A DNA stretch of 33,723 nt from Promethearchaeota archaeon. Its GTDB lineage: Archaea > Asgardarchaeota > Lokiarchaeia > Sigyniarchaeales > SOKP01. Under the pieces are notes generated by a model. It made no database searches. It was not told where the DNA came from and saw only the letters and a list, made by a program, of their open reading frames with translations. The stretch spans positions 1 to 33,723 of the forward strand of contig JBHLPN010000006.1 in assembly GCA_048939445.1 (NCBI GenBank), read 5' to 3'. The translations under genes and the position numbers were made by a program. Positions 1 to 33,723 of this stretch are shown one piece after another (within the stretch, counting starts at the first letter, position 1; each line of letters begins with the position of its first letter).

Positions 1-975
1 CATCTTTCTTTAATAGACGAAAATGGGTATACTGGTAGAGTTGATGGTGGTATTGGTCTTATGTTAGACCGTCCTAATGTAGTGTTCGAAGCCTCTAATA
101 GTGCTAAAGAATTTAAAATTGAAGCTCATAAATATTATCGAGAATCAATTGAAGTCATCAATGAAATAGCTTCTAAAGTATTTAAAAGATATAATATTAG
201 TAATAAGAATTTTCATTTCAATCTTAAAAGATATTTTCCCTCACACGTAGGTTTAGGTTCAAAAACGCAATTATCTTTAGCTATAGCTACAGCTATCACG
301 CAATTGAAGAACATTAGTCATTTAACTCATAAAGATTTAACTAAATTAGTAGAAAGAGGAGGAACCTCTGGAATAGGATGGAGAGGTTTTAACACGGGGG
401 GATTTATTTTAGATGGTGGTCATGATTTTGGACGAGGAAAAGAGAAAGAGACATTCTTACCCTCCTCTGCTTCATCTTCAGCTAATCCCGCTTTAACAAT
501 TTTTAGACATGATATACCTGAAAATTGGAGATTTGTACTTGTTATACCAAACGTAAAAAAGGGTGCTTACGGTGATGAGGAAATCGGTGTATTTCAAGAT
601 TATGCCCCAATTCCTAAAAATGAAGTAAATGAAGTATCACATCAAGTAATAATGAAGATTTTACCTGGTATTATTAAAAATGATTTAAAATGCTTTGGGG
701 AAGGATTAAAAAGAATTCAGAATATAGGGTTTAAAAAGATCGAAATAGAATTGCAGGATGAAATTGTTAGAGATCTTCTTAAATTTTTCGAAGATTATGA
801 ATTAAAGGCATATGCTATGTCGTCTTTTGGACCAAGTGTTATTGGTATTGTAGAATCAGATTTAGAAGCAGAAACATTATTAAGAGAAATTCAAAAAAAT
901 CAAAAAAATGGGGGAGGCCATATTTATATTTGTAAACCTAATAATATTGGCGCAAAAATTGAATTTATAGACTGA
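1..975 (+). CDS. mptG: beta-ribofuranosylaminobenzene 5'-phosphate (RFAP) synthase, GHMP-kinase fold; 5' end lies outside the window
   Basis: The frame is open from base 1 (HLSLIDENGYTGRVDGGIGLM), which is the conserved N-terminal motif, so ATG 61 is internal. Also PSHVGLGSKTQL, RGGTSGIG, GGFILDGGH and MSSFGP motifs; adjacent to mptD. Confidence 0.9.
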   Translation, partial: HLSLIDENGYTGRVDGGIGLMLDRPNVVFEASNSAKEFKIEAHKYYRESIEVINEIASKVFKRYNISNKNFHFNLKRYFPSHVGLGSKTQLSLAIATAITQLKNISHLTHKDLTKLVERGGTSGIGWRGFNTGGFILDGGHDFGRGKEKETFLPSSASSSANPALTIFRHDIPENWRFVLVIPNVKKGAYGDEEIGVFQDYAPIPKNEVNEVSHQVIMKILPGIIKNDLKCFGEGLKRIQNIGFKKIEIELQDEIVRDLLKFFEDYELKAYAMSSFGPSVIGIVESDLEAETLLREIQKNQKNGGGHIYICKPNNIGAKIEFID

Positions 976-981
976 TATTAA

Positions 982-1368
982 ATGCCCAAAATTAATGAAA
1001 AAATTTATTTTTCATCTGACCTAAGTGAAAGAGAGAGAGCCTGCTTTGAAACTGGAATTAAATTAGGTGCATTATATCATATACTTTGTGGTATTCCAAT
1101 AACTTCAGATGAAAAAATTATAAAATCTATTGAAGATGGTATTGAAGCAGCAATTTCTTGCCAACCTTATGTAAAATCTATTAAAATAATATTAGATAGA
1201 GACAAAATTACTAAAAATAAATCTACAGAATTCGATTATGATGAAATATCTGGGAAAATTATTCGAGCTGAATTAAATTTAAAATATGAAGCTATTGAAG
1301 TTATCGCAAAAATCGACTGGATTGAAGAATTACAATATCCTCTTATGTATATTGAAAAAATTCAATAG
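982..1368 (+). CDS. mptD: archaeal dihydroneopterin aldolase (DUF381 family)
   Basis: RERACFETGIKLGALYH, AISCQPYV and C-terminal EELQYPLMYI motifs; 6 nt downstream of mptG. Confidence 0.88.
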   Translation: MPKINEKIYFSSDLSERERACFETGIKLGALYHILCGIPITSDEKIIKSIEDGIEAAISCQPYVKSIKIILDRDKITKNKSTEFDYDEISGKIIRAELNLKYEAIEVIAKIDWIEELQYPLMYIEKIQ

Positions 1369-1431
1369 CTAAAAGTTCCTCAAACTGAAAGAAATGATTT
1401 TGTTGATAAAGATAATAAAATCAATTATTTA

Positions 1432-1695
1432 GTGTATAAATTAATGAAGACAAAAAATATAAGTGTTAATATGAAAAAAGGGAAGAAAATTCCTTTTAAA
1501 GAGACATATATAACATTTTATAAACATAAAAAAAGAATAAAAATAAATCAAAGATTTATTGAGCAAACAAAAAACCAATCAATTACTTTAAACTTCAAAG
1601 AATGTGAACGGTTAATAAATTTACTCACTTTTTTTGTATTTAATGGGAAATTTGAGCCATATGAAGGTAAAATGCTTAAGATCGAAGAAGATTAA
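1432..1695 (+). CDS. small basic hypothetical protein (start may be ATG 1444 or 1471)
   Basis: Fills the gap between mptD and the convergent DUF447 gene, with a 4-nt stop overlap; no recognised family. Confidence 0.45.
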   Translation: MYKLMKTKNISVNMKKGKKIPFKETYITFYKHKKRIKINQRFIEQTKNQSITLNFKECERLINLLTFFVFNGKFEPYEGKMLKIEED

Positions 1696-2390
1696 TCCAT
1701 TAGGCAACTGATGTATTTATCTATAAGGTAAATTGATTTGAACGCTCTTCTATTATTTCCAAATCTTTCAATATTCTCTTTACAATCCTCAATCTTTTCA
1801 TGAATTTTAGAAAATTGAGCTTCGTTTTGATTTTTTTTAGCAATTTTTAAGCGAGTTGCTAATATTGTTGCTTCTAGAGCTAGATTTTCAGCCCGATTAA
1901 ACAACTTATGTGTATCTCGAAGTTTCTCGTTAAAAATCACATCTAATTTAAATACAGGTACTATAATTTCTCCTAAATCATCCTTTTTGGTTTTGTGAAA
2001 TTCTTGTGAAATTTCACCTATTAAAATTCCCCATGCTTTTTTTATATATGGTACATCTACAGCACGAGATTCTAAGTATCTAAAATCATAGTATTTAGAG
2101 GGAAATTCTGTTAAATTAATAGGAGATTCTGGTTCTTTCAATGCAGCTAGAGCATACAAATATATATCATCAACGAAATTGATAGCAATTATACTATAAT
2201 CCTTCAAATTTTTATAAGTAGTTGTGCTGTAGAAAGGAGATATTTGTATTTGTTCCCCCTCTATCATTCTTATCCCCATACAAGAGGCATTGGGTCTAAT
2301 TTCATTACTATTTTTTGTTATAGAATAGGTTGTGGCTATAATTTCATATAAATTACCTTCTTTTAGTCCAAAATCGTGATAGTTAAACAT
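1692..2390 (-). CDS. DUF447 family protein (flavin-binding split-barrel-like, pterin-cluster associated)
   Basis: YEIIATT...PNASCMGI...STTYKNL N-terminal pattern and FNRAENLALEATILATRL helical C-terminus typical of DUF447. Confidence 0.75.
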   Translation of the reverse strand: MFNYHDFGLKEGNLYEIIATTYSITKNSNEIRPNASCMGIRMIEGEQIQISPFYSTTTYKNLKDYSIIAINFVDDIYLYALAALKEPESPINLTEFPSKYYDFRYLESRAVDVPYIKKAWGILIGEISQEFHKTKKDDLGEIIVPVFKLDVIFNEKLRDTHKLFNRAENLALEATILATRLKIAKKNQNEAQFSKIHEKIEDCKENIERFGNNRRAFKSIYLIDKYISCLMD

Positions 2391-2462
2391 TTTGATCCAA
2401 TAATAAGACAGTATATTTTTTTCTTCTTGAACTTTTTTAGGTTTCTTCTCAAAAGAAAAAAT

Positions 2463-3341
2463 TTAAAGAGTAAAATTATTTACCTTAGGTTTTGTTTCAA
2501 TTTCAGGATAAATTTTACCGACTATAGGAGGAGAACTATTATATATCTCTTCAATATCTATTAATCCATATTCAATATTTTCAACCGATTGAATACCTGT
2601 AAATGTTCCCTTCACTACTTGGCTAGCCATATCGAAATTAGCACCAAGTACAGCAACTTTTGAATTAACTGGAATCTTCAAAAAATCTTCCTTTAATGCT
2701 GTCAAGGGGAAATAGAGTCTATTGTGATCAACAGCATTTAGTTGAAGATGTGGAATGATTATTGGATATCCATCAGAAGGATCAATATATGCTATCGCTC
2801 TTACACCTATTTTATCTGTAAATAGCTTATATCCTATAACATTTAATCGCTGTTCTTCTAGATTGGTTTTTGTTTCTTCTATAATAGTTTTAGCAATTTT
2901 TCTTGGTATACTTCCAGGAGGTAATTCTCTTAGCGGAGTGACAGCAATAACTTTGTTATAAAAGACTTTATAAATATTAACATACGTGAAATATCGGAAA
3001 AAATTTGATTGGTTAAAATTATCAAGATCTTCTCCTTCACTTTTTGTATAAGTATAATCAACTTTTACTTGGATAAATTTAAATGGTGCTTCTGCTGTCA
3101 TATAAAAAATTCCTTGCTTTGGATTTACTTTTACATTCTCTTTACTAGTTCCAGCGAAGAATTGCCCCCATACTATCTGGTCTTTAGTTTTCGCTCGATT
3201 TGATGTAATTATAGTAATATGGGGCCAACCACGTGAGTCTATTGTTGAAACTAATTTTATCATTATATCTGGTTGAGTAAATTCAATAAGTGCATCTGAA
3301 AATTCAGATAACCAGCCAAATTTATTATTTTTTTCACTCAT
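2463..3341 (-). CDS. tandem pyridoxamine 5'-phosphate oxidase-like (FMN/F420-binding split barrel) protein
   Basis: Two repeats of the split-barrel start motif (LVSTIDSRGWPHIT; IAYIDPSDGYPIII) and SKENVKVNPK. Confidence 0.7.
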   Translation of the reverse strand: MSEKNNKFGWLSEFSDALIEFTQPDIMIKLVSTIDSRGWPHITIITSNRAKTKDQIVWGQFFAGTSKENVKVNPKQGIFYMTAEAPFKFIQVKVDYTYTKSEGEDLDNFNQSNFFRYFTYVNIYKVFYNKVIAVTPLRELPPGSIPRKIAKTIIEETKTNLEEQRLNVIGYKLFTDKIGVRAIAYIDPSDGYPIIIPHLQLNAVDHNRLYFPLTALKEDFLKIPVNSKVAVLGANFDMASQVVKGTFTGIQSVENIEYGLIDIEEIYNSSPPIVGKIYPEIETKPKVNNFTL

Positions 3342-3384
3342 AATTCATCATTCTTTTTTTAATATATATTTTTAATTAATTTAA

Positions 3385-4386
3385 TCAACAAGATGTTAAT
3401 TTTGATTTTTCTATATCTGGAGTATTTCTTCCATTATTTTCTATTTTTTTTGTCAATCCAGACCAATGAGGATTTTTAACACCACTAGATTCTGCAATTT
3501 TTAAAAAATATTCCATTTCTTCTTCCTTCATTAATGGCTCGTTCTTTAATTGCCATTCCATATCTAATCTTTCATATTTTGAGATACAAAGATTATTAAA
3601 AGAAAGAAGATCCCATCTTTCAGGAAAATTATTTAATTTTTTTACAATAAACTCTCCTATCCCTTTAATATTTTCTTCAATAGCAGTGTAATGAGGGATA
3701 ATTGGCGTTCTAATCCACATTTTTTTACCAGCTTTTTCTAATTTTTTAGAAATCCAAATCGCGTTTTCCAATATTAAATCATTAGGGACTCCTGTGAATT
3801 CTTTATGTTTATCAGAATCTATAAGTTTTAAATCTAAAAGTACTAAATCAACATACGGTAAAATTTGTTCATAAACCTTTTTGGAAGCATATCCACATGT
3901 ATCTATAGCAGTCGAGATTCCATTTTCTTTACACTTTTTTAAAAAATCCGTAACAAAATCAGGTTGTTGTGTAGGTTCACCACCAGAAACAGTTACTCCT
4001 CCATTAGATTTAGTGTAATATACCTTGTCTTTTTCGATTTCAAAGAAAAGATCTTCTAACTTCCACCATCTACCTAACAGATTTAATGCTGTAGAAGGAC
4101 ATTCGTCTACACATTCTCCGCTTCCTATACACTTTTTTCTATCAATAATTAATCCATCCTCGTCAAATGATAATGCTTTTTGTTGGCAGGTTTCTATACA
4201 TGTCCTGCAACCTATACATTTATGTTTAAACCACTCAAGTTGAGGTATTTTAAGTATTGACTCGGGATTATGACACCATATGCAATTTAAAGGGCATTGT
4301 TTAAAAAATACGGTTGTTCGTATACCCGGACCATCTTCAGTTGAAAATTTCTGAATTTGAAAAATTAATGCTTCGGAGGTTCCCAT
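3385..4386 (-). CDS. glycyl-radical enzyme activating protein (radical SAM with ferredoxin insertion)
   Basis: IQKFSTEDGPGIRTTVFFKQCPLNCIWCHNPES (CX3CX2C), CxxCxxCxxxC insert, GGVTVSGGEP, DTCG. ATG 4386 is preferred over TTG 4425. Confidence 0.92.
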   Translation of the reverse strand: MGTSEALIFQIQKFSTEDGPGIRTTVFFKQCPLNCIWCHNPESILKIPQLEWFKHKCIGCRTCIETCQQKALSFDEDGLIIDRKKCIGSGECVDECPSTALNLLGRWWKLEDLFFEIEKDKVYYTKSNGGVTVSGGEPTQQPDFVTDFLKKCKENGISTAIDTCGYASKKVYEQILPYVDLVLLDLKLIDSDKHKEFTGVPNDLILENAIWISKKLEKAGKKMWIRTPIIPHYTAIEENIKGIGEFIVKKLNNFPERWDLLSFNNLCISKYERLDMEWQLKNEPLMKEEEMEYFLKIAESSGVKNPHWSGLTKKIENNGRNTPDIEKSKLTSC

Positions 4387-4441
4387 GATCTTAATTTTAT
4401 CATTTAGTTTTAATAATGTTTTCAAAATAAATCAAAAATTT

Positions 4442-6946
4442 CTATATTCGATGAGATTCTCTTGCGATAATCTCATTTTGTAATTCTCTACCTATAACAG
4501 TGAAGTATGCATTGTATCCTGTTACCCTAACTAAAAGATTCTTATAATTTTCAGGATGTTTTTGAGCATCTTTTAGCATTTCAGCATCGATCATATTGAT
4601 TTGTAGAGCAGTACCTCCGTTTTCAATATATCCTCTTAAATAAGCCTTAAATTTCTCTTTATGTTCTGGGTCTTTAATTATAGAAGGATTAAATGTAATT
4701 GTGTGACTTGCTCCATTTGGTAAATAATTAATATATTCTCCAGATTCAGTTTTACCTCCTAATGCCTTACCAACAGAATTAGTAACTGCTGTGGGTCCTT
4801 TCATATCGGCTCCATCAGTTGGACAAATAGCATTTGATAGAAATACTCCCTTATTTCGTCCATTTGGAGTTGCAATTGTATAATTTGCATCTGCTCCAGC
4901 CCAATAGTTCCATGATAACATTCCTGGGCGATATTGATAATTAGTTGGCGATTTATATTTCCAACATTCTTCTGCCCAAGTTTCCATTATTATTCTAGAT
5001 AATTCATCCGCATCATCATCATCATTTCCATATTTAGGAGCTTTATTTCTTAAATAAGTTTGCATTACTTCATATCCTTTGAAATCGTTCATAATAGCAT
5101 CCTTAATTTCTGCTATAGTATATTTTTTTTCTTCGTATACAAGTTTTTTAATTGATAATAATGAATCTACTGTCGTAGCAAATCCTACTCCTTCAACAGT
5201 TATAAATCTCAATTCAGGACCTCCCTCTGTAATATCTAAACCTTGTTCTATACATCCCCGAACCATTGATGATAAATATGGTGCGCGAATAAAATCTCCT
5301 CGAAGCTCTTCACATAAATTATATGTATCTACAGTATATTTAATAATAAATTTGATTTGTTTTTCCCAAGCGTCATAAAATTCTTCCCATGTTTGAAATT
5401 TTTCAGGATCTCCCAATTCTGGGCCTATTTGTTCACCCGGTTTAGTAGCAATATCGTTTCCAGGCATGTTATGACCATTCCATAACGTTAATTCTATAGA
5501 TTTAGTTAAATTTGGGTTGCAATTTACAGTTTTACTCCTATCATTACCTTGCATAGTATTTTCGAGACAACCTACAACTCCATAATTCCAGGCTTCTTCT
5601 TTAGGGACACCTTCTTTAATCATTCCAGCAATGCTTCTCTCATCAAAATTTAGGATGAATGGAGAACCCTGAGATCTTGCAACCATATCTACTAAAATAT
5701 CTAAAAGTTTATCAGGAGAGTTTCTATGAAGTCTTATATTAGGTTTTGGCTCAAGACTAGGGTACCATGAATCTATAACTTCAAGCATAGTGTATGTGAG
5801 TTCATTTGTTAAATCCTCTCCATTTGGACCGCAACCAGAGAGTGTTATAATTTGACCAAATCCTGAATTTAATCCCTGTCTACCAACTCTAATCATTGCA
5901 TCATATGCCGTATTACAGTGAAACCAAAAACTACCTAAAATATCTTTTGCAAAATCTTTAGTAATTGTCTTTTTTTCAATAACATCAATTTTATATAAAT
6001 CCCAAAGATACTGATCAATTCTTCCAAAAGAGAGACCTGCTCCAGGATATGATTCTTCAGCCATTACCAGCATATGAATTAGCCAAACTGCTTGAACCCC
6101 TTGCCAAAAAGTCTCAGCAGGTTCCCATGGTACTCTTTCTAAATTTTTTGCCATATGTTCAAGTTCTTCGACCCTTTCAGGCTTAATTTCCCTATTTTTT
6201 AATCTTCGACATTCTTCAGCATACTTTTTTGCTAATTTCTTTGGAATTTTTGCTGAGATCATCATTGCCTTAAGTTCTTCTCCTTTAGGACCATTTTTTT
6301 CGTCTTCGCGAAGTTTATCAAATGTTTTATATGCTTTTTCATAGAAATATTTAAAACCTTTTTTAACCACAGTTTCATAATCAGGTATAAGATGGCCAGG
6401 CACCGCTCCTACATTTCCAAAACCTGATTTGTGATATTTAAAAACAGCTTCTCTGTTTCTTATGTTTCTTTTCCAATATTCTTTGGCTTCTTCCTTATTA
6501 AAACATCTGCTTAATTGAGTATTAAATCTCCCACCTGCAATTAAATCATTTTCAGAAATAATTTCCTGAGGAATATAATTAAGCATAACTTTTTCTAAAA
6601 ATGTAGCTCTACGTTCTGTTAGAGATAATTCCCAATAATTATCTGGTAACTCAATCGGTATAGCCATTGATCTAAAGGATGAAGCAAATGCACCCTGATC
6701 ATTCTTCCCTAGAATCTGAATATAATAATATACTTCGGGATTAATATACCAATCTCCCTCATGAAAAATGATATCCCAATCTGTTCCAGTAGTATACGGT
6801 TGAATTTGGTTATTCCATTCTCGTTCTAATCCCTTGTAGAAATATTCCCTAAGCCATTTAGAACGAGGAGAAAGATTATGAGGCTCTGCAACAGGGAATT
6901 TTGGGCCTCCTTTTTGATAAGCTTGATTTTCATTGGTTTTACTCAT
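4442..6946 (-). CDS. glycyl-radical enzyme, PFL2/eliminase-like; substrate unknown
   Basis: C-terminal LLVRVTGYNAYF glycyl loop, single-Cys loop VVGCLEN, SFGRIDQYL, PKYGND; activase immediately downstream. Confidence 0.9.
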   Translation of the reverse strand: MSKTNENQAYQKGGPKFPVAEPHNLSPRSKWLREYFYKGLEREWNNQIQPYTTGTDWDIIFHEGDWYINPEVYYYIQILGKNDQGAFASSFRSMAIPIELPDNYWELSLTERRATFLEKVMLNYIPQEIISENDLIAGGRFNTQLSRCFNKEEAKEYWKRNIRNREAVFKYHKSGFGNVGAVPGHLIPDYETVVKKGFKYFYEKAYKTFDKLREDEKNGPKGEELKAMMISAKIPKKLAKKYAEECRRLKNREIKPERVEELEHMAKNLERVPWEPAETFWQGVQAVWLIHMLVMAEESYPGAGLSFGRIDQYLWDLYKIDVIEKKTITKDFAKDILGSFWFHCNTAYDAMIRVGRQGLNSGFGQIITLSGCGPNGEDLTNELTYTMLEVIDSWYPSLEPKPNIRLHRNSPDKLLDILVDMVARSQGSPFILNFDERSIAGMIKEGVPKEEAWNYGVVGCLENTMQGNDRSKTVNCNPNLTKSIELTLWNGHNMPGNDIATKPGEQIGPELGDPEKFQTWEEFYDAWEKQIKFIIKYTVDTYNLCEELRGDFIRAPYLSSMVRGCIEQGLDITEGGPELRFITVEGVGFATTVDSLLSIKKLVYEEKKYTIAEIKDAIMNDFKGYEVMQTYLRNKAPKYGNDDDDADELSRIIMETWAEECWKYKSPTNYQYRPGMLSWNYWAGADANYTIATPNGRNKGVFLSNAICPTDGADMKGPTAVTNSVGKALGGKTESGEYINYLPNGASHTITFNPSIIKDPEHKEKFKAYLRGYIENGGTALQINMIDAEMLKDAQKHPENYKNLLVRVTGYNAYFTVIGRELQNEIIARESHRI

Positions 6947-6971
6947 GATTTTGAACCTTTTTTAACTTATA

Positions 6972-7020
6972 TTTATAAATAGTTTTGAATCTCTTATTAA
7001 TTTAAGAGATATTCTCTTAA
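6972..7020 (-). promoter_or_regulatory. putative TATA box plus nested inverted repeats upstream of the GRE operon
   Basis: TTTATAAA at 6972-6979, about 26 nt before the ATG. ATCTCTTA-N6-TAAGAGAT at 6989-7010 overlaps TTAAGAGA-N3-TCTCTTAA at 7002-7020. Confidence 0.45.
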
Positions 7021-7131
7021 TTTTATTTAAAACAACTATAATTTTAAAACTTTAAATTATTTTTAATAATGTTTTTTCTCAAAATTAATATTTAAAAAAA
7101 AAATTAAAATTTAAAAATGAAAAGATATAAT

Positions 7132-7650
7132 TTATTTAAGTCTTGCTTCTGATAAATGAAGGTGATCGGTTTCTACTTCTACAAAAGCCTCAAAAATCTC
7201 TTTTACACGTGGATTTTCAGCTTCCGCAGCAGCTTGTCCATAGAATTTTATTGCTCTATCTTCTCTGCTATGTGATTCTTCAAGATTAGGTTTGTATTCA
7301 GCAGCACATTTATCATATTTAGGGAATTTTACCTTATCTAACTTCAAAATTTTCTTCCAAACAGAGGCATGTTCAGCCTCTACCTTAGCAAGAATTTTAA
7401 ATATCTTTTGACCATCTAATTCTGGAGTTTTTGTACTGGCACATTTATAAAATATATTGTTTGATACCTCAACTTCTAAAGCTTTTTCAGCATTTTGCTT
7501 ATCTTTCTTGTTTAATTCAACATCCCAAGCACCAGTATCATCATATTCTGTCGATTCTACAAAATATTTTTTGTAAGCACCACAAAATGGGCATCGACTT
7601 GGGGCTTCCTCTCCAATATAAGCTTCTCCACATATCTTACACACATACAC
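7132..7650 (-). CDS. reverse rubrerythrin-like protein (N-terminal rubredoxin knuckle + ferritin-like di-iron domain); start possibly ATT 7659
   Basis: CKICG...CPFCG, then EAEH and ETDH (ExxH) di-iron motifs. Confidence 0.85.
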   Translation of the reverse strand: MYVCKICGEAYIGEEAPSRCPFCGAYKKYFVESTEYDDTGAWDVELNKKDKQNAEKALEVEVSNNIFYKCASTKTPELDGQKIFKILAKVEAEHASVWKKILKLDKVKFPKYDKCAAEYKPNLEESHSREDRAIKFYGQAAAEAENPRVKEIFEAFVEVETDHLHLSEARLK

Positions 7651-7879
7651 TTTAACAATTATCTTCTTTCACCTTTTTTTATGATGTTTATTACTCTTAT
7701 CCTACTATATTATAATACATTATCTAAAAGATTAACTTATTAGAAATTTCCACTATTTTAAAAGTTTTAAGTTAATTTCTAAAAACAAAATAAGTTAAAA
7801 GCAATCATTAAAAAAAATAGAATATAAAAAAAATTATAGAATCTTTTAAAAAGTATTAATAGATTTAGTATGATTATCA

Positions 7880-8971
7880 TTGTATAAAGTTCTTGGAATT
7901 GACCCAGGATCGAAGAGTTGGGATTTCTTCGGTTTAGAAGATAATAAAGTAATTTTAGACACATCCTTACTTACTAAAGAGCTTATAAATGATCCGCAAA
8001 AAGCTATTACAATAATTAAAACTGTAAAGGATATTGATTTAATGGTTGCTCCTAGTGGGTTTGGACTTCCTTTAAAAGATGTGCATGAATTAACAGAACA
8101 AGATATTTTTTTCACTTTATTAAAATTTGATCAGAAAGAAAAAAATAAATTAGTTGGTCTGGGAGAGGTTTTAAGATTAATTAAAGCTCAAAAAATCCCA
8201 GGAATTATTGTCCCTGGAGTCAAGCATTTACCTACTGTTCCTAAATATCGAAAAATTAATAAAATTGATATGGGTACTGCAGATAAAATTTGCACTGCAG
8301 TTACAGGAATTAGAGACCAAATGGAAAGATTTAAAGTTGCTGCTGAAGATACAAATTTTATTATGGTAGAAATAGGTTATGGATTCACAGCGGTTTTGGC
8401 AATTGAAAATGGTCAAATTATTGATGGAATAGGAGGTTCAAATATTATGGGTTTTAGAGCATGTGGTGCTCTTGATGGGGAGCTAGCTTATCTTATCAAA
8501 AATATCCATAAGAAAAATATCTACAAAGGTGGAGTTGCCTATATTTCAGGATATTCCGATTTGAGCTTAAAAGAAATCACACTTCTAGCAGAGAAGGATG
8601 AACAGACTAAATTAGCTTTAAAAGCTTATTTATCAAGTGTGAAAAAAGCTGTTTTTGGAATATCGTCATCATTTTCATCTAAAGATAAAATAAAAGAAGT
8701 ATTATTAGCTGGGAGAGGAGCAAGTTTAACATATTTTCGAGAAAAAATGATACGTGGATTAAATGATGTTGCTCCAGTAAGAATCATGGCATCTTTTAGT
8801 CAAATAGCGAAACGAGCTGCTCAAGGGGCAGCTTTTATTGCTAATGGAATTTTAGGGGGAAATTTTGAGCCCATAATTAACAATTTAAAAATAAAAGAAG
8901 CTACTGGTTCAATATTAGATGATATTTTTATTCCATTCGAAAAAGAAAAGCTCATAAGTGATTTAGATTAA
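7880..8971 (+). CDS. DUF1464 family ASKHA-fold protein (butyrate-kinase-like)
   Basis: VLGIDPGSKSWD, APSGFGLP, PGVKHLPTVP, KINKIDMGTADK, EIGYGFT, GQIIDGIGG, AAQGAAFIANG. Confidence 0.8.
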   Translation: MYKVLGIDPGSKSWDFFGLEDNKVILDTSLLTKELINDPQKAITIIKTVKDIDLMVAPSGFGLPLKDVHELTEQDIFFTLLKFDQKEKNKLVGLGEVLRLIKAQKIPGIIVPGVKHLPTVPKYRKINKIDMGTADKICTAVTGIRDQMERFKVAAEDTNFIMVEIGYGFTAVLAIENGQIIDGIGGSNIMGFRACGALDGELAYLIKNIHKKNIYKGGVAYISGYSDLSLKEITLLAEKDEQTKLALKAYLSSVKKAVFGISSSFSSKDKIKEVLLAGRGASLTYFREKMIRGLNDVAPVRIMASFSQIAKRAAQGAAFIANGILGGNFEPIINNLKIKEATGSILDDIFIPFEKEKLISDLD

Positions 8972-10538
8972 AATACTTATAATTACTGGTCTAAAGAGTT
9001 ATAAAATAATAGAAAAGGTTATTAAACCTGTTAAAGAGCATAACATTACAGTAATAAAAGCGCCAATATCTATTTCTGCTTTTCTAACAGAACCTATGAC
9101 ATCTAAAATCTTAGAGCAGACAGAAATTTATAATTATGACATGATATTATTACCGGGTTTTGTACAATGGGATTCAAAAGATTTAGAAGATAAATACTCA
9201 ATAAAAGTTCGAAAAGGTCCAGAATTCGCATCTGATTTACCAGTCATTCTACAAAATTTAAAAATTATAGAATTATCAAATAAAACACCAGCAAATAGAT
9301 TACTAGAGATTTCAGGAGAAAGTCAATTTACTGAAATTGTAAATAAACAGCTAGAATCAGCCAAAAAAAATCTAGACTCTCATACATATTACCTTAATGA
9401 AAAAAAATCTAATATCATAATTGGAAGGAATTTACCACCCCCTATAATTGCCGAGATTGTAAACTGTACTGAAAAAAGTAATGAGAATATTCTAAAAAAA
9501 GTAAAGCATTACATCAATTCTGGTGCAGAGATAATAGATATTGGATGCGTCTCTAATAAGCCAAATCCAGAAAAAATTAAAGAAATAATCAAATTAATTA
9601 GATCCAACTATGATATCTTAATAAGTATAGATTCTATGGATTCCAAAGAGATAAATGCTGCTGTTGAAGAAGGAATTGATCTCATTCTAAGTCTAGATTT
9701 AGGTAACTATAAAGAATTTTTACATCTCCCTAAGACCACTCCTATTGTTATACTTCCTACTAATGTTAAGGAAGCATATTTTCCTAAAGATGCTGAAACT
9801 CGCGTTAAAAATTTATTTAAATTAACAAATGAATTACAAAATAATGGTTTTAAGAAGTTAATTGCTGATCCACTGCTGGAAACGCCAATTAGTCCTGGAA
9901 TATGCAATTCTTTAGAAGCTTATTTTTTGTATAAAAATAAGGTTTCAGAAGGGAAATATAAACATTTCGAACTCCCTCTATTTTTTGGAATATCAAATGT
10001 AGTTGAGCTTATGGATATTGATTCTGTTGGAATTAATGGACTGTTAGCAAGTATTGCAATTGAACTGGATATCGGGATTCTTTTTACCGTCGAACATAGC
10101 ACGAAACTAATGGGAGGAGTAAGAGAGTTGAAAGAAAGTATAAAATTAAATCATGTAGCGAAGTATAGGAAAACACCACCTATAAATCAAGGAATTTCAG
10201 TTTTTAGAGCTAAAGGAAAAGTAAATCAAGAATCACCAGATATCAATCAAAGTAATATAATAGCTGTACAGAAATTCCTTACTGATTATATTCCGGATGA
10301 TAAGGGATATTTTAGAATTTACACAAATCATTATTCAAAAAAAATTTACACTCTTTTTTTCTCTAATGATGATCAACTACTCCATACTTTCATTGGGGAC
10401 AATGCAGAAGCTTTAAGTAAAAAGATCATTCAGTCTAATTTAACTAAAGACGTATATCATTTGAATTATTTAGGAAGAGAATTAAAGAAAGCAGAACTTT
10501 ATTTAAATTTAGAAAAACCGTATATACAGGATGAATAA
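8967..10538 (+). CDS. dihydropteroate synthase-like pterin-binding protein with C-terminal DUF4346-like domain; probable ATT start
   Basis: The in-frame extension (I/M)KILIITG...APISISAFLT upstream of ATG 9096 matches the family N-terminus. Also DMILLPG, IIAEI, GAEIIDIG, SIDS, IADPLL, GISNVVELMDIDSVGINGLL, DDKGYFRI, HLNYLGRELKKAE...YIQDE. Confidence 0.82.
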   Translation: MKILIITGLKSYKIIEKVIKPVKEHNITVIKAPISISAFLTEPMTSKILEQTEIYNYDMILLPGFVQWDSKDLEDKYSIKVRKGPEFASDLPVILQNLKIIELSNKTPANRLLEISGESQFTEIVNKQLESAKKNLDSHTYYLNEKKSNIIIGRNLPPPIIAEIVNCTEKSNENILKKVKHYINSGAEIIDIGCVSNKPNPEKIKEIIKLIRSNYDILISIDSMDSKEINAAVEEGIDLILSLDLGNYKEFLHLPKTTPIVILPTNVKEAYFPKDAETRVKNLFKLTNELQNNGFKKLIADPLLETPISPGICNSLEAYFLYKNKVSEGKYKHFELPLFFGISNVVELMDIDSVGINGLLASIAIELDIGILFTVEHSTKLMGGVRELKESIKLNHVAKYRKTPPINQGISVFRAKGKVNQESPDINQSNIIAVQKFLTDYIPDDKGYFRIYTNHYSKKIYTLFFSNDDQLLHTFIGDNAEALSKKIIQSNLTKDVYHLNYLGRELKKAELYLNLEKPYIQDE

Positions 10539-10640
10539 ATCAATAAAATAAATTAATGATTAGCTTAAGTAATTGGTTGAAATTTATATAATTATTAAAC
10601 TTATCTAATATGTTTCCATTAATCAAACTCTCTTAAAAGT

Positions 10641-12506
10641 GTGAATTTTATGATACCAAAAAAAATGGAATCTTTTCTTCATGAACACCTCCCAGATGCT
10701 ACCCTCAAAACCCGACTTAAAAAAGATAAGGGAAAATGCTATTTAGAGTTTCGTAATGTAGATGAGCATCTATTATCTCGACTTGGGATTGTTGTTGATA
10801 AATTAGGCCCTCATCTTGTAGTTTGTTTATGGGATGAATCATCCGAGTTGGAAATTGGTGGATATTTAGTAGTTGATAACCTGTCCATGGGGGCTCCGTC
10901 AATGGGAGGGATTAGAATGCTCCCTGATATAACACCTTCAGATATTCATAATTTAGCTAGAGGTATGACCCTTAAAAACGCAGCTGCTAATCTTCCATAT
11001 GGTGGAGGTAAATCAGGGATTGTTGCTGACAGAAATATCTCACCTGAAGATCATAATAAAGTAATCCGTGGTTTTGCACGATTAATTCATAGCTATATCG
11101 ACATCTATTTGCCTGGACCTGATGTGGGTACTAACGATGCTGATATGAAGACTATAGCTATAGAAAATGGATTAGATAACGCACTTTCTAAGCCTGTTGA
11201 GATGGGAGGAATGCGCATAGATGAATTGGGGGCAGCTGCTGGTGGGGTTGTGATCGCTTTGCAAACTCTATTGGATATAATGCCGAGATTGAGAGTTCTT
11301 TCCCAATTTGCTAATCTTGAGATTCCAGAAACTAAAGATCTTAAAATTTTGATTCAAGGTTTTGGAGCTGTTGGTGCTCATGTTGCACGTATATTATATG
11401 AAAGAATCCCTGATGCCAAAGTAATAGGTATAAGTGATTTAGAGGGTTATTTATATAATGAATCTGGCTTACCAATTCAAGAACTTTTTAAAATATGGGA
11501 AGAAAAACGCTTAGTTACTAATAATTATTTTAAAGAGGAGATTTTTTCAGAAGGGTATAAACACCCTACGAAATTTTCTACAAATAGAAATAATTTACTT
11601 CTGGAAAATGCTTTTTGTTTGGTTCCTGCAGCTCCAGTATTTAACTATTTAGGAGTGCGTACTTCTGAAAATCCATCTATAACAGTGGATCGTATGGGAA
11701 AATGGGGAGTGATTGTTGAAGGGGCAAATACATATTCTCCTGATCCTAATAGAAAGGCGGCACGTACTCGTATGGAGCAAATTGTGTATAGAGAGAAGGG
11801 AGTAATGATAGCTAATGATTATTTAGTAAATTCTGGAGGTGTAATTTTTGCTGCTCAAGAGCACATAATTAAATCTCCAGATAGATTACAAATACCTGAA
11901 GAAATGTTAGGAAATCGTGATGTGGTAGAAAAATGGTTGAAAGATCACTCTAAAGAATTTACAGAGCTTTCAAGACAGCGATTAAAAGCAGGAGAGGAAT
12001 ATAGAGAAGATGTAATTCATCATAACATGATTGAATTAGTTGATTTATTAGCGACGCACCCTGATATGCTTCCATGCATGGCAGCTGAACGTATCAGTCT
12101 TCAACGTTTAACTGATAAGGAAAGCGAACTTACAGCAAAAGATATTATGATTTCAATACCAACAATTGACGTAAAAAGTTTAGTCCAAGACGCAGCTGCT
12201 TTAATGATTGAAAAAAAAAGTGGGATAATTGCTGTACTTTCAGAAAACAGACTTGTAGGAGTTGTTACAGATTGGGATATCACTGCTGCAGTTGCTTCTA
12301 ATCGTTGTGACGTTAATCTTGATAAAATTATGACAAAAGACGTTATTATAGCCTCTCCAGATTTTTCTATTTTAGATATTATTCGAGAACTAGAGCAATA
12401 TCAAATATCTGCAATGCCTGTAGTTGAACAGGGAAAAGTTTTAGGTATGGTTAATTCAGATCTAATAGCACAACGCTATATTTTAGAATATTTACAATCT
12501 CAATAA
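10641..12506 (+). CDS. Glu/Leu/Phe/Val dehydrogenase fused to a C-terminal CBS pair (start may be ATG 10650)
   Basis: GGIRM, GMTLKNAAANLPYGGGKSGI, GPDVGT, QGFGAVG, VEGAN, DYLVNSGGV; the last ~125 aa contain LVGVVTDWD and ISAMPVV...GKVLGMV CBS motifs. Confidence 0.85.
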   Translation: MNFMIPKKMESFLHEHLPDATLKTRLKKDKGKCYLEFRNVDEHLLSRLGIVVDKLGPHLVVCLWDESSELEIGGYLVVDNLSMGAPSMGGIRMLPDITPSDIHNLARGMTLKNAAANLPYGGGKSGIVADRNISPEDHNKVIRGFARLIHSYIDIYLPGPDVGTNDADMKTIAIENGLDNALSKPVEMGGMRIDELGAAAGGVVIALQTLLDIMPRLRVLSQFANLEIPETKDLKILIQGFGAVGAHVARILYERIPDAKVIGISDLEGYLYNESGLPIQELFKIWEEKRLVTNNYFKEEIFSEGYKHPTKFSTNRNNLLLENAFCLVPAAPVFNYLGVRTSENPSITVDRMGKWGVIVEGANTYSPDPNRKAARTRMEQIVYREKGVMIANDYLVNSGGVIFAAQEHIIKSPDRLQIPEEMLGNRDVVEKWLKDHSKEFTELSRQRLKAGEEYREDVIHHNMIELVDLLATHPDMLPCMAAERISLQRLTDKESELTAKDIMISIPTIDVKSLVQDAAALMIEKKSGIIAVLSENRLVGVVTDWDITAAVASNRCDVNLDKIMTKDVIIASPDFSILDIIRELEQYQISAMPVVEQGKVLGMVNSDLIAQRYILEYLQSQ

Positions 12507-12509
12507 TAT

Positions 12510-13640
12510 TTAATAATATCTTAATATATTATATAAAGTATCTCTTTGAGCGGGTTTCTTTCCAGCAGCTTTAATTATTGTAATAATTTCTTCTGCCGAT
12601 AAATATTGACCAAATTCTGCTCCAGCACTTCTGGATATATTTTCTTCCATTAAAGTTCCAGAGAAATCGTTTACACCGAAATTTAAAGACACTTGAGCAA
12701 GTTTTGGACCCAATTTCACCCAACTACATTGTATATTATCAATATAATTATTTAAAAATATCCGAGATACACAAAACAATTTTAAATCCGCTATACCATA
12801 ACTAGGATTCAAAGGATGTTTATCTAATCTTGATAATATAGGATTTTCTTTTACAAAAGGCAAAGGCACAAATTCAGTGAATCCTTTGGTTTCTTTTTGA
12901 ATTTCTCTTAAGACTTCTAAATGTGTTATTCGATCATTTAAAGATTCTATGTGTCCATACATGATAGTTGAAGTCGTTGGGATACCTAAATTATGAGCTG
13001 TAGTGATTATATCAATCCATTGCGATGTAGAGACTTTATTTGGACATATAATTCTTCGTATATCATCAACCAGAATCTCTGCTGCTGTTCCTGGAATGGA
13101 GTCTAATCCAGCCTTTTTTAATATTTTTAATGTGTTTTCTATTGAACTCTTATATAATTTTGACATAAAATAGATTTCTTGAGGAGAAAAAGCATGAGTA
13201 TGAATGTTTTGATCTATTCCTTTTACAAGTCGAAGAATATCTAAATAAAAATCAAATTTTAATTCAGGATTGATTCCCCCTTGAATACATACTTCTGAAC
13301 AATCTGAATTTTTTGCTTCAATAACTCTATCCTTAATCTCCTCTAATGTAAGTGTGAATGCATCTTTATGATTAGATGGCAAGCTAAAAGAACAGAATTT
13401 GCATCCTTGAAAGCACACATTAGTAAAATTTATATTTCGATTAATTACAAAAGTTACGACTTCTTTTTTTTTTTCAAAACAAATTTGATTAGCAACAAAT
13501 TGTAGAGCAAAAAATTCTTTACCATCTACTTTTAATAATTTTAAAGCTTCCTTTGAGGTAATTTCCTCATTTTTTAATGCTTTTTCTAAAATACCCTTTA
13601 TTTCTGGTTTTAGCTGGTTTAAGAAATGAGAATTTAACAT
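12510..13640 (-). CDS. cofH: FO synthase subunit CofH (radical SAM)
   Basis: TFVINRNINFTNVCFQGCKFCSF, CIQGG, HAFSPQE, PGTAAEIL, EFVPLPF, NIQCSWVKLG, GTLMEENISRSAG; TAATG-coupled to cofG. Confidence 0.9.
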   Translation of the reverse strand: MLNSHFLNQLKPEIKGILEKALKNEEITSKEALKLLKVDGKEFFALQFVANQICFEKKKEVVTFVINRNINFTNVCFQGCKFCSFSLPSNHKDAFTLTLEEIKDRVIEAKNSDCSEVCIQGGINPELKFDFYLDILRLVKGIDQNIHTHAFSPQEIYFMSKLYKSSIENTLKILKKAGLDSIPGTAAEILVDDIRRIICPNKVSTSQWIDIITTAHNLGIPTTSTIMYGHIESLNDRITHLEVLREIQKETKGFTEFVPLPFVKENPILSRLDKHPLNPSYGIADLKLFCVSRIFLNNYIDNIQCSWVKLGPKLAQVSLNFGVNDFSGTLMEENISRSAGAEFGQYLSAEEIITIIKAAGKKPAQRDTLYNILRYY

Positions 13641-14743
13641 TAATAATTTATATTATCTATAATTTTTTTAATATTTTCTGGACAGTAATCACTTTTTTGG
13701 ATGTATTTATTATAGATTGGAAGTCTTTCTTTGAGTTTATAGCCTTTAGCCTCACAAATTTTATTTAAATCATCAATTTGAGGCCACATATTTTCAGGAT
13801 TTATATAATCTAATGTAATAGGTGATATTCCCCCAAAATCGTCAATCCCCATATCGATAAACTCTTTTTCAAAACCTATTATAAGATTTGGGGGTGCTTG
13901 AATAGCAATTTCATTCTCAAATATAATACGAGCAATTCCGGATATTTTGAGCATTTCTTCGATAGTAATTGGTTTTTTAGGTTGAAATGGAATATTTTCT
14001 TTATTCACAAAATTCTGAATGATAACCTCTTGAATATGCCCATATTCCTCATGGATTTTTTTAATTAAATATATATCTCTTATGATATCTTCTATAGTTT
14101 CTCCAATACCTATTAATAAGCCTGTAGTAAATGGAATTTTTAATTTTCCAGCATTATTAATGTGCTTTAATCTTTTTGTTGGTAATTTTCCAGGAGAATG
14201 TTCATGTGCTTTCCCTTTTTTAAAAAGTTCCATACTTGTACTTTCAAGCATCAATCCCATACTTGCATTATATCTTTTTAATTCCTTCATTTCATCATAA
14301 GTCAAAAATCCTATATTTGTATGAGGTAGAATATTAAAATTAAGTAAATTTATACAAATCTCTTTTACAAATGCTATGAAGTCTGAATAATTCCTTTTTT
14401 TTAACTCATTTTTGACATCAGGAAGTCTTTCTGGACGTTCTCCAGACATTAGGAGAGCTTCTTTGCAGTTATATTGAAGACCTTTTTGAATTAATGTATG
14501 AATTTGCTCATTACTAAGCAAGATTACGTTACCCTCACCACTTGGTTTAGGGATTTTATAATTATAAAAACAATATCCACATTGATTAATACAATAGTTC
14601 GAAAGAGAAAGTGTAAAATTCTTGGAATAAGTTATTATGTTTTTTTCATTAGTCGGTAATTGCTCCTTTATTTTTTTAACTCTTCCTCTTATTTCTTTCA
14701 ATGTAAGCTTTTTAAAGCTTTCAATTTCGTTATTTTTTATCAT
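13640..14743 (-). CDS. cofG: FO synthase subunit CofG (radical SAM)
   Basis: ITYSKN...CINQCGYC, LPHTN, NASMGLMLES, PFTTGLLIGIGE, GHIQEVIIQNF, QAPPNL, DFGGISPITLDYINPE. Confidence 0.92.
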   Translation of the reverse strand: MIKNNEIESFKKLTLKEIRGRVKKIKEQLPTNEKNIITYSKNFTLSLSNYCINQCGYCFYNYKIPKPSGEGNVILLSNEQIHTLIQKGLQYNCKEALLMSGERPERLPDVKNELKKRNYSDFIAFVKEICINLLNFNILPHTNIGFLTYDEMKELKRYNASMGLMLESTSMELFKKGKAHEHSPGKLPTKRLKHINNAGKLKIPFTTGLLIGIGETIEDIIRDIYLIKKIHEEYGHIQEVIIQNFVNKENIPFQPKKPITIEEMLKISGIARIIFENEIAIQAPPNLIIGFEKEFIDMGIDDFGGISPITLDYINPENMWPQIDDLNKICEAKGYKLKERLPIYNKYIQKSDYCPENIKKIIDNINY

Positions 14744-14745
14744 TA

Positions 14746-15411
14746 TTAGTCCTTTTTGTATTTTAACACCACATAATTATCCCTACTTAAGATTTCAAGC
14801 AATTTAAACCTTGGTGCTTGAGCCATAGTTTCAAATCCTTTACCTTCAACAAGGGTAATTGCATCTTGACCACCAATTACCCATGGAGCAATGGTTAGCC
14901 TTATTTCATCTACTAAATTCATCTTAATAAAGCTCCAGTTCAATGTGCCACCCCCCTCTAATAAGAGCTTTTGAATCCCTACATTATAAAGAAGTGGCAT
15001 AAGATTCGATAAATTTACTTTCTTACCTTTACCAGCTTTTAATATCTTCACTCCTTTTGACTCAAAATCTTTGATTTTTTTCAATATTACATTTTCCGTG
15101 GTACATATTATCGTAGGATATGTTTGTGGCCGAAATGTAATTACTTTTGAATTAATAGGTATCGAAAGATTACTATCTACAACAATTCTATAATACCCCT
15201 TATGGTTATAAAATTTAATGTGAAGTTTAGGATTATCTTTCAATATAGTGTTTTTCCCCACGATAATACCATCCACTTGAGCCCTAAGTTTATGGACTTC
15301 TTTCCAATCTTCTCCATCAGACAACTCTGGATCTCCTGTTTTGGATGCTATCTTTCCATCAATAGTCATTGCAGCACTTAAAATGATATATGGGCGTTCA
15401 ATTTCTTTCAA
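14746..15411 (-). CDS. arfC: 2,5-diamino-6-ribosylamino-4(3H)-pyrimidinone 5'-phosphate reductase (stand-alone RibD C-terminal domain)
   Basis: RPYIILSAAMTIDGKIA, VHKLRA, GKNTILKDNP, LLLEGGGTLNWS, VDEIRLTIAP; no deaminase domain. Confidence 0.85.
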   Translation of the reverse strand: MKEIERPYIILSAAMTIDGKIASKTGDPELSDGEDWKEVHKLRAQVDGIIVGKNTILKDNPKLHIKFYNHKGYYRIVVDSNLSIPINSKVITFRPQTYPTIICTTENVILKKIKDFESKGVKILKAGKGKKVNLSNLMPLLYNVGIQKLLLEGGGTLNWSFIKMNLVDEIRLTIAPWVIGGQDAITLVEGKGFETMAQAPRFKLLEILSRDNYVVLKYKKD

Positions 15412-16567
15412 ATACTAACTCTCCTTTGATATAAGTTTTTTTAATATTTTCTGATTTTGTTCTTTGAGTAATTAAATCTAATATATTATTAGAGTTTAAT
15501 TTATAAGAAAATAGATTTGGATCATAAAGATTAATTAAAAAGAAGTCAGCAAATTTTCCCTTTGAAATCGAGCCAAACTCATTTTCAAGATTAAAACTTT
15601 TTGCAGCATTAATAGTAACCATTTTCAATAAATCCTTAGAAGTGAATTTAAGCTCTTCATCATAACTGCATAAAACTCTTGAAATTCGGTAAAAATATCG
15701 TATCTCTTCAAATAAATCAGTATTATTCACCATTAAATTGTCTGTACCTAATGATATTGGAATCTTTAATCTTAAAATTTCGCTAATGGGAGGAAAACCC
15801 AACCCAAAATATCCATTACAACGAGGACATAAAACAAGAGATTTATTATTTTTAATTATTTTTTCTAAATCTTTTGAAACAAATTTTGTCCCATGAATGA
15901 TTACATCAATAAAATTATCATTAAACATTTCATTTATTAAATTAATATTACGAGTTTTCTCAGCACAGTGACATGCAACGATTTTTTTAAATTTATATTT
16001 AGCTGATACAATTAATTTTTTATTTGTTGAATTAATTTGTTTGTAACTGGATAATCCGACGCCATCTGCTAAATCGAAAATAGATTCTATTTCACTTTCA
16101 TCCATAAATCGCCCTAGGATTAAACTATTAATTGAATTATCAGTAAGCGCCTTTTTTAGAAGATTTACCCCTTCAATCCCTCCCTCTCGAAAATCAATGA
16201 AAAATGTAATACCATTTGATAGCATTTCTAAAACTGCATTTTGAATTCCTTTAATTTTGATATTTTCAGGGATTTGCCTTAATAATTTATGCTTAAGACC
16301 AAATGGAGGAGCAACGATCTCTGATATTTCTTTATTAAAACCCAATTCTTTAGCAAAACTATCCCCGATATGAACATGCGCGTTTATAAATCCCGGAATT
16401 AATAAGAAATTCTGATAATTCGGGAGAATTTCTAAATCTTTAGCGACATCTTCATATGAGATATCCATAATTTTTCCAGTGTGATCAATTTCTAAATTTA
16501 CATTCTGTTTTAAGTGTAAATTATCTCCAATTAGAGCATATTTACTAAATAAAGATTTATTAGCCAT
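15398..16567 (-). CDS. metal-dependent amidohydrolase/deaminase (TIM barrel)
   Basis: PGFINAHVHIGDS (HxH), HCAE, IIHGT, LCPRCN, LGTDN, GKFADF; overlaps the arfC start by 14 nt. Confidence 0.85.
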   Translation of the reverse strand: MANKSLFSKYALIGDNLHLKQNVNLEIDHTGKIMDISYEDVAKDLEILPNYQNFLLIPGFINAHVHIGDSFAKELGFNKEISEIVAPPFGLKHKLLRQIPENIKIKGIQNAVLEMLSNGITFFIDFREGGIEGVNLLKKALTDNSINSLILGRFMDESEIESIFDLADGVGLSSYKQINSTNKKLIVSAKYKFKKIVACHCAEKTRNINLINEMFNDNFIDVIIHGTKFVSKDLEKIIKNNKSLVLCPRCNGYFGLGFPPISEILRLKIPISLGTDNLMVNNTDLFEEIRYFYRISRVLCSYDEELKFTSKDLLKMVTINAAKSFNLENEFGSISKGKFADFFLINLYDPNLFSYKLNSNNILDLITQRTKSENIKKTYIKGELVFERN

Positions 16568-16600
16568 TAATTCATAAACATTGTAAATTATTTTGTATTA

Positions 16601-16647
16601 ATTATATCGAATCCTTTTAAATTATATCTAATCCTTTTAAAGATTAG
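16601..16647. repeat. 20-bp tandem duplication plus palindrome in the divergent amidohydrolase/mptA promoter region
   Basis: ATTATATCGAATCCTTTTAA at 16601-16620 and ATTATATCTAATCCTTTTAA at 16621-16640 (1 mismatch); CTAATC-N8-GATTAG at 16628-16647. Confidence 0.8.
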
Positions 16648-16681
16648 GAAAAAAATCAATTTTTGTTACTGGTGACTATTA

Positions 16682-17653
16682 ATTACCAAATTTAAAACAG
16701 ATTTACAAGATTCTGGTTCCGGCATAGATATTCCAATAGATAAGGTTGGTATTGTAGAATTGGAAAAAAAAGTTGAAATAGTTCAAGAGAATAAAAGATA
16801 TTCTTTTTATCCCAAAATATCAGCGTTAATCAATCTTCCTGCTGACCAGCGTGGAATACATATGTCTCGAACTTCGGAGACTATAGAAGAAGTTATTAAT
16901 GAAGTAATTTTCAAACCAACCCCAACTATTGAACTTGTTGGAGATAGAATTGTAAAAAAATTAATGAAACGCCATCCATATACATCTAAAGCTGAAGTGA
17001 AATTAGAAGGTAAAATTGTAGTACAAGTTAGAGAAAATGATGAAAGAATTATTCAAAAATCATACAATATTAGTTCTTTTGTAACAGCTAGCAGAGACGA
17101 TACTGGAAATATCGATTATAATTATTTTATAGGGGCTAGTGCAGTTGGTATGACTGTGTGTCCTTGCGCTAAAGAACTTTCTTTGGAGTATGCAGAAGAA
17201 GTTGTTAAATCCAGAAAAGATATTAAAGTTTCCGAAGAAGATCTCAATAAGTTGCTTAATTTACTCCCCTTTTCTTCACATAATCAAAGATCTATCGGGA
17301 CTATAATTATTCAAATAAAGGATCTAACTAATCATAAAATAGACGTTTTAGATATAATTGATGTAATAGAGCAATCCATGAGTGGTAAAATTCAATCTGT
17401 TTTAAAAAGGCCCGAAGAAGCCGAATTAGTAAGAAGTGCACATCTAAAACCCCTTTTTTCTGAAGATGTAATAAGAGAAATGGCAAAAAATTTCATTTTA
17501 AGGGACTTTCCAAATCTGGAAGATAATTTTAAAGTAAAATTCCAGATTCAATCTTTTGAAAGCATACATCCCCATGATGTATTCGCGCAATTGAAAACAA
17601 CTGTTGGAGATCTACGGCAACAATTAAAGGGTATTATCTCTCGTAGCAATTGA
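16682..17653 (+). CDS. mptA: GTP cyclohydrolase MptA/FolE2 family; probable ATT start
   Basis: QRGIHMSR, GMTVCPCA, SHNQRS, LKRPEE, PLFSEDVIR, ESIHPHD. The conserved N-terminal DLQD...IPIDKVGI lies in frame upstream of TTG 16760. GGTGA sits 6 nt before ATT 16682. Confidence 0.88.
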   Translation: MTKFKTDLQDSGSGIDIPIDKVGIVELEKKVEIVQENKRYSFYPKISALINLPADQRGIHMSRTSETIEEVINEVIFKPTPTIELVGDRIVKKLMKRHPYTSKAEVKLEGKIVVQVRENDERIIQKSYNISSFVTASRDDTGNIDYNYFIGASAVGMTVCPCAKELSLEYAEEVVKSRKDIKVSEEDLNKLLNLLPFSSHNQRSIGTIIIQIKDLTNHKIDVLDIIDVIEQSMSGKIQSVLKRPEEAELVRSAHLKPLFSEDVIREMAKNFILRDFPNLEDNFKVKFQIQSFESIHPHDVFAQLKTTVGDLRQQLKGIISRSN

Positions 17654-17785
17654 GTTTAGATAATTATCTCTTCCTTATCTATTGGTCAATTATCTTTGAT
17701 TTAGATGTGTTTATTTATACTTTTTTAAAGAAAAACTGAAATTTAAACCCTAATCCATATTAAAATAGTGATTTTTAAGAAATTG

Positions 17786-18991
17786 TTATCTTATCCTTAA
17801 AATACCCTTATAAATTAATACATAATTCTTTACACCTATAATCTTAGGATTTCTCCTATAACTTAAAGGGATAGGAGCATTACATCGAGAACAAAGACCA
17901 GAGGTTCTAAGCCAATCTTTAAATTCGTCTGCGTGAGCTGGATATCTGCAATTCGGACATAAAACTATTCCTCTGCCATTATCTCTAGGATATTCTGGTA
18001 ATTTGAAACAAAAAATACATTTAAAATCTTCTAACGACAAATTTGCAGCCTTTGGCCTATACAATTTTAAATTTATGCGCTTTACGGTGCTCTGACTCCT
18101 TCTAACTGGTTTAGTTGTTCTACTCGTGCGTGTAGTACGAGAAGTCGTTTTAACTCGAGAACTTTTGGATTGAACACGCCCAGTAGGCGTTGATCTTGAT
18201 GATTGAGAAATTGTTCTTGAAGTTCGAGTTTCTGTTCTAGTTGATGGTGTTGGAGATGATCTTGATCTAGTTGTAGTACGGGTACTTTGTCTCCTAGGAG
18301 TTGTATTTCTTGTTGGTGCTGTTAATTGGTTTAATCTCCTTGTACGTCTTGTTATGTAGTCTCTAGTTAATTGAGGTAATTGCGATCTAGTTCCAAATAA
18401 TCCAGGTACAATCAATATGAGTATAGTACTGATAAGTAATATCAAAAGATTAAGATCTATTAAAAAATGTAAAGGTATTAATAAAGTCCCATAGAAATCT
18501 ACAAGTGAATAAAAACTAATCCAATAAATAATTATGAAAAAAAGAATTGAGGTACTTAAAATATAACCAAAAATACGTGCTTTAACTGACTTTGTCCCAA
18601 AATAAATTACATTATATTTTTTAAAACAATAATATAAAGAAATTGAACCATATAATATATAGGGAAATCCGAATAGAAGACTCCACAAGCTTAAATATAA
18701 ACCTGTACCTTCCAGAAGATTTTCTCCTAATAAACCGGTAAAATTACCCCAAATTGAATAAAAAATTCCCATAAAAACAGGACCAATTGTAAAAAAAGCA
18801 GTATTGTGAGGAGAATTAAATTCACGATATTGTTTAATGTTTTTTATAACTTTAAAAGAAAATATCAACCAGATTCCAATTAATATCCAACTTACAAATA
18901 CATTGAAAGAATTTATAATAGCCCCATGGATTATACCAATTACCAAAAATATTGCCAATGTAATAACGACAGATTTAATTTTAGCCTTAAT
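17786..18991 (-). CDS. multi-pass membrane protein (~6 TM) with an S/T/R-rich linker and C-terminal RING-like zinc finger; putative E3 ligase (ORF-track start 18958, probable ATT start 18991)
   Basis: About six hydrophobic segments, then a low-complexity linker, then CxxC-x16-CxxC-x4-H-xx-E-xxx-W-x6-CxxC; last gene of the Ubl-E1-E2-JAMM run. Confidence 0.72.
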   Translation of the reverse strand: MKAKIKSVVITLAIFLVIGIIHGAIINSFNVFVSWILIGIWLIFSFKVIKNIKQYREFNSPHNTAFFTIGPVFMGIFYSIWGNFTGLLGENLLEGTGLYLSLWSLLFGFPYILYGSISLYYCFKKYNVIYFGTKSVKARIFGYILSTSILFFIIIYWISFYSLVDFYGTLLIPLHFLIDLNLLILLISTILILIVPGLFGTRSQLPQLTRDYITRRTRRLNQLTAPTRNTTPRRQSTRTTTRSRSSPTPSTRTETRTSRTISQSSRSTPTGRVQSKSSRVKTTSRTTRTSRTTKPVRRSQSTVKRINLKLYRPKAANLSLEDFKCIFCFKLPEYPRDNGRGIVLCPNCRYPAHADEFKDWLRTSGLCSRCNAPIPLSYRRNPKIIGVKNYVLIYKGILRIR

Positions 18992-19016
18992 TAAAACTCA
19001 CCCTGCTTCTTATGTT

Positions 19017-19829
19017 TTAATCTTCATCATATTCAAGGTATACTGCTTTCCCTTCTATTATAGGATTTATAAATTTTAAAATTTCCGGTAGCATTTGTAC
19101 ATCTAATGATCCTTTAATCCCATATACCAATGGATACCACGTTCTAGATTTAAAATCTGCCTTATATATTTCAAATCCAGTAGATTTACCATCAATTTGA
19201 TAAGGATCGATAACAAGGGCAACAGCTTTATCCCAAAGCTTTTGATATCTTGCTTGAGTTCCCATATCTTCATTAGACATAAAGCATCCATATGATGGGT
19301 GTGAATGATACCAACCACAAATGAATAATTTCTGTCTTTTGATATCTTTAAAGGCTTTCACATAATTTTTATAATCTTTGATTTCTGCATAAACTGCTGT
19401 GCCGTGCCCCATTGGATAAGAATCTTCAATATGTAGTATATTATTTTTATCTATTTTTCCTGCAAGAAGCCCTATGACCTCCACCCATCTTTCTCTTGGA
19501 ATCTTAGAATTAGCATATTTAAGTGCATGACTCGCTATTTTAAGAATCGCTTTTACTGAAATATAAATTTCTTTTTCTATTTCTTCTTCTTTGAAAATTT
19601 CCGCTTCTCTTTTTTCTACAATATTAGTTGTAGGTATCTTTGTAAGTTTTATAATTGGTTTAGCAGACGATTTTTTTGTAAGCATTGAAGAGATTTCTTC
19701 TGTTAATTCATCTTCTTCTAACTGAAGTTCTTCATATATTTCGTCTATTAATTCTTGCTTTATTTTTGCTTTTATCTTCCTTTTAATTACATCTTTAATT
19801 GAATTATTATTAACATCTTTATTTTCCAT
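19017..19829 (-). CDS. JAB1/MPN+ (JAMM) metalloisopeptidase, Rpn11/CSN5-like, with a charged N-terminal extension
   Basis: EVIGLL...GWYHSHPSYGCFMSNED.TQ..YQ...AVALVIDP is an intact JAMM motif. ATG 19829 follows a GGTGA that overlaps the E2 stop codon. Confidence 0.9.
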   Translation of the reverse strand: MENKDVNNNSIKDVIKRKIKAKIKQELIDEIYEELQLEEDELTEEISSMLTKKSSAKPIIKLTKIPTTNIVEKREAEIFKEEEIEKEIYISVKAILKIASHALKYANSKIPRERWVEVIGLLAGKIDKNNILHIEDSYPMGHGTAVYAEIKDYKNYVKAFKDIKRQKLFICGWYHSHPSYGCFMSNEDMGTQARYQKLWDKAVALVIDPYQIDGKSTGFEIYKADFKSRTWYPLVYGIKGSLDVQMLPEILKFINPIIEGKAVYLEYDED

Positions 19830-19836
19830 TAAGGAA

Positions 19837-20364
19837 TCACCATTTTTTATTTGCATATTTCTTAACAAGATTTTTAACTTTTTTCTCGAAAAATTTTGGA
19901 TTTTTCATCATTTCTATCGCTGCTTTTTTATTAAAAACATCAGTTGGATTTACATATTTACCACGTGTATTTAACATAGCAATTATTGCTTGAACAACAG
20001 TAACCGCTGTTTTTGAGGGACTCCATCCTCCTCGTTTACCGACTAATGAGGGATCTACTAATGCTAGACATATATTTCTCTGTCCCTTATATTCAGATGG
20101 TTTTGGCCAGAAATTTGGATGCCAAATTGGAGTATGCATTCTTACGAAAGGAGGTTGTTTGGGATATTGAGCAGGAAATCTCATTTCTAATCTAAAAAGA
20201 CCACCTGCATAAACAGTCCCTTTAGGTCCTTTAAAAGAGATTGCTAAATGATCAATACTTTTTCTTTTTGGATTAAATGGTTTTAATTGAACTATACTTC
20301 CCTCTTTAACCATCTTTTTTAATCCTGCAAAATCTCGGGAAATACGACTACTTCTTATACTCAT
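19837..20364 (-). CDS. ubiquitin-conjugating enzyme E2 (UBC fold)
   Basis: GPKGTVYAGGLF...FPAQYPKQPP...TPIWHPN...NIC (catalytic Cys)...WSP...NKKAA. Confidence 0.93.
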   Translation of the reverse strand: MSIRSSRISRDFAGLKKMVKEGSIVQLKPFNPKRKSIDHLAISFKGPKGTVYAGGLFRLEMRFPAQYPKQPPFVRMHTPIWHPNFWPKPSEYKGQRNICLALVDPSLVGKRGGWSPSKTAVTVVQAIIAMLNTRGKYVNPTDVFNKKAAIEMMKNPKFFEKKVKNLVKKYANKKW

Positions 20365-20444
20365 TTTCTCAACCCATTTTATTATCTTTAATTTTATATT
20401 GAAATTCTTTATTTAAATATTTGTTTTATTCTTATAATTTTTAT

Positions 20445-21704
20445 TTAAAACCTTTTCTGATTCAAATTTTGCTTTATTTTTAATGTTACAAAAATTTCTC
20501 CACCTTTAAACCCAGCAGCTGTCATAAGTTCGTAATTTCTTAAGTCATTTTCAATAGGATTCTTTTCTAAATCAACGATCTTTATATCATTGAAATCTTG
20601 TAAAGTGAGAATTGGCTCAGAATCTGGATCCATTTTATATCCATTTTTCTTTAGTATTTTAATTATATTCATGCAAGGTGATTGGGATCTCATTTTTATA
20701 GATACTCGTCGCACTTTTTTGCCGCATTGAGAACATTCTGAATTTCTATGCTTTTCAATATGATAAAATTTCATTGTAATTGCATTATAGATTACGTAAT
20801 TTCTTATAGGTTCGCCTAATCCTTTATGACCCTTTTTCCAATGAAGGATTTTTATTGTTTCATGTGATTGTAATGCTGAAATAACTGCGTTTATAGTAAT
20901 TATACCAGGATCGTGCCTATCAAGGATTTTAACAATATCATCTTCAGTATAATCAGGTAAGAAATTGTGTTTATATACTAGTTCATTAGCAATATCTTTG
21001 ATGAATTTAATATCATTAACGTTTTTTGGATTTGGATCTCTATTAAATTTTTCTTTAAATGCCATATCTCCTTTAAAAACGCAATGTATCCTTTTTCGAG
21101 GGATTCCTACCACTGTGCAAGCAGCCATCTCATCACTCTCTCCTACGGGTAACGGATTACATTCATAACAAGCATTTTTATAGGGAAATACTGTGTACAC
21201 ATGACCATGATAACCAGAAACTCCTCCGTCTACTAATGGTTTTTTAAATCTTATACACTGTGCGTTCAAGTTTAAACGTGCATTCATCGAATCAAGACCT
21301 CCAACAACAACATCAGCAGCTTGATATAATGCTGGATTCAATCGTTCTAAAGAAGTATAATATCCTTTAACAATAATATTTGGATTAATTTCCTTTAGTT
21401 TTCTGGCAGCAACAATCGCCTTTGGCTCTCCTATATTCGCTCCAGCAAAAAGAATTTGACGGTTCAAATTAGAATGTTCAATGATATCTAAATCAATAAG
21501 ATCTAAACGACCAACGCCAAGCATGGCTAAATTTTTAGCAATTTCGCAACCTAAACCTCCAACTCCAATTATTACTACTCTTGAGTTCTTTACTAATTTC
21601 TGAGACCAACCCTCCAAACGAAATTGACGGTCATACAAGTTTCTCTCTTCCACTGATAAATCTTTTGTAAAAAAATCTGAATCCTTATCCAATATTATCA
21701 CCAT
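20445..21704 (-). CDS. ubiquitin-like activating enzyme E1, Uba2/Uba3-type architecture
   Basis: YDRQ, GVGGLGCE, DLDIIEHSNLNRQ, CYEC, catalytic-Cys loop ACTVVGIPRKRIHC, PGIITINAVIS, CSQC, and an ~80-aa C-terminal extension (probable UFD). Alternative start TTG 21692. Confidence 0.92.
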   Translation of the reverse strand: MVIILDKDSDFFTKDLSVEERNLYDRQFRLEGWSQKLVKNSRVVIIGVGGLGCEIAKNLAMLGVGRLDLIDLDIIEHSNLNRQILFAGANIGEPKAIVAARKLKEINPNIIVKGYYTSLERLNPALYQAADVVVGGLDSMNARLNLNAQCIRFKKPLVDGGVSGYHGHVYTVFPYKNACYECNPLPVGESDEMAACTVVGIPRKRIHCVFKGDMAFKEKFNRDPNPKNVNDIKFIKDIANELVYKHNFLPDYTEDDIVKILDRHDPGIITINAVISALQSHETIKILHWKKGHKGLGEPIRNYVIYNAITMKFYHIEKHRNSECSQCGKKVRRVSIKMRSQSPCMNIIKILKKNGYKMDPDSEPILTLQDFNDIKIVDLEKNPIENDLRNYELMTAAGFKGGEIFVTLKIKQNLNQKRF

Positions 21705-21715
21705 AAATATTAATT

Positions 21716-21750
21716 AAAAAAATAAAAAAAAATAAAGGGCTTAACGCCCT
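21716..21750 (-). terminator. hairpin + U-tract between the Ubl and E1 genes
   Basis: Minus strand reads AGGGC-GTTAA-GCCCT followed by TTATTTTTTTTTATTTTTTT, starting 34 nt after the Ubl stop. Confidence 0.55.
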
Positions 21751-21783
21751 CATATTATAATTTATGAAGAAAGTTTTATAAGT

Positions 21784-22113
21784 CTACCCAGCAGTACTCG
21801 CAGGGATTAATAGAATATCGTCGCCATCTCTTATATCATAATCTCTCAAAGTACTGTTTTCATCCATCGTAACCCCTCCAGAAGAAATATGAAAATCATT
21901 AGGATCAAGTCCATATAGATTTCCTAATGTTTCTTTAATATCTCTTACATGATTGCTGTCATTTACAGTTAATTTTTCTTTCTTTTCACCAGGACCAATT
22001 GTTGACATGAAATATAAAGTCAATTTCTTTCCTGCTGAAGGAGTTTTACCTGCGGGAGTTTTAGATTTTAATGGTTCTCCACCTAATTCTTCATCAAATT
22101 CATCAAAACTCAT
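21784..22113 (-). CDS. ubiquitin-like modifier 1 (beta-grasp), C-terminus -TAG (single terminal Gly)
   Basis: VRDIKETL...GVTMDENSTLRDYDIRDGDDILLIP resembles ubiquitin (TLSDYNI); directly upstream of E1; GGAAGTGA precedes the ATG. Confidence 0.88.
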   Translation of the reverse strand: MSFDEFDEELGGEPLKSKTPAGKTPSAGKKLTLYFMSTIGPGEKKEKLTVNDSNHVRDIKETLGNLYGLDPNDFHISSGGVTMDENSTLRDYDIRDGDDILLIPASTAG

Positions 22114-22388
22114 TCACATCACTTCCTTTTTTTTTTTTTATTTTATTACTTTTAGATTTATTGGACCTATTAAAATGGCATTAAAAATGTATTATAAAAC
22201 CCTTTGGAATGATTTTGAAGTTTTTTATGTTCTCATCAAAAACAAAAAAGAGAAAATTTGGAATGTAAAGAAATTATATTATAAATTGTATGAATGCCTA
22301 TAAATATATATAAGATACTAAAAGTTGTTTTAGAGAGATTACATAATTATAGAAACTAAATTTTTCAACGTAATATAAGTATGGGCTC

Positions 22389-23060
22389 ATGAGTTCTCCG
22401 GATAATGCAGAATCTGTCGTTTTTAAATTAGTAGAAGAGTATTTAACAAAAAAAACTTTTTTCTCAATTAGAGAAATTATATCTTATATAAATAACAGGG
22501 TGAGATACAAACCTAGTATAAACGAGAATAGAATAGAGTTGATTTTAAAGGATTTAATTAAAAGCCGTGTGATTATTCCTGGAACTAGATTAATGAAAAA
22601 CAATATTGTTGAACATCCAAAAAGGAATGAGATTTATAATTATATTAAAAAGACTCCTTCAAATATCAATGAAATAATGAGAGCGCTTAACATTGGTAGT
22701 AATCAAGTTTTATGGCATTTATCATGTTTAGAAAAATTCCAGTTCATTAGATCAAAACAAATTAACAATCATAAAATTTTCTTCAAATTTGATTCTGATC
22801 CAAAATTTGACTCGTTATACTATTATTTAAAAAAAGAAATCGTTCAAAAAATAATTAATTTTATGGAAAAAGAAAATAAGGGATTTAAGATTACAGAAAT
22901 AACAACTGCTTTAAAAAAAAATCACAGCACTATTAAAAAATATTTAGATATTCTAAAAAATATGGAATTAATAAAAATTGAGAAAGAAAAAAATAGAAAG
23001 ATATTCAAATTAGATTTAGAAAAATATACTAGGGCTAGAAAATCAATTCAAGGTGTATGA
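22389..23060 (+). CDS. multi winged-helix transcriptional regulator
   Basis: RNEIYNYIKK..SNINEIMRALNIGSNQVLWHLSCLEK and ITEITTALKKNHSTIKKYLDILK wHTH patterns; divergent from the Ubl operon. Confidence 0.75.
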   Translation: MSSPDNAESVVFKLVEEYLTKKTFFSIREIISYINNRVRYKPSINENRIELILKDLIKSRVIIPGTRLMKNNIVEHPKRNEIYNYIKKTPSNINEIMRALNIGSNQVLWHLSCLEKFQFIRSKQINNHKIFFKFDSDPKFDSLYYYLKKEIVQKIINFMEKENKGFKITEITTALKKNHSTIKKYLDILKNMELIKIEKEKNRKIFKLDLEKYTRARKSIQGV

Positions 23061-23145
23061 AATGAAAAACTCCAATTTTATTCCAATCCCATTTAAATTT
23101 TAATATATATATTTTAAATTCAGAAAATAATCTAATCAAAAAATC

Positions 23146-23940
23146 ATGAGAAAAAATTCTAGAATTTTGAGTGTTATCACTCTTTACGTTATCTGTATTT
23201 TGTGTTATATGTTTTATTTCCTATTTCATATAGAAAATACTCCTCTATTTCTTGTTCTAACTATTGGGAGTGTTGCTGTTTTATCCACTAGTACAATTTA
23301 TACAGTTATACAGTCTAAAAGTAGTCTAGATAAGAAAATACAAAAAAAAAAATACATAACAAAACCAAAATCAATTCAAAAAGACACTATTAATATCCTT
23401 GAAGATTATATTGATGCTATGCCTTCAATAGAAGAATATATTGAGTCAGATGAATCCTATAAGGATATGCCAATAATTGATAAATATATTTTTTCAATAT
23501 TTAGCAAGGAAGAATTAGCTAAAATTGATCTCTTAGAATTACCAAAAATGGATAAGATATTATTTATCAGAGAAATGCTATATTACGATCCAAATGAAAG
23601 AAAGGATTTAATTGAAAATATGTTGAAAAACAAGGATAATATTAATGGTGAGATAATATATTCATCCCCTATAAGCTCAATTAAAATGGAAGACCAGATT
23701 CGAGTTTATGTAAGATCATTAGTTGAGCCTGGTGAGAAAACGAAAATAATCATTGTTGATACAACTGAATTAATTAGGATAATTAAGGAAAAAATAGCAA
23801 TATTATTTGATTATGAGTTAGAAGATTTTCTCTTATCTAGCGGAGGAATATTGTTAAAAGAGCATTCACTAATAGGAGAATATGATATCGATGATGATGA
23901 TGAAATTGCTTTAATCCCCTCAAGAAAAGAAAGAAAATAA
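23146..23940 (+). CDS. membrane-anchored protein (2 N-terminal TM) with a C-terminal ubiquitin-like domain paralogous to the free Ubls
   Basis: Two hydrophobic segments. The last ~80 aa align without gaps to Ubl1 (PGEK, IKE, DF, SSGG, YDI, LIP; 29/74 identical by hand count). Ends SRKERK with no Gly. Confidence 0.8.
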   Translation: MRKNSRILSVITLYVICILCYMFYFLFHIENTPLFLVLTIGSVAVLSTSTIYTVIQSKSSLDKKIQKKKYITKPKSIQKDTINILEDYIDAMPSIEEYIESDESYKDMPIIDKYIFSIFSKEELAKIDLLELPKMDKILFIREMLYYDPNERKDLIENMLKNKDNINGEIIYSSPISSIKMEDQIRVYVRSLVEPGEKTKIIIVDTTELIRIIKEKIAILFDYELEDFLLSSGGILLKEHSLIGEYDIDDDDEIALIPSRKERK

Positions 23941-23958
23941 AAAAAAGATCGTAATTTT

Positions 23959-24387
23959 TTAACCAGCTATACTTGCTGGAATTAGAAGTATGTCATCCCC
24001 ATCAGAAACATTAAAATCTCTTAATATACTATTTTCATCCATTGTTACACCACCAGACGATAAGTAAAAATCAGCAGGATCCAAACCAAACAAATTTGCT
24101 ACAGTTTCTTTAATCTCACCAACTAGATTGCCATCATTAATGGTTAATTTTTGTTTTTTCTCACCTGGGCCAATAGTAGACATGAAATATACTGAAATCT
24201 TTTTCCCTCCATGAATGATCTTTTTAGAAGGTGTTTTGGATTCAACTTCCTTCTTTTCTATCTCTGTAAAAGGTTCTTCGATATCTTCTTCCATGTCTTC
24301 TTCTATTTCTTCATCTAGATCTTCTAAATCTTCATCAAATTCTTGCTCATCAAATTCTTGCTCATCAAATTCATCATCAAAGCCCAT
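23959..24387 (-). CDS. ubiquitin-like modifier 2 with a long acidic N-terminal tail, C-terminus -IAG
   Basis: 61/82 identical to Ubl1 over the core by hand count; residues 1-50 are Asp/Glu-rich. Confidence 0.88.
   Translation of the reverse strand: MGFDDEFDEQEFDEQEFDEDLEDLDEEIEEDMEEDIEEPFTEIEKKEVESKTPSKKIIHGGKKISVYFMSTIGPGEKKQKLTINDGNLVGEIKETVANLFGLDPADFYLSSGGVTMDENSILRDFNVSDGDDILLIPASIAG
24332..24372. repeat. 15-bp coding tandem repeat (EFDEQ units) in the Ubl2 tail
   Basis: TCATCAAATTCTTGC twice plus a partial third copy. Confidence 0.75.
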
Positions 24388-24571
24388 AAAATAGACCCCA
24401 AAATATTAAATATTTTTATTTTAAATATAATTCTGATATTTTTTTTCTAAGATTATATGAAAATAATAGAAACTAAGCTATATAAATAGAATTAACAAAA
24501 AGATAAAGTTAATTATTTTAGTCAATATTCATATGAATTTATTAATGGAGGAAGTTAATGATTGAAACATT

Positions 24572-25753
24572 ATGAATGACAAACCTATTCCCAAATATCA
24601 AATTCGAGAAAAGACACCAGATGAAGAACTTGATACATTTCCAGATAAAAAATTACTGAAGAAAATAAAAAAAGAAAGAATCAAGTTAGATAAAGAAAAA
24701 AATGAATGGGAAAAAACGATCAATCAAATTGAAAAATACAAAGAAAATGTTGAAGATCTCGAAAAGAAAAGAAAAGAAAAAGAACTTAAAATTAAATTTC
24801 TTCTTGAACAACGAGATAACTTAAAAAATGAGTTAGATAGAACTAAAAATCAAATAGAACAACAAAAGCAAGATTTAGCAGCTAAAGATCGTCAATTTAG
24901 AGAAAAAATCAGGAGTAAGAATGAAGAATTAGATCAAAAAAATGCTGAATTACATAGATTTCAAGAAAAATTAGATAATTTAAGAGAGGATATTGCAAAT
25001 CAAAAGAAGAATTTAGAATGGGAAAAAGAAAGAACAGAAAAACGAATAAAGGAAATTAAAACGAAGATTCCGGGTATGGAAAGAAGAGAAAATGCTTTAG
25101 AAAGAACTATTAATGAATTAGAAAAAAAGTTAATGGATTTAAGAAATGAAATTAAAGATTTAACTAAAGAAAGAGATAACTTAAATAGGGAAATTAATAA
25201 TCTAAGGAGAGAGATTATTGATGAGAAAAATCGAATTTCTGATGAAAAGCAAAAACTTAAAGAAGAAAGAGAAAAAATTCGTTATAAAAAACAAGATGTA
25301 AATCTAAAGTCTCGTGAACTTGATAAAAAAAGAGCAGATCTAAAAAAGTATAAAGATAAACTAGCAAATGATGTAAATAATTTAGAAAAAAGAAGACGAC
25401 AACAGGAAATGAGATTAAAAGACTTAGAAAGAAAAGTTCCTGCTACAGAAAATAAATATAATTCCTTAAGTCGTAAAATTCCAAATTTAGAAGAAAAATT
25501 TAAAAAAATAAATAATGAATTTAGACAATTAGAAAAAGAAAAAACAAACTTAGATAGAGAAAAAAATCTTATTAAGCGTGAAAGAGAAAAATTAGAAAAG
25601 GATAAACAAAGATTTATAAAGGAAAAAAGAGAATTTGAAAGAGAACTAAGAAAGATTAAAACTAAAACTCCCTCAATTGAAACAAAGACTCCTTCGCAAA
25701 TTAAAACAAAAACTCCTTCGCAAATTAAAACAAAAACTCCTTCAAAATATTAA
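24572..25753 (+). CDS. long coiled-coil protein with an internal ~120-aa repeat and a C-terminal KTPS repeat tail
   Basis: About 330 aa of E/K/R/L-rich heptads with very few Pro/Gly; no P-loop or globular domain visible. Confidence 0.8.
   Translation: MNDKPIPKYQIREKTPDEELDTFPDKKLLKKIKKERIKLDKEKNEWEKTINQIEKYKENVEDLEKKRKEKELKIKFLLEQRDNLKNELDRTKNQIEQQKQDLAAKDRQFREKIRSKNEELDQKNAELHRFQEKLDNLREDIANQKKNLEWEKERTEKRIKEIKTKIPGMERRENALERTINELEKKLMDLRNEIKDLTKERDNLNREINNLRREIIDEKNRISDEKQKLKEEREKIRYKKQDVNLKSRELDKKRADLKKYKDKLANDVNNLEKRRRQQEMRLKDLERKVPATENKYNSLSRKIPNLEEKFKKINNEFRQLEKEKTNLDREKNLIKREREKLEKDKQRFIKEKREFERELRKIKTKTPSIETKTPSQIKTKTPSQIKTKTPSKY
25655..25744 (+). repeat. 21-24 bp coding tandem repeat encoding (Q)I[KE]TKTPS x4
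   Basis: CAAATTAAAACAAAAACTCCTTC[G/A] at 25697-25720 and 25721-25744, with two more diverged copies upstream. Confidence 0.85.
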
Positions 25754-25764
25754 TTATTTATAAT

Positions 25765-26811
25765 GTGAAATTCATGAATAATGTTGGAGCAATTGAAGGA
25801 GATTATATAGAAACAAAAAAAGAAAATTTATTTTTTGATGTAAAAGGTCTTCTCCATCCAAATGATTATATCGTCTGCTTTTTACGATTTTTTCCTCATC
25901 CAGAGGGAGAACGGATAAAAAATGGTACTAATTATAAAAAAGTTTACAGACTAAACGAACGATATACCCTTTTGAGAAAATATTATCCACACTTTCTTTT
26001 TTATTCGAAGGAACTCGATTTAGAGGTTCAAGGAGTTAAAAAGGAAGAAATTAAAAAAATATATTCTCCAAGAACCTTCTTTAAAGATTTATTGGGAAAA
26101 CATGAGTTATCTAATGGTGAAAGATCTTCAAAAGAGTTATGTCAATTGTTAATTAATAAAGGAAATCTTTCTGAGAAATCAATTGGGATTACTGGATCAA
26201 CAATGGTAGGATTAAATACTGAAGATTCTGACATTGATATAATAATTTATGGTACTGAGACAAGTTTAAAATTTCAAGAGGATTTGGCACAGATTTTTAA
26301 AAAATCAAATAATTTTCGGAAGTATAAAATAGATGAATATAAGACTCATTATGATTGGAGAGTTGGTGGTTCAAATATTCCATTTGAAGATTTTTTGAGG
26401 AGTGAACAAAGGAAACTCCATCAAGGTAAATTTTATAATCATGATTTTTTTATTAGGTACATTAAAAGTCCAAAAGATTGGAATGGGAGTTTTTATGATT
26501 ATCAATATAAAAATTATGGAAGAATTAAACTTAAAGCAGAAATAATAGATTCAAAATATTCTATTTTTACTCCTTGTTTATATAAAATAAATCCTATAAA
26601 AATTCTCGAAAAAAGAATAAATTCAAAGAAAATTAAACTAAAAGACATAAGTTCCATAAATTCGTTCAGAGGTCGTTTTTGTGAACACGCAAGAGAAAAG
26701 GAAAATGTAATAGTTGAAGGAAAGTTAGAAAAGGTGATTTTTAAGAATGAAATAGAATATTTAAGAATTTTATTAAGTGACCCTATTCATGATAAAATGA
26801 TCATTATTTAG
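25765..26811 (+). CDS. archaeal Pol-beta-superfamily nucleotidyltransferase (COG1665-like) with C-terminal OB-like region (start may be ATG 25774)
   Basis: IGITGSTMVGLNTEDSDIDIIIYG (GS..DxD), FDVKGLLHP, SIFTPCLY, SFRGRFCE, VEGKLEKV. Confidence 0.75.
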   Translation: MKFMNNVGAIEGDYIETKKENLFFDVKGLLHPNDYIVCFLRFFPHPEGERIKNGTNYKKVYRLNERYTLLRKYYPHFLFYSKELDLEVQGVKKEEIKKIYSPRTFFKDLLGKHELSNGERSSKELCQLLINKGNLSEKSIGITGSTMVGLNTEDSDIDIIIYGTETSLKFQEDLAQIFKKSNNFRKYKIDEYKTHYDWRVGGSNIPFEDFLRSEQRKLHQGKFYNHDFFIRYIKSPKDWNGSFYDYQYKNYGRIKLKAEIIDSKYSIFTPCLYKINPIKILEKRINSKKIKLKDISSINSFRGRFCEHAREKENVIVEGKLEKVIFKNEIEYLRILLSDPIHDKMIII

Positions 26812-26878
26812 TGATAAATAAAAGATTCTTAATTTAATTGATATTAAATAATTATAAAATTAGTATTTCATAAACCAA

Positions 26879-28189
26879 ATGGATATTTATAACGCAGATT
26901 TACATATACATTCTCCACATTCAATAGGAGTATCGAAATCATTGAATTTAGACACGATAATCGATACTTGTAAAAAAAAAGGTTTGAATATTTTAGGAAC
27001 TGGAGATGTTTTACAGCCAGATTGGTTAAAATATTTAGAACAAAAACTTGATAAAGATAAAGATAAAGCTTATTGTTATAAGGATGTTTATTTTATCCTC
27101 CAAACTGAAATAGAAGATCAAGAAAGCGTTCATGAAGTTATCTTCTTTGAAGATTTTGACATGGTAAGAAATATCCGAAAAAAATTAATCCCCCACTCAA
27201 AAAATATTTTGAGTGAATGGGGTGGTCGTCCAAGAGTCAATTTATCCCCAGCAGAATTAGCTGATATTGTTTCAGATGAAGGTGCTTTAATTGGACCCGC
27301 TCATGCTTTCACACCTTTTAAAGCAATTTTTCGACAAAACAAATTTAAAACACTTGAAGAATGTTATATTGATGCGACTAAAAAAATCAGTTTCATTGAA
27401 TTAGGACTTTCTGCAAACACTGATTTAGCAGATAGATTGGAATGTTTACAAAATGTGACTTTTTTAAGCAACAGTGATGCCCATTCGCAAGATCCTCGTG
27501 CTTTAGGAAGAGAATTTAACAGATTCGATATTGATAATCCCTCTTATTATGAAGTTTTACAAGCAATACAGAGGAAAAATGGAAGAAAAATTACATTAAA
27601 TGTAGGTTTAAATCCTAAACTTGGAAAATATTATATAATGTTTTGTAATAAATGCAGAAGAAGAATATTATTTAAGGAAAGGAAAAAGCAAGTAAATACT
27701 ATCTTTAATCAATATTCAATATCAGAAAATTTTGTTATATATTACTCGACTACTCCTCTTTCTTCAAGATTAGATTATTTAGAGCAAGTTTCTAAAAACA
27801 AAATCAACTGTCCAGCATGTAAAGAACAATATAATAAAAATTTTAAAGTTAAATTAGGAGTGAGTGAAAGAATTGAAAAAATATCTACATCTATTGAACC
27901 TAAACATCCAAATCATAGACCTCCATATGTTAATGCTATACCTTTAATTGATATTATTCGTGCTGTAAAAAATATTAAAAGCACAACTAGTAAAACAGTA
28001 TTGAATGATTATAATAAAATAATTCAAGAACTTGGAACTGAATTTGAGATATTACTTGATATTCCTAATAATAAGATCGAGGAGTTTAATAAAAATATAG
28101 CTTTAATTATAAAAGCTCTTAGGAATGATGAGGTTGAATATACTCCTGGAGGAGGAGGCACATATGGGCAAATAAATCTGAAAATTTGA
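26879..28189 (+). CDS. endonuclease Q-like PHP-domain protein with zinc ribbon (TIGR00375/COG1379-like)
   Basis: DLHIHS, GTGD, GRP, PAHAFTP, ELGLSA, SNSDAHS, LGREFN, GKYY, CxxC...CPAC, GVSERI, RPPY, GTEFEIL, PGGGGTYG. Confidence 0.85.
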   Translation: MDIYNADLHIHSPHSIGVSKSLNLDTIIDTCKKKGLNILGTGDVLQPDWLKYLEQKLDKDKDKAYCYKDVYFILQTEIEDQESVHEVIFFEDFDMVRNIRKKLIPHSKNILSEWGGRPRVNLSPAELADIVSDEGALIGPAHAFTPFKAIFRQNKFKTLEECYIDATKKISFIELGLSANTDLADRLECLQNVTFLSNSDAHSQDPRALGREFNRFDIDNPSYYEVLQAIQRKNGRKITLNVGLNPKLGKYYIMFCNKCRRRILFKERKKQVNTIFNQYSISENFVIYYSTTPLSSRLDYLEQVSKNKINCPACKEQYNKNFKVKLGVSERIEKISTSIEPKHPNHRPPYVNAIPLIDIIRAVKNIKSTTSKTVLNDYNKIIQELGTEFEILLDIPNNKIEEFNKNIALIIKALRNDEVEYTPGGGGTYGQINLKI

Positions 28190-28211
28190 TTTATAAAAAA
28201 GAATGAAATTC

Positions 28212-28451
28212 TTAGACTTTAAATTCCAAATCTAATTTCAATAGATCTCCACAGGTATTGCATGTCATCCAATCAAAAACTTTTACTGCGACTGTGAGTA
28301 ATTCAAGATCATTTCGAGGAAATTGATTTCTGAATTTCTTCTTGTACCCACAATTTGGACAGCTAATTATTGCCCTTACATAAATTAAATCGCTGTCTCC
28401 TGAAGCACTTACAGAATTACCACTACTGTTTTTAGTGTTATCAATTTCCAT
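28212..28451 (-). CDS. small C4 zinc-ribbon protein
   Basis: CPNCG...CNTCG; ATG 28451 is preferred over TTG 28466; divergent from ftsZ. Confidence 0.65.
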   Translation of the reverse strand: MEIDNTKNSSGNSVSASGDSDLIYVRAIISCPNCGYKKKFRNQFPRNDLELLTVAVKVFDWMTCNTCGDLLKLDLEFKV

Positions 28452-28696
28452 ACAATATACCCCCAAGCATGATAATTATGAAAATATAAGTTTATAAATT
28501 TATTCTCTACAATGGTTTGTCTTCTTTTTCAAACGAAAAAAGGAATTACGTCAAAACTAGGTGTTTTATGGCTTTAGAATTAATAAGTAAAGAATGAAGA
28601 GTAGAAGCTATTATCGTATTATCTTCATATTACTTTCATATATTACTCGGATATCGTTCTCGTATTATAAAAGTCTCATTTTCTAGATGATATTTT

Positions 28697-29842
28697 ATGA
28701 ATTATGATGATATTTTAGACTTAGCTAAAAAGCGATCATCGGTAAGAGAAAGGTTTAATGAAATTGCCCGACATAATCAAAATCCTAATACAAACCCAAA
28801 TTGTGATGATGATCAGTTTTTAGCAGATATTTTAAAAGTTTTAAAAATTAAAACATTAGTTGTTGGTGTTGGTGGCGCTGGAAATAATACTGTCTCTCGA
28901 TTACAAGATATGGGTATTACTCATGCTGAATCTGTAAATATTAATACCGATGCTCATGATCTCTATTATTCGAATTCAAAACATAAAATTTTAATTGGAA
29001 AAGAACGATGTAATGGATTAGGTTCAGGAAATGATCCTTTTGTCGGTGCTGAAGCTGCAGAAGAAGATCGTTCAAGAATAAATCAAATAGTTAATGCAGA
29101 CATTATTTTTTTAACATGTGGGTTAGGTGGGGGCACAGGTACAGGCGCAGCTCCTATCATTGCTGAAGAAGCAAAAAAGAATGATGCAATTGTTGTTACT
29201 TTTTGTTCACTTCCATTTATATCTGAAGGAAAACAACGGGCAACCAGAGCGACAGTAGGTTTAAAAAATCTTTCAAAGTTTTCTGATTTTTTAATTCCAA
29301 TTCCAAATGATAATTTGCTGGAAATAGTTGGAAAAATTCCTATGATAACAGGATTTAAAATAATGGATGAAGTTTTAATAAGAAATATTGGTGAAGTAGT
29401 AAATTTAATCAATAATTGTGGATTAATCAACATTGATTTTGCAGATGTGAAAAAAACTCTATTGGAAAATCCAAATGGAAAATATCCTTCTGGATTAGTG
29501 GGAATAGCAGAATGTCTGGGTGAAGAAGCAGATTTAATTGATAAAGCAAAGTTAGCGTTAAATAATCCTCTTATAAAGCCAGATCCTAGCCAAGTGAATA
29601 GATGTTTAGTATCTATTACTGGAGATCATACATTAACATTATCTAAAGTTGATAAAGTAGTTTCTACAATTTCCCATGAGATCCCTGAACAAGCGCAATT
29701 AAAATTTGGAGTTCAAAATAAACCAGATATGGGTTCGAAAATAAAAATAATGGTCTTAGCAAATGGACCTGTATCTCCATACGTACGAGCTGCTGTAGAT
29801 TCAGATAATGACTTTACACCAACGAGTATAGTTGGATTTTAA
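28697..29842 (+). CDS. ftsZ: cell division GTPase FtsZ
   Basis: VVGVGGAGNN, INTD, GLGGGTGTGAAP signature, PF..EG..R, IPNDNL, T7 loop GLINIDFADV, ALNNPLI. Confidence 0.95.
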   Translation: MNYDDILDLAKKRSSVRERFNEIARHNQNPNTNPNCDDDQFLADILKVLKIKTLVVGVGGAGNNTVSRLQDMGITHAESVNINTDAHDLYYSNSKHKILIGKERCNGLGSGNDPFVGAEAAEEDRSRINQIVNADIIFLTCGLGGGTGTGAAPIIAEEAKKNDAIVVTFCSLPFISEGKQRATRATVGLKNLSKFSDFLIPIPNDNLLEIVGKIPMITGFKIMDEVLIRNIGEVVNLINNCGLINIDFADVKKTLLENPNGKYPSGLVGIAECLGEEADLIDKAKLALNNPLIKPDPSQVNRCLVSITGDHTLTLSKVDKVVSTISHEIPEQAQLKFGVQNKPDMGSKIKIMVLANGPVSPYVRAAVDSDNDFTPTSIVGF

Positions 29843-29923
29843 AAAAAATCTATGTTTTATTATTTTTCAAAAATTATTTCTTCATTTGTAAATTTTTAAT
29901 TATTTTCAAAATTATAATATTAA

Positions 29924-30382
29924 GTGATCTTTAGCATGCAAAAAAGCCAAATGCCGATTGAAGAACTAAAAAAAGAAATTCGAGAATTTTTGGATAAAAG
30001 AAAGGTACTAGTTCTCTGTACATGCAGTAACGATATTCCTCGTGCAACTCCAATGGATTTTTATACAGAAAGAGATAGTTTTAATATTTATGTAGGACCT
30101 GCTCCAGGAAGGAAAGTAATAAACATGGAACAAAATCCTAATATTAGTATTGGTATATATACGCCATTATCCGAAGGTAAAATTCAAGGAATGCAGATAA
30201 CTGCTTCAGGTGAAGACAGACTGGTCTTTTTAAAAGAAGGTGATGAAGAATTTGAACAAGCTCAAAAACTTGTACGAGGAAAAAGAAAATTAATTCTTAA
30301 AATAATACCTGAAAAAATTGAATTATTAGATTATTCTTTTATTAACAAAGGATATTCTAGATTACAGGTTTTAGAATTATAA
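29924..30382 (+). CDS. pyridoxamine 5'-phosphate oxidase-like split-barrel protein (start may be ATG 29936)
   Basis: VLVLCTCSNDIPRATP...RKVINMEQNPNISIGI...GMQITA...LKIIPEKIE. Confidence 0.75.
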   Translation: MIFSMQKSQMPIEELKKEIREFLDKRKVLVLCTCSNDIPRATPMDFYTERDSFNIYVGPAPGRKVINMEQNPNISIGIYTPLSEGKIQGMQITASGEDRLVFLKEGDEEFEQAQKLVRGKRKLILKIIPEKIELLDYSFINKGYSRLQVLEL

Positions 30383-30401
30383 AAAATCGATTTTAAATCA
30401 C

Positions 30402-31700
30402 TCAACTTATAATTAATGTGTAAACCATTGTATATCCCAAAATAAATAAAAAATGAATCGTTGCGAAAAGTGCACCATTTTTTAGCAAGCGTTTGTAATT
30501 TAAATTCTCCACTTTGTATTTTTTTGCCAATGATAGGGTGAGAAGATCACATGCAGAACCTTGAGGTAAGAAATTACCTGCCATATTAACACCACTTATG
30601 AAAGCAATGATGATCGGATTAGGAAAGAAGGAACCGTTTATTATAATTTCCCTAATTATTGGGAGAAGAATAATGGTAACGGGTGTACCTGCTAAAAAAG
30701 CGGAGAAGAGAGAAGTCAGGCTTAGTGTTAACAACACAGCGAGATAAATGTTATAATTTAATAAATTTACCAAACTTGTGGAGATTAATCCTGAAAAACC
30801 GAAATATGCTAAAGAATTTGAAAGAATGAACAAAATAGCAAAAATTATGATGATCCTCCACTCGATATCGTTCTTAAGATCCGAAAATTTTGTTTTCTTA
30901 GAGTGAATAAGAAGAAGAATAGCTGCAGATATGATTGCGACAAGGGCAGGTTCAAACCCTATGAACATGAAAGCGAACGTGGTCAGAATAATTATTATTG
31001 TTATTAAAAAGTACCTTTTATTCTCGATCACAATTCTTGGATCGAGCATTGATAATAGTATTTTCTTATTTCTTTCAGTTGGTTTTTCTTCTTTTCTCAA
31101 TATAAACCTATCTATGAGGAAAATAGTGGATATTAACGTCAGTATGAATAAAATACCCATATTAGCAAGATATTCACCAAAACCCCATCCAAATTCCTGA
31201 CCGATTATAAAATTTTTTAAACTTGAGATTGGCGTGAGGATTGCCCCGATGTTTATAGTAATTGTCATTCCCATCATGTATGTACCTGAAGGTATTTCTA
31301 AAACTCGGCATGTCCGGTAAATGAGTGGAATTAGTATCAAAGAGAGGGTAAAATCCTCGATAAAGGCAACCATAATGCCTGTAAACAGGCAAATCATATA
31401 GAAGAATAACCTGTTATTTCCTTTTGTCACATGAATCGATTTAATCGCAAGATATTCTAAAATTCGGTTATTAGTAGCAAAAAAGATGATTATTTGCATA
31501 GCAAATATGAAGATTAATGTGTTAAAATTGATAAATCCAAGAATTTCTCCCTCTGTAACATTTGCAAGTGTAAGCATTGAAACTACTGCGATGGCTCCTA
31601 TGATTAATGCTATTGGGAAATAATCAAACTTGTCTTGAGAAAAAAAAGCCATCAAAATCGCAAATAAAACCAAGATCAAGATTATTGCGGGTACATTCAT
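30402..31700 (-). CDS. ArsB/NhaD/SLC13 (ion transporter superfamily) permease
   Basis: About 12 TM; NIGAILTPISSLKNFII and NMAGNFLPQGSACD repeat motifs; DIEWRIII. Confidence 0.8.
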   Translation of the reverse strand: MNVPAIILILVLFAILMAFFSQDKFDYFPIALIIGAIAVVSMLTLANVTEGEILGFINFNTLIFIFAMQIIIFFATNNRILEYLAIKSIHVTKGNNRLFFYMICLFTGIMVAFIEDFTLSLILIPLIYRTCRVLEIPSGTYMMGMTITINIGAILTPISSLKNFIIGQEFGWGFGEYLANMGILFILTLISTIFLIDRFILRKEEKPTERNKKILLSMLDPRIVIENKRYFLITIIIILTTFAFMFIGFEPALVAIISAAILLLIHSKKTKFSDLKNDIEWRIIIIFAILFILSNSLAYFGFSGLISTSLVNLLNYNIYLAVLLTLSLTSLFSAFLAGTPVTIILLPIIREIIINGSFFPNPIIIAFISGVNMAGNFLPQGSACDLLTLSLAKKYKVENLNYKRLLKNGALFATIHFLFILGYTMVYTLIIS

Positions 31701-32000
31701 CTAATAAAAAGAAATGGTTTTTGTTTTAAAAACTATCACTTAGAATCAGAAATTTAAATATTTAAGCTGAGATGGAATCCTTTACCTGCTATAGCTTTAA
31801 TAGAAAATAAACTGATGATTTCAAATTAGTTCAAAAGCTTTATTTGAGGATTAATCTCGATAAAATTACGACTTTTTATTAAAAGCTTAATTGAGAAAAT
31901 GTATAATAAAATTGTTAAGAAATGATATATTAAATGAAATTAATATAGGAGAAGCATAATTCTTATATTTATATTATAAAAAAGTTTAGATTGGAATAAT

Positions 32001-33723
32001 TTGATTAAAGTGCTCTCAGAGGAAGAACAGTTAAAACTTAAGGATGCTCACACAGATAAAGAGTTAAAACAAAACTTTAAAAAAATATCCTCAAGAAATC
32101 CTGATGCCTATTTTCCTACTAAGGAGCTTAGAAAATTGGGATATATGAGAAAAAACTGTGAATTTTGTGGAACATACTTTTGGACTATACTTAAAGATAG
32201 AAAAGTGTGTGGAGATGCTGTATGTTCAGGTGGATTTCAAGTAGTAGTTGATAATCCGTCTAGGATTAAATTATCATTCATTGAAGTATGGGAAAAAATA
32301 GTCGAGATTTTAGAACCAAGAGGATATCTTCCAATTAATAGATATCCATGCGTAGCTCGATGGAATCCAACATCAGAATTTACAATTGCTTCTATTTCAG
32401 CCTTCCAACCATACGTGATAACTGGAGAAGTAGAACCACCTGCAAAAAAGTTAATTATTCCTCAATTTTGTTTGAGATTTAATGATATTGAGAATGTGGG
32501 TATTACTGGAAGTCATTGCACGGGTTTTGTGATGATTGGCCAACACGCTTTTGTATCTCCAGAAGAGTGGAATCAAGATGAACTATTTAAGGATATACAT
32601 GATTTCATTCATAAAGGAGTCGGTCTTCCTTTAGAAGAAATCACAATTCATGAAGATTCATGGGCTGGTGGCGGTTCTTTCGGGTGTAGTCTTGAATTTT
32701 TCAGCAGAGGTGTAGAACTTTTTAATCAAGTATATACAATGTTTGAACAAACTCCTGAAGGTCCGAAAGAACTTAAACTTAAAGTACTTGATATGGGACT
32801 TGGTCAGGACCGTGTTGCATGGTTTTCTCAAGGTACTCCTAATATATATGAAGCTATTTATCCATATGTATTATCAAAGTTAAGAAAAATTACAAAAATC
32901 GAATTAGATTTAAAGCTATATAATCAATTTTCTCAATATTCAGCTTATTTAAATATCGATGAAGTAGAGGATCTGAATGAAACTTGGCAAAGAGTTGCTA
33001 ATGAATTGAATATTGGTGTAAAAGAACTAAAAAATAAAATTATGCCAATGACTGCTCTATACTCTATCGCTGAACACACTCGTAGTTTGCTATTTGCTAT
33101 AAATGACGGAAAACTGCCTTCTAATGTTGGTGGGGGTTATAATTTAAGAGTAATATTTAGACGTGCCATTAGTTTTATAGACAAGTTCAATTGGGATATT
33201 GATATGGCTGATGTATGTGTCTGGCATGCCAAAGAATTGAAAGGTATATTTCCAGAAGTATCAGAACATTTAGATGAAATTAGAGAGATTTTAAATGTCG
33301 AGCGAGAGAAATTTTATGCAACTAAGAAAAAAGCAGGAAAAATCTTGGAAAAAGTCCTAAAAAAAGGAGATATTACAATCGAAACATTAATAGAATTATA
33401 CGATTCTAATGGAATAAGTCCTGATATGGTAAAAATAGCAGCTAAAAATTATGGTGTAAAAGTAAAAGTTCCAGATGATTTTTATAGATTAATCGTCGAA
33501 AGACATGAAATAACTGAACAAGTTCATGCCACAGGAAAAGAAGTCGAATTGGATTTAGAAGGAATTCCTGAAACAAAATCACTTTATTATTATGACTATA
33601 CTAAGACTTTCAATGAAGCAAAAGTCTTGAAAATCATTGATAAAATGGTTGTTTTAGATAAAACCGTTGTATACCCAACTTCAGGAGGGCAACTTCATGA
33701 TATTGGAACGATTAATGGTCAAA
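32001..33723 (+). CDS. alaS: archaeal alanine--tRNA ligase, runs off the window end (start TTG 32001 or GTG 32010)
   Basis: Not in the ORF track because there is no stop. Hand translation gives RKNCEFCGTYFWT...VCGD..C, RYPCVARW, IASISAFQP, PQFCLRFNDIENVGITGSHCTGFVMIGQHAF, WAGGG, DMGLG, PSNVGGGYNLR, LYDSNGI, YPTSGGQLHD. Confidence 0.95.
   Translation, partial: MIKVLSEEEQLKLKDAHTDKELKQNFKKISSRNPDAYFPTKELRKLGYMRKNCEFCGTYFWTILKDRKVCGDAVCSGGFQVVVDNPSRIKLSFIEVWEKIVEILEPRGYLPINRYPCVARWNPTSEFTIASISAFQPYVITGEVEPPAKKLIIPQFCLRFNDIENVGITGSHCTGFVMIGQHAFVSPEEWNQDELFKDIHDFIHKGVGLPLEEITIHEDSWAGGGSFGCSLEFFSRGVELFNQVYTMFEQTPEGPKELKLKVLDMGLGQDRVAWFSQGTPNIYEAIYPYVLSKLRKITKIELDLKLYNQFSQYSAYLNIDEVEDLNETWQRVANELNIGVKELKNKIMPMTALYSIAEHTRSLLFAINDGKLPSNVGGGYNLRVIFRRAISFIDKFNWDIDMADVCVWHAKELKGIFPEVSEHLDEIREILNVEREKFYATKKKAGKILEKVLKKGDITIETLIELYDSNGISPDMVKIAAKNYGVKVKVPDDFYRLIVERHEITEQVHATGKEVELDLEGIPETKSLYYYDYTKTFNEAKVLKIIDKMVVLDKTVVYPTSGGQLHDIGTINGQ

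Follow-up and report, generated by a model that had tools for sequence, protein, structure and literature searches.

The ubiquitin operons of Asgard archaea serve as models of how eukaryotic ubiquitylation arose. The window analysed here, i.e. the whole 33,723 nt stretch from a Promethearchaeota archaeon (AT-rich, GC ~30%), contains such an operon. It raises the question whether the last gene of the row encodes the ubiquitin ligase (E3) and what kind of ligase would combine a membrane domain with a Glu at the position of a zinc ligand. In the literature searched, the sole archaeal E3 tested biochemically is, by the text available of that source, a small soluble RING protein (PMC5654768). For the protein of this locus, TM-RING, we favour with moderate confidence the reading that it is a membrane-anchored RING-type E3 of the Asgard Ubl-E1-E2-JAB operon with a Cys2-His-Glu first zinc site. 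As the product of the last gene of a ubiquitin operon, with a cytosolic RING on a membrane protein, it is therefore probably the membrane-bound ubiquitin ligase of a eukaryote-like system.

The genes for Ubl, E1, E2, JAB and TM-RING form a compact row on the minus strand of the window, in which TM-RING is last (Table 1). Like an archaeal operon E3, TM-RING is encoded next to a Ubl, an E1, an E2 and an Rpn11-like JAB, and the operon contains no E3 candidate besides it. The E1-like protein matched the NCBIfam Ube1 subfamily at E 2.9e-34, below the cut-off of that family.

Table 1. Positions of TM-RING, its parts and the further operon genes in the window.
Feature	Positions	Strand	Basis or remark
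TM-RING gene, whole	17786..18991	(-)	stop at 17786-17788
Six-helix membrane anchor, residues 1-190	18389..18958	(-)	hydropathy, charge counts, AF2; predicted N-in/C-in
Disordered basic T/S/R-rich tether, residues 191-300	18059..18388	(-)	composition, AF2 pLDDT
C-terminal RING-type domain with flanking helices, residues 301-390	17789..18058	(-)	AF2, fold searches, hhalign
Glu345 GAA codon, zinc-ligand position 6	17924..17926	(-)	invariant in family alignments
JAB/MPN (Rpn11-like) isopeptidase	19017..19868	(-)	Pfam JAB, E 1.2e-17; directly upstream of TM-RING
E2 (UBC fold), HPN motif, Cys99	19837..20364	(-)	Pfam UQ_con, E 1.1e-24
E1-like ThiF-family adenylyltransferase	20445..21704	(-)	Pfam ThiF, E 2.3e-59
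Operon Ubl, 109 aa	21784..22113	(-)	Pfam ubiquitin, E 1.7e-7

Gene callers select the TTG at 18958 as the start of TM-RING, which gives an ORF at 17786-18958 (-) of 390 aa; residues are numbered according to this form. Upstream of the TTG, the frame is open back to a stop codon at 18998-19000, and an in-frame ATT at 18989-18991 restores the N-terminal K-x-K-I-K motif known from orthologues. In the orthologues, a GGTGA precedes the start, ATG/GTG-[AVP]-K-x-K, by ~10 nt; the equivalent residues of the window are in frame behind the ATT, which follows agGGTGA at 6 nt and is identical in contigs from three other samples. Judged from these alignments, the near-cognate ATT is the probable true start.

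Gene neighbourhoods were compared for twenty loci, which were picked to span ten Asgard families. The JAB gene lies directly upstream of TM-RING in 20/20 loci and the E2 gene is present in 19/20, the contig of the remaining one stopping before it. The full Ubl-E1-E2-JAB-TMRING order was found in 16 of the 20 loci, two being cut by contig ends and two being rearranged. TM-RING is single-copy in the genome of the window. Of 301 genomes sampled from the phylum (Asgard), 139 gave a match at E ≤ 1e-5; the weakest matches span the RING alone and may be other RING proteins. Among the families, f1 gave a match in 59/68 genomes, f7 in 26/28, f24 in 18/21 and f9 in 0/76. The nine f1 genomes without TM-RING are exactly the nine which have only a distant E2 paralogue and not the operon E2; the TM-RING gene co-occurs with the operon E2.

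The cysteine-rich motif of the C-terminus, C314-x2-C317-x16-C334-x2-C337-x4-H342-x2-E345-x3-W349-x6-C356-x2-C359, is encoded at 17882-18019 (-), exactly where the sequence-only reading had placed a RING finger with Glu at ligand position 6 and an E2-contacting Trp. There are 402 homologues of TM-RING at E ≤ 1e-3, from Promethearchaeota, Lokiarchaeota and other Asgard MAGs, all annotated as hypothetical proteins. The nine motif residues (including W349) are all invariant in 26/26 close members and in 60/60 members from 50%-identity clusters. Because of the number of homologues and the nine invariant residues, the motif is not a chance occurrence. A canonical RING has eight Cys/His ligands in the pattern C-x2-C-x(9-39)-C-x(1-3)-[CH]-x(2-5)-[CH]-x2-[CH]-x(4-48)-C-x2-C. 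TM-RING has seven of the eight in an allowed spacing (x16, x2, x4, x2, x10), and the sixth ligand is Glu345. With x4 separating ligands 4 and 5, the spacing is RING-C2-like and not that of a canonical RING-H2.

The domain was modelled with AF2 from a 36-sequence alignment (pLDDT 96.6, pTM 0.86). The model has strands at 36-38 and 45-47 and a helix at 48-55 (domain numbering), i.e. the β-hairpin and the central helix between the ligand pairs which characterize the RING/U-box fold. In a Foldseek search, 47 of the 50 matches listed were RING/U-box E3 domains (best E 2.3e-3) and the remaining three were RING-like domains of IFT-A and GATOR2. In a VIA-wide comparison, which is independent of Foldseek and covers 48,161 chains, the best 50 entries were all RING/U-box, with 3lrq_A (Z 7.7, 74 aligned) and Ring1b (Z 7.2) as best matches and with RNF4 at Z 6.2 (rmsd 2.7). 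None of these scores reached Z ≥ 8; modest values are expected because the fold comprises only ~60 residues, and the weight rests on the uniformity of the lists. PHD, LIM and FYVE fingers were absent from the 50 Foldseek and the 50 VIA-wide matches listed. A PDB profile search gave RNF24 first (E 0.0019) and, weakly, FANCL, synoviolin, RNF165, RNF4, EL5 and AMFR, together with one PHD-containing chain (2l43_A, E 0.32). The fold, the PDB profile search and the sequence relatives described below agree on a RING finger.

Pfam gave no family at E ≤ 0.1 for the whole protein. For the domain alone, zf-RING_16 was hit at E 0.14 (12.3 bits vs. a cut-off of 27.4) and Prok-RING_1 at E 0.4, which is below threshold; distant E-type members score better, still below the cut-off (P0212, Prok-RING_1, E 8.4e-5). 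The 95 C-terminal residues were used as the query of an exhaustive phmmer search, which yielded 121 cluster representatives; most of these are proteins of 370-420 aa that carry the domain C-terminally. The remotest matches have identical spacing and H-x2-H instead of H-x2-E. These H-x2-H relatives exceed the Pfam gathering score of zf-RING_2 (P0229 28.6 bits, P0232 30.3, P0240 29.1 and P0237 49.6), two of them also that of Prok-RING_1. Using hhalign, the E-type family domain was aligned with the H-x2-H relatives over 64 columns (probability 98.4%, E 6.5e-15), with the E placed on the H. By way of these relatives, TM-RING is homologous to bona fide RING domains at the superfamily level.

E345 is as invariant as C314, C317, C334, C337, H342, W349, C356 and C359 in the 60 cluster members. 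An alignment of orthologues had been proposed in the sequence-only reading as a check of this residue, and the Glu passed it. A regular expression for the motif gave 119 matches, of which two were spurious. In the 117 genuine instances, position 6 is occupied by E (99), H (16), D (1) or A (1), the Ala being found in one family representative (P0135). Proteins with several such fingers have E, D and H mixed among their repeats, and RINGs related to TM-RING accordingly carry H, C or D at this position. The genome of the window encodes four ordinary RINGs besides TM-RING; in three of them the spacing is CxxC-x4-H-x2-[C/H], with C, C and H as ligand 6. D344 was considered as a ligand in place of E345 and was ruled out, since it is not conserved (D in only 63 of the 119 matches). 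A related population shows two differences near E345, both synonymous, in the codons of H342 and A341.

Glutamate is an unusual ligand in structural zinc sites. Since position 6 varies between H, C, D and E and the other three ligands of site 1 are retained, a Cys2-His-Glu site is the best reading of the first zinc site, as judged from the alignments. According to another reading, TM-RING is an E3 whose first site is degenerate. E345 would then bind no zinc, the metal being replaced by hydrogen bonds or a salt bridge, or the site would consist of Cys2-His plus water; either would be a step toward a U-box or an SP-RING-like single-zinc finger. U-boxes are indeed among the best structural matches (3lrq, LubX, CHIP, Prp19), and RING-like domains of protocoatomer proteins often lose site-1 ligands, as given in the available text of PMC4678705. 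Furthermore, IFT144 keeps the E yet is without the His, and one member has Ala at position 6. Against this, C314, C317 and H342 are invariant in 60/60 members, which is hard to explain without a metal at site 1, and exchange between E, H, D and C among paralogues is what one would expect where a ligand is located. We consider a degenerate site possible, though unlikely.

Trees of the domain were calculated from 60 alignment columns. A quick tree groups 97 E-type rows (SH-aLRT 88), whereas a careful tree gives a polytomy for them. The alignment is too short, and a single origin of the E type is therefore not settled by the domain tree.

The residues of a RING which contact the E2 are, as we take it from work on c-Cbl and RNF4, a hydrophobic residue before ligand 2 and a Trp three after ligand 6. 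Position 316 is F in 72% of the members, and the other variants are hydrophobic save two His; W349 is conserved in 60/60 members, as expected from its initial designation, and the Trp is present in 114 of the 119 motif matches. F316 and W349 may thus serve as E2-contact residues, as far as can be told from sequence. A complex of the E2, two Zn and the RING was predicted without controls and scored 0.08, 0.48 and 0.21; the median of 0.21 vs. a mark of 0.32 speaks neither for nor against binding.

TM-RING might alternatively be a non-catalytic membrane scaffold or receptor, whose RING-like finger is an assembly or docking module and does not stimulate discharge of the E2. The finger would then dock the Ubl or the JAB enzyme or mediate oligomerisation, as the C-terminal RING-like domains of IFT-A, GATOR2 and HOPS. 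The best single-sequence PDB match is the C-terminal zinc domain of IFT144/WDR19 (8bda_I, E 2e-4), found also in profile searches at E 0.0015-0.013, values which are marginal for Cys-rich sequences. IFT-A and GATOR2 chains were among the Foldseek matches listed, and the flanking helices resemble those of dimerising RINGs (TRIM, Rad18, CHIP). However, the assumed E2-contact positions are conserved, the gene is tied to the E2 and not to the Ubl alone, and the operon offers no other candidate for an E3. A scaffold without ligase function is thus improbable.

Hydropathy and AF2 both place six helices in the N-terminal part (residues 2-15, 18-44, 50-76, 89-114, 127-153 and 161-188; pLDDT 55-85), in accordance with the approximately six TM helices of the sequence-only reading. 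The full-length AF2 model is of low confidence (pLDDT 57). K and R were counted for the predicted segments and amount to 3, 5 and 46 on the inside and to 0, 0 and 0 in the outside loops. Following the positive-inside rule, both termini and the RING should therefore be in the cytosol, which agrees with the earlier expectation of a cytosolic RING behind an N-terminal TM bundle. Across the family, the architecture of the membrane part is kept and almost none of its sequence is conserved; among 60 members, only F56 and P99 reach a conservation of ≥ 80%. Foldseek found no match at E ≤ 1e-3 for the full-length model (pLDDT 57), and a protein-database search with the TM part gave no usable match. In the VIA-wide comparison of this model, the matches listed for residues 42-194 were generic helical bundles only; cytochrome b561 ranked first with Z 9.0, which is below the VIA noise level for helical proteins. 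Since the matches are generic and the sequence is barely conserved, the TM bundle is read as an anchor or scaffold.

The RING is separated from the anchor by a linker of 110 residues, in which T (27), R (24) and S (18) dominate and four S/T-P sites occur; the linker had been described correctly in all these respects. Its net charge is +27, and the AF2 pLDDT is < 50 over residues 208-294. This tether is basic in 63/63 full-length members, with a median length of 105 aa and a net charge of +19 in the median and +8 at minimum. Its composition is kept across the family and its sequence is not. An NCBIfam AuxB match over the low-complexity linker (19 bits vs. a cut-off of 300 bits) was judged compositional and discarded.

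The Ubl of the window has an acidic N-tail, SKTP/KTP motifs and the C-terminus ...IPASTAG. Across loci, the operon Ubls keep the acidic, Phe-containing N-tail (MSFDEFDEEL...), the SKTP/KTP motifs, the core STIGPGEKK and the C-terminus IP[AV]STAG, at times with one to four extra residues. The complementary charges of tether and Ubl are consistent, by correlation, with a capture of the acidic Ubl tail by the tether, as conjectured in the sequence-only reading along with a possible phospho-regulation of the tether. The tether may just as well bind acidic lipids or simply give reach.

Taking TM-RING as a membrane-anchored E3, the following mechanism is proposed. The protein would be embedded in the cytoplasmic membrane by six TM helices, its two ends lying on the inner side, and the basic disordered tether of ~110 aa would carry the cytosolic RING. 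The first zinc site would be formed by C314, C317, H342 and the carboxylate of E345 and would be derived from Cys2-His-His/Cys; the second would be a Cys4 site of C334, C337, C356 and C359. After the operon E2 has been charged with the operon Ubl, the RING would dock onto this E2 via F316 and W349 and promote Ubl transfer to lysines of proteins located at the membrane or close to it. Processing or removal of the Ubl would fall to the JAB enzyme. If the operon E3 is a membrane protein conserved to the extent described (139/301 genomes), the membrane is the likely site of action. TM-RING also offers a defined, expressible domain of 95 aa for asking whether a carboxylate can be a RING zinc ligand, and nature has provided, in the strict Glu of this family vs. 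the His or Cys of its paralogues, a clean experiment on the metal sites of RINGs.

A further-reaching version of the preferred reading is doubtful as a whole, and we give it a small chance only. It holds that the polytopic operon E3 has a hitherto uncatalogued Cys2-His-Glu 'RING-E' site, that its tether pairs electrostatically with the Ubl tail, that ubiquitylation is organised at the membrane and that the domain is the closest prokaryotic relative of the RING-like domains of IFT-A/protocoatomer. If true, the RING type would be CPxC-[YF]-PA-H-x2-[EH], and membrane-organised ubiquitylation would serve quality control or sorting of membrane proteins.

Compared with the zinc domain of IFT144/WDR19, TM-RING has in common the pattern CPxC-[FY]-PA...[EQ]-Phi...CPxC, and mammalian WDR19 keeps the Glu. 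Unlike TM-RING, IFT144 has S or L instead of the His and is without the Trp. Its zinc domain ends a β-propeller/solenoid protein and is a structural module, for which we know of no E3 activity.

Precedents for a RING fold which tolerates substituted ligands are the plant RING-D, RING-S/T and RING-G types, the U-box and the SP-RING. The plant RING catalogue lists, in its available text, substitutions of C by H, D, S, T and G and names no Glu type there (PMC6118397). The same text gives 4-5 residues between ligands 4 and 5 for RING-C2, which the x4 gap of TM-RING resembles. In contrast to the plant variants, the Glu is fixed across the whole, widespread TM-RING family.

RINGs of the zf-RING_2 (PF13639) and Prok-RING_1 (PF14446) type, which occur as soluble proteins in Asgard archaea and other prokaryotes, have the same spacing as TM-RING, C-x2-C...C-x2-C-x4-H-x2-H...C-x2-C, and share with it CPxC, Phi-x2-W, the x4 that precedes the His and the x6 that precedes the final CxxC. 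As ligand 6, they carry His or Cys vs. the Glu of TM-RING, and the two soluble RINGs checked (P0221 and P0231) are, unlike TM-RING, without a TM anchor.

With Hrd1/synoviolin and gp78/AMFR, TM-RING shares the arrangement of a multi-pass membrane domain at the N-terminus and a cytosolic RING behind it, and by analogy it probably works as they do, as a membrane-resident E3. A true homology to these ERAD ligases, in which the TM bundle would be a homologous retrotranslocation channel, is very improbable, given that the shared domain order and the weak profile matches to the RINGs of synoviolin (E 0.021) and AMFR (E 0.36) are opposed by a VIA-wide list of generic bundles without any ERAD ligase (full-length model, pLDDT 57), by a barely conserved TM sequence and by a RING whose spacing and ligands differ from C3H2C3. 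The match to Hrd1/gp78 in domain order, as proposed earlier, holds; homology of the TM bundle was not found among the VIA-wide matches listed, and the likeness is taken as an analogy of domain order only. A long basic tether is, to our knowledge, not a defining feature of Hrd1/gp78 ligases.

That RING E3s occur in the ubiquitin operons of Asgard archaea is known in outline from the available texts of PMC6043591 and PMC5654768. A polytopic form, a basic tether and a Glu ligand are undescribed for such RINGs in the literature searched, which includes the available texts of PMC5654768, PMC6043591, bioRxiv 10.1101/2023.07.25.550441, PMC11188069, PMC11354881 and PMC13328587. The closest described counterpart is srfp of Caldiarchaeum subterraneum, an operon RING whose E3 activity was shown biochemically (Hennell James et al. 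2017, PMC5654768). In the text available, srfp is described as a small RING-H2 protein (C3H2C3) whose ligands 3/4 include an additional Cys, named C3B, and the word "transmembrane" is absent from that text (PMC5654768). Like srfp, TM-RING is encoded with Ub, E1, E2 and an Rpn11-like JAB, has an extra Cys at ligands 3/4 (within CPNC) and conserves the Trp (PMC5654768). TM-RING is not a small soluble RING-H2 protein of the srfp type: compared by description, it differs in its 390 aa, its six TM helices, its 110-aa basic tether and its Glu as ligand 6. TM-RING, which is widespread in Asgard archaea, is thus best taken as a form of the known archaeal operon RING E3 that is anchored in the membrane and bears a Glu.

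The TM-RING gene, which encodes the polytopic membrane protein with the C-terminal RING-type finger, probably starts at a near-cognate codon (window 18956-19003, minus strand). Of the 29 other loci carrying an ortholog, 24 have a GGTGA with ATG or GTG after it, and [AVP]-K-x-K comes next. Among the same 29, locus L029 has an ATG start without GGTGA, and at L009 a run of N lies just upstream of the ortholog. The codons for the conserved K-x-K-I-K are in frame in the window and in three loci of the same genus (L003, L007 and L010). In the window, only ATT stands ahead of them (18989-18991, minus strand), and this ATT is identical in contigs of three other samples; only ATA/ACG or GTA/ACG precede them in L003, L007 and L010. 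The TTG start chosen by the gene callers is absent from L007.

The ubiquitin-like proteins (Ubls) of the operon (window 21784-22113, minus strand; loci L031-L050) terminate in ...IP[AV]STAG, i.e., in Thr-Ala-Gly and not in Gly-Gly, and at some of these loci 1-4 additional residues are found at the end. Their acidic N-tail is conserved, with an FDEEFDEEL-like sequence followed by SKTP/KTP motifs. In the 142-aa Ubl paralog (window 23959-24387, minus strand), the acidic tail comprises ~45 aa. A terminator-like GC hairpin with a T-run is located between the Ubl gene and the E1 gene (window 21735-21751, minus strand). Such a structure could uncouple the expression levels of Ubl and enzymes. Since the scan of the region returned two hairpin/T-run sites, with 2.3 expected, it may be a chance occurrence.

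Two further neighbors of the operon were found elsewhere. At least one other genus has conserved the 264-aa protein with a ubiquitin-fold domain beside the operon (L032, 2047-2814); the protein ends in ...SRKERK, without a terminal Gly. Being membrane-anchored, carrying a Ubl domain and lying beside a membrane RING protein, it is reminiscent of Herp/Usa1 of the Hrd1 complex. The 393-aa coiled-coil protein recurs near the operon at 8 of the 20 loci examined. The upstream remainder of the window (61-17653, with FtsZ at 28697-29842) comprises three gene groups, namely the cofactor genes (pterin or methanopterin-type synthesis), the glycyl-radical enzyme with its activase, and FtsZ; for none of them is a link to the ubiquitin genes evident.

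Further features of the window
Feature	Position	Strand	Remarks
CofH-like radical SAM genes, RibD_C			pterin/methanopterin-type cofactor group
Dihydroneopterin aldolase	982-1368		pterin/methanopterin-type cofactor group
PFL-like glycyl-radical enzyme and its activase	3385-6946		
MptA GTP cyclohydrolase	16760-17653		pterin/methanopterin-type cofactor group
264-aa protein	23146-23940	+	N-terminal hydrophobic helices, C-terminal ubiquitin-fold domain
Ubl paralog, 142 aa	23959-24387	-	
393-aa coiled-coil protein	24572-25753	+	Pfam APG6_N and ERM-helical, weak, sub-threshold
FtsZ	28697-29842		

The genome to which the window belongs encodes four more RING proteins above the Pfam zf-RING_2 cut-off, on contigs C144, C379, C358 and C158 (L051-L054), with open frames of 198, 114, 696 and 188 aa. 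A second E2 paralog, 41% identical, is located outside the operon at C14:19821-20282.

In the PDB, the TM-RING finger domain (P0002, window 17789-18073) has its best sequence match in the C-terminal zinc domain of IFT144/WDR19 (8bda_I, 8bbf_A, 8fgw_C), with an E-value of 2e-4 for the single sequence and of 0.0015-0.013 with profiles, values which are marginal given that the sequences are Cys-rich. CPxC-[FY]-PA and the last CPxC are common to both domains; in mammalian WDR19, the Glu of the finger is kept, whereas the His is not. The match is a lead as to where protocoatomer RING-like domains came from.

Follow-up and report, generated by a model that had tools for sequence, protein, structure and literature searches.

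The ubiquitin operon of Caldiarchaeum subterraneum encodes ubiquitin, E1, E2, a small RING finger protein and Rpn11 (PMC5654768; PMC6043591). The available sections of the first of these reports describe auto-modification and the modification of a surrogate substrate, Rad50, with K4, K53 and K68 as chain lysines, and report no consensus site (PMC5654768). Asgard ubiquitin-ESCRT clusters encode E1/E2/RING cascades together with an in-cluster substrate, UEV-Vps23, modified at K201 in vitro, and a shared linear motif is not described in the available sections of the reports on these clusters (PMC9192718; bioRxiv 10.1101/2023.07.25.550441). Homologues of Ufm1 have been reported from Asgard archaea as well, with multi-domain matches mentioned (PMC12962969).

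Here, we analyzed a window of 33,723 nucleotides (the whole stretch, contig JBHLPN010000006.1) from a Promethearchaeota archaeon. The window carries an Asgard (Promethearchaeota/Loki-type) operon encoding a ubiquitin-fold modifier (Ubl1), an E1, an E2, a JAMM protease and a membrane RING-like protein, as well as a second modifier (Ubl2) and a divergently transcribed coiled-coil protein (CC). As far as the Caldiarchaeum operon is described, the enzyme types are the same, with a JAMM protease alongside for processing or removal. Caldiarchaeum ubiquitin ends in G-G, whereas Ubl1 and Ubl2 end in A-G; in addition, the RING-like domain here is joined in one protein with a multi-pass membrane domain, and the Ubl is encoded beside a partner with which it shares a motif. 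The likeness to the Asgard ubiquitin-ESCRT clusters, as those are described, lies in an E1/E2/RING-type cascade with a substrate in the cluster (here CC, putatively). In contrast to those clusters, in which a G-G ubiquitin lies beside ESCRT genes, no ESCRT genes were found in the window. Compared by description, Asgard Ufm1 and the present Ubls are both Asgard ubiquitin-fold modifiers without a G-G end (PMC12962969). Unlike that of the Ufm1 system, the E2 here has a canonical H-P-N motif. No UFM1 structure was among the matches listed for the Ubl1 model, the best of which were Caldiarchaeum ubiquitin (the closest fold; 6fno_D, E 1.1e-7), ubiquitin variants, SUMO1, ISG15 and NEDD8.

Genes of the operon and its neighborhood

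The E1-like activating enzyme of the ThiF family (419 aa; 20445..21704, minus strand; Pfam ThiF, E 2.3e-59) is encoded next to the Ubl gene, an adjacency conserved in all families examined. The E2, of the UBC fold (19837..20364, minus strand; Pfam UQ_con, E 1.1e-24), has the H-P-N motif, Cys99 and a loop insertion following this Cys. Its alignment across 19 sequences has a mean column identity of 88%, and its closest solved structure is S. pombe Ubc15 (5knl, E 5.4e-16). The Rpn11-like JAMM/MPN metalloprotease (19017..19868, minus strand; Pfam JAB, E 1.2e-17) is probably the processing and deconjugating enzyme; in other genomes, the A-G of the Ubl is followed by 1-6 further residues, and therefore trimming would be needed. 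The candidate E3 (17786..18958, minus strand) spans the membrane several times, contains a linker rich in S, T and R, and carries a RING/U-box-like zinc finger at its C-terminus; it is a conserved part of the gene module. The arrangement C-x2-C...C-x2-C-x4-H...C-x2-C in its RING-like domain is invariant across 26 sequences. The domain is modeled with a pLDDT of 91, and its best Foldseek matches in the PDB, all of them weak (best E 4.4e-3, TM 0.45-0.62), are mostly RING/U-box E3 domains.

Ubl1 (109 aa; 21784..22113, minus strand) was assigned from its open reading frame and a Pfam ubiquitin match (E 1.7e-7). The AlphaFold2 model places a beta-grasp fold at residues 30-104 (pLDDT about 86), preceded by an N-terminal tail of ~28 residues that is first acidic and then basic. 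This tail (residues 1-28) has no secondary structure in the model, with block means of 47-56 and a pLDDT <50 for 24 residues. Ubl2 (142 aa; 23959..24387, minus strand), likewise assigned from its open reading frame and a Pfam ubiquitin match (E 1.1e-3, under the curated cut-off), has a longer, acidic tail. The initial annotation had described the two tails as otherwise dissimilar apart from their common motif. The motif is indeed shared, but it is not independent in the two: over Ubl1 residues 9-109, the motif included, Ubl2 is 66% identical to Ubl1. By sequence, the two are paralogues, and their common motif is therefore inherited.

CC (393 aa; 24572..25753, plus strand; open reading frame, divergent from Ubl2) is a coiled-coil protein that belongs to no named family. 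Searches of Pfam returned coiled-coil matches only, all sub-threshold, and searches of the Atlas returned only generic coiled-coil look-alikes (scores <=0.81). The CC gene neighbors the Ubl gene in families f1, f2, f3 and f18 and adjoins a vWA-Ubl fusion in f4.

Two further genes lie in the neighborhood. A double winged-helix (ArsR-type) protein (22389..23060, plus strand; Pfam HTH_5, E 2.7e-10) is a fourth protein with K-T-P-S (residue 88). Across the loci examined, its gene is confined to two genera of family f1, g1 and g14. None of its 20 full-length orthologues has KTP at this site, which is therefore a chance match. A membrane protein with a C-terminal Ubl domain (23146..23940, plus strand; Pfam ubiquitin, E 1.7e-6) has no terminal Gly and no KTP; KTP is found in 0 of its 23 orthologues, all of which end in an I-P-S-R-K-like sequence.

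Distribution and consensus of the shared motif

The Ubl1 tail carries the pair S-K-T-P-A-G-K-T-P-S at residues 17-26 (22036..22065, minus strand), with K-T-P-A at residues 18-21 and K-T-P-S at residues 23-26. Ubl2 carries V-E-S-K-T-P-S at residues 48-54 (24226..24246, minus strand), S-K-T-P-S-K-K occupying residues 50-56. In CC, the motif is found at both ends. The N-terminus has a composite motif, I-P-K-x-x-I-x-E-K-T-P, at residues 6-16 (24587..24619, plus strand; E-K-T-P-D, residues 13-17), and the C-terminal tail, residues 362-393 (25655..25750, plus strand), has four I/E-x-T-K-T-P-S units, with T-K-T-P-S four times within residues 364-391 and K-T-P-S-K-Y at the end. All motif strings given in the initial annotation are present at the places it named. 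Tandem Repeats Finder detects a 24-bp repeat at 25655-25743 (period 24, 3.8 copies, 86% matches), bearing out the proposal that the four C-terminal copies arose by tandem duplication of DNA.

The motif had been proposed as KTP[S/A]. The K-T-P core holds, but its +3 position was drawn too narrowly, and a hydrophobic residue at -3 and S/T/E at -1 were missed; the actual consensus is hydrophobic-x-[S/T/E]-K-T-P. At +3, the Ubls mostly have A/S (60 of 82 instances), the CC N-terminal motifs mostly D/E (27 of 37) and the CC C-terminal motifs mostly S (46 of 57), and S/A is not a defining feature of the motif. The residue preceding T-P is K in 119/127 Ubl tail, 45/49 CC N-end and 63/63 CC C-end instances, and R in none of 239, while K, R and H are interchangeable at -2. 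The middle residue of K-x-P is more variable, being other than T in 22 of 104 Ubl tail instances (I 8, V 6, A 3, E 3, S 1, F 1), 6 of 43 at CC N-ends and 8 of 65 at CC C-ends. In secondary copies, K and P are retained, and the place of T can be taken by I, V, A, S, K, R, H, F or Y (K, R, H, F and Y in more distant partner proteins). The residues after P also differ (A, S, T, D, E or G).

Within the genus, KTP is kept in the first Ubl1 copy in 22/22 sequences. In the second copy, all 22 have K and P, separated by T (15), I (4), V (2) or S (1). The Ubl2 site is KTP in 23 of 24 orthologues and KVP in the other, E-K-T-P at the CC N-terminus is present in 24/24 orthologues, and all 23 full-length CC orthologues have K-T-P-S-x-Y at the C-end, with 1-3 copies of KTP. 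Among 12 diverse Ubls, S17, K18, T19 and P20 (Ubl1 numbering) are invariant. KTP is likewise invariant at both ends of 23 CC proteins, four of them from other families and only 28-36% identical overall; by position, K14, P16, K380, T381 and P382 do not vary, and conservation of T15 reaches at least 90%. Another 20 loci encode 24 free Ubls, of which 23 contain KTP in the tail and one KVP. Eleven coiled-coil-type partners outside the genus contain 1-5 KTP, compared with 0.01-0.07 expected from their own composition, all inside the first or last 45 residues. The orthologue comparison suggested in the initial annotation, which provides the decisive evidence that the motif is real, thus came out in favor of its claim that the motif links both Ubls and CC to the Ubl system: orthologues retain the motif in 24 other genomes of the genus, in each of the order's four families and in Asgard families beyond it, and it persists where the remaining tail sequence is unalignable. 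Because the genomes compared are relatives, these counts overstate independence. In a relative with 61.5% G+C, CC has 48 K and 54 R and retains K at all four [K/R]-x-P sites, which argues against a composition effect.

The Ubl family is present in 45 of 151 genomes of the Asgard phylum. Its members include head-to-tail di- and tri-Ubl genes (P0123, P0122) and Ubls C-terminal on HerA-like ATPases, vWA/CDC48_N proteins and Zn-ribbon coiled-coil proteins. Compared with polyubiquitin genes, every repeat unit here retains its own acidic tail and K-T-P before the fold; as in C-terminal Ubl fusions, the Ubl of the fused proteins lies at the C-terminal end and its conjugatable end is free. Of 45 family members inspected, poly-Ubl genes and fusions among them, 23 have the motif ahead of the fold. 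No K-x-P precedes the fold in some members whose C-terminus is conjugatable, including P0139, P0141, P0142, P0145, P0190, P0202, P0227 and P0269. The candidate partners in families f7, f16 and f24 are rich in K and P and contain many K-hydrophobic-P-K units; in these proteins, K-x-P (11-15 versus 6-9 expected) is only about twofold in excess and KTP is not prominent.

In a crude set of open reading frames from this genome (3120 proteins, 963,368 residues; Ubl1 is absent, as it overlaps a longer frame), KTP was observed 166 times versus 143 expected and KTP[SA] 20 times versus 15.5. The enrichment check proposed in the initial annotation therefore gave no proteome-wide excess. The 4-kb locus holds 8 of the 22 KTP[SA] in the genome. 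The extended motif occurs 12 times in the set versus 6.6 expected, and the six occurrences outside the locus are at chance level. In a six-frame scan of open frames of at least 50 aa (1.66 million residues), two KTP no more than 25 residues apart were found in only four frames, namely CC, Ubl1 and two short frames elsewhere (87 and 65 aa). Further Ubl/E2 loci exist in the same genome, and none of the 26 open reading frames surrounding its three other E2/Ubl-type loci contains KTP. By these counts, the motif is private to the proteins of the Ubl operon.

A proposed acceptor lysine and alternative readings

The best explanation of these data is that the Ubl conjugation system has hydrophobic-x-[S/T/E]-K-T-P as a functional short linear motif, located in predicted unstructured tails. 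We tentatively favor a lysine-centered recognition site for the Ubl machinery, most likely an acceptor lysine, with CC as a dedicated substrate. Acting by itself or together with the RING-like E3, the E2 would recognize the central lysine as acceptor; CC, with the motif at both ends, would be the dedicated substrate encoded alongside the system; the Ubl, with the motif a few residues ahead of its fold, could form chains; and trimming and removal of the Ubl would fall to the JAMM protease. The sequences and the Ubl1 model show the motif, its conservation, its restriction to this system, the strictness of its lysine and its place in a tail modeled as unstructured; lysine conjugation, reading of the motif by E2 or E3 and chain formation are what we infer. 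Besides the conservation, the breadth across the phylum, the excess of KTP in partner proteins and the persistence of the motif at high G+C, the following speaks for this reading. The lysine is never arginine, though nearby basic positions swap K, R and H. The motif accompanies conjugatable Ubl domains and is missing from the Gly-less membrane Ubl domain. Finally, the CC C-tail resembles the pre-Ubl linker of the Zn-ribbon/coiled-coil/Ubl fusion P0135 (18 of 21 residues identical). Against an acceptor lysine stand the conjugatable family members without K-x-P and the weak excess in the f7, f16 and f24 partners.

The SUMO consensus is hydrophobic-K-x-D/E, read by the E2 Ubc9, and a consensus lysine in the N-tail of SUMO-2/3 allows chains. 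Both motifs are short and lysine-centered, with a hydrophobic residue upstream of an irreplaceable lysine, and both lie in disordered regions and in the modifier's own N-tail, a few residues ahead of the first strand of the fold. However, hydrophobic-x-[S/T/E]-K-T-P has no acidic +2 residue, and this unlikeness to the SUMO consensus counts against the acceptor reading. The present motif is also limited to proteins of the operon, whereas the SUMO site occurs in hundreds of substrates, and conjugation and E2 binding are only predicted here. Recognition need not lie in the E2, because a RING-like E3 is present.

The main rival, which accounts for the same data, is a non-covalent docking motif: a short extended peptide bound by a single reader, which could be the E2, the RING-like domain, the JAMM protease or a non-operon protein, with the lysine as a contact residue and not a conjugation site. 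Such a motif would bring CC and Ubl to the same site, multivalently wherever it is repeated. We regard docking as possible, if less probable than an acceptor site. It fits the alternating pattern, in which -3 is hydrophobic and conserved, -1 is a small residue with a hydroxyl group and +1 is beta-branched, with I/V accepted. It also fits the copy number of 1 to 5 and the placement of the last copy 0-4 residues from the C-terminus, with Y/F frequently as the terminal residue. The -3, +1 and terminal aromatic preferences are equally typical of an extended-strand docking motif and to that extent count against an acceptor site. The initial annotation's acceptor inference gains from the strict lysine, the tail unstructured in the model, the restriction to the operon and the position before the first strand, but docking fits these equally. 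However, a pure electrostatic or contact role would be expected to accept R occasionally, yet R is found in none of the 239 instances while the residue at -2 swaps K, R and H, and none of the candidate readers is singled out.

It is doubtful that there is no specific reader and that K-x-P is a feature of basic, proline-punctuated tails that bind, for example, membranes, nucleic acids or the acidic part of the Ubl tail, or an inherited helix-capping or linker element of an ancestral tail. The K/P-rich partners would suit this, as would the internal K-[I/V]-P of CC at coiled-coil breaks. The T-P-D-E at the N-terminal copy of CC resembles a helix N-cap. A non-specific feature would not account for the invariant S-K-T-P, the exclusion of arginine, the single copy kept in the acidic Ubl2 tail or the retention of the motif in an arginine-rich, high-G+C genome.

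The initial annotation also considered a proline-directed phosphosite on the threonine, co-regulating the Ubls and CC. T-P is the minimal consensus of proline-directed kinases, the threonine of the Ubl-proximal copy is invariant in the 12 diverse Ubls, and some copies read T-P-S-K. Nevertheless, a phosphosite is quite unlikely because the threonine is sometimes I, V, S or A, and in more distant partners K, R, H, F or Y; moreover, no protein kinase is found in the conserved gene module, KTP is not enriched across the proteome, and the residues following P vary. Least probable of all is methylation, acetylation or hydroxylation of the lysine, which its strictness and exposure would suit as they would any lysine-directed enzyme, as the motif is limited to Ubl-operon proteins and the conserved module contains no candidate modifying enzyme, the E2 and RING-like protein being the only lysine-directed enzymes encoded with it.

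Collectively, our results suggest that this motif is probably the place where the Ubl machinery attaches to or grips its dedicated partner.

Organization of the Ubl operon and its products

The genome that carries the window as contig C316 (3.36 Mb in 437 contigs, 88% complete, 29.6% G+C) encodes there an operon of ubiquitin-type conjugation genes on the minus strand. Its members are the ubiquitin-like protein Ubl1 (21784-22113; an open reading frame [ORF] matching Pfam PF00240 at E = 1.7e-7), a ThiF-type E1 (20445-21704; ThiF, E = 2.3e-59), a UBC-type E2 (19837-20364; UQ_con, E = 1.1e-24), a JAMM/MPN metalloprotease (19017-19868; Pfam JAB, E = 1.2e-17), and a multi-pass membrane protein with a C-terminal zinc finger (17786-18958). 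Upstream of Ubl1, the plus strand encodes a double winged-helix protein (22389-23060) and a membrane protein whose C-terminal Ubl domain lacks a terminal glycine (23146-23940), and the minus strand a second ubiquitin-like protein, Ubl2 (23959-24387). Ubl2 is arranged head-to-head with the gene for a 393-aa coiled-coil protein, referred to here as CC (24572-25753, plus strand).

We compared this arrangement with 33 loci from related genomes, sorting ORFs by BLAST; genes in these loci were called as the longest ORF, and some Ubl ORFs therein begin upstream of the likely true start. Asgard families are designated f1, f2, and so on, with g1 and g14 being genera of f1. The ancestral order places CC head-to-head with Ubl-E1-E2-JAMM-membrane zinc-finger protein; the genes for the winged-helix protein, the membrane Ubl protein, and Ubl2 have been inserted into this order and were seen only in genera g1 and g14. 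The JAMM protease is kept in the module of every family examined. In the E2, the H-P-N string and Cys99 are invariant across 19 aligned sequences, and the nearest solved structures are UBC E2s.

The last gene of the operon (17786-18958) encodes a multi-pass membrane domain, an S/T/R-rich linker, and a RING/U-box-like zinc finger. Alignment of 26 sequences revealed seven invariant zinc-ligand positions, compared with the canonical eight. The zinc-finger domain was modeled with confidence (pLDDT of 91), and the top PDB matches to the model were mostly RING/U-box E3 domains, all of them weak (best E = 4.4e-3; none reaches 0.001). We refer to the protein as RING-like and as a candidate, not an established, E3. 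If it is indeed an E3, the site of conjugation would be the membrane.

An AlphaFold2 model of Ubl1, built from a 40-sequence alignment, shows a beta-grasp fold over residues 30-104 (pLDDT of about 86). Residues 1-28 were modeled with low confidence (24 residues with pLDDT <50), have no secondary structure, and do not pack on the domain. In a Foldseek search, the closest structure was Caldiarchaeum ubiquitin (E = 1.1e-7; TM 0.79 by target), followed by ubiquitin variants, SUMO1, ISG15, and NEDD8. Both Ubl1 and Ubl2, like their orthologues, end in A-G (I-P-A-S-T/I-A-G) rather than G-G. The Ubls of some other genomes carry one to six residues beyond A-G (loci L046, L051, L052, and L057-L063), pointing to a trimming step for which the JAMM protease is the presumed enzyme. 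The I-P-x5-G spacing of the C-terminus had raised the possibility that Ubl1 is a UFM1 protein; this was rejected, since UFM1 was absent from the fold matches shown and the sequence profile gives ubiquitin. Ufm1 homologues are reported from Asgard archaea in one 2026 study (PMC12962969). The Ubl domain of the membrane protein at 23146-23940 ends in an I-P-S-R-K-like string rather than A-G and is therefore not conjugatable. This protein has no KTP, its middle domain matches no family, and its gene was found only in genera g1 and g14 among the loci examined.

The enzyme set matches that of the Caldiarchaeum-type operon, with a ThiF E1, a UBC E2, a JAMM protease, and a beta-grasp modifier in common, whereas the Caldiarchaeum modifier ends in Gly-Gly. 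The Caldiarchaeum cascade has been reconstituted and was tested on auto-modification and a surrogate substrate, with no site consensus mentioned in the accessible text (PMC5654768). In Asgard ubiquitin clusters that contain ESCRT genes, UEV-Vps23 is described as an in-cluster substrate (PMC9192718; bioRxiv 10.1101/2023.07.25.550441). Unlike those clusters, the window is without any ESCRT gene.

At least three other E2/Ubl-type loci are present in the same genome, so the system in the window is one among several. Further E1-like, E2-like, and JAMM genes, together with a Ubl ending in G-G, lie on contigs C14 (17071-20333), C325 (133-2104), C393 (3385-3639), and C150 (1481-1654) of this genome (G000). 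No KTP was found in 26 ORFs around the other E2/Ubl-type loci. These separate genes, with their G-G Ubl and no KTP nearby, indicate that at least two ubiquitin-type systems coexist.

Two genes follow CC at 25765-28189. One encodes a nucleotidyltransferase-fold protein; the other encodes a protein of 436 aa that has an N-terminal H-x-H string, looks PHP-like to us by eye, and has no Pfam match above the cut-off. The nucleotidyltransferase-fold gene recurs after CC in the sufficiently long loci of the window's own genus and in the single g14 locus. The 436-aa gene recurs only in the g14 locus, and neither occurs in other families; both genes probably fall outside the Ubl system. Metabolic genes unrelated to the Ubl system occupy 3385-6946 and 12510-16567. 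They include a PFL-like glycyl-radical enzyme of 834 aa and its radical-SAM activase, as well as several radical-SAM (CofH/MqnC-like), RibD_C, and amidohydrolase genes in a row beside a type I GTP cyclohydrolase (folE2).

A lysine-centred motif in Ubl tails and coiled-coil partners

The strings from which the initial annotation had drawn a shared KTP[S/A] motif are all present at the locus, in the tails of Ubl1 and Ubl2 and at both ends of CC. The DNA tandem duplication it had proposed for the C-terminal copies in CC is also borne out: the four copies coincide with a 24-bp repeat (25655-25743, 3.8 copies). Ubl1 and Ubl2 are paralogues whose alignment spans the motif, with the acidic part of the tail differing in length, so the presence of the motif in both is inherited. 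When all instances were pooled, the motif extended to [I/V/L]-x-[S/T/E]-K-T-P, with I, V, or L at position -3, S or T at -1 (E in the N-terminal copy of CC), lysine at 0, proline at +2, and a variable residue at +3. Many CC proteins carry a longer composite, I-P-K-x-x-I-x-x-K-T-P, at both ends.

We then considered the rest of the genome, which taken by itself gave a mixed picture of whether the motif exceeds chance. Eight of its 22 KTP[SA] strings fall within this 4-kb locus, and among six-frame open frames of at least 50 aa, two KTP within 25 residues of each other occur in only four (CC, Ubl1, and two short others). Across the proteome, the motif was not enriched: an ORF set of 3,120 proteins, made from our own crude calls and missing Ubl1 owing to an overlapping frame, contained 20 KTP[SA] compared with 15.5 expected, and 166 KTP compared with 143. 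The extended motif occurred 12 times in this crude proteome (6.6 expected), six of them in CC and Ubl2. The six matches outside the locus are at chance level, with two in the glycine-rich loop of FAD folds, and a proteome-wide network of carriers was therefore rejected. The KTPS of the winged-helix protein, considered as a fourth carrier, is kept in 0 of 20 full-length orthologues and is attributed to chance. No K-[T/I/V/S/A]-P was found in the E1, the E2, or the RING-like protein. The JAMM linker contains a motif-like string, I-I-K-L-T-K-I-P-T (JAMM residues 70-82). Of the 15 same-genus sequences listed, 8 have it, and other families lack it; being patchy within the genus and absent beyond it, this string lies outside the conserved feature.

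The motif is kept in orthologues across the genus, the order, and further Asgard families. Ubl1 matches were detected in 34 of 41 related genomes (24/24 in f1, 6/11 in f2, 1/1 in f3, and 2/4 in f4); because these genomes are related, counts across them are not independent. Three single-contig genomes of the order (G032, G033, and G038) yielded no Ubl1 match. Within the genus, the first KTP copy is kept in all 22 Ubl1-type sequences. The second retains its lysine and proline in all 22, with a middle residue of T (15), I (4), V (2), or S (1). Ubl2-type sequences have KTP in 23 of 24 cases and KVP in the other. Every same-genus CC orthologue has the N-terminal E-K-T-P (24/24), and all 23 full-length ones end in K-T-P-S-x-Y and carry one to three copies of the motif there, the four copies of the window's CC being the most in the genus. 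Residues K14, P16, and K380-T381-P382 are invariant in 23 CC proteins. Some K-[I/V]-P strings inside CC, T-K-I-P-G, R-K-V-P-A, and R-K-I-P-N (at about residues 165, 289, and 302), apparently sit at coiled-coil breaks and are partly conserved (P290 in at least 90%, I303 invariant).

Outside the genus, the free Ubls of f2, f3, and f4 carry the motif in 8 of 8 cases, usually twice, and 12 diverse Ubls, when aligned, share S-K-T-P without exception in a tail that otherwise varies. In f2 and f3, too, the gene head-to-head with that of the Ubl encodes a coiled-coil protein; it shares only 25-31% identity with CC and has one to five KTP, all terminal. A profile search of 151 sampled Asgard genomes found the Ubl family in 45, belonging to f1, f2, f7, f12, f16, f18, and f24, and in none of 20 other families. 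Free Ubls at 20 further loci have a tail KTP in 23 of 24 cases and KVP in one. Coiled-coil partners with terminal motifs also occur in other f1 genera and in f18. The 11 coiled-coil-type partners outside the genus contain one to five KTP, compared with 0.01-0.07 expected from their own composition, and each of these KTP lies within 45 residues of an end. A pattern search also located a partner in f4 that is away from the free Ubl and directly upstream of a gene for a vWA-Ubl fusion. It has two KTP at its N-terminal end and KVP and KHP at its C-terminal end, in a genome of 61.5% G+C and a protein with more arginine than lysine.

In f7, f16, and f24, K/P-rich proteins occupy the partner position; they are 215-290 aa long and bear K-hydrophobic-P-K units at either end. 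Since K-x-P is only about twice as frequent in them as expected, we regard them only tentatively as counterparts of the partner. A small protein of f24 (loci L091-L093, e.g., L092 7541-7921; 126-149 aa), transcribed divergently from the Ubl pair, has an internal R-H-R-I-x-x-K-T-P and is a third motif carrier in that family; its Pfam match to VAPB_antitox (E = 6.5e-6) is just under the cut-off. For CC itself, Pfam gave only sub-threshold coiled-coil matches and the Atlas only generic coiled-coil look-alikes (≤0.81).

The three core residues are not equally constrained. The middle residue of K-x-P is T in 82 of 104 instances from Ubl tails, 37 of 43 from CC N-terminal ends, and 57 of 65 from CC C-terminal ends, and otherwise mostly I, V, A, or S. 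It is neither T nor S in 21/104, 6/43, and 6/65, respectively, and more distant partners have K, R, H, F, or Y there. The residue ahead of T-P in Ubl tails and CC ends, in contrast, is lysine in 227 of 239 instances and arginine in none. Arginine makes up 9-34% of K + R in the motif segments, and K, R, and H interchange freely at -2. The absence of arginine before T-P holds also in the genome of 61.5% G+C. Collectively, these observations indicate that the motif is very probably a linear motif that is functional, under selection, and linked to this Ubl system. A search of titles and abstracts found no published description of the motif or of the partner protein; supplementary catalogues of Asgard genes may list the genes without the motif.

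Poly-Ubl genes and Ubl fusions

A search of 1.84 billion representative proteins returned 1,050 Ubl matches at E ≤ 0.001. From the 150 matches listed, we inspected the 45 with one to three matched stretches, leaving out 105 multi-stretch, polyubiquitin-like ones. KTP is present in 23 of these 45 family members, typically 8-20 residues ahead of the fold, and K-x-P before the fold is absent in about a third. The KTP carriers include tri-Ubl and di-Ubl genes with a motif of their own in each unit, Zn-ribbon coiled-coil fusions, a vWA/CDC48_N fusion, and one fusion whose N-terminal domain looks Roadblock-like to us by eye. The C-tail of CC and the pre-Ubl linker of one fusion protein, P0135, share 18 of 21 residues.

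Relatives of the Ubl also occur at the C-terminal end of HerA-like ATPases, vWA/CDC48_N proteins, and Zn-ribbon coiled-coil proteins. In these the conjugatable end is free, so that ligation of an entire protein via its Ubl domain is conceivable. The di-Ubl, tri-Ubl, and fusion relatives are P0122, P0123, P0131-P0135, P0141, and P0168, with others at L089 (8572-10314) and L062 (9691-10959).

Possible roles of the motif

For archaeal ubiquitin-type systems, native substrates and site rules are, to our knowledge, essentially unknown. The reading that fits best, which we put somewhat short of an even chance, is that the motif is the recognition site of the conjugation enzymes. The enzymes would recognize the lysine-centred motif, the lysine would accept the Ubl, CC would serve as a dedicated substrate, and chains could form through the Ubl itself. 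This reading is suggested by a consensus that flanks the lysine on both sides, by a lysine that is irreplaceable, and by sites that are exposed, terminal, and multiplied in the partner. It is also consistent with the one or two motifs just before the fold of the Ubl and with the lack of a motif in the non-conjugatable Ubl domain. The initial annotation, whose interpretation is partly borne out, had offered both an acceptor lysine and a proline-directed phosphosite; the first is plausible, and the second is unlikely given the variable threonine and the lack of a kinase in the module.

Nearly all of the same facts would be accounted for by a non-covalent docking motif bound by an operon enzyme or an outside reader, an explanation that we consider somewhat less likely than the acceptor reading; the total absence of arginine is the sole point that counts against it, and only somewhat. 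A complex prediction with four chains (E2, RING-like domain, Ubl core, and, as the partner, the C-tail of CC) yielded no verdict (scores of 0.34, 0.09, and 0.09; mark of 0.32) and is given no weight in either direction, four chains with a disordered 40-residue partner being outside the calibration of the tool. A basic, proline-containing tail without specificity would suit the K/P-rich partners of distant families, but is at odds with the invariance seen elsewhere and is improbable. A phosphosite is very unlikely, since of the three core residues the threonine is under the weakest constraint and the system has no accompanying kinase (the window ORFs include no protein-kinase family, and the module conserved across families contains no additional gene); moreover, S or T ahead of the proline is not universal in K-x-P instances.

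An acceptor lysine could also be part of a larger, JAMM-reversible covalent assembly system, a scenario to which we assign little probability. The KTP lysines would be attachment points for the free Ubl and for Ubl-ended proteins (HerA-like ATPases, vWA/CDC48_N, and Zn-ribbon coiled-coil proteins), which the E2, together with the membrane RING-like ligase, would join to both ends of CC and to each other's pre-Ubl linkers, yielding scaffolds at the membrane. Were this true, the closest archaeal relatives of eukaryotes would have consensus-directed, SUMO-like conjugation with a genome-encoded dedicated substrate.

In function, the closest analogue of the motif is the SUMO consensus site, a lysine-centred acceptor that also occurs in the tail of SUMO-2/3. 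As in SUMO acceptor sites, the motif lies in an exposed disordered segment (Ubl1 residues 1-28; CC copies within 45 residues of the ends) and its lysine has no arginine substitutes. The sequence rule differs, however, being hydrophobic-K-x-D/E for SUMO and [I/V/L]-x-[S/T/E]-K-T-P here. The motif may therefore work like a SUMO site, and is not taken to be a member of that class.

Our analysis provides a candidate native partner, the protein encoded head-to-head with the Ubl, and a candidate site, a six-residue lysine-centred motif that also occurs in the Ubl tail and is kept across several Asgard families. Substrate and site choice of an Asgard Ubl system thus become simple to test. As a docking site, the motif would rank among the first linear motifs to be defined for an archaeal ubiquitin-type system, none being described in the literature searched. 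With the lysine as acceptor, archaea would possess two features known from SUMO, consensus-directed conjugation and the building of chains through a flexible N-terminal tail.

Follow-up and report, generated by a model that had tools for sequence, protein, structure and literature searches.

The closest described counterpart of the genes analyzed here is the ubiquitin operon of Candidatus Caldiarchaeum subterraneum (C. subterraneum), in which a beta-grasp tag is clustered with a ThiF-type E1, a UBC-type E2, a RING-type protein and an Rpn11-like JAMM protease, as set out in the available portions of the two papers concerned (PMC5654768, PMC6043591). The tag, CsUb, ends in Gly-Gly followed by a nine-residue propeptide, and the RING protein is small and soluble. 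The identity of the residue before the terminal glycine affects its protease, CsRpn11: in the available mutant data, the substitution Gly77Ala, which gives the tag an Ala-Gly end, makes cleavage much slower, and Gly77Val is left uncut (PMC6043591).

Ubiquitins have also been published for the Asgard archaea themselves. The proteins Lokiarch_37670, HeimAB125_14240 and OdinLCB4_14240 in Supplementary Data 1 of PMC9192718 all end in Gly-Gly plus 0–5 residues, and glycine is not mentioned in the main text of that paper. A Helarchaeia cascade was reconstituted in vitro with a di-Gly pro-ubiquitin, according to the accessible part of the preprint (bioRxiv 10.1101/2023.07.25.550441). The published Asgard work that could be checked concerns Gly-Gly proteins only, and our searches of the literature on Asgard or Lokiarchaeota ubiquitin turned up no description of an Ala-Gly family.

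Here we analyze a stretch of 33,723 nucleotides of an Asgard genome (the window) that encodes two free ubiquitin-family proteins ending in Ala-Gly, which we term Ubl1 and Ubl2. Ubl1, and Ubl2 with it, is in our judgment quite probably a ubiquitin-family tag that can be conjugated and that has an Asgard pathway dedicated to it.

Genes of the locus and the Ala-Gly tail

The features of the locus are listed in Table 1. The genome bin to which the window belongs is that of an Asgard archaeon, 3.36 Mb in size and 88% complete.

Table 1. Features of the locus, with positions in the window, strand and the basis of each assignment.
Feature	Position	Strand	Basis
Membrane protein with RING-like finger, 390 aa	17786..18958	-	Sequence reading
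Rpn11-like JAMM metalloprotease, 283 aa	19017..19868	-	JAB 1.2e-17
E2 conjugating enzyme, 175 aa	19837..20364	-	UQ_con 1.1e-24; HPN motif and downstream Cys (ICLAL)
E1 activating enzyme, 419 aa	20445..21704	-	ThiF 2.3e-59
Ubl1, free ubiquitin-family modifier, 109 aa	21784..22113	-	ORF; PF00240; gapless ubiquitin alignment; AF2; Foldseek
Membrane-anchored Ubl protein, 264 aa	23146..23940	+	C-terminal ubiquitin-family domain; PF00240 28.1 bits
Ubl2, paralogous free modifier, 142 aa	23959..24387	-	ORF; 66% identity to Ubl1

Ubl1 is laid out as an acidic, SKTP-containing N-terminal arm (residues 1 to about 27), a beta-grasp core (residues 30–104) and the tail A-S-T-A-G. Its translated reading frame closes with DILLIPASTAG, directly followed by the stop codon TAG. 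Ubl2 closes with DILLIPASIAG and a stop; its acidic arm is longer than that of Ubl1, and the identity between the two proteins extends across residues 9–109. Neither has a single residue beyond the terminal Gly, a propeptide, or Gly-Gly, which confirms in both reading frames the original prediction, made from the letters of the window, that the two free Ubls share the end LLIPAS[T/I]AG-stop with no pro-peptide and no di-Gly. To judge by its reading frame, Ubl1 is made directly in its mature form with the reactive Gly109 exposed.

The membrane-anchored Ubl protein differs at this point. It has 38% identity to Ubl1 and ends in ALIPSRKERK, and because it has no terminal Gly, its own conjugation would be impossible. 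The same K/R-tailed form is present in the cluster representatives P0199, P0218, P0231 and P0241.

Conservation of the Ala-Gly end

A word-indexed protein search with 863 matches at E<=0.001 gave the Ala-Gly tail in all 120 of the best listed homologs; in 112 of them nothing follows the Ala-Gly, and the remaining eight carry 2–7 extra residues. Names such as Promethearchaeota and Lokiarchaeota are given as the sources of the close homologs. The agreement between the two paralogs in the window had been put forward as an argument against an error, and it is upheld by the presence of the same tail in these 120 homologs and by the encoding of the Ala with all four GCN codons.

Representatives clustered at 50% identity were searched exhaustively and 326 proteins were found, the best 150 of which were examined for the tail. 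Forty-two of the 150 bear the tail motif, every one with Ala-Gly: the protein stops there in 17, has 1–6 further residues in 23 and extends by 116 and 671 residues in the last two. Polyubiquitins, multi-repeat proteins, fragments and the K/R-tailed paralog make up the 108 without the motif.

At E<=1e-5, 194 of the 400 genomes searched across the phylum are positive, including 119 of the 134 from the window's own family, and matches extend to 11 further families; several families of the phylum gave zero matches at this threshold. Within the window's genus the Ala-Gly tag is present in 52 of 53 genomes. All 24 complete copies of one further family (f13) read IPVSTAG, four of them with 1–2 extra residues, and across 25 genomes of 10 additional families, Ala-Gly occupies the aligned end in 40 of 41 distinct copies, the exception having Ala-Ala. 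Twenty-three of these 41 copies end at Ala-Gly and 17 have 1–6 extra residues. For the 11 other Asgard families combined, Ala-Gly is found in 64 of 65 copies. Orthologs ending mostly in GG, the finding that the original prediction had named as contrary to itself, were not seen, as Gly-Gly is absent from all of the approximately 230 family tails examined.

The codons of the Ala are consistent with this picture. In 70 distinct DNA copies the codon is GCA in 38, GCT in 22, GCG in eight and GCC in two, and GGN occurs at the Ala position in none of the 70. The use of all four Ala codons indicates that Ala has been retained through synonymous change. In 24 copies the Gly is followed by a sense codon, and eight of these codons differ from a stop by one base, in only partial agreement with lost stop codons as the source of the short tails.

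A parallel Gly-Gly ubiquitin

Five Ala-Gly-bearing genomes, each from a different family, were examined for other ubiquitins. Four of the five also encode, elsewhere in the genome, a ubiquitin or pro-ubiquitin ending in T-x-G-G plus 0 to 16 residues, and the fifth encodes a form ending in QAGG-Y. The neighbors of the Gly-Gly ubiquitin in these genomes include its own E1 of 342–354 aa in three cases, an E2 in one, and a RING protein and a JAB protein in one. Of 25 other genomes of the window's genus, 21 likewise encode a Gly-Gly ubiquitin of the QAGG type. In the QAGG-type gene of the window's genome a 33-base stretch replaces the single codon of its relatives (a net in-frame insert of 30 bases) and contains a TAG, so that co-existence in the window's own cell is uncertain. 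With the query used, only two weak matches to a TRTxGG ubiquitin were found in 61 genomes of the window's own family, whose Gly-Gly ubiquitin is instead of the QAGG type. Elsewhere in the phylum, 17 of 19 genomes of family f19 have a 77 aa ubiquitin ending in TRTEGG-stop beside a small RING protein, an E2 and an E1, and the Ala-Gly tag was not found in this family in the 400-genome search; in family f31 none of the 41 genomes searched has a PF00240 match.

Within one genome the E1s of the two systems have 28% identity, the Ala-Gly-type enzyme being longer by an insert of some 65 residues; between families, E1s of the Ala-Gly type share 43% identity over their full length. When 28 core domains were placed in a maximum likelihood tree over 82 columns, a branch supported at 97/92 had all Ala-Gly rows on one side and, on the other, the Asgard Gly-Gly rows together with four eukaryote-type polyubiquitin units and the own-genome Gly-Gly paralog; given the long branches, this separation is only indicative. 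The tree, the separate genes of the published type in the same genomes and the low identity of the E1s place the Ala-Gly family outside the orthologous group of the published Asgard ubiquitins.

The published Asgard ubiquitins thus resemble the Ala-Gly family in phylum, fold family and kind of enzyme cascade, but they end in Gly-Gly and have neither the N-terminal arm nor the I-P tail. Ubiquitins of the published type also lie at separate loci in the genomes examined, beside the shorter and divergent E1, and are grouped by the tree with eukaryotic ubiquitin. That a separate Gly-Gly ubiquitin is present in the same genomes, and that the published Asgard ubiquitins are all Gly-Gly proteins, marks the Ala-Gly family as a distinct parallel modifier. 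The earlier proposal of a separate Ubl class therefore holds in the sense that the family co-exists with a Gly-Gly ubiquitin having its own E1, and fails in the sense of a hybrid with UFM1 and SAMP, which is taken up below.

The main alternative to a distinct modifier is that archaeal ubiquitin tolerates Ala-Gly as a functionally neutral variation, the terminal Gly being all that its E1 and JAMM protease require and the Ala conferring no specificity. UFM1 and Atg8 are both functional modifiers in which the penultimate residue is not Gly, and the terminal Gly alone may be sufficient for the E1, with the Ala held by some other constraint. A change from Ala to Gly takes a single base, yet GGN is found in none of the 70 copies while all four Ala codons are in use, the Ala is invariant in 12 families of the phylum, counting that of the window, and the presence in the same genomes of Gly-Gly ubiquitins with their own E1s provides a reason for discrimination. 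Although CsRpn11 does still process Gly77Ala, if slowly (PMC6043591, in the mutant data available), we consider a neutral variant unlikely.

Family and fold of the modifier

Ubl1 matches the ubiquitin family PF00240 with 31.4 bits (cut-off 25.4), Rad60-SLD being the second Pfam family, and Ubl2 matches PF00240 with 19.1 bits, under the same cut-off. When 25 aligned family members were compared with Pfam at E<=1, ubiquitin was matched by all 25, Rad60-SLD by 19 and ThiS by one (E 0.013); Ufm1 is absent among the 25 listed of the 28 Pfam families matched, the three unlisted families being single-member ones. The best matches of Ubl1 among PDB sequences by phmmer are ubiquitins. Residues 47–100 of Ubl1 align to ubiquitin residues 14–67 without a gap (offset 33), an alignment that places G109 at Gly76 and A108 at Gly75 and that pairs TLRDYDI with ubiquitin TLSDYNI, a resemblance already pointed out in the original prediction. 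In this register the tail of Ubl1 is as long as that of ubiquitin itself, making UFM1 unnecessary to account for the spacing.

In the AF2 model of Ubl1, residues 1–24 are disordered (pLDDT <50) and the core, residues 30–104, has a pLDDT of 83–87 with the order beta-beta-alpha-beta-beta-3/10-beta. Foldseek ranked the C. subterraneum ubiquitin first (6fno_D, 6fj7), followed by ubiquitin variants, SUMO1, NEDD8 and ISG15, the top matches having TM-scores of 0.77–0.91 (normalized to the target), and VIA-align against 48,161 chains gave Z values of 11.4–13.7 to ubiquitin, ISG15, SUMO and UBL chains. Profile searches with Ufm1, ubiquitin, Rad60-SLD and ThiS, together with structure prediction and fold comparison, had been suggested as the means of placing the protein. 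Ubiquitin leads the former, with Rad60-SLD next and Ufm1 without a match, and the latter give a beta-grasp fold closest to the C. subterraneum ubiquitin (Foldseek, VIA-align). Ubl1 is a ubiquitin-family beta-grasp protein with its reactive Gly where ubiquitin has Gly76, but it is not a Gly-Gly protein.

The likeness to the C. subterraneum system is not restricted to the tag: in sequence, the JAMM protease in the window has CsRpn11 as one of its best matches. The two systems differ in that CsUb has its Gly-Gly and propeptide where Ubl1 ends at Ala-Gly and is made mature, in the disordered acidic/SKTP arm of Ubl1, in the RING-like protein, which here is a membrane protein of 390 aa, and in the poor activity of CsRpn11 on an engineered Ala-Gly end (PMC6043591, in the part available).

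Enzymes encoded beside Ubl1

Downstream of Ubl1 and on the same strand are the genes for the E1, the E2, the JAMM protease and the membrane RING-like protein. The clustering of these four with a tag gene is that of a ubiquitin-type operon, with ThiF, UQ_con and JAB identified by Pfam and the RING-like finger by sequence reading.

The E1 contains GxGGxG (residues 47–52), CxxC pairs at 179/182 and 324/327, and Cys196 in AACT, which is the likely catalytic Cys; all of these features are invariant in an alignment of 11 orthologs. Among PDB sequences it matches UBA1 (7.6e-38), SAE2 (6e-36), UBA3 (1.2e-35, residues 35–336), MoeB (8.7e-32) and UBA5 (1.6e-15). Its model (pLDDT 79.5) has a helical insert at about residues 201–290 and a C-terminal beta-grasp-like domain at 332–411, and Foldseek of the model gave UBA3 chains first, over the full length, then SAE2, then UBA1 and UBA6. 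E1s of the UBA5 type are not known to have the inserted Cys domain or the C-terminal ubiquitin-fold domain. The view that the E1 is Uba2/Uba3-like rather than UBA5-like is thus borne out by both the sequence matches and the fold comparison.

The operon E1 is closest in fold to UBA3, including the C-terminal domain, and close to it in sequence, and the fold comparison of Ubl1 also matched NEDD8, the modifier of that system and likewise a second modifier parallel to ubiquitin; this likeness is one of fold and sequence. NEDD8 differs in ending with Gly-Gly, and UBA3 pairs with APPBP1, for which no partner gene is evident in the window.

The JAMM protein has the Glu in EVIGLLAG and an intact HSHPSYGCFMSNED motif (HxHx7Sx2D), and its best matches in the PDB are Rpn11 (2.1e-16) and CsRpn11 (2.9e-16). 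It is the presumed deconjugase for Ubl1 and Ubl2. The 390 aa membrane protein has a linker rich in Ser, Thr and Arg and a C-terminal Cys/His RING-like finger, which resembles the small RING proteins adjoining the Gly-Gly ubiquitin in family f19; the protein had no Pfam match at E<=0.1. We regard it as a candidate for a membrane-bound E3.

The linkage of tag and E1 extends to other families. Eleven loci from 10 other families were compared, and in every one a ThiF-family E1 frame of 356–434 aa lies directly after the free-standing Ubl on the same strand. In one locus (L112), from a bin labelled Hodarchaeota, the order is Ubl, Ubl, E1, E2, JAMM, membrane RING-like protein, as in the window. The whole genome to which the window belongs contains five ThiF-family genes, nine ThiS matches and four UBC matches.

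These comparisons also bear on the proposal that Ubl1 represents a hybrid class with UFM1-like, SAMP/MoaD-like and ubiquitin-like features, implying kinship with UFM1 and with SAMP/MoaD. The traits themselves are partly as described: the tail has the spacing G-x5-IP-x4-G (G97, I103-P104, G109) and a single terminal Gly, and the one family member that reaches the ThiS model does so weakly. UFM1 has its reactive terminal Gly after a residue other than Gly, and this is the only feature it has in common with Ubl1. The kinship is rejected. The Ufm1 model (PF03671) matched none of the window's genes in a search of the genome at E<=10, and Ufm1 was absent from an hmmscan of Ubl1 and Ubl2 at E<=1; the nine ThiS (PF02597) matches of the genome, six of them above cut-off, all lie outside the window's contig. 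The tail aligns without a gap in the register of ubiquitin, every family member examined matches PF00240, and the E1 matches UBA5 far less well than UBA3, SAE2 and UBA1 (1.6e-15, against 1e-35 to 1e-38). UFM1, SAMP and MoaD chains are also absent among the best 50 matches listed by Foldseek and by the wide VIA-align comparison, which is no proof as lower ranks are not covered. Unlike ThiS, MoaD and SAMP, for which an E1 alone is the working arrangement, Ubl1 has an E2 and a RING-like protein in its operon, components without which SAMP systems operate, as stated in the available part of PMC11354881. The hybrid reading is very improbable, being already close to refuted.

That Ubl1 is not conjugated at all but is a sulfur carrier or a non-covalent adaptor sharing only the fold has next to no probability, although the conjugates of Ubl1 are predicted only and a JGI source calls one tandem relative a "molybdopterin converting factor small subunit." Sulfur carriers would have no need of the E2, the RING-like protein and the Rpn11-like protease that the operon encodes, the genome's own ThiS/MoaD-type genes are located elsewhere, and the tandem precursors described below and the strictly retained terminal Gly point to release and activation.

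Proposed working of the Ala-Gly pathway

The beta-grasp fold, the register of the tail and its conservation, the linkage of the genes and the presence of a Gly-Gly ubiquitin alongside are established, and we infer each enzymatic step of the conjugation pathway as follows. The most likely working, in which we have considerable confidence, is the canonical one, with ligation through E1, E2 and the RING-like protein and reversal by the JAMM protease. Gly109, exposed from translation, would be adenylated by the adjacent UBA3-like E1, which would then take the tag as a thioester on Cys196. From there the tag would move on to the adjacent E2, to be attached to targets with the aid of the membrane RING-like protein, and the Rpn11-like JAMM protease would remove it again.

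The tail I-P-x-S-T-A-G, with Ala at the position of ubiquitin Gly75, would act as an identity mark, separating the pathway from the Gly-Gly ubiquitin of the same cell and from ThiS/MoaD-type proteins and their E1s. We infer this insulation by the Ala and the I-P tail from the co-existence of the two systems, the strict conservation and the CsRpn11 mutant data, and judge the chances for and against it to be about evenly balanced. A wider proposal, which we advance tentatively and think somewhat more doubtful, is that Asgard cells have two insulated ubiquitin-type cascades, one for the Gly-Gly ubiquitin of published work and one for the Ala-Gly modifier with a UBA3-like E1, E2, Rpn11-like protease and membrane RING ligase of its own, with Ala and the I-P tail as the code for E1 and protease, and that the split between ubiquitin and parallel ubiquitin-like modifiers and the poly-precursor layout predate eukaryotes.

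An Ala-Gly cascade beside a Gly-Gly ubiquitin, in the archaea most closely related to eukaryotes, would provide a natural test of how the tail is read by E1s and JAMM proteases, and a view on how ubiquitin, NEDD8, SUMO and other modifiers working in parallel may have originated. There is also a practical consequence. The remnant that trypsin would leave of Ubl1 is 14 residues long (D96–G109) and is not Gly-Gly, so that standard di-Gly proteomics on cultured Asgard strains would miss all conjugates of the Ala-Gly tag.

Precursor forms and fusions

Several relatives of Ubl1 are tandem precursors in which the units are joined head to tail, three in P0121 and P0271 and two in P0122, P0272 and P0273; a further case is the fragment P0139. 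The STAG of each unit runs directly into the acidic arm of the next, and a two-residue cap closes the protein. These tandem forms are known as predicted proteins, four of the five coming from short metagenome contigs only; P0272 sits on a contig of 45.6 kb. A scan of metagenome contigs with P0121 and P0122 returned no relatives, and a scan of the genome contigs for tandem DNA gave two loci, one of which (L112) proved to be two separate Ubl genes with no fusion. The tandem relatives are like eukaryotic polyubiquitin genes in having two or three head-to-tail units and a short cap, but their units differ from one another, are joined at Ala-Gly and are spaced by the next acidic arm, and the Ubl genes of the window are single-unit only.

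The short tails and the tandem precursors of the relatives imply that a protease cutting after Ala-Gly must exist in the family. The Rpn11-like JAMM protease of the operon is the presumed enzyme, and the same protein that takes the tag off targets would then free it from such precursors by cleavage after Ala-Gly. That the JAMM acts only in deconjugation, as had been proposed because no maturation is needed, is consistent with the two mature genes of the window but does not extend to the family, in which 1–7 extra residues or tandem poly-Ubl precursors are found. The slow cleavage of Gly77Ala by CsRpn11 indicates that the penultimate residue matters to this class of protease, and the protease of a natural Ala-Gly tag should be adapted to Ala-Gly.

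One protein, P0274, had the appearance of a fusion of Ubl and E1, but its Ubl part has no tail; it probably reflects a frameshift or read-through and was excluded. Fusions to other proteins were also identified. A HerA-like ATPase of about 592 aa with a C-terminal Ubl is represented by at least 15 clusters, a VWA-domain protein likewise has a C-terminal Ubl, and one protein of 1395 aa carries an internal unit.

Ala-Gly Ubls in tandem precursors and fusion proteins

Six predicted proteins from outside the window, relatives of its Ubls (P0121, P0271, P0122, P0272, P0273, and the fragment P0139), are head-to-tail poly-Ubl precursors, each composed of two or three non-identical units of the ubiquitin-family modifier that ends in Ala-Gly. 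Each unit ends in STAG and is followed directly by the acidic N-terminal arm of the next, with a two-residue cap closing the C-terminus of the precursor, a layout similar to that of the eukaryotic polyubiquitin gene. The Ala-Gly Ubl also occurs within larger proteins (see table below): it is the C-terminal fusion partner of a HerA-like ATPase (about 592 residues, DUF87/HerA_C domains) and, likewise, of a VWA-domain protein (591 residues). In one protein of 1395 residues the unit is internal, with about 670 residues after it.

Features of the window, the remainder of its genome, and homologous proteins
Feature	Location	Strand	Remarks
Membrane protein with RING-like finger	window 17786-18958	-	
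Membrane-anchored protein, C-terminal ubiquitin-family domain	window 23146-23940	+	Lys/Arg-rich tail without Gly
Coiled-coil protein	window 24572-25753	+	divergent from Ubl2
QAGG-type Gly-Gly ubiquitin gene	L004:1463-1720, contig C150		
Small ubiquitin-family gene	L007:1480-1734, contig C393	-	84 aa, end VIGG-stop
Second large E1	L012, contig C14		long coiled-coil insert; TAA within matched frame
ThiF gene adjoining E2-like gene	contig C325		
Ala-Gly Ubl fusions and internal unit	P0276-P0290, P0137; loci L066-L068; L074:88-1860; P0266		

Membrane and coiled-coil proteins near the Ubl genes

The Gly-less, Lys/Arg-tailed form of the membrane-anchored ubiquitin-domain protein was seen again in the cluster representatives P0199, P0218, P0231, and P0241. 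Lacking a terminal Gly, this protein cannot be conjugated; it may be a docking site. In the RING-like finger of the second membrane protein, the candidate E3, one position is occupied by Asp, whereas the small RING proteins of Gly-Gly operons have their second His there, and the finger matched no Pfam model. The coiled-coil protein beside Ubl2 ends in K-T-P-S-Q-I repeats, and two further loci (L073 and L076) have coiled-coil genes at the equivalent position. The repeats are reminiscent of the SKTP motif in the N-terminal arms of the Ubls.

Other ubiquitin-system genes of the genome

The QAGG-type gene and the published Loki ubiquitin are of one type. In place of the single codon seen in relatives, the gene has an intervening stretch of 33 bases (L004 1655-1687), a net in-frame insert of 30 bases; the stretch contains a TAG, after which the frame resumes with VMATQAGG. 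Among the genus matches this is the sole full-length copy with a stop; possible explanations of the insert include an assembly artefact and a disruption. The VIGG-ending gene is patchy among relatives, having been found, in several copies, in two of the five genomes searched. Winged-helix proteins adjoin it in the window's genome. Further E1/E2 pairs of this genome lie at L012 and on contig C325; in the former, the E2 is about 1.6 kb from the second large E1.

Follow-up and report, generated by a model that had tools for sequence, protein, structure and literature searches.

A predicted membrane-anchored, non-conjugatable ubiquitin-fold protein encoded beside a putative winged-helix regulator in a Lokiarchaeial ubiquitin-like gene cluster

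Known systems related to the locus

Research on the ubiquitin gene clusters of Asgard archaea looks to them for the root of eukaryotic ubiquitin signalling; to our knowledge, these clusters have so far been treated as soluble tag-and-enzyme sets. The use of a ubiquitin-like domain (UBL or Ubl) as a docking module is a hallmark of eukaryotic UBL-domain proteins. Herp and Usa1 are integral-membrane UBL cofactors of membrane RING ligases of the ER, and the MUB/UBL3 proteins carry a lipid anchor via a C-terminal Cys (prenylation) motif. Two reports (PMC5654768, PMC6043591) describe clusters in Candidatus Caldiarchaeum subterraneum and in Asgard archaea in which genes for the modifier, E1, E2, JAB/Rpn11-like and RING-type proteins lie together. 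Neither a membrane-tethered Ubl of archaea nor the tail domain presented below was found described in those main-text parts of the literature that were covered, the Asgard ubiquitin papers included.

Two kinds of system resemble the other half of the locus. ECF sigma factors with their membrane anti-sigma factors, as well as RsgI/SigI, form many paralogous pairs, in which a single-pass surface protein with a small cytoplasmic domain is accompanied by an adjacent gene for its DNA-binding partner. In the SdpI/SdpR system of Bacillus subtilis, as set out in excerpts of one report (PMC2910880), membrane capture at the inner face sets the availability of the regulator; SdpI sequesters an ArsR-family autorepressor that is encoded just upstream.

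Organization of the gene cluster

The window, that is, the whole stretch of 33,723 nucleotides of Lokiarchaeial DNA that was analysed, contains a ubiquitin-like gene cluster in which the gene considered here, TM-Ubl (23146..23940, + strand), is embedded. The enzyme genes of the cluster (17786..21704, - strand) encode E1 (ThiF, 20445-21704), E2 (UQ_con, 19837-20364) and a JAB/MPN protein (19017-19868), all assigned by Pfam, together with a multi-TM protein that has a Cys-rich C-terminus and no Pfam match (17786-18958). The first gene of this operon is Ubl1 (21784..22113, - strand), a free modifier ending in STAG. A second free modifier, Ubl2 (23959..24387, - strand), has an acidic N-terminal extension, ends in SIAG and is convergent on TM-Ubl, with 18 bp between the two stop codons, an arrangement that recurs in 12 of 12 loci. 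Directly upstream of TM-Ubl and on the same strand lies a gene for an ArsR/SdpR-like winged-helix protein (wHTH, 22389..23060). The complete order Ubl1(-), wHTH(+), TM-Ubl(+), Ubl2(-), coiled-coil(+) is likewise kept in all 12 loci.

TM-Ubl encodes 264 aa plus stop. Its frame is open throughout, and its translation holds the parts ascribed to it in the earlier note, namely two TM helices, a basic linker, a helical domain and a Ubl, arranged as a two-helix membrane hairpin, then a linker rich in Lys and a domain of five helices, with the ubiquitin-fold domain at the C-terminus. The database copy of the protein (P0004) begins at Met22 and has 243 aa. Since residues 1-21 are kept across 43 relatives, with M1, K3, R6, L13 and Y21 present in at least 90% of them, position 23146 is the better start. 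A search at E≤1e-3 returned 428 homologues, and nearly all those listed are 264 aa long; the best 120 of the 428 share 64-100% identity with TM-Ubl, again nearly all with 264 aa. In an alignment of 43 sequences, 21 columns are invariant, including sites in TM2, the tail and the Ubl.

Membrane hairpin and topology

Kyte-Doolittle analysis with 19-residue windows detects two hydrophobic segments in TM-Ubl, at residues ~7-27 and 33-55, which correspond to AlphaFold2 (AF2) helices at residues 3-26 and 32-66. TM1 (23164..23226, residues ~7-27) follows the N-terminus MRKNSR, which has three K/R in TM-Ubl and a mean of 3.5 over 43 sequences. The predicted outside loop, HIENT in TM-Ubl (23227..23241, residues 28-32), measures 2-5 residues with at most one K/R in all 43. 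TM2 (23242..23310, residues ~33-55; LTIGSVAVLSTSTIYTV) corresponds by homology to the only TM helix of the receptor-tail surface proteins described below, and its residues S42, Y52 and T53 are invariant in the 43-sequence alignment. The Lys-rich linker (23311..23394, residues 56-83) is disordered in the AF2 model (pLDDT <50 at residues 61-81); nine K/R stand against two D/E at residues 56-85 of TM-Ubl, and the linker has a minimum of six K/R across the 43 sequences.

By the positive-inside rule, both termini of TM-Ubl, hence also its Ubl, are placed in the cytoplasm in 43 of 43 sequences. An outward-facing Ubl, at odds with the recruitment of cytoplasmic factors suggested in the earlier note, was predicted in none of them. 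TM-Ubl is thus, as judged from its sequence, an integral membrane protein with a predicted cytoplasm-facing Ubl.

The ubiquitin-fold domain and its C-terminus

The ubiquitin-fold (beta-grasp) domain of TM-Ubl (23695..23919, residues 184-258) is separated from the preceding helical domain by an inter-domain linker (23629..23694, residues 162-183) that lacks regular secondary structure in the AF2 model (block pLDDT 60-70). Pfam PF00240 matches residues 189-256 with 28.1 bits, above its cut-off of 25.4. In BLASTP, residues 184-259 are 38% identical to Ubl1 (29/76, E 3e-17), close to the ~39% that had been counted by hand, and 39% identical to Ubl2 (30/76, E 1e-17), whereas the identity between Ubl1 and Ubl2 is 66%. 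The AF2 model contains strands 184-191, 199-205, 228-232 and 252-258 and a helix at 210-221, with pLDDT 86-88, and its top Foldseek match is Caldiarchaeum ubiquitin (6fno_D; target TM-score 0.80, rmsd 1.3, 78 columns). The cluster context is the same as in Caldiarchaeum and in the Asgard ubiquitin clusters; the modifiers of the present cluster, however, end in Ala-Gly and not in Gly-Gly.

The C-terminal tail SRKERK (23920..23937) occupies the alignment columns of the S-T-A-G end of the modifiers but has no Gly, so that TM-Ubl finishes in LIPSRKERK where Ubl1 finishes in LIPASTAG and Ubl2 in LIPASIAG. Terminal Ala-Gly is found in 0 of 17 TM-Ubl family members, compared with 49 of the 50 other Ubl domains that these loci and searches supplied, and all 43 aligned relatives finish in LIPSRK.., LIPLRK.. 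or LIPKR... The C-terminal Gly that conjugatable modifiers of the Ubl1/Ubl2 type (...S-x-A-G) need for E1 adenylation is therefore absent, and the ubiquitin fold of TM-Ubl is predicted not to be activatable or conjugatable, in agreement with the earlier view of it as a non-conjugatable copy. The domain itself is kept in the orthologues. When the 17 family members are compared with the 50 other Ubl domains, seventeen columns show one and the same conserved residue in both groups (the PGEK loop, F.LS.GG and I.LIP), and seven are conserved in each group yet differ in residue, a pattern which suggests that the recognition face of the modifier is largely retained.

Several eukaryotic proteins offer a comparison. 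Like TMUB1/TMUB2 and Herp/Usa1, TM-Ubl would hold a non-conjugatable ubiquitin fold at the cytoplasmic face by TM helices; a further shared feature is the link to a membrane ligase system, by gene context for TM-Ubl and by function for TMUB (PMC7482433). According to the same passages, the TM segments of TMUB lie near both termini and flank the UBL (PMC7482433), whereas in TM-Ubl both are N-terminal and the Ubl is C-terminal. Outside the fold there is no homology, PF00240 being the sole Pfam/NCBIfam match of TM-Ubl; moreover, TM-Ubl is archaeal, is confined to four genera and carries a receptor-tail domain coupled to wHTH genes. The MUB/UBL3 proteins, so far as the portions of the literature covered describe them, resemble it as a membrane-fixed ubiquitin fold that regulates the ubiquitin cascade rather than serving as a tag; they differ in their anchor, since TM-Ubl ends in SRKERK, has no Cys in its last 200 residues and is anchored by a TM hairpin.

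Distribution and origin of TM-Ubl

TM-Ubl is a single-copy gene present in four genera of one Lokiarchaeial family, across which its whole 264-aa architecture is fixed, and 26 genomes of other families yielded no copy. Within two of the genera it was detected in 49 of 53 and 36 of 42 genomes, respectively. In a tree of Ubl domains, those of TM-Ubl form one clade (support 100/97), whose stem measures 0.63 substitutions per site and which falls outside the group of Ubl1 and Ubl2; these two are mutually nearest. The earlier proposal of a local duplication, if taken to mean that Ubl1 was copied recently, does not hold in view of this long-stemmed separate clade and of an architecture fixed in four genera. 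The phylogeny argues instead that TM-Ubl is not a recent local duplicate of Ubl1.

A receptor-tail domain of an undescribed family

The five-helix domain of TM-Ubl (23395..23628, residues 84-161) consists of helices 84-100, 109-116, 121-129, 134-144 and 149-161 in the AF2 model (block pLDDT 82-87) and has no Pfam or NCBIfam match. The homology search at E≤1e-3 yielded 71 cluster representatives, many of which align to residues ~75-165 only, and the domain proved to be common to the C-termini of proteins of 390-1912 aa. These large proteins combine a single TM helix with an ectodomain of beta-helix, beta-propeller or repeat type and have the tail domain at the C-terminus. Alignments to them begin within TM2 (query 31-196 for P0165, 34-169 for P0148 and 32-163 for P0194), and alignments running from TM2 through the tail also reach P0173. 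All features of this module are present in TM-Ubl: the IGS...S...Y pattern in the TM helix, the basic linker and the tail domain, which measures ~85 aa. Matches of the tail profile in other genomes reach E values down to 1.9e-33. TM2 and the tail domain are accordingly, on the strength of these alignments, assigned to a module that many large surface proteins of Lokiarchaeia carry as their cytoplasmic tail. The small helical domain pointed out in the earlier note is thus present, with five helices; it is not a private spacer but a shared receptor-tail domain that is genetically coupled to wHTH paralogues.

Structural searches leave the domain without relatives in the collections covered. For a model of the tail alone (AF2, pLDDT 72), Foldseek gave no match at E≤0.001, and the best hits of VIA-align against 48,161 chains (Z 5.3) were generic three-helix bundles in the noise range for helical models. 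The best match of the tail profile to PDB chains, the REV1 C-terminal domain, was not significant (E 0.17), and a search of the ESM Atlas gave no usable match.

The tail domain sometimes occurs in tandem (P0146, P0148, P0193) and often stands beside a Cys/His-rich, zinc-finger-like motif. Finger-bearing tails P0156 and P0158 have no Pfam match, and a kinship of the finger with the Cys-rich C-terminus of the 17786-18958 protein was considered and set aside (BLASTP E 0.71, no relation shown). In the genome to which the window belongs (88% complete), the tail domain is clear in TM-Ubl alone, the HMM giving otherwise two weak matches (E 6e-5 and 7e-5). TM-Ubl together with a tail receptor, a single one in each case, was seen in G019 and G046.

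Genetic coupling of the tail domain to winged-helix proteins

The wHTH protein has 223 aa, matches Pfam HTH_5 (2.7e-10) and comprises two to three winged-helix units. It also matches the ArsR/SmtB and SdpR models of NCBIfam, but below their curated cut-offs, and so it is treated here as a putative DNA-binding protein. Its gene adjoins TM-Ubl in the same orientation in 12 of 12 orthologous loci. That TM-Ubl follows the wHTH gene had been noticed before and taken as a hint of regulation separate from the core operon; the position is as described, and its conservation marks the wHTH gene as a constant partner, not merely as a sign of separate regulation.

The coupling extends to other tail proteins. 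In five genomes, tail-bearing ORFs and wHTH-family matches were counted as neighbours when they shared contig and strand and lay within 7 kb. A neighbouring wHTH match was found for 23 of 33 tail-bearing ORFs, many of them 7-100 bp apart; the other 10 had none nearby, some of these being short or situated at contig ends. Conversely, 20 of 28 full-length wHTH matches had a tail neighbour. Three of the 28 (L019-L021) are wHTH paralogues fused to a two-TM membrane module without the tail domain, as would be expected if the tail serves to recruit the wHTH protein to the membrane. A search for longer fused wHTH forms, of 392-2000 aa, gave no scoring match, and no single ORF of the five genomes contained both a tail and a wHTH match. 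The genome of the window has only one full-length wHTH of this family and a clear tail only in TM-Ubl, so that the two proteins are each other's only obvious partners there. Adjacency alone could, however, reflect joint duplication of regulator and receptor genes, with the wHTH protein controlling the transcription of its neighbour without touching the tail.

The arrangement recalls SdpI/SdpR: the regulator gene precedes the membrane-protein gene in the same orientation, the regulator resembles ArsR/SdpR winged-helix proteins (with the match below cut-off) and the same capture logic is proposed; to this putative capture the three membrane-fused paralogues lend indirect support only. In contrast to SdpI, TM-Ubl has no SdpI match in Pfam or NCBIfam and carries a ubiquitin-fold domain, the proposed docking element is a soluble five-helix tail and not membrane loops, and the wHTH protein has two to three winged-helix units. 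The receptor-tail/wHTH modules are similar to anti-sigma systems in forming many paralogous pairs with an adjacent partner gene. They differ in that the partner is a winged-helix protein and not a sigma factor, there is no homology, the organisms are archaeal, and TM-Ubl has a Ubl but no ectodomain.

Proposed role and alternative explanations

TM-Ubl probably ties control of the ubiquitin-like gene cluster to the membrane. The reading preferred here, which we regard as having an even chance of being right, is that it keeps the wHTH regulator encoded next to it at the membrane, or controls it there, and that its dead-end Ubl provides the link to the ubiquitin-like system. On this view TM-Ubl is a hybrid of an extra helix (TM1), the TM-linker-tail module of the receptors and a diverged modifier domain in which a charged tail has replaced Ala-Gly. 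The tail domain would dock the wHTH regulator at the membrane, as in SdpI/SdpR or anti-sigma/sigma pairs, a step proposed because the tail module is encoded beside wHTH paralogues across genomes. The Ubl would stand in for the ectodomain of the receptors, as input or output: readers of the modifier fold (E1, E2, JAMM or an unfoldase) might bind it without consuming it and thereby change the amount of held regulator, and by such feedback the ubiquitin-like cluster would act on its own genes. Binding of the tail to the wHTH protein, binding of DNA by the latter and any partner of the Ubl are steps that we infer.

A conserved, membrane-fixed and non-conjugatable ubiquitin fold in such a cluster would show that the Ubl docking module existed already in archaea, and also that the ubiquitin-like system has connections to the membrane and to the regulation of its own genes. 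The sharing of the tail domain suggests that surface receptors paired with winged-helix proteins make up a large family not described before; these pairs could be a main environmental-sensing route in these archaea, which is testable with recombinant proteins.

In a broader scheme, which we consider speculative and quite improbable as a whole, TM-Ubl would be one output of a kinase-free, ubiquitin-linked type of transmembrane signalling in Lokiarchaeia. Surface receptors and TM-Ubl would hold winged-helix regulators by the common tail, and the Ubl, or in receptors the Cys/His finger by the tail, would recruit the E1/E2/JAMM of the cluster or a Cdc48/PAN-type unfoldase, through which the bound regulator would be released or destroyed. 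If true, such a system would be an archaeal forerunner both of the UBL cofactors at eukaryotic membrane ligases and of the ubiquitin-dependent mobilisation of membrane-tethered transcription factors, of which yeast Spt23/Mga2 is an example.

Alternatively, though this is rather unlikely, TM-Ubl could be an ERAD-style adaptor comparable to Herp/Usa1-Hrd1 or TMUB1/2-RNF185, whose tethered Ubl recruits ubiquitin-fold readers (a Cdc48-/PAN-type unfoldase, the proteasome, JAMM, E1 or E2) or serves as a cofactor of the membrane Cys-rich ligase of the cluster, the wHTH protein being only a transcriptional regulator. A predicted cytoplasmic, membrane-tethered Ubl that keeps much of the conserved surface of the modifiers would suit such a role, as would a cluster encoding E1, E2, JAB and the multi-TM Cys-rich protein. 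Passages of one report, furthermore, describe eukaryotic UBL-bearing membrane proteins as recurrent partners of membrane RING ligases (PMC7482433). An adaptor role, however, leaves unexplained why the receptor-tail module co-occurs with wHTH paralogues where no Ubl is present. The ligase can also do without TM-Ubl, since related genera (loci L015, L016) have the membrane Cys-rich ligase together with the enzyme operon but no TM-Ubl. Pfam, moreover, reveals no kinship with Herp, Usa1 or TMUB beyond the ubiquitin fold, and the order of domains is different as well.

The presence of the tail domain on dozens of surface proteins, sometimes in tandem and often adjoining a Cys/His-rich motif, would fit a homotypic or a cytoskeletal/sorting module, in which case the wHTH protein would be a local transcription factor only and TM-Ubl would tag receptor-tail clusters in trans with a ubiquitin-like mark. 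We hold this to be quite unlikely, because the genome of the window offers no other clear tail protein for TM-Ubl to pair with, and because a genus rich in tail receptors (g2) has TM-Ubl in 0 of 4 genomes.

Very unlikely is a decoy or buffer, an uncleavable and unactivatable Ubl that would compete with free Ubl1/Ubl2 for binding to E1, JAMM or receptors and so dampen the pathway at the membrane; the tail and the wHTH protein would play no part in this. A fold with its main conserved loops retained and a C-terminus that ends at the columns of the mature modifiers, but R/K-rich and without Gly, are features that such a competitor might have. Nevertheless, a single-copy membrane protein would be a poor stoichiometric competitor of soluble modifiers, the seven differing conserved columns and the clade stem of 0.63 suggest that specificity was changed and not mimicked, and a decoy role would not account for how strongly TM2 and the tail domain are conserved. 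Finally, the notion of a decaying, non-functional modifier duplicate behind a hydrophobic leader, for which the missing conjugation end could be cited, is effectively refuted by conservation, considering the full-length constraint among the best 120 of 428 homologues, the presence in most genomes of two genera and the 21 invariant columns spanning TM2, tail and Ubl.

Control regions

The divergent control region between Ubl1(-) and wHTH(+) (22114..22388) contains two long conserved blocks in an alignment of 12 loci, and the gap between wHTH and TM-Ubl (23061..23145, + strand; 85 bp) is strongly conserved among 12 aligned orthologous loci and includes an AT-rich, TATA-like stretch and ATTCCAAT. 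TTTGGAATGA occurs exactly at 22203, in the Ubl1/wHTH control region, and ATAGAAACTAA occurs exactly twice, at 22349 and 24466; as candidate shared operator motifs, both are leads only. When up to two mismatches are allowed, TTTGGAATGA has 93 matches against 94.7 expected, which corresponds to chance. With one mismatch, ATAGAAACTAA has 7 matches against 3.3 expected, a number reached by 2 of 100 shuffles. Of the two ATAGAAACTAA copies, the one upstream of wHTH has its exact form in the window alone, and the other is exact in 3 of the 11 other orthologous loci.

Architecture and topology of TM-Ubl

TM-Ubl, the membrane-anchored ubiquitin-like (Ubl) protein, is encoded by an open frame of 264 residues (23146-23940, plus strand). 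All elements described for it in the earlier note were recovered: two transmembrane (TM) helices, a basic linker, a small helical domain, a Ubl domain and an RKERK end. Hydropathy places the hydrophobic segments at about residues 7-27 and 33-55, separated by a spacer of five residues (HIENT); the N-terminus (MRKNSR) carries three K/R, and the 30 residues C-terminal to the second segment hold nine K/R versus two D/E. The AlphaFold2 model (43 relatives as input; mean pLDDT 75) comprises a helical hairpin (helices 3-26 and 32-66), a disordered stretch at 61-81 (pLDDT <50), a five-helix domain at 84-161 (the tail domain; block pLDDT 82-87) followed by a linker, and a beta-grasp domain at 184-258 (pLDDT 86-88). 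The public entry (P0004) starts at Met22, with 243 aa, and loses most of TM1 (window 23146-23208); the longer form starting at 23146 is favored because residues 1-21 are conserved.

Topology was assessed with the positive-inside rule in 43 family members, a prediction by rule and not by experiment. The N-terminus averages 3.5 K/R, the inter-helix loop has 2-5 residues with at most one K/R, and the 30 residues past TM2 average 8.8 K/R (minimum 6). Both termini are thus predicted to be cytoplasmic, which would place the Ubl domain inside the cell rather than outside it.

The Ubl domain and its C-terminal end

The beta-grasp part scores 28.1 bits against the Pfam ubiquitin family, above the cut-off of 25.4, and its closest structure is Caldiarchaeum ubiquitin (6fno_D; target TM-score 0.80, rmsd 1.3, 78 columns). 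It is 38% identical (29/76) to the neighboring free modifier Ubl1 (21784-22113, minus strand) and 39% (30/76) to Ubl2 (23959-24387, minus strand), while the two modifiers share 66% identity. TM-Ubl ends in LIPSRKERK, compared with LIPASTAG in Ubl1 and LIPASIAG in Ubl2, both of which terminate in Ala-Gly, not Gly-Gly. Among 67 Ubl domains drawn from loci and searches, the terminal Ala-Gly is absent from all 17 of the TM-Ubl family, whose R-K-x-K aligns by column comparison to the S-T-A-G of the modifiers; S/T-x-A-G stands at or a few residues from the end in 49 of the 50 others, the exception being P0188. The non-conjugatable end claimed earlier is a trait of the family in the sequences compared.

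The TM-Ubl family and the other Ubls share one conserved residue in seventeen columns (S191, the P195-K198 loop, K214, F228, L230, S231, G234, E239, Y246, D252, I254 and L256-P258), and seven are conserved yet different (TM-Ubl family/others: L192/T, E194/G, I202/L, Y223/L, L229/H, D251/G and R260/S). Conserved columns presumably map to the ubiquitin Leu8/Ile44/Val70 face, an assignment by secondary-structure register rather than computed superposition.

Distribution and age

A word-indexed search returned 428 TM-Ubl homologs at E<=1e-3. The best 120 of these are 64-100% identical and nearly all 264 aa long; those that carry a name in their source are called hypothetical or "ubiquitin-like" and come from Promethearchaeota/Lokiarchaeota-type MAGs. 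An exhaustive search of 50%-identity representatives at the threshold of E<=1e-3 gave only 71 matches, of which about eight span the full length. Conservation among orthologs, also examined, extends to 95 of 161 genomes searched from the class at E<=1e-20: 49 of 53 in genus g1, 36 of 42 in g4, 3 of 6 in g7 and 6 of 10 in g6; the match covers only the Ubl part in two g6 genomes (G040, G080) and only query residues 32-171, within a 585-aa ORF, in one g4 genome (G148). TM-Ubl was not found in the other 26 genera in this search, nor in 26 genomes from six other families, and is single-copy in nearly all genomes.

In the 67-domain tree, the 17 family members fall into a single clade (100/97) whose stem measures 0.63, and Ubl1 and Ubl2 group together away from it. 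The nearest neighbors of the clade are zinc-ribbon/coiled-coil/Ubl proteins (L015_3622-4407 and P0188), in a tree with midpoint rooting only and with long branches meeting at this point. The long stem, the separate grouping of the modifiers and the conservation together indicate that the gene is an old, fixed paralog rather than the product of a recent local duplication; a local duplication was suggested in the earlier note.

A receptor tail coupled to winged-helix genes

Many representatives match TM-Ubl only at about residues 75-165 or from TM2 onward; alignments starting in or near TM2 cover residues 31-196 (P0165), 34-169 (P0148) and 32-163 (P0194). The tail match is nearly always C-terminal, in proteins of 390-1912 aa whose large ectodomains consist of beta-helix repeats, a WD40/PQQ-type propeller (locus L017) or repeated Ig-like modules. 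These proteins run from ectodomain through one TM helix with IGS...S...Y, a basic linker and often a Cys/His-rich finger to the tail, sometimes in tandem. The small helical domain described earlier is the receptor tail common to many Lokiarchaeial surface proteins. This large family includes P0146, P0153, P0157, P0165, P0166, P0183, P0185, P0189, L017:2147-3991(-) and L018:3187-6858(-), and the finger frequently found beside the tail has the form CxxH...CPxC...YCxxC...CWxC. Pfam and NCBIfam hold no model for the tail, an AlphaFold2 model of the tail alone found no convincing structural relative, and PDB sequence profiles and the ESM Atlas gave no match. In the genome of the window (88% complete), TM-Ubl alone clearly carries the domain. 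Weak relatives lie at C220 18182-18748(+) and C359 10405-10611(-) (E 6e-5 and 7e-5); the former contains masked bases and is followed, some 270 bp downstream, by a weak wHTH-family match (C220:19018-19581).

The gene preceding TM-Ubl (wHTH; 22389-23060, plus strand) encodes a 223-aa protein with ArsR-type winged-helix matches (HTH_5 at 2.7e-10); its matches to the NCBIfam ArsR/SmtB and SdpR models fall below cut-offs. The order Ubl1(-), wHTH(+), TM-Ubl(+), Ubl2(-), coiled-coil protein(+) is kept in all 12 loci compared (the window and 11 others). When five genomes were searched with the wHTH protein and a tail-domain profile, 23 of 33 tail-bearing ORFs had a wHTH-family match within 7 kb on the same contig and strand; among the remaining 10 are short tail ORFs standing alone and others at the ends of contigs. 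Seen from the wHTH side, 20 of 28 full-length matches had a tail neighbor, three (L019-L021) were fused behind a TM/small-ectodomain/TM module without a tail domain, and five had neither. By our rough arithmetic (25 genes x 14 kb in 4 Mb), less than 10% adjacency would be expected. Either wHTH, sometimes followed by a small half-wHTH ORF, precedes the receptor, or the receptor is followed by wHTH 7-100 bp downstream. The fusions (L019:771-1904(+), L020:577-1707(-), L021:400-1542(+); ectodomain about 90 aa) look like one-component membrane-bound winged-helix proteins.

Proposed role and alternatives

The evidence fits best, at about even odds, with TM-Ubl as a membrane tether for the neighboring wHTH regulator and with its Ubl domain as the point where the ubiquitin-like system is monitored. 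Docking of the wHTH protein at the membrane would fall to the tail domain; that this family works there is indirectly supported by the direct membrane fusions of three paralogs. In TM-Ubl, only a second helix stands in place of the usual receptor ectodomain, and a ubiquitin fold is added inside; recognizable to the conjugation machinery yet useless to it, this fold would be where the state of the system is read.

The interpretation given in the earlier note is supported in part. The ERAD-type adaptor proposed there is doubtful; it is compatible with the tether. Related genera keep the enzyme operon (Ubl1, E1, E2, JAB/MPN and a multi-TM Cys-rich membrane protein) and lack TM-Ubl, so this putative ligase is independent of it. 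A homotypic or sorting role for the tail, with wHTH acting only as a local transcription factor, is improbable. A stoichiometric decoy is less likely still.

In logic, anti-sigma/sigma pairs are among the nearest known systems to the tether. SdpI/SdpR is another (PMC2910880). In domain idea the nearest are Herp/Usa1, TMUB1/2 (PMC7482433) and MUB/UBL3. TM-Ubl belongs to none of these: it shows no homology to them outside the ubiquitin fold, its domain order is different and it lacks the Cys lipid-anchor motif. The Asgard literature searched contains no description of TM-Ubl or the tail. TM-Ubl would join two known kinds, the membrane-fixed UBL-domain protein and the membrane tether of a regulator.

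Control regions

TM-Ubl is transcribed separately from the enzyme operon because the two lie on opposite strands, and it may have its own promoter. Alignment of 12 loci shows that the 85-bp wHTH/TM-Ubl gap is highly conserved, with an AT-rich TATA-like stretch and ATTCCAAT, and that the divergent Ubl1/wHTH region holds two long conserved blocks, one with TTTGGAATGATTTTGAAG. About 50 bp long and located within window positions 22160-22340, these blocks are almost invariant in 12 loci from two genera, far above spacer expectation, and may be promoters plus operators. The heptamer TTGGAAT/ATTCCAA occurs in both regions, and across the window motif counts are at chance when mismatches are permitted. 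ATAGAAACTAA occurs exactly at 22349-22359, upstream of wHTH, and at 24466-24476, between Ubl2 and the coiled-coil gene; it is only partly conserved, the latter copy being exact in three orthologous loci. These blocks and motifs are operator candidates, as leads only.

Other features of the Ubl cluster

The multi-TM protein (17786-18958, minus strand) has no Pfam match at E<=0.1 and no BLASTP relation to the receptor-tail finger; with its Ser/Thr/Arg-rich linker and Cys-rich C-terminus, it is taken as the putative RING-type ligase of the cluster. In genera without TM-Ubl, the cluster has zinc-ribbon (YxCPxCxxxH...)/coiled-coil/Ubl proteins of the conjugatable type ending in Ala-Gly (L015:3619-4401(-); L016:6703-7470(+) and 7765-8658(+); P0164, P0174, P0184 and P0188). 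Ubl domains follow other N-terminal domains in P0151, P0154, P0161 and P0181 (564 aa), and P0136 and P0149 consist of three and two Ubl units, respectively, joined head to tail; with each unit ending in STAG or SQAG, they resemble polyubiquitin precursors.

Over all its ORFs the genome has 41 copies of the motif [ST]KTP, six of them in three adjacent window genes: once each in Ubl1 and Ubl2 and four times at the C-terminus of the coiled-coil protein (24572-25753, plus strand), the sole genome ORF with at least two copies. TM-Ubl lacks the motif; in other genomes, many Ubl proteins with an N-terminal extension have it, by eye, ahead of their Ubl domain.
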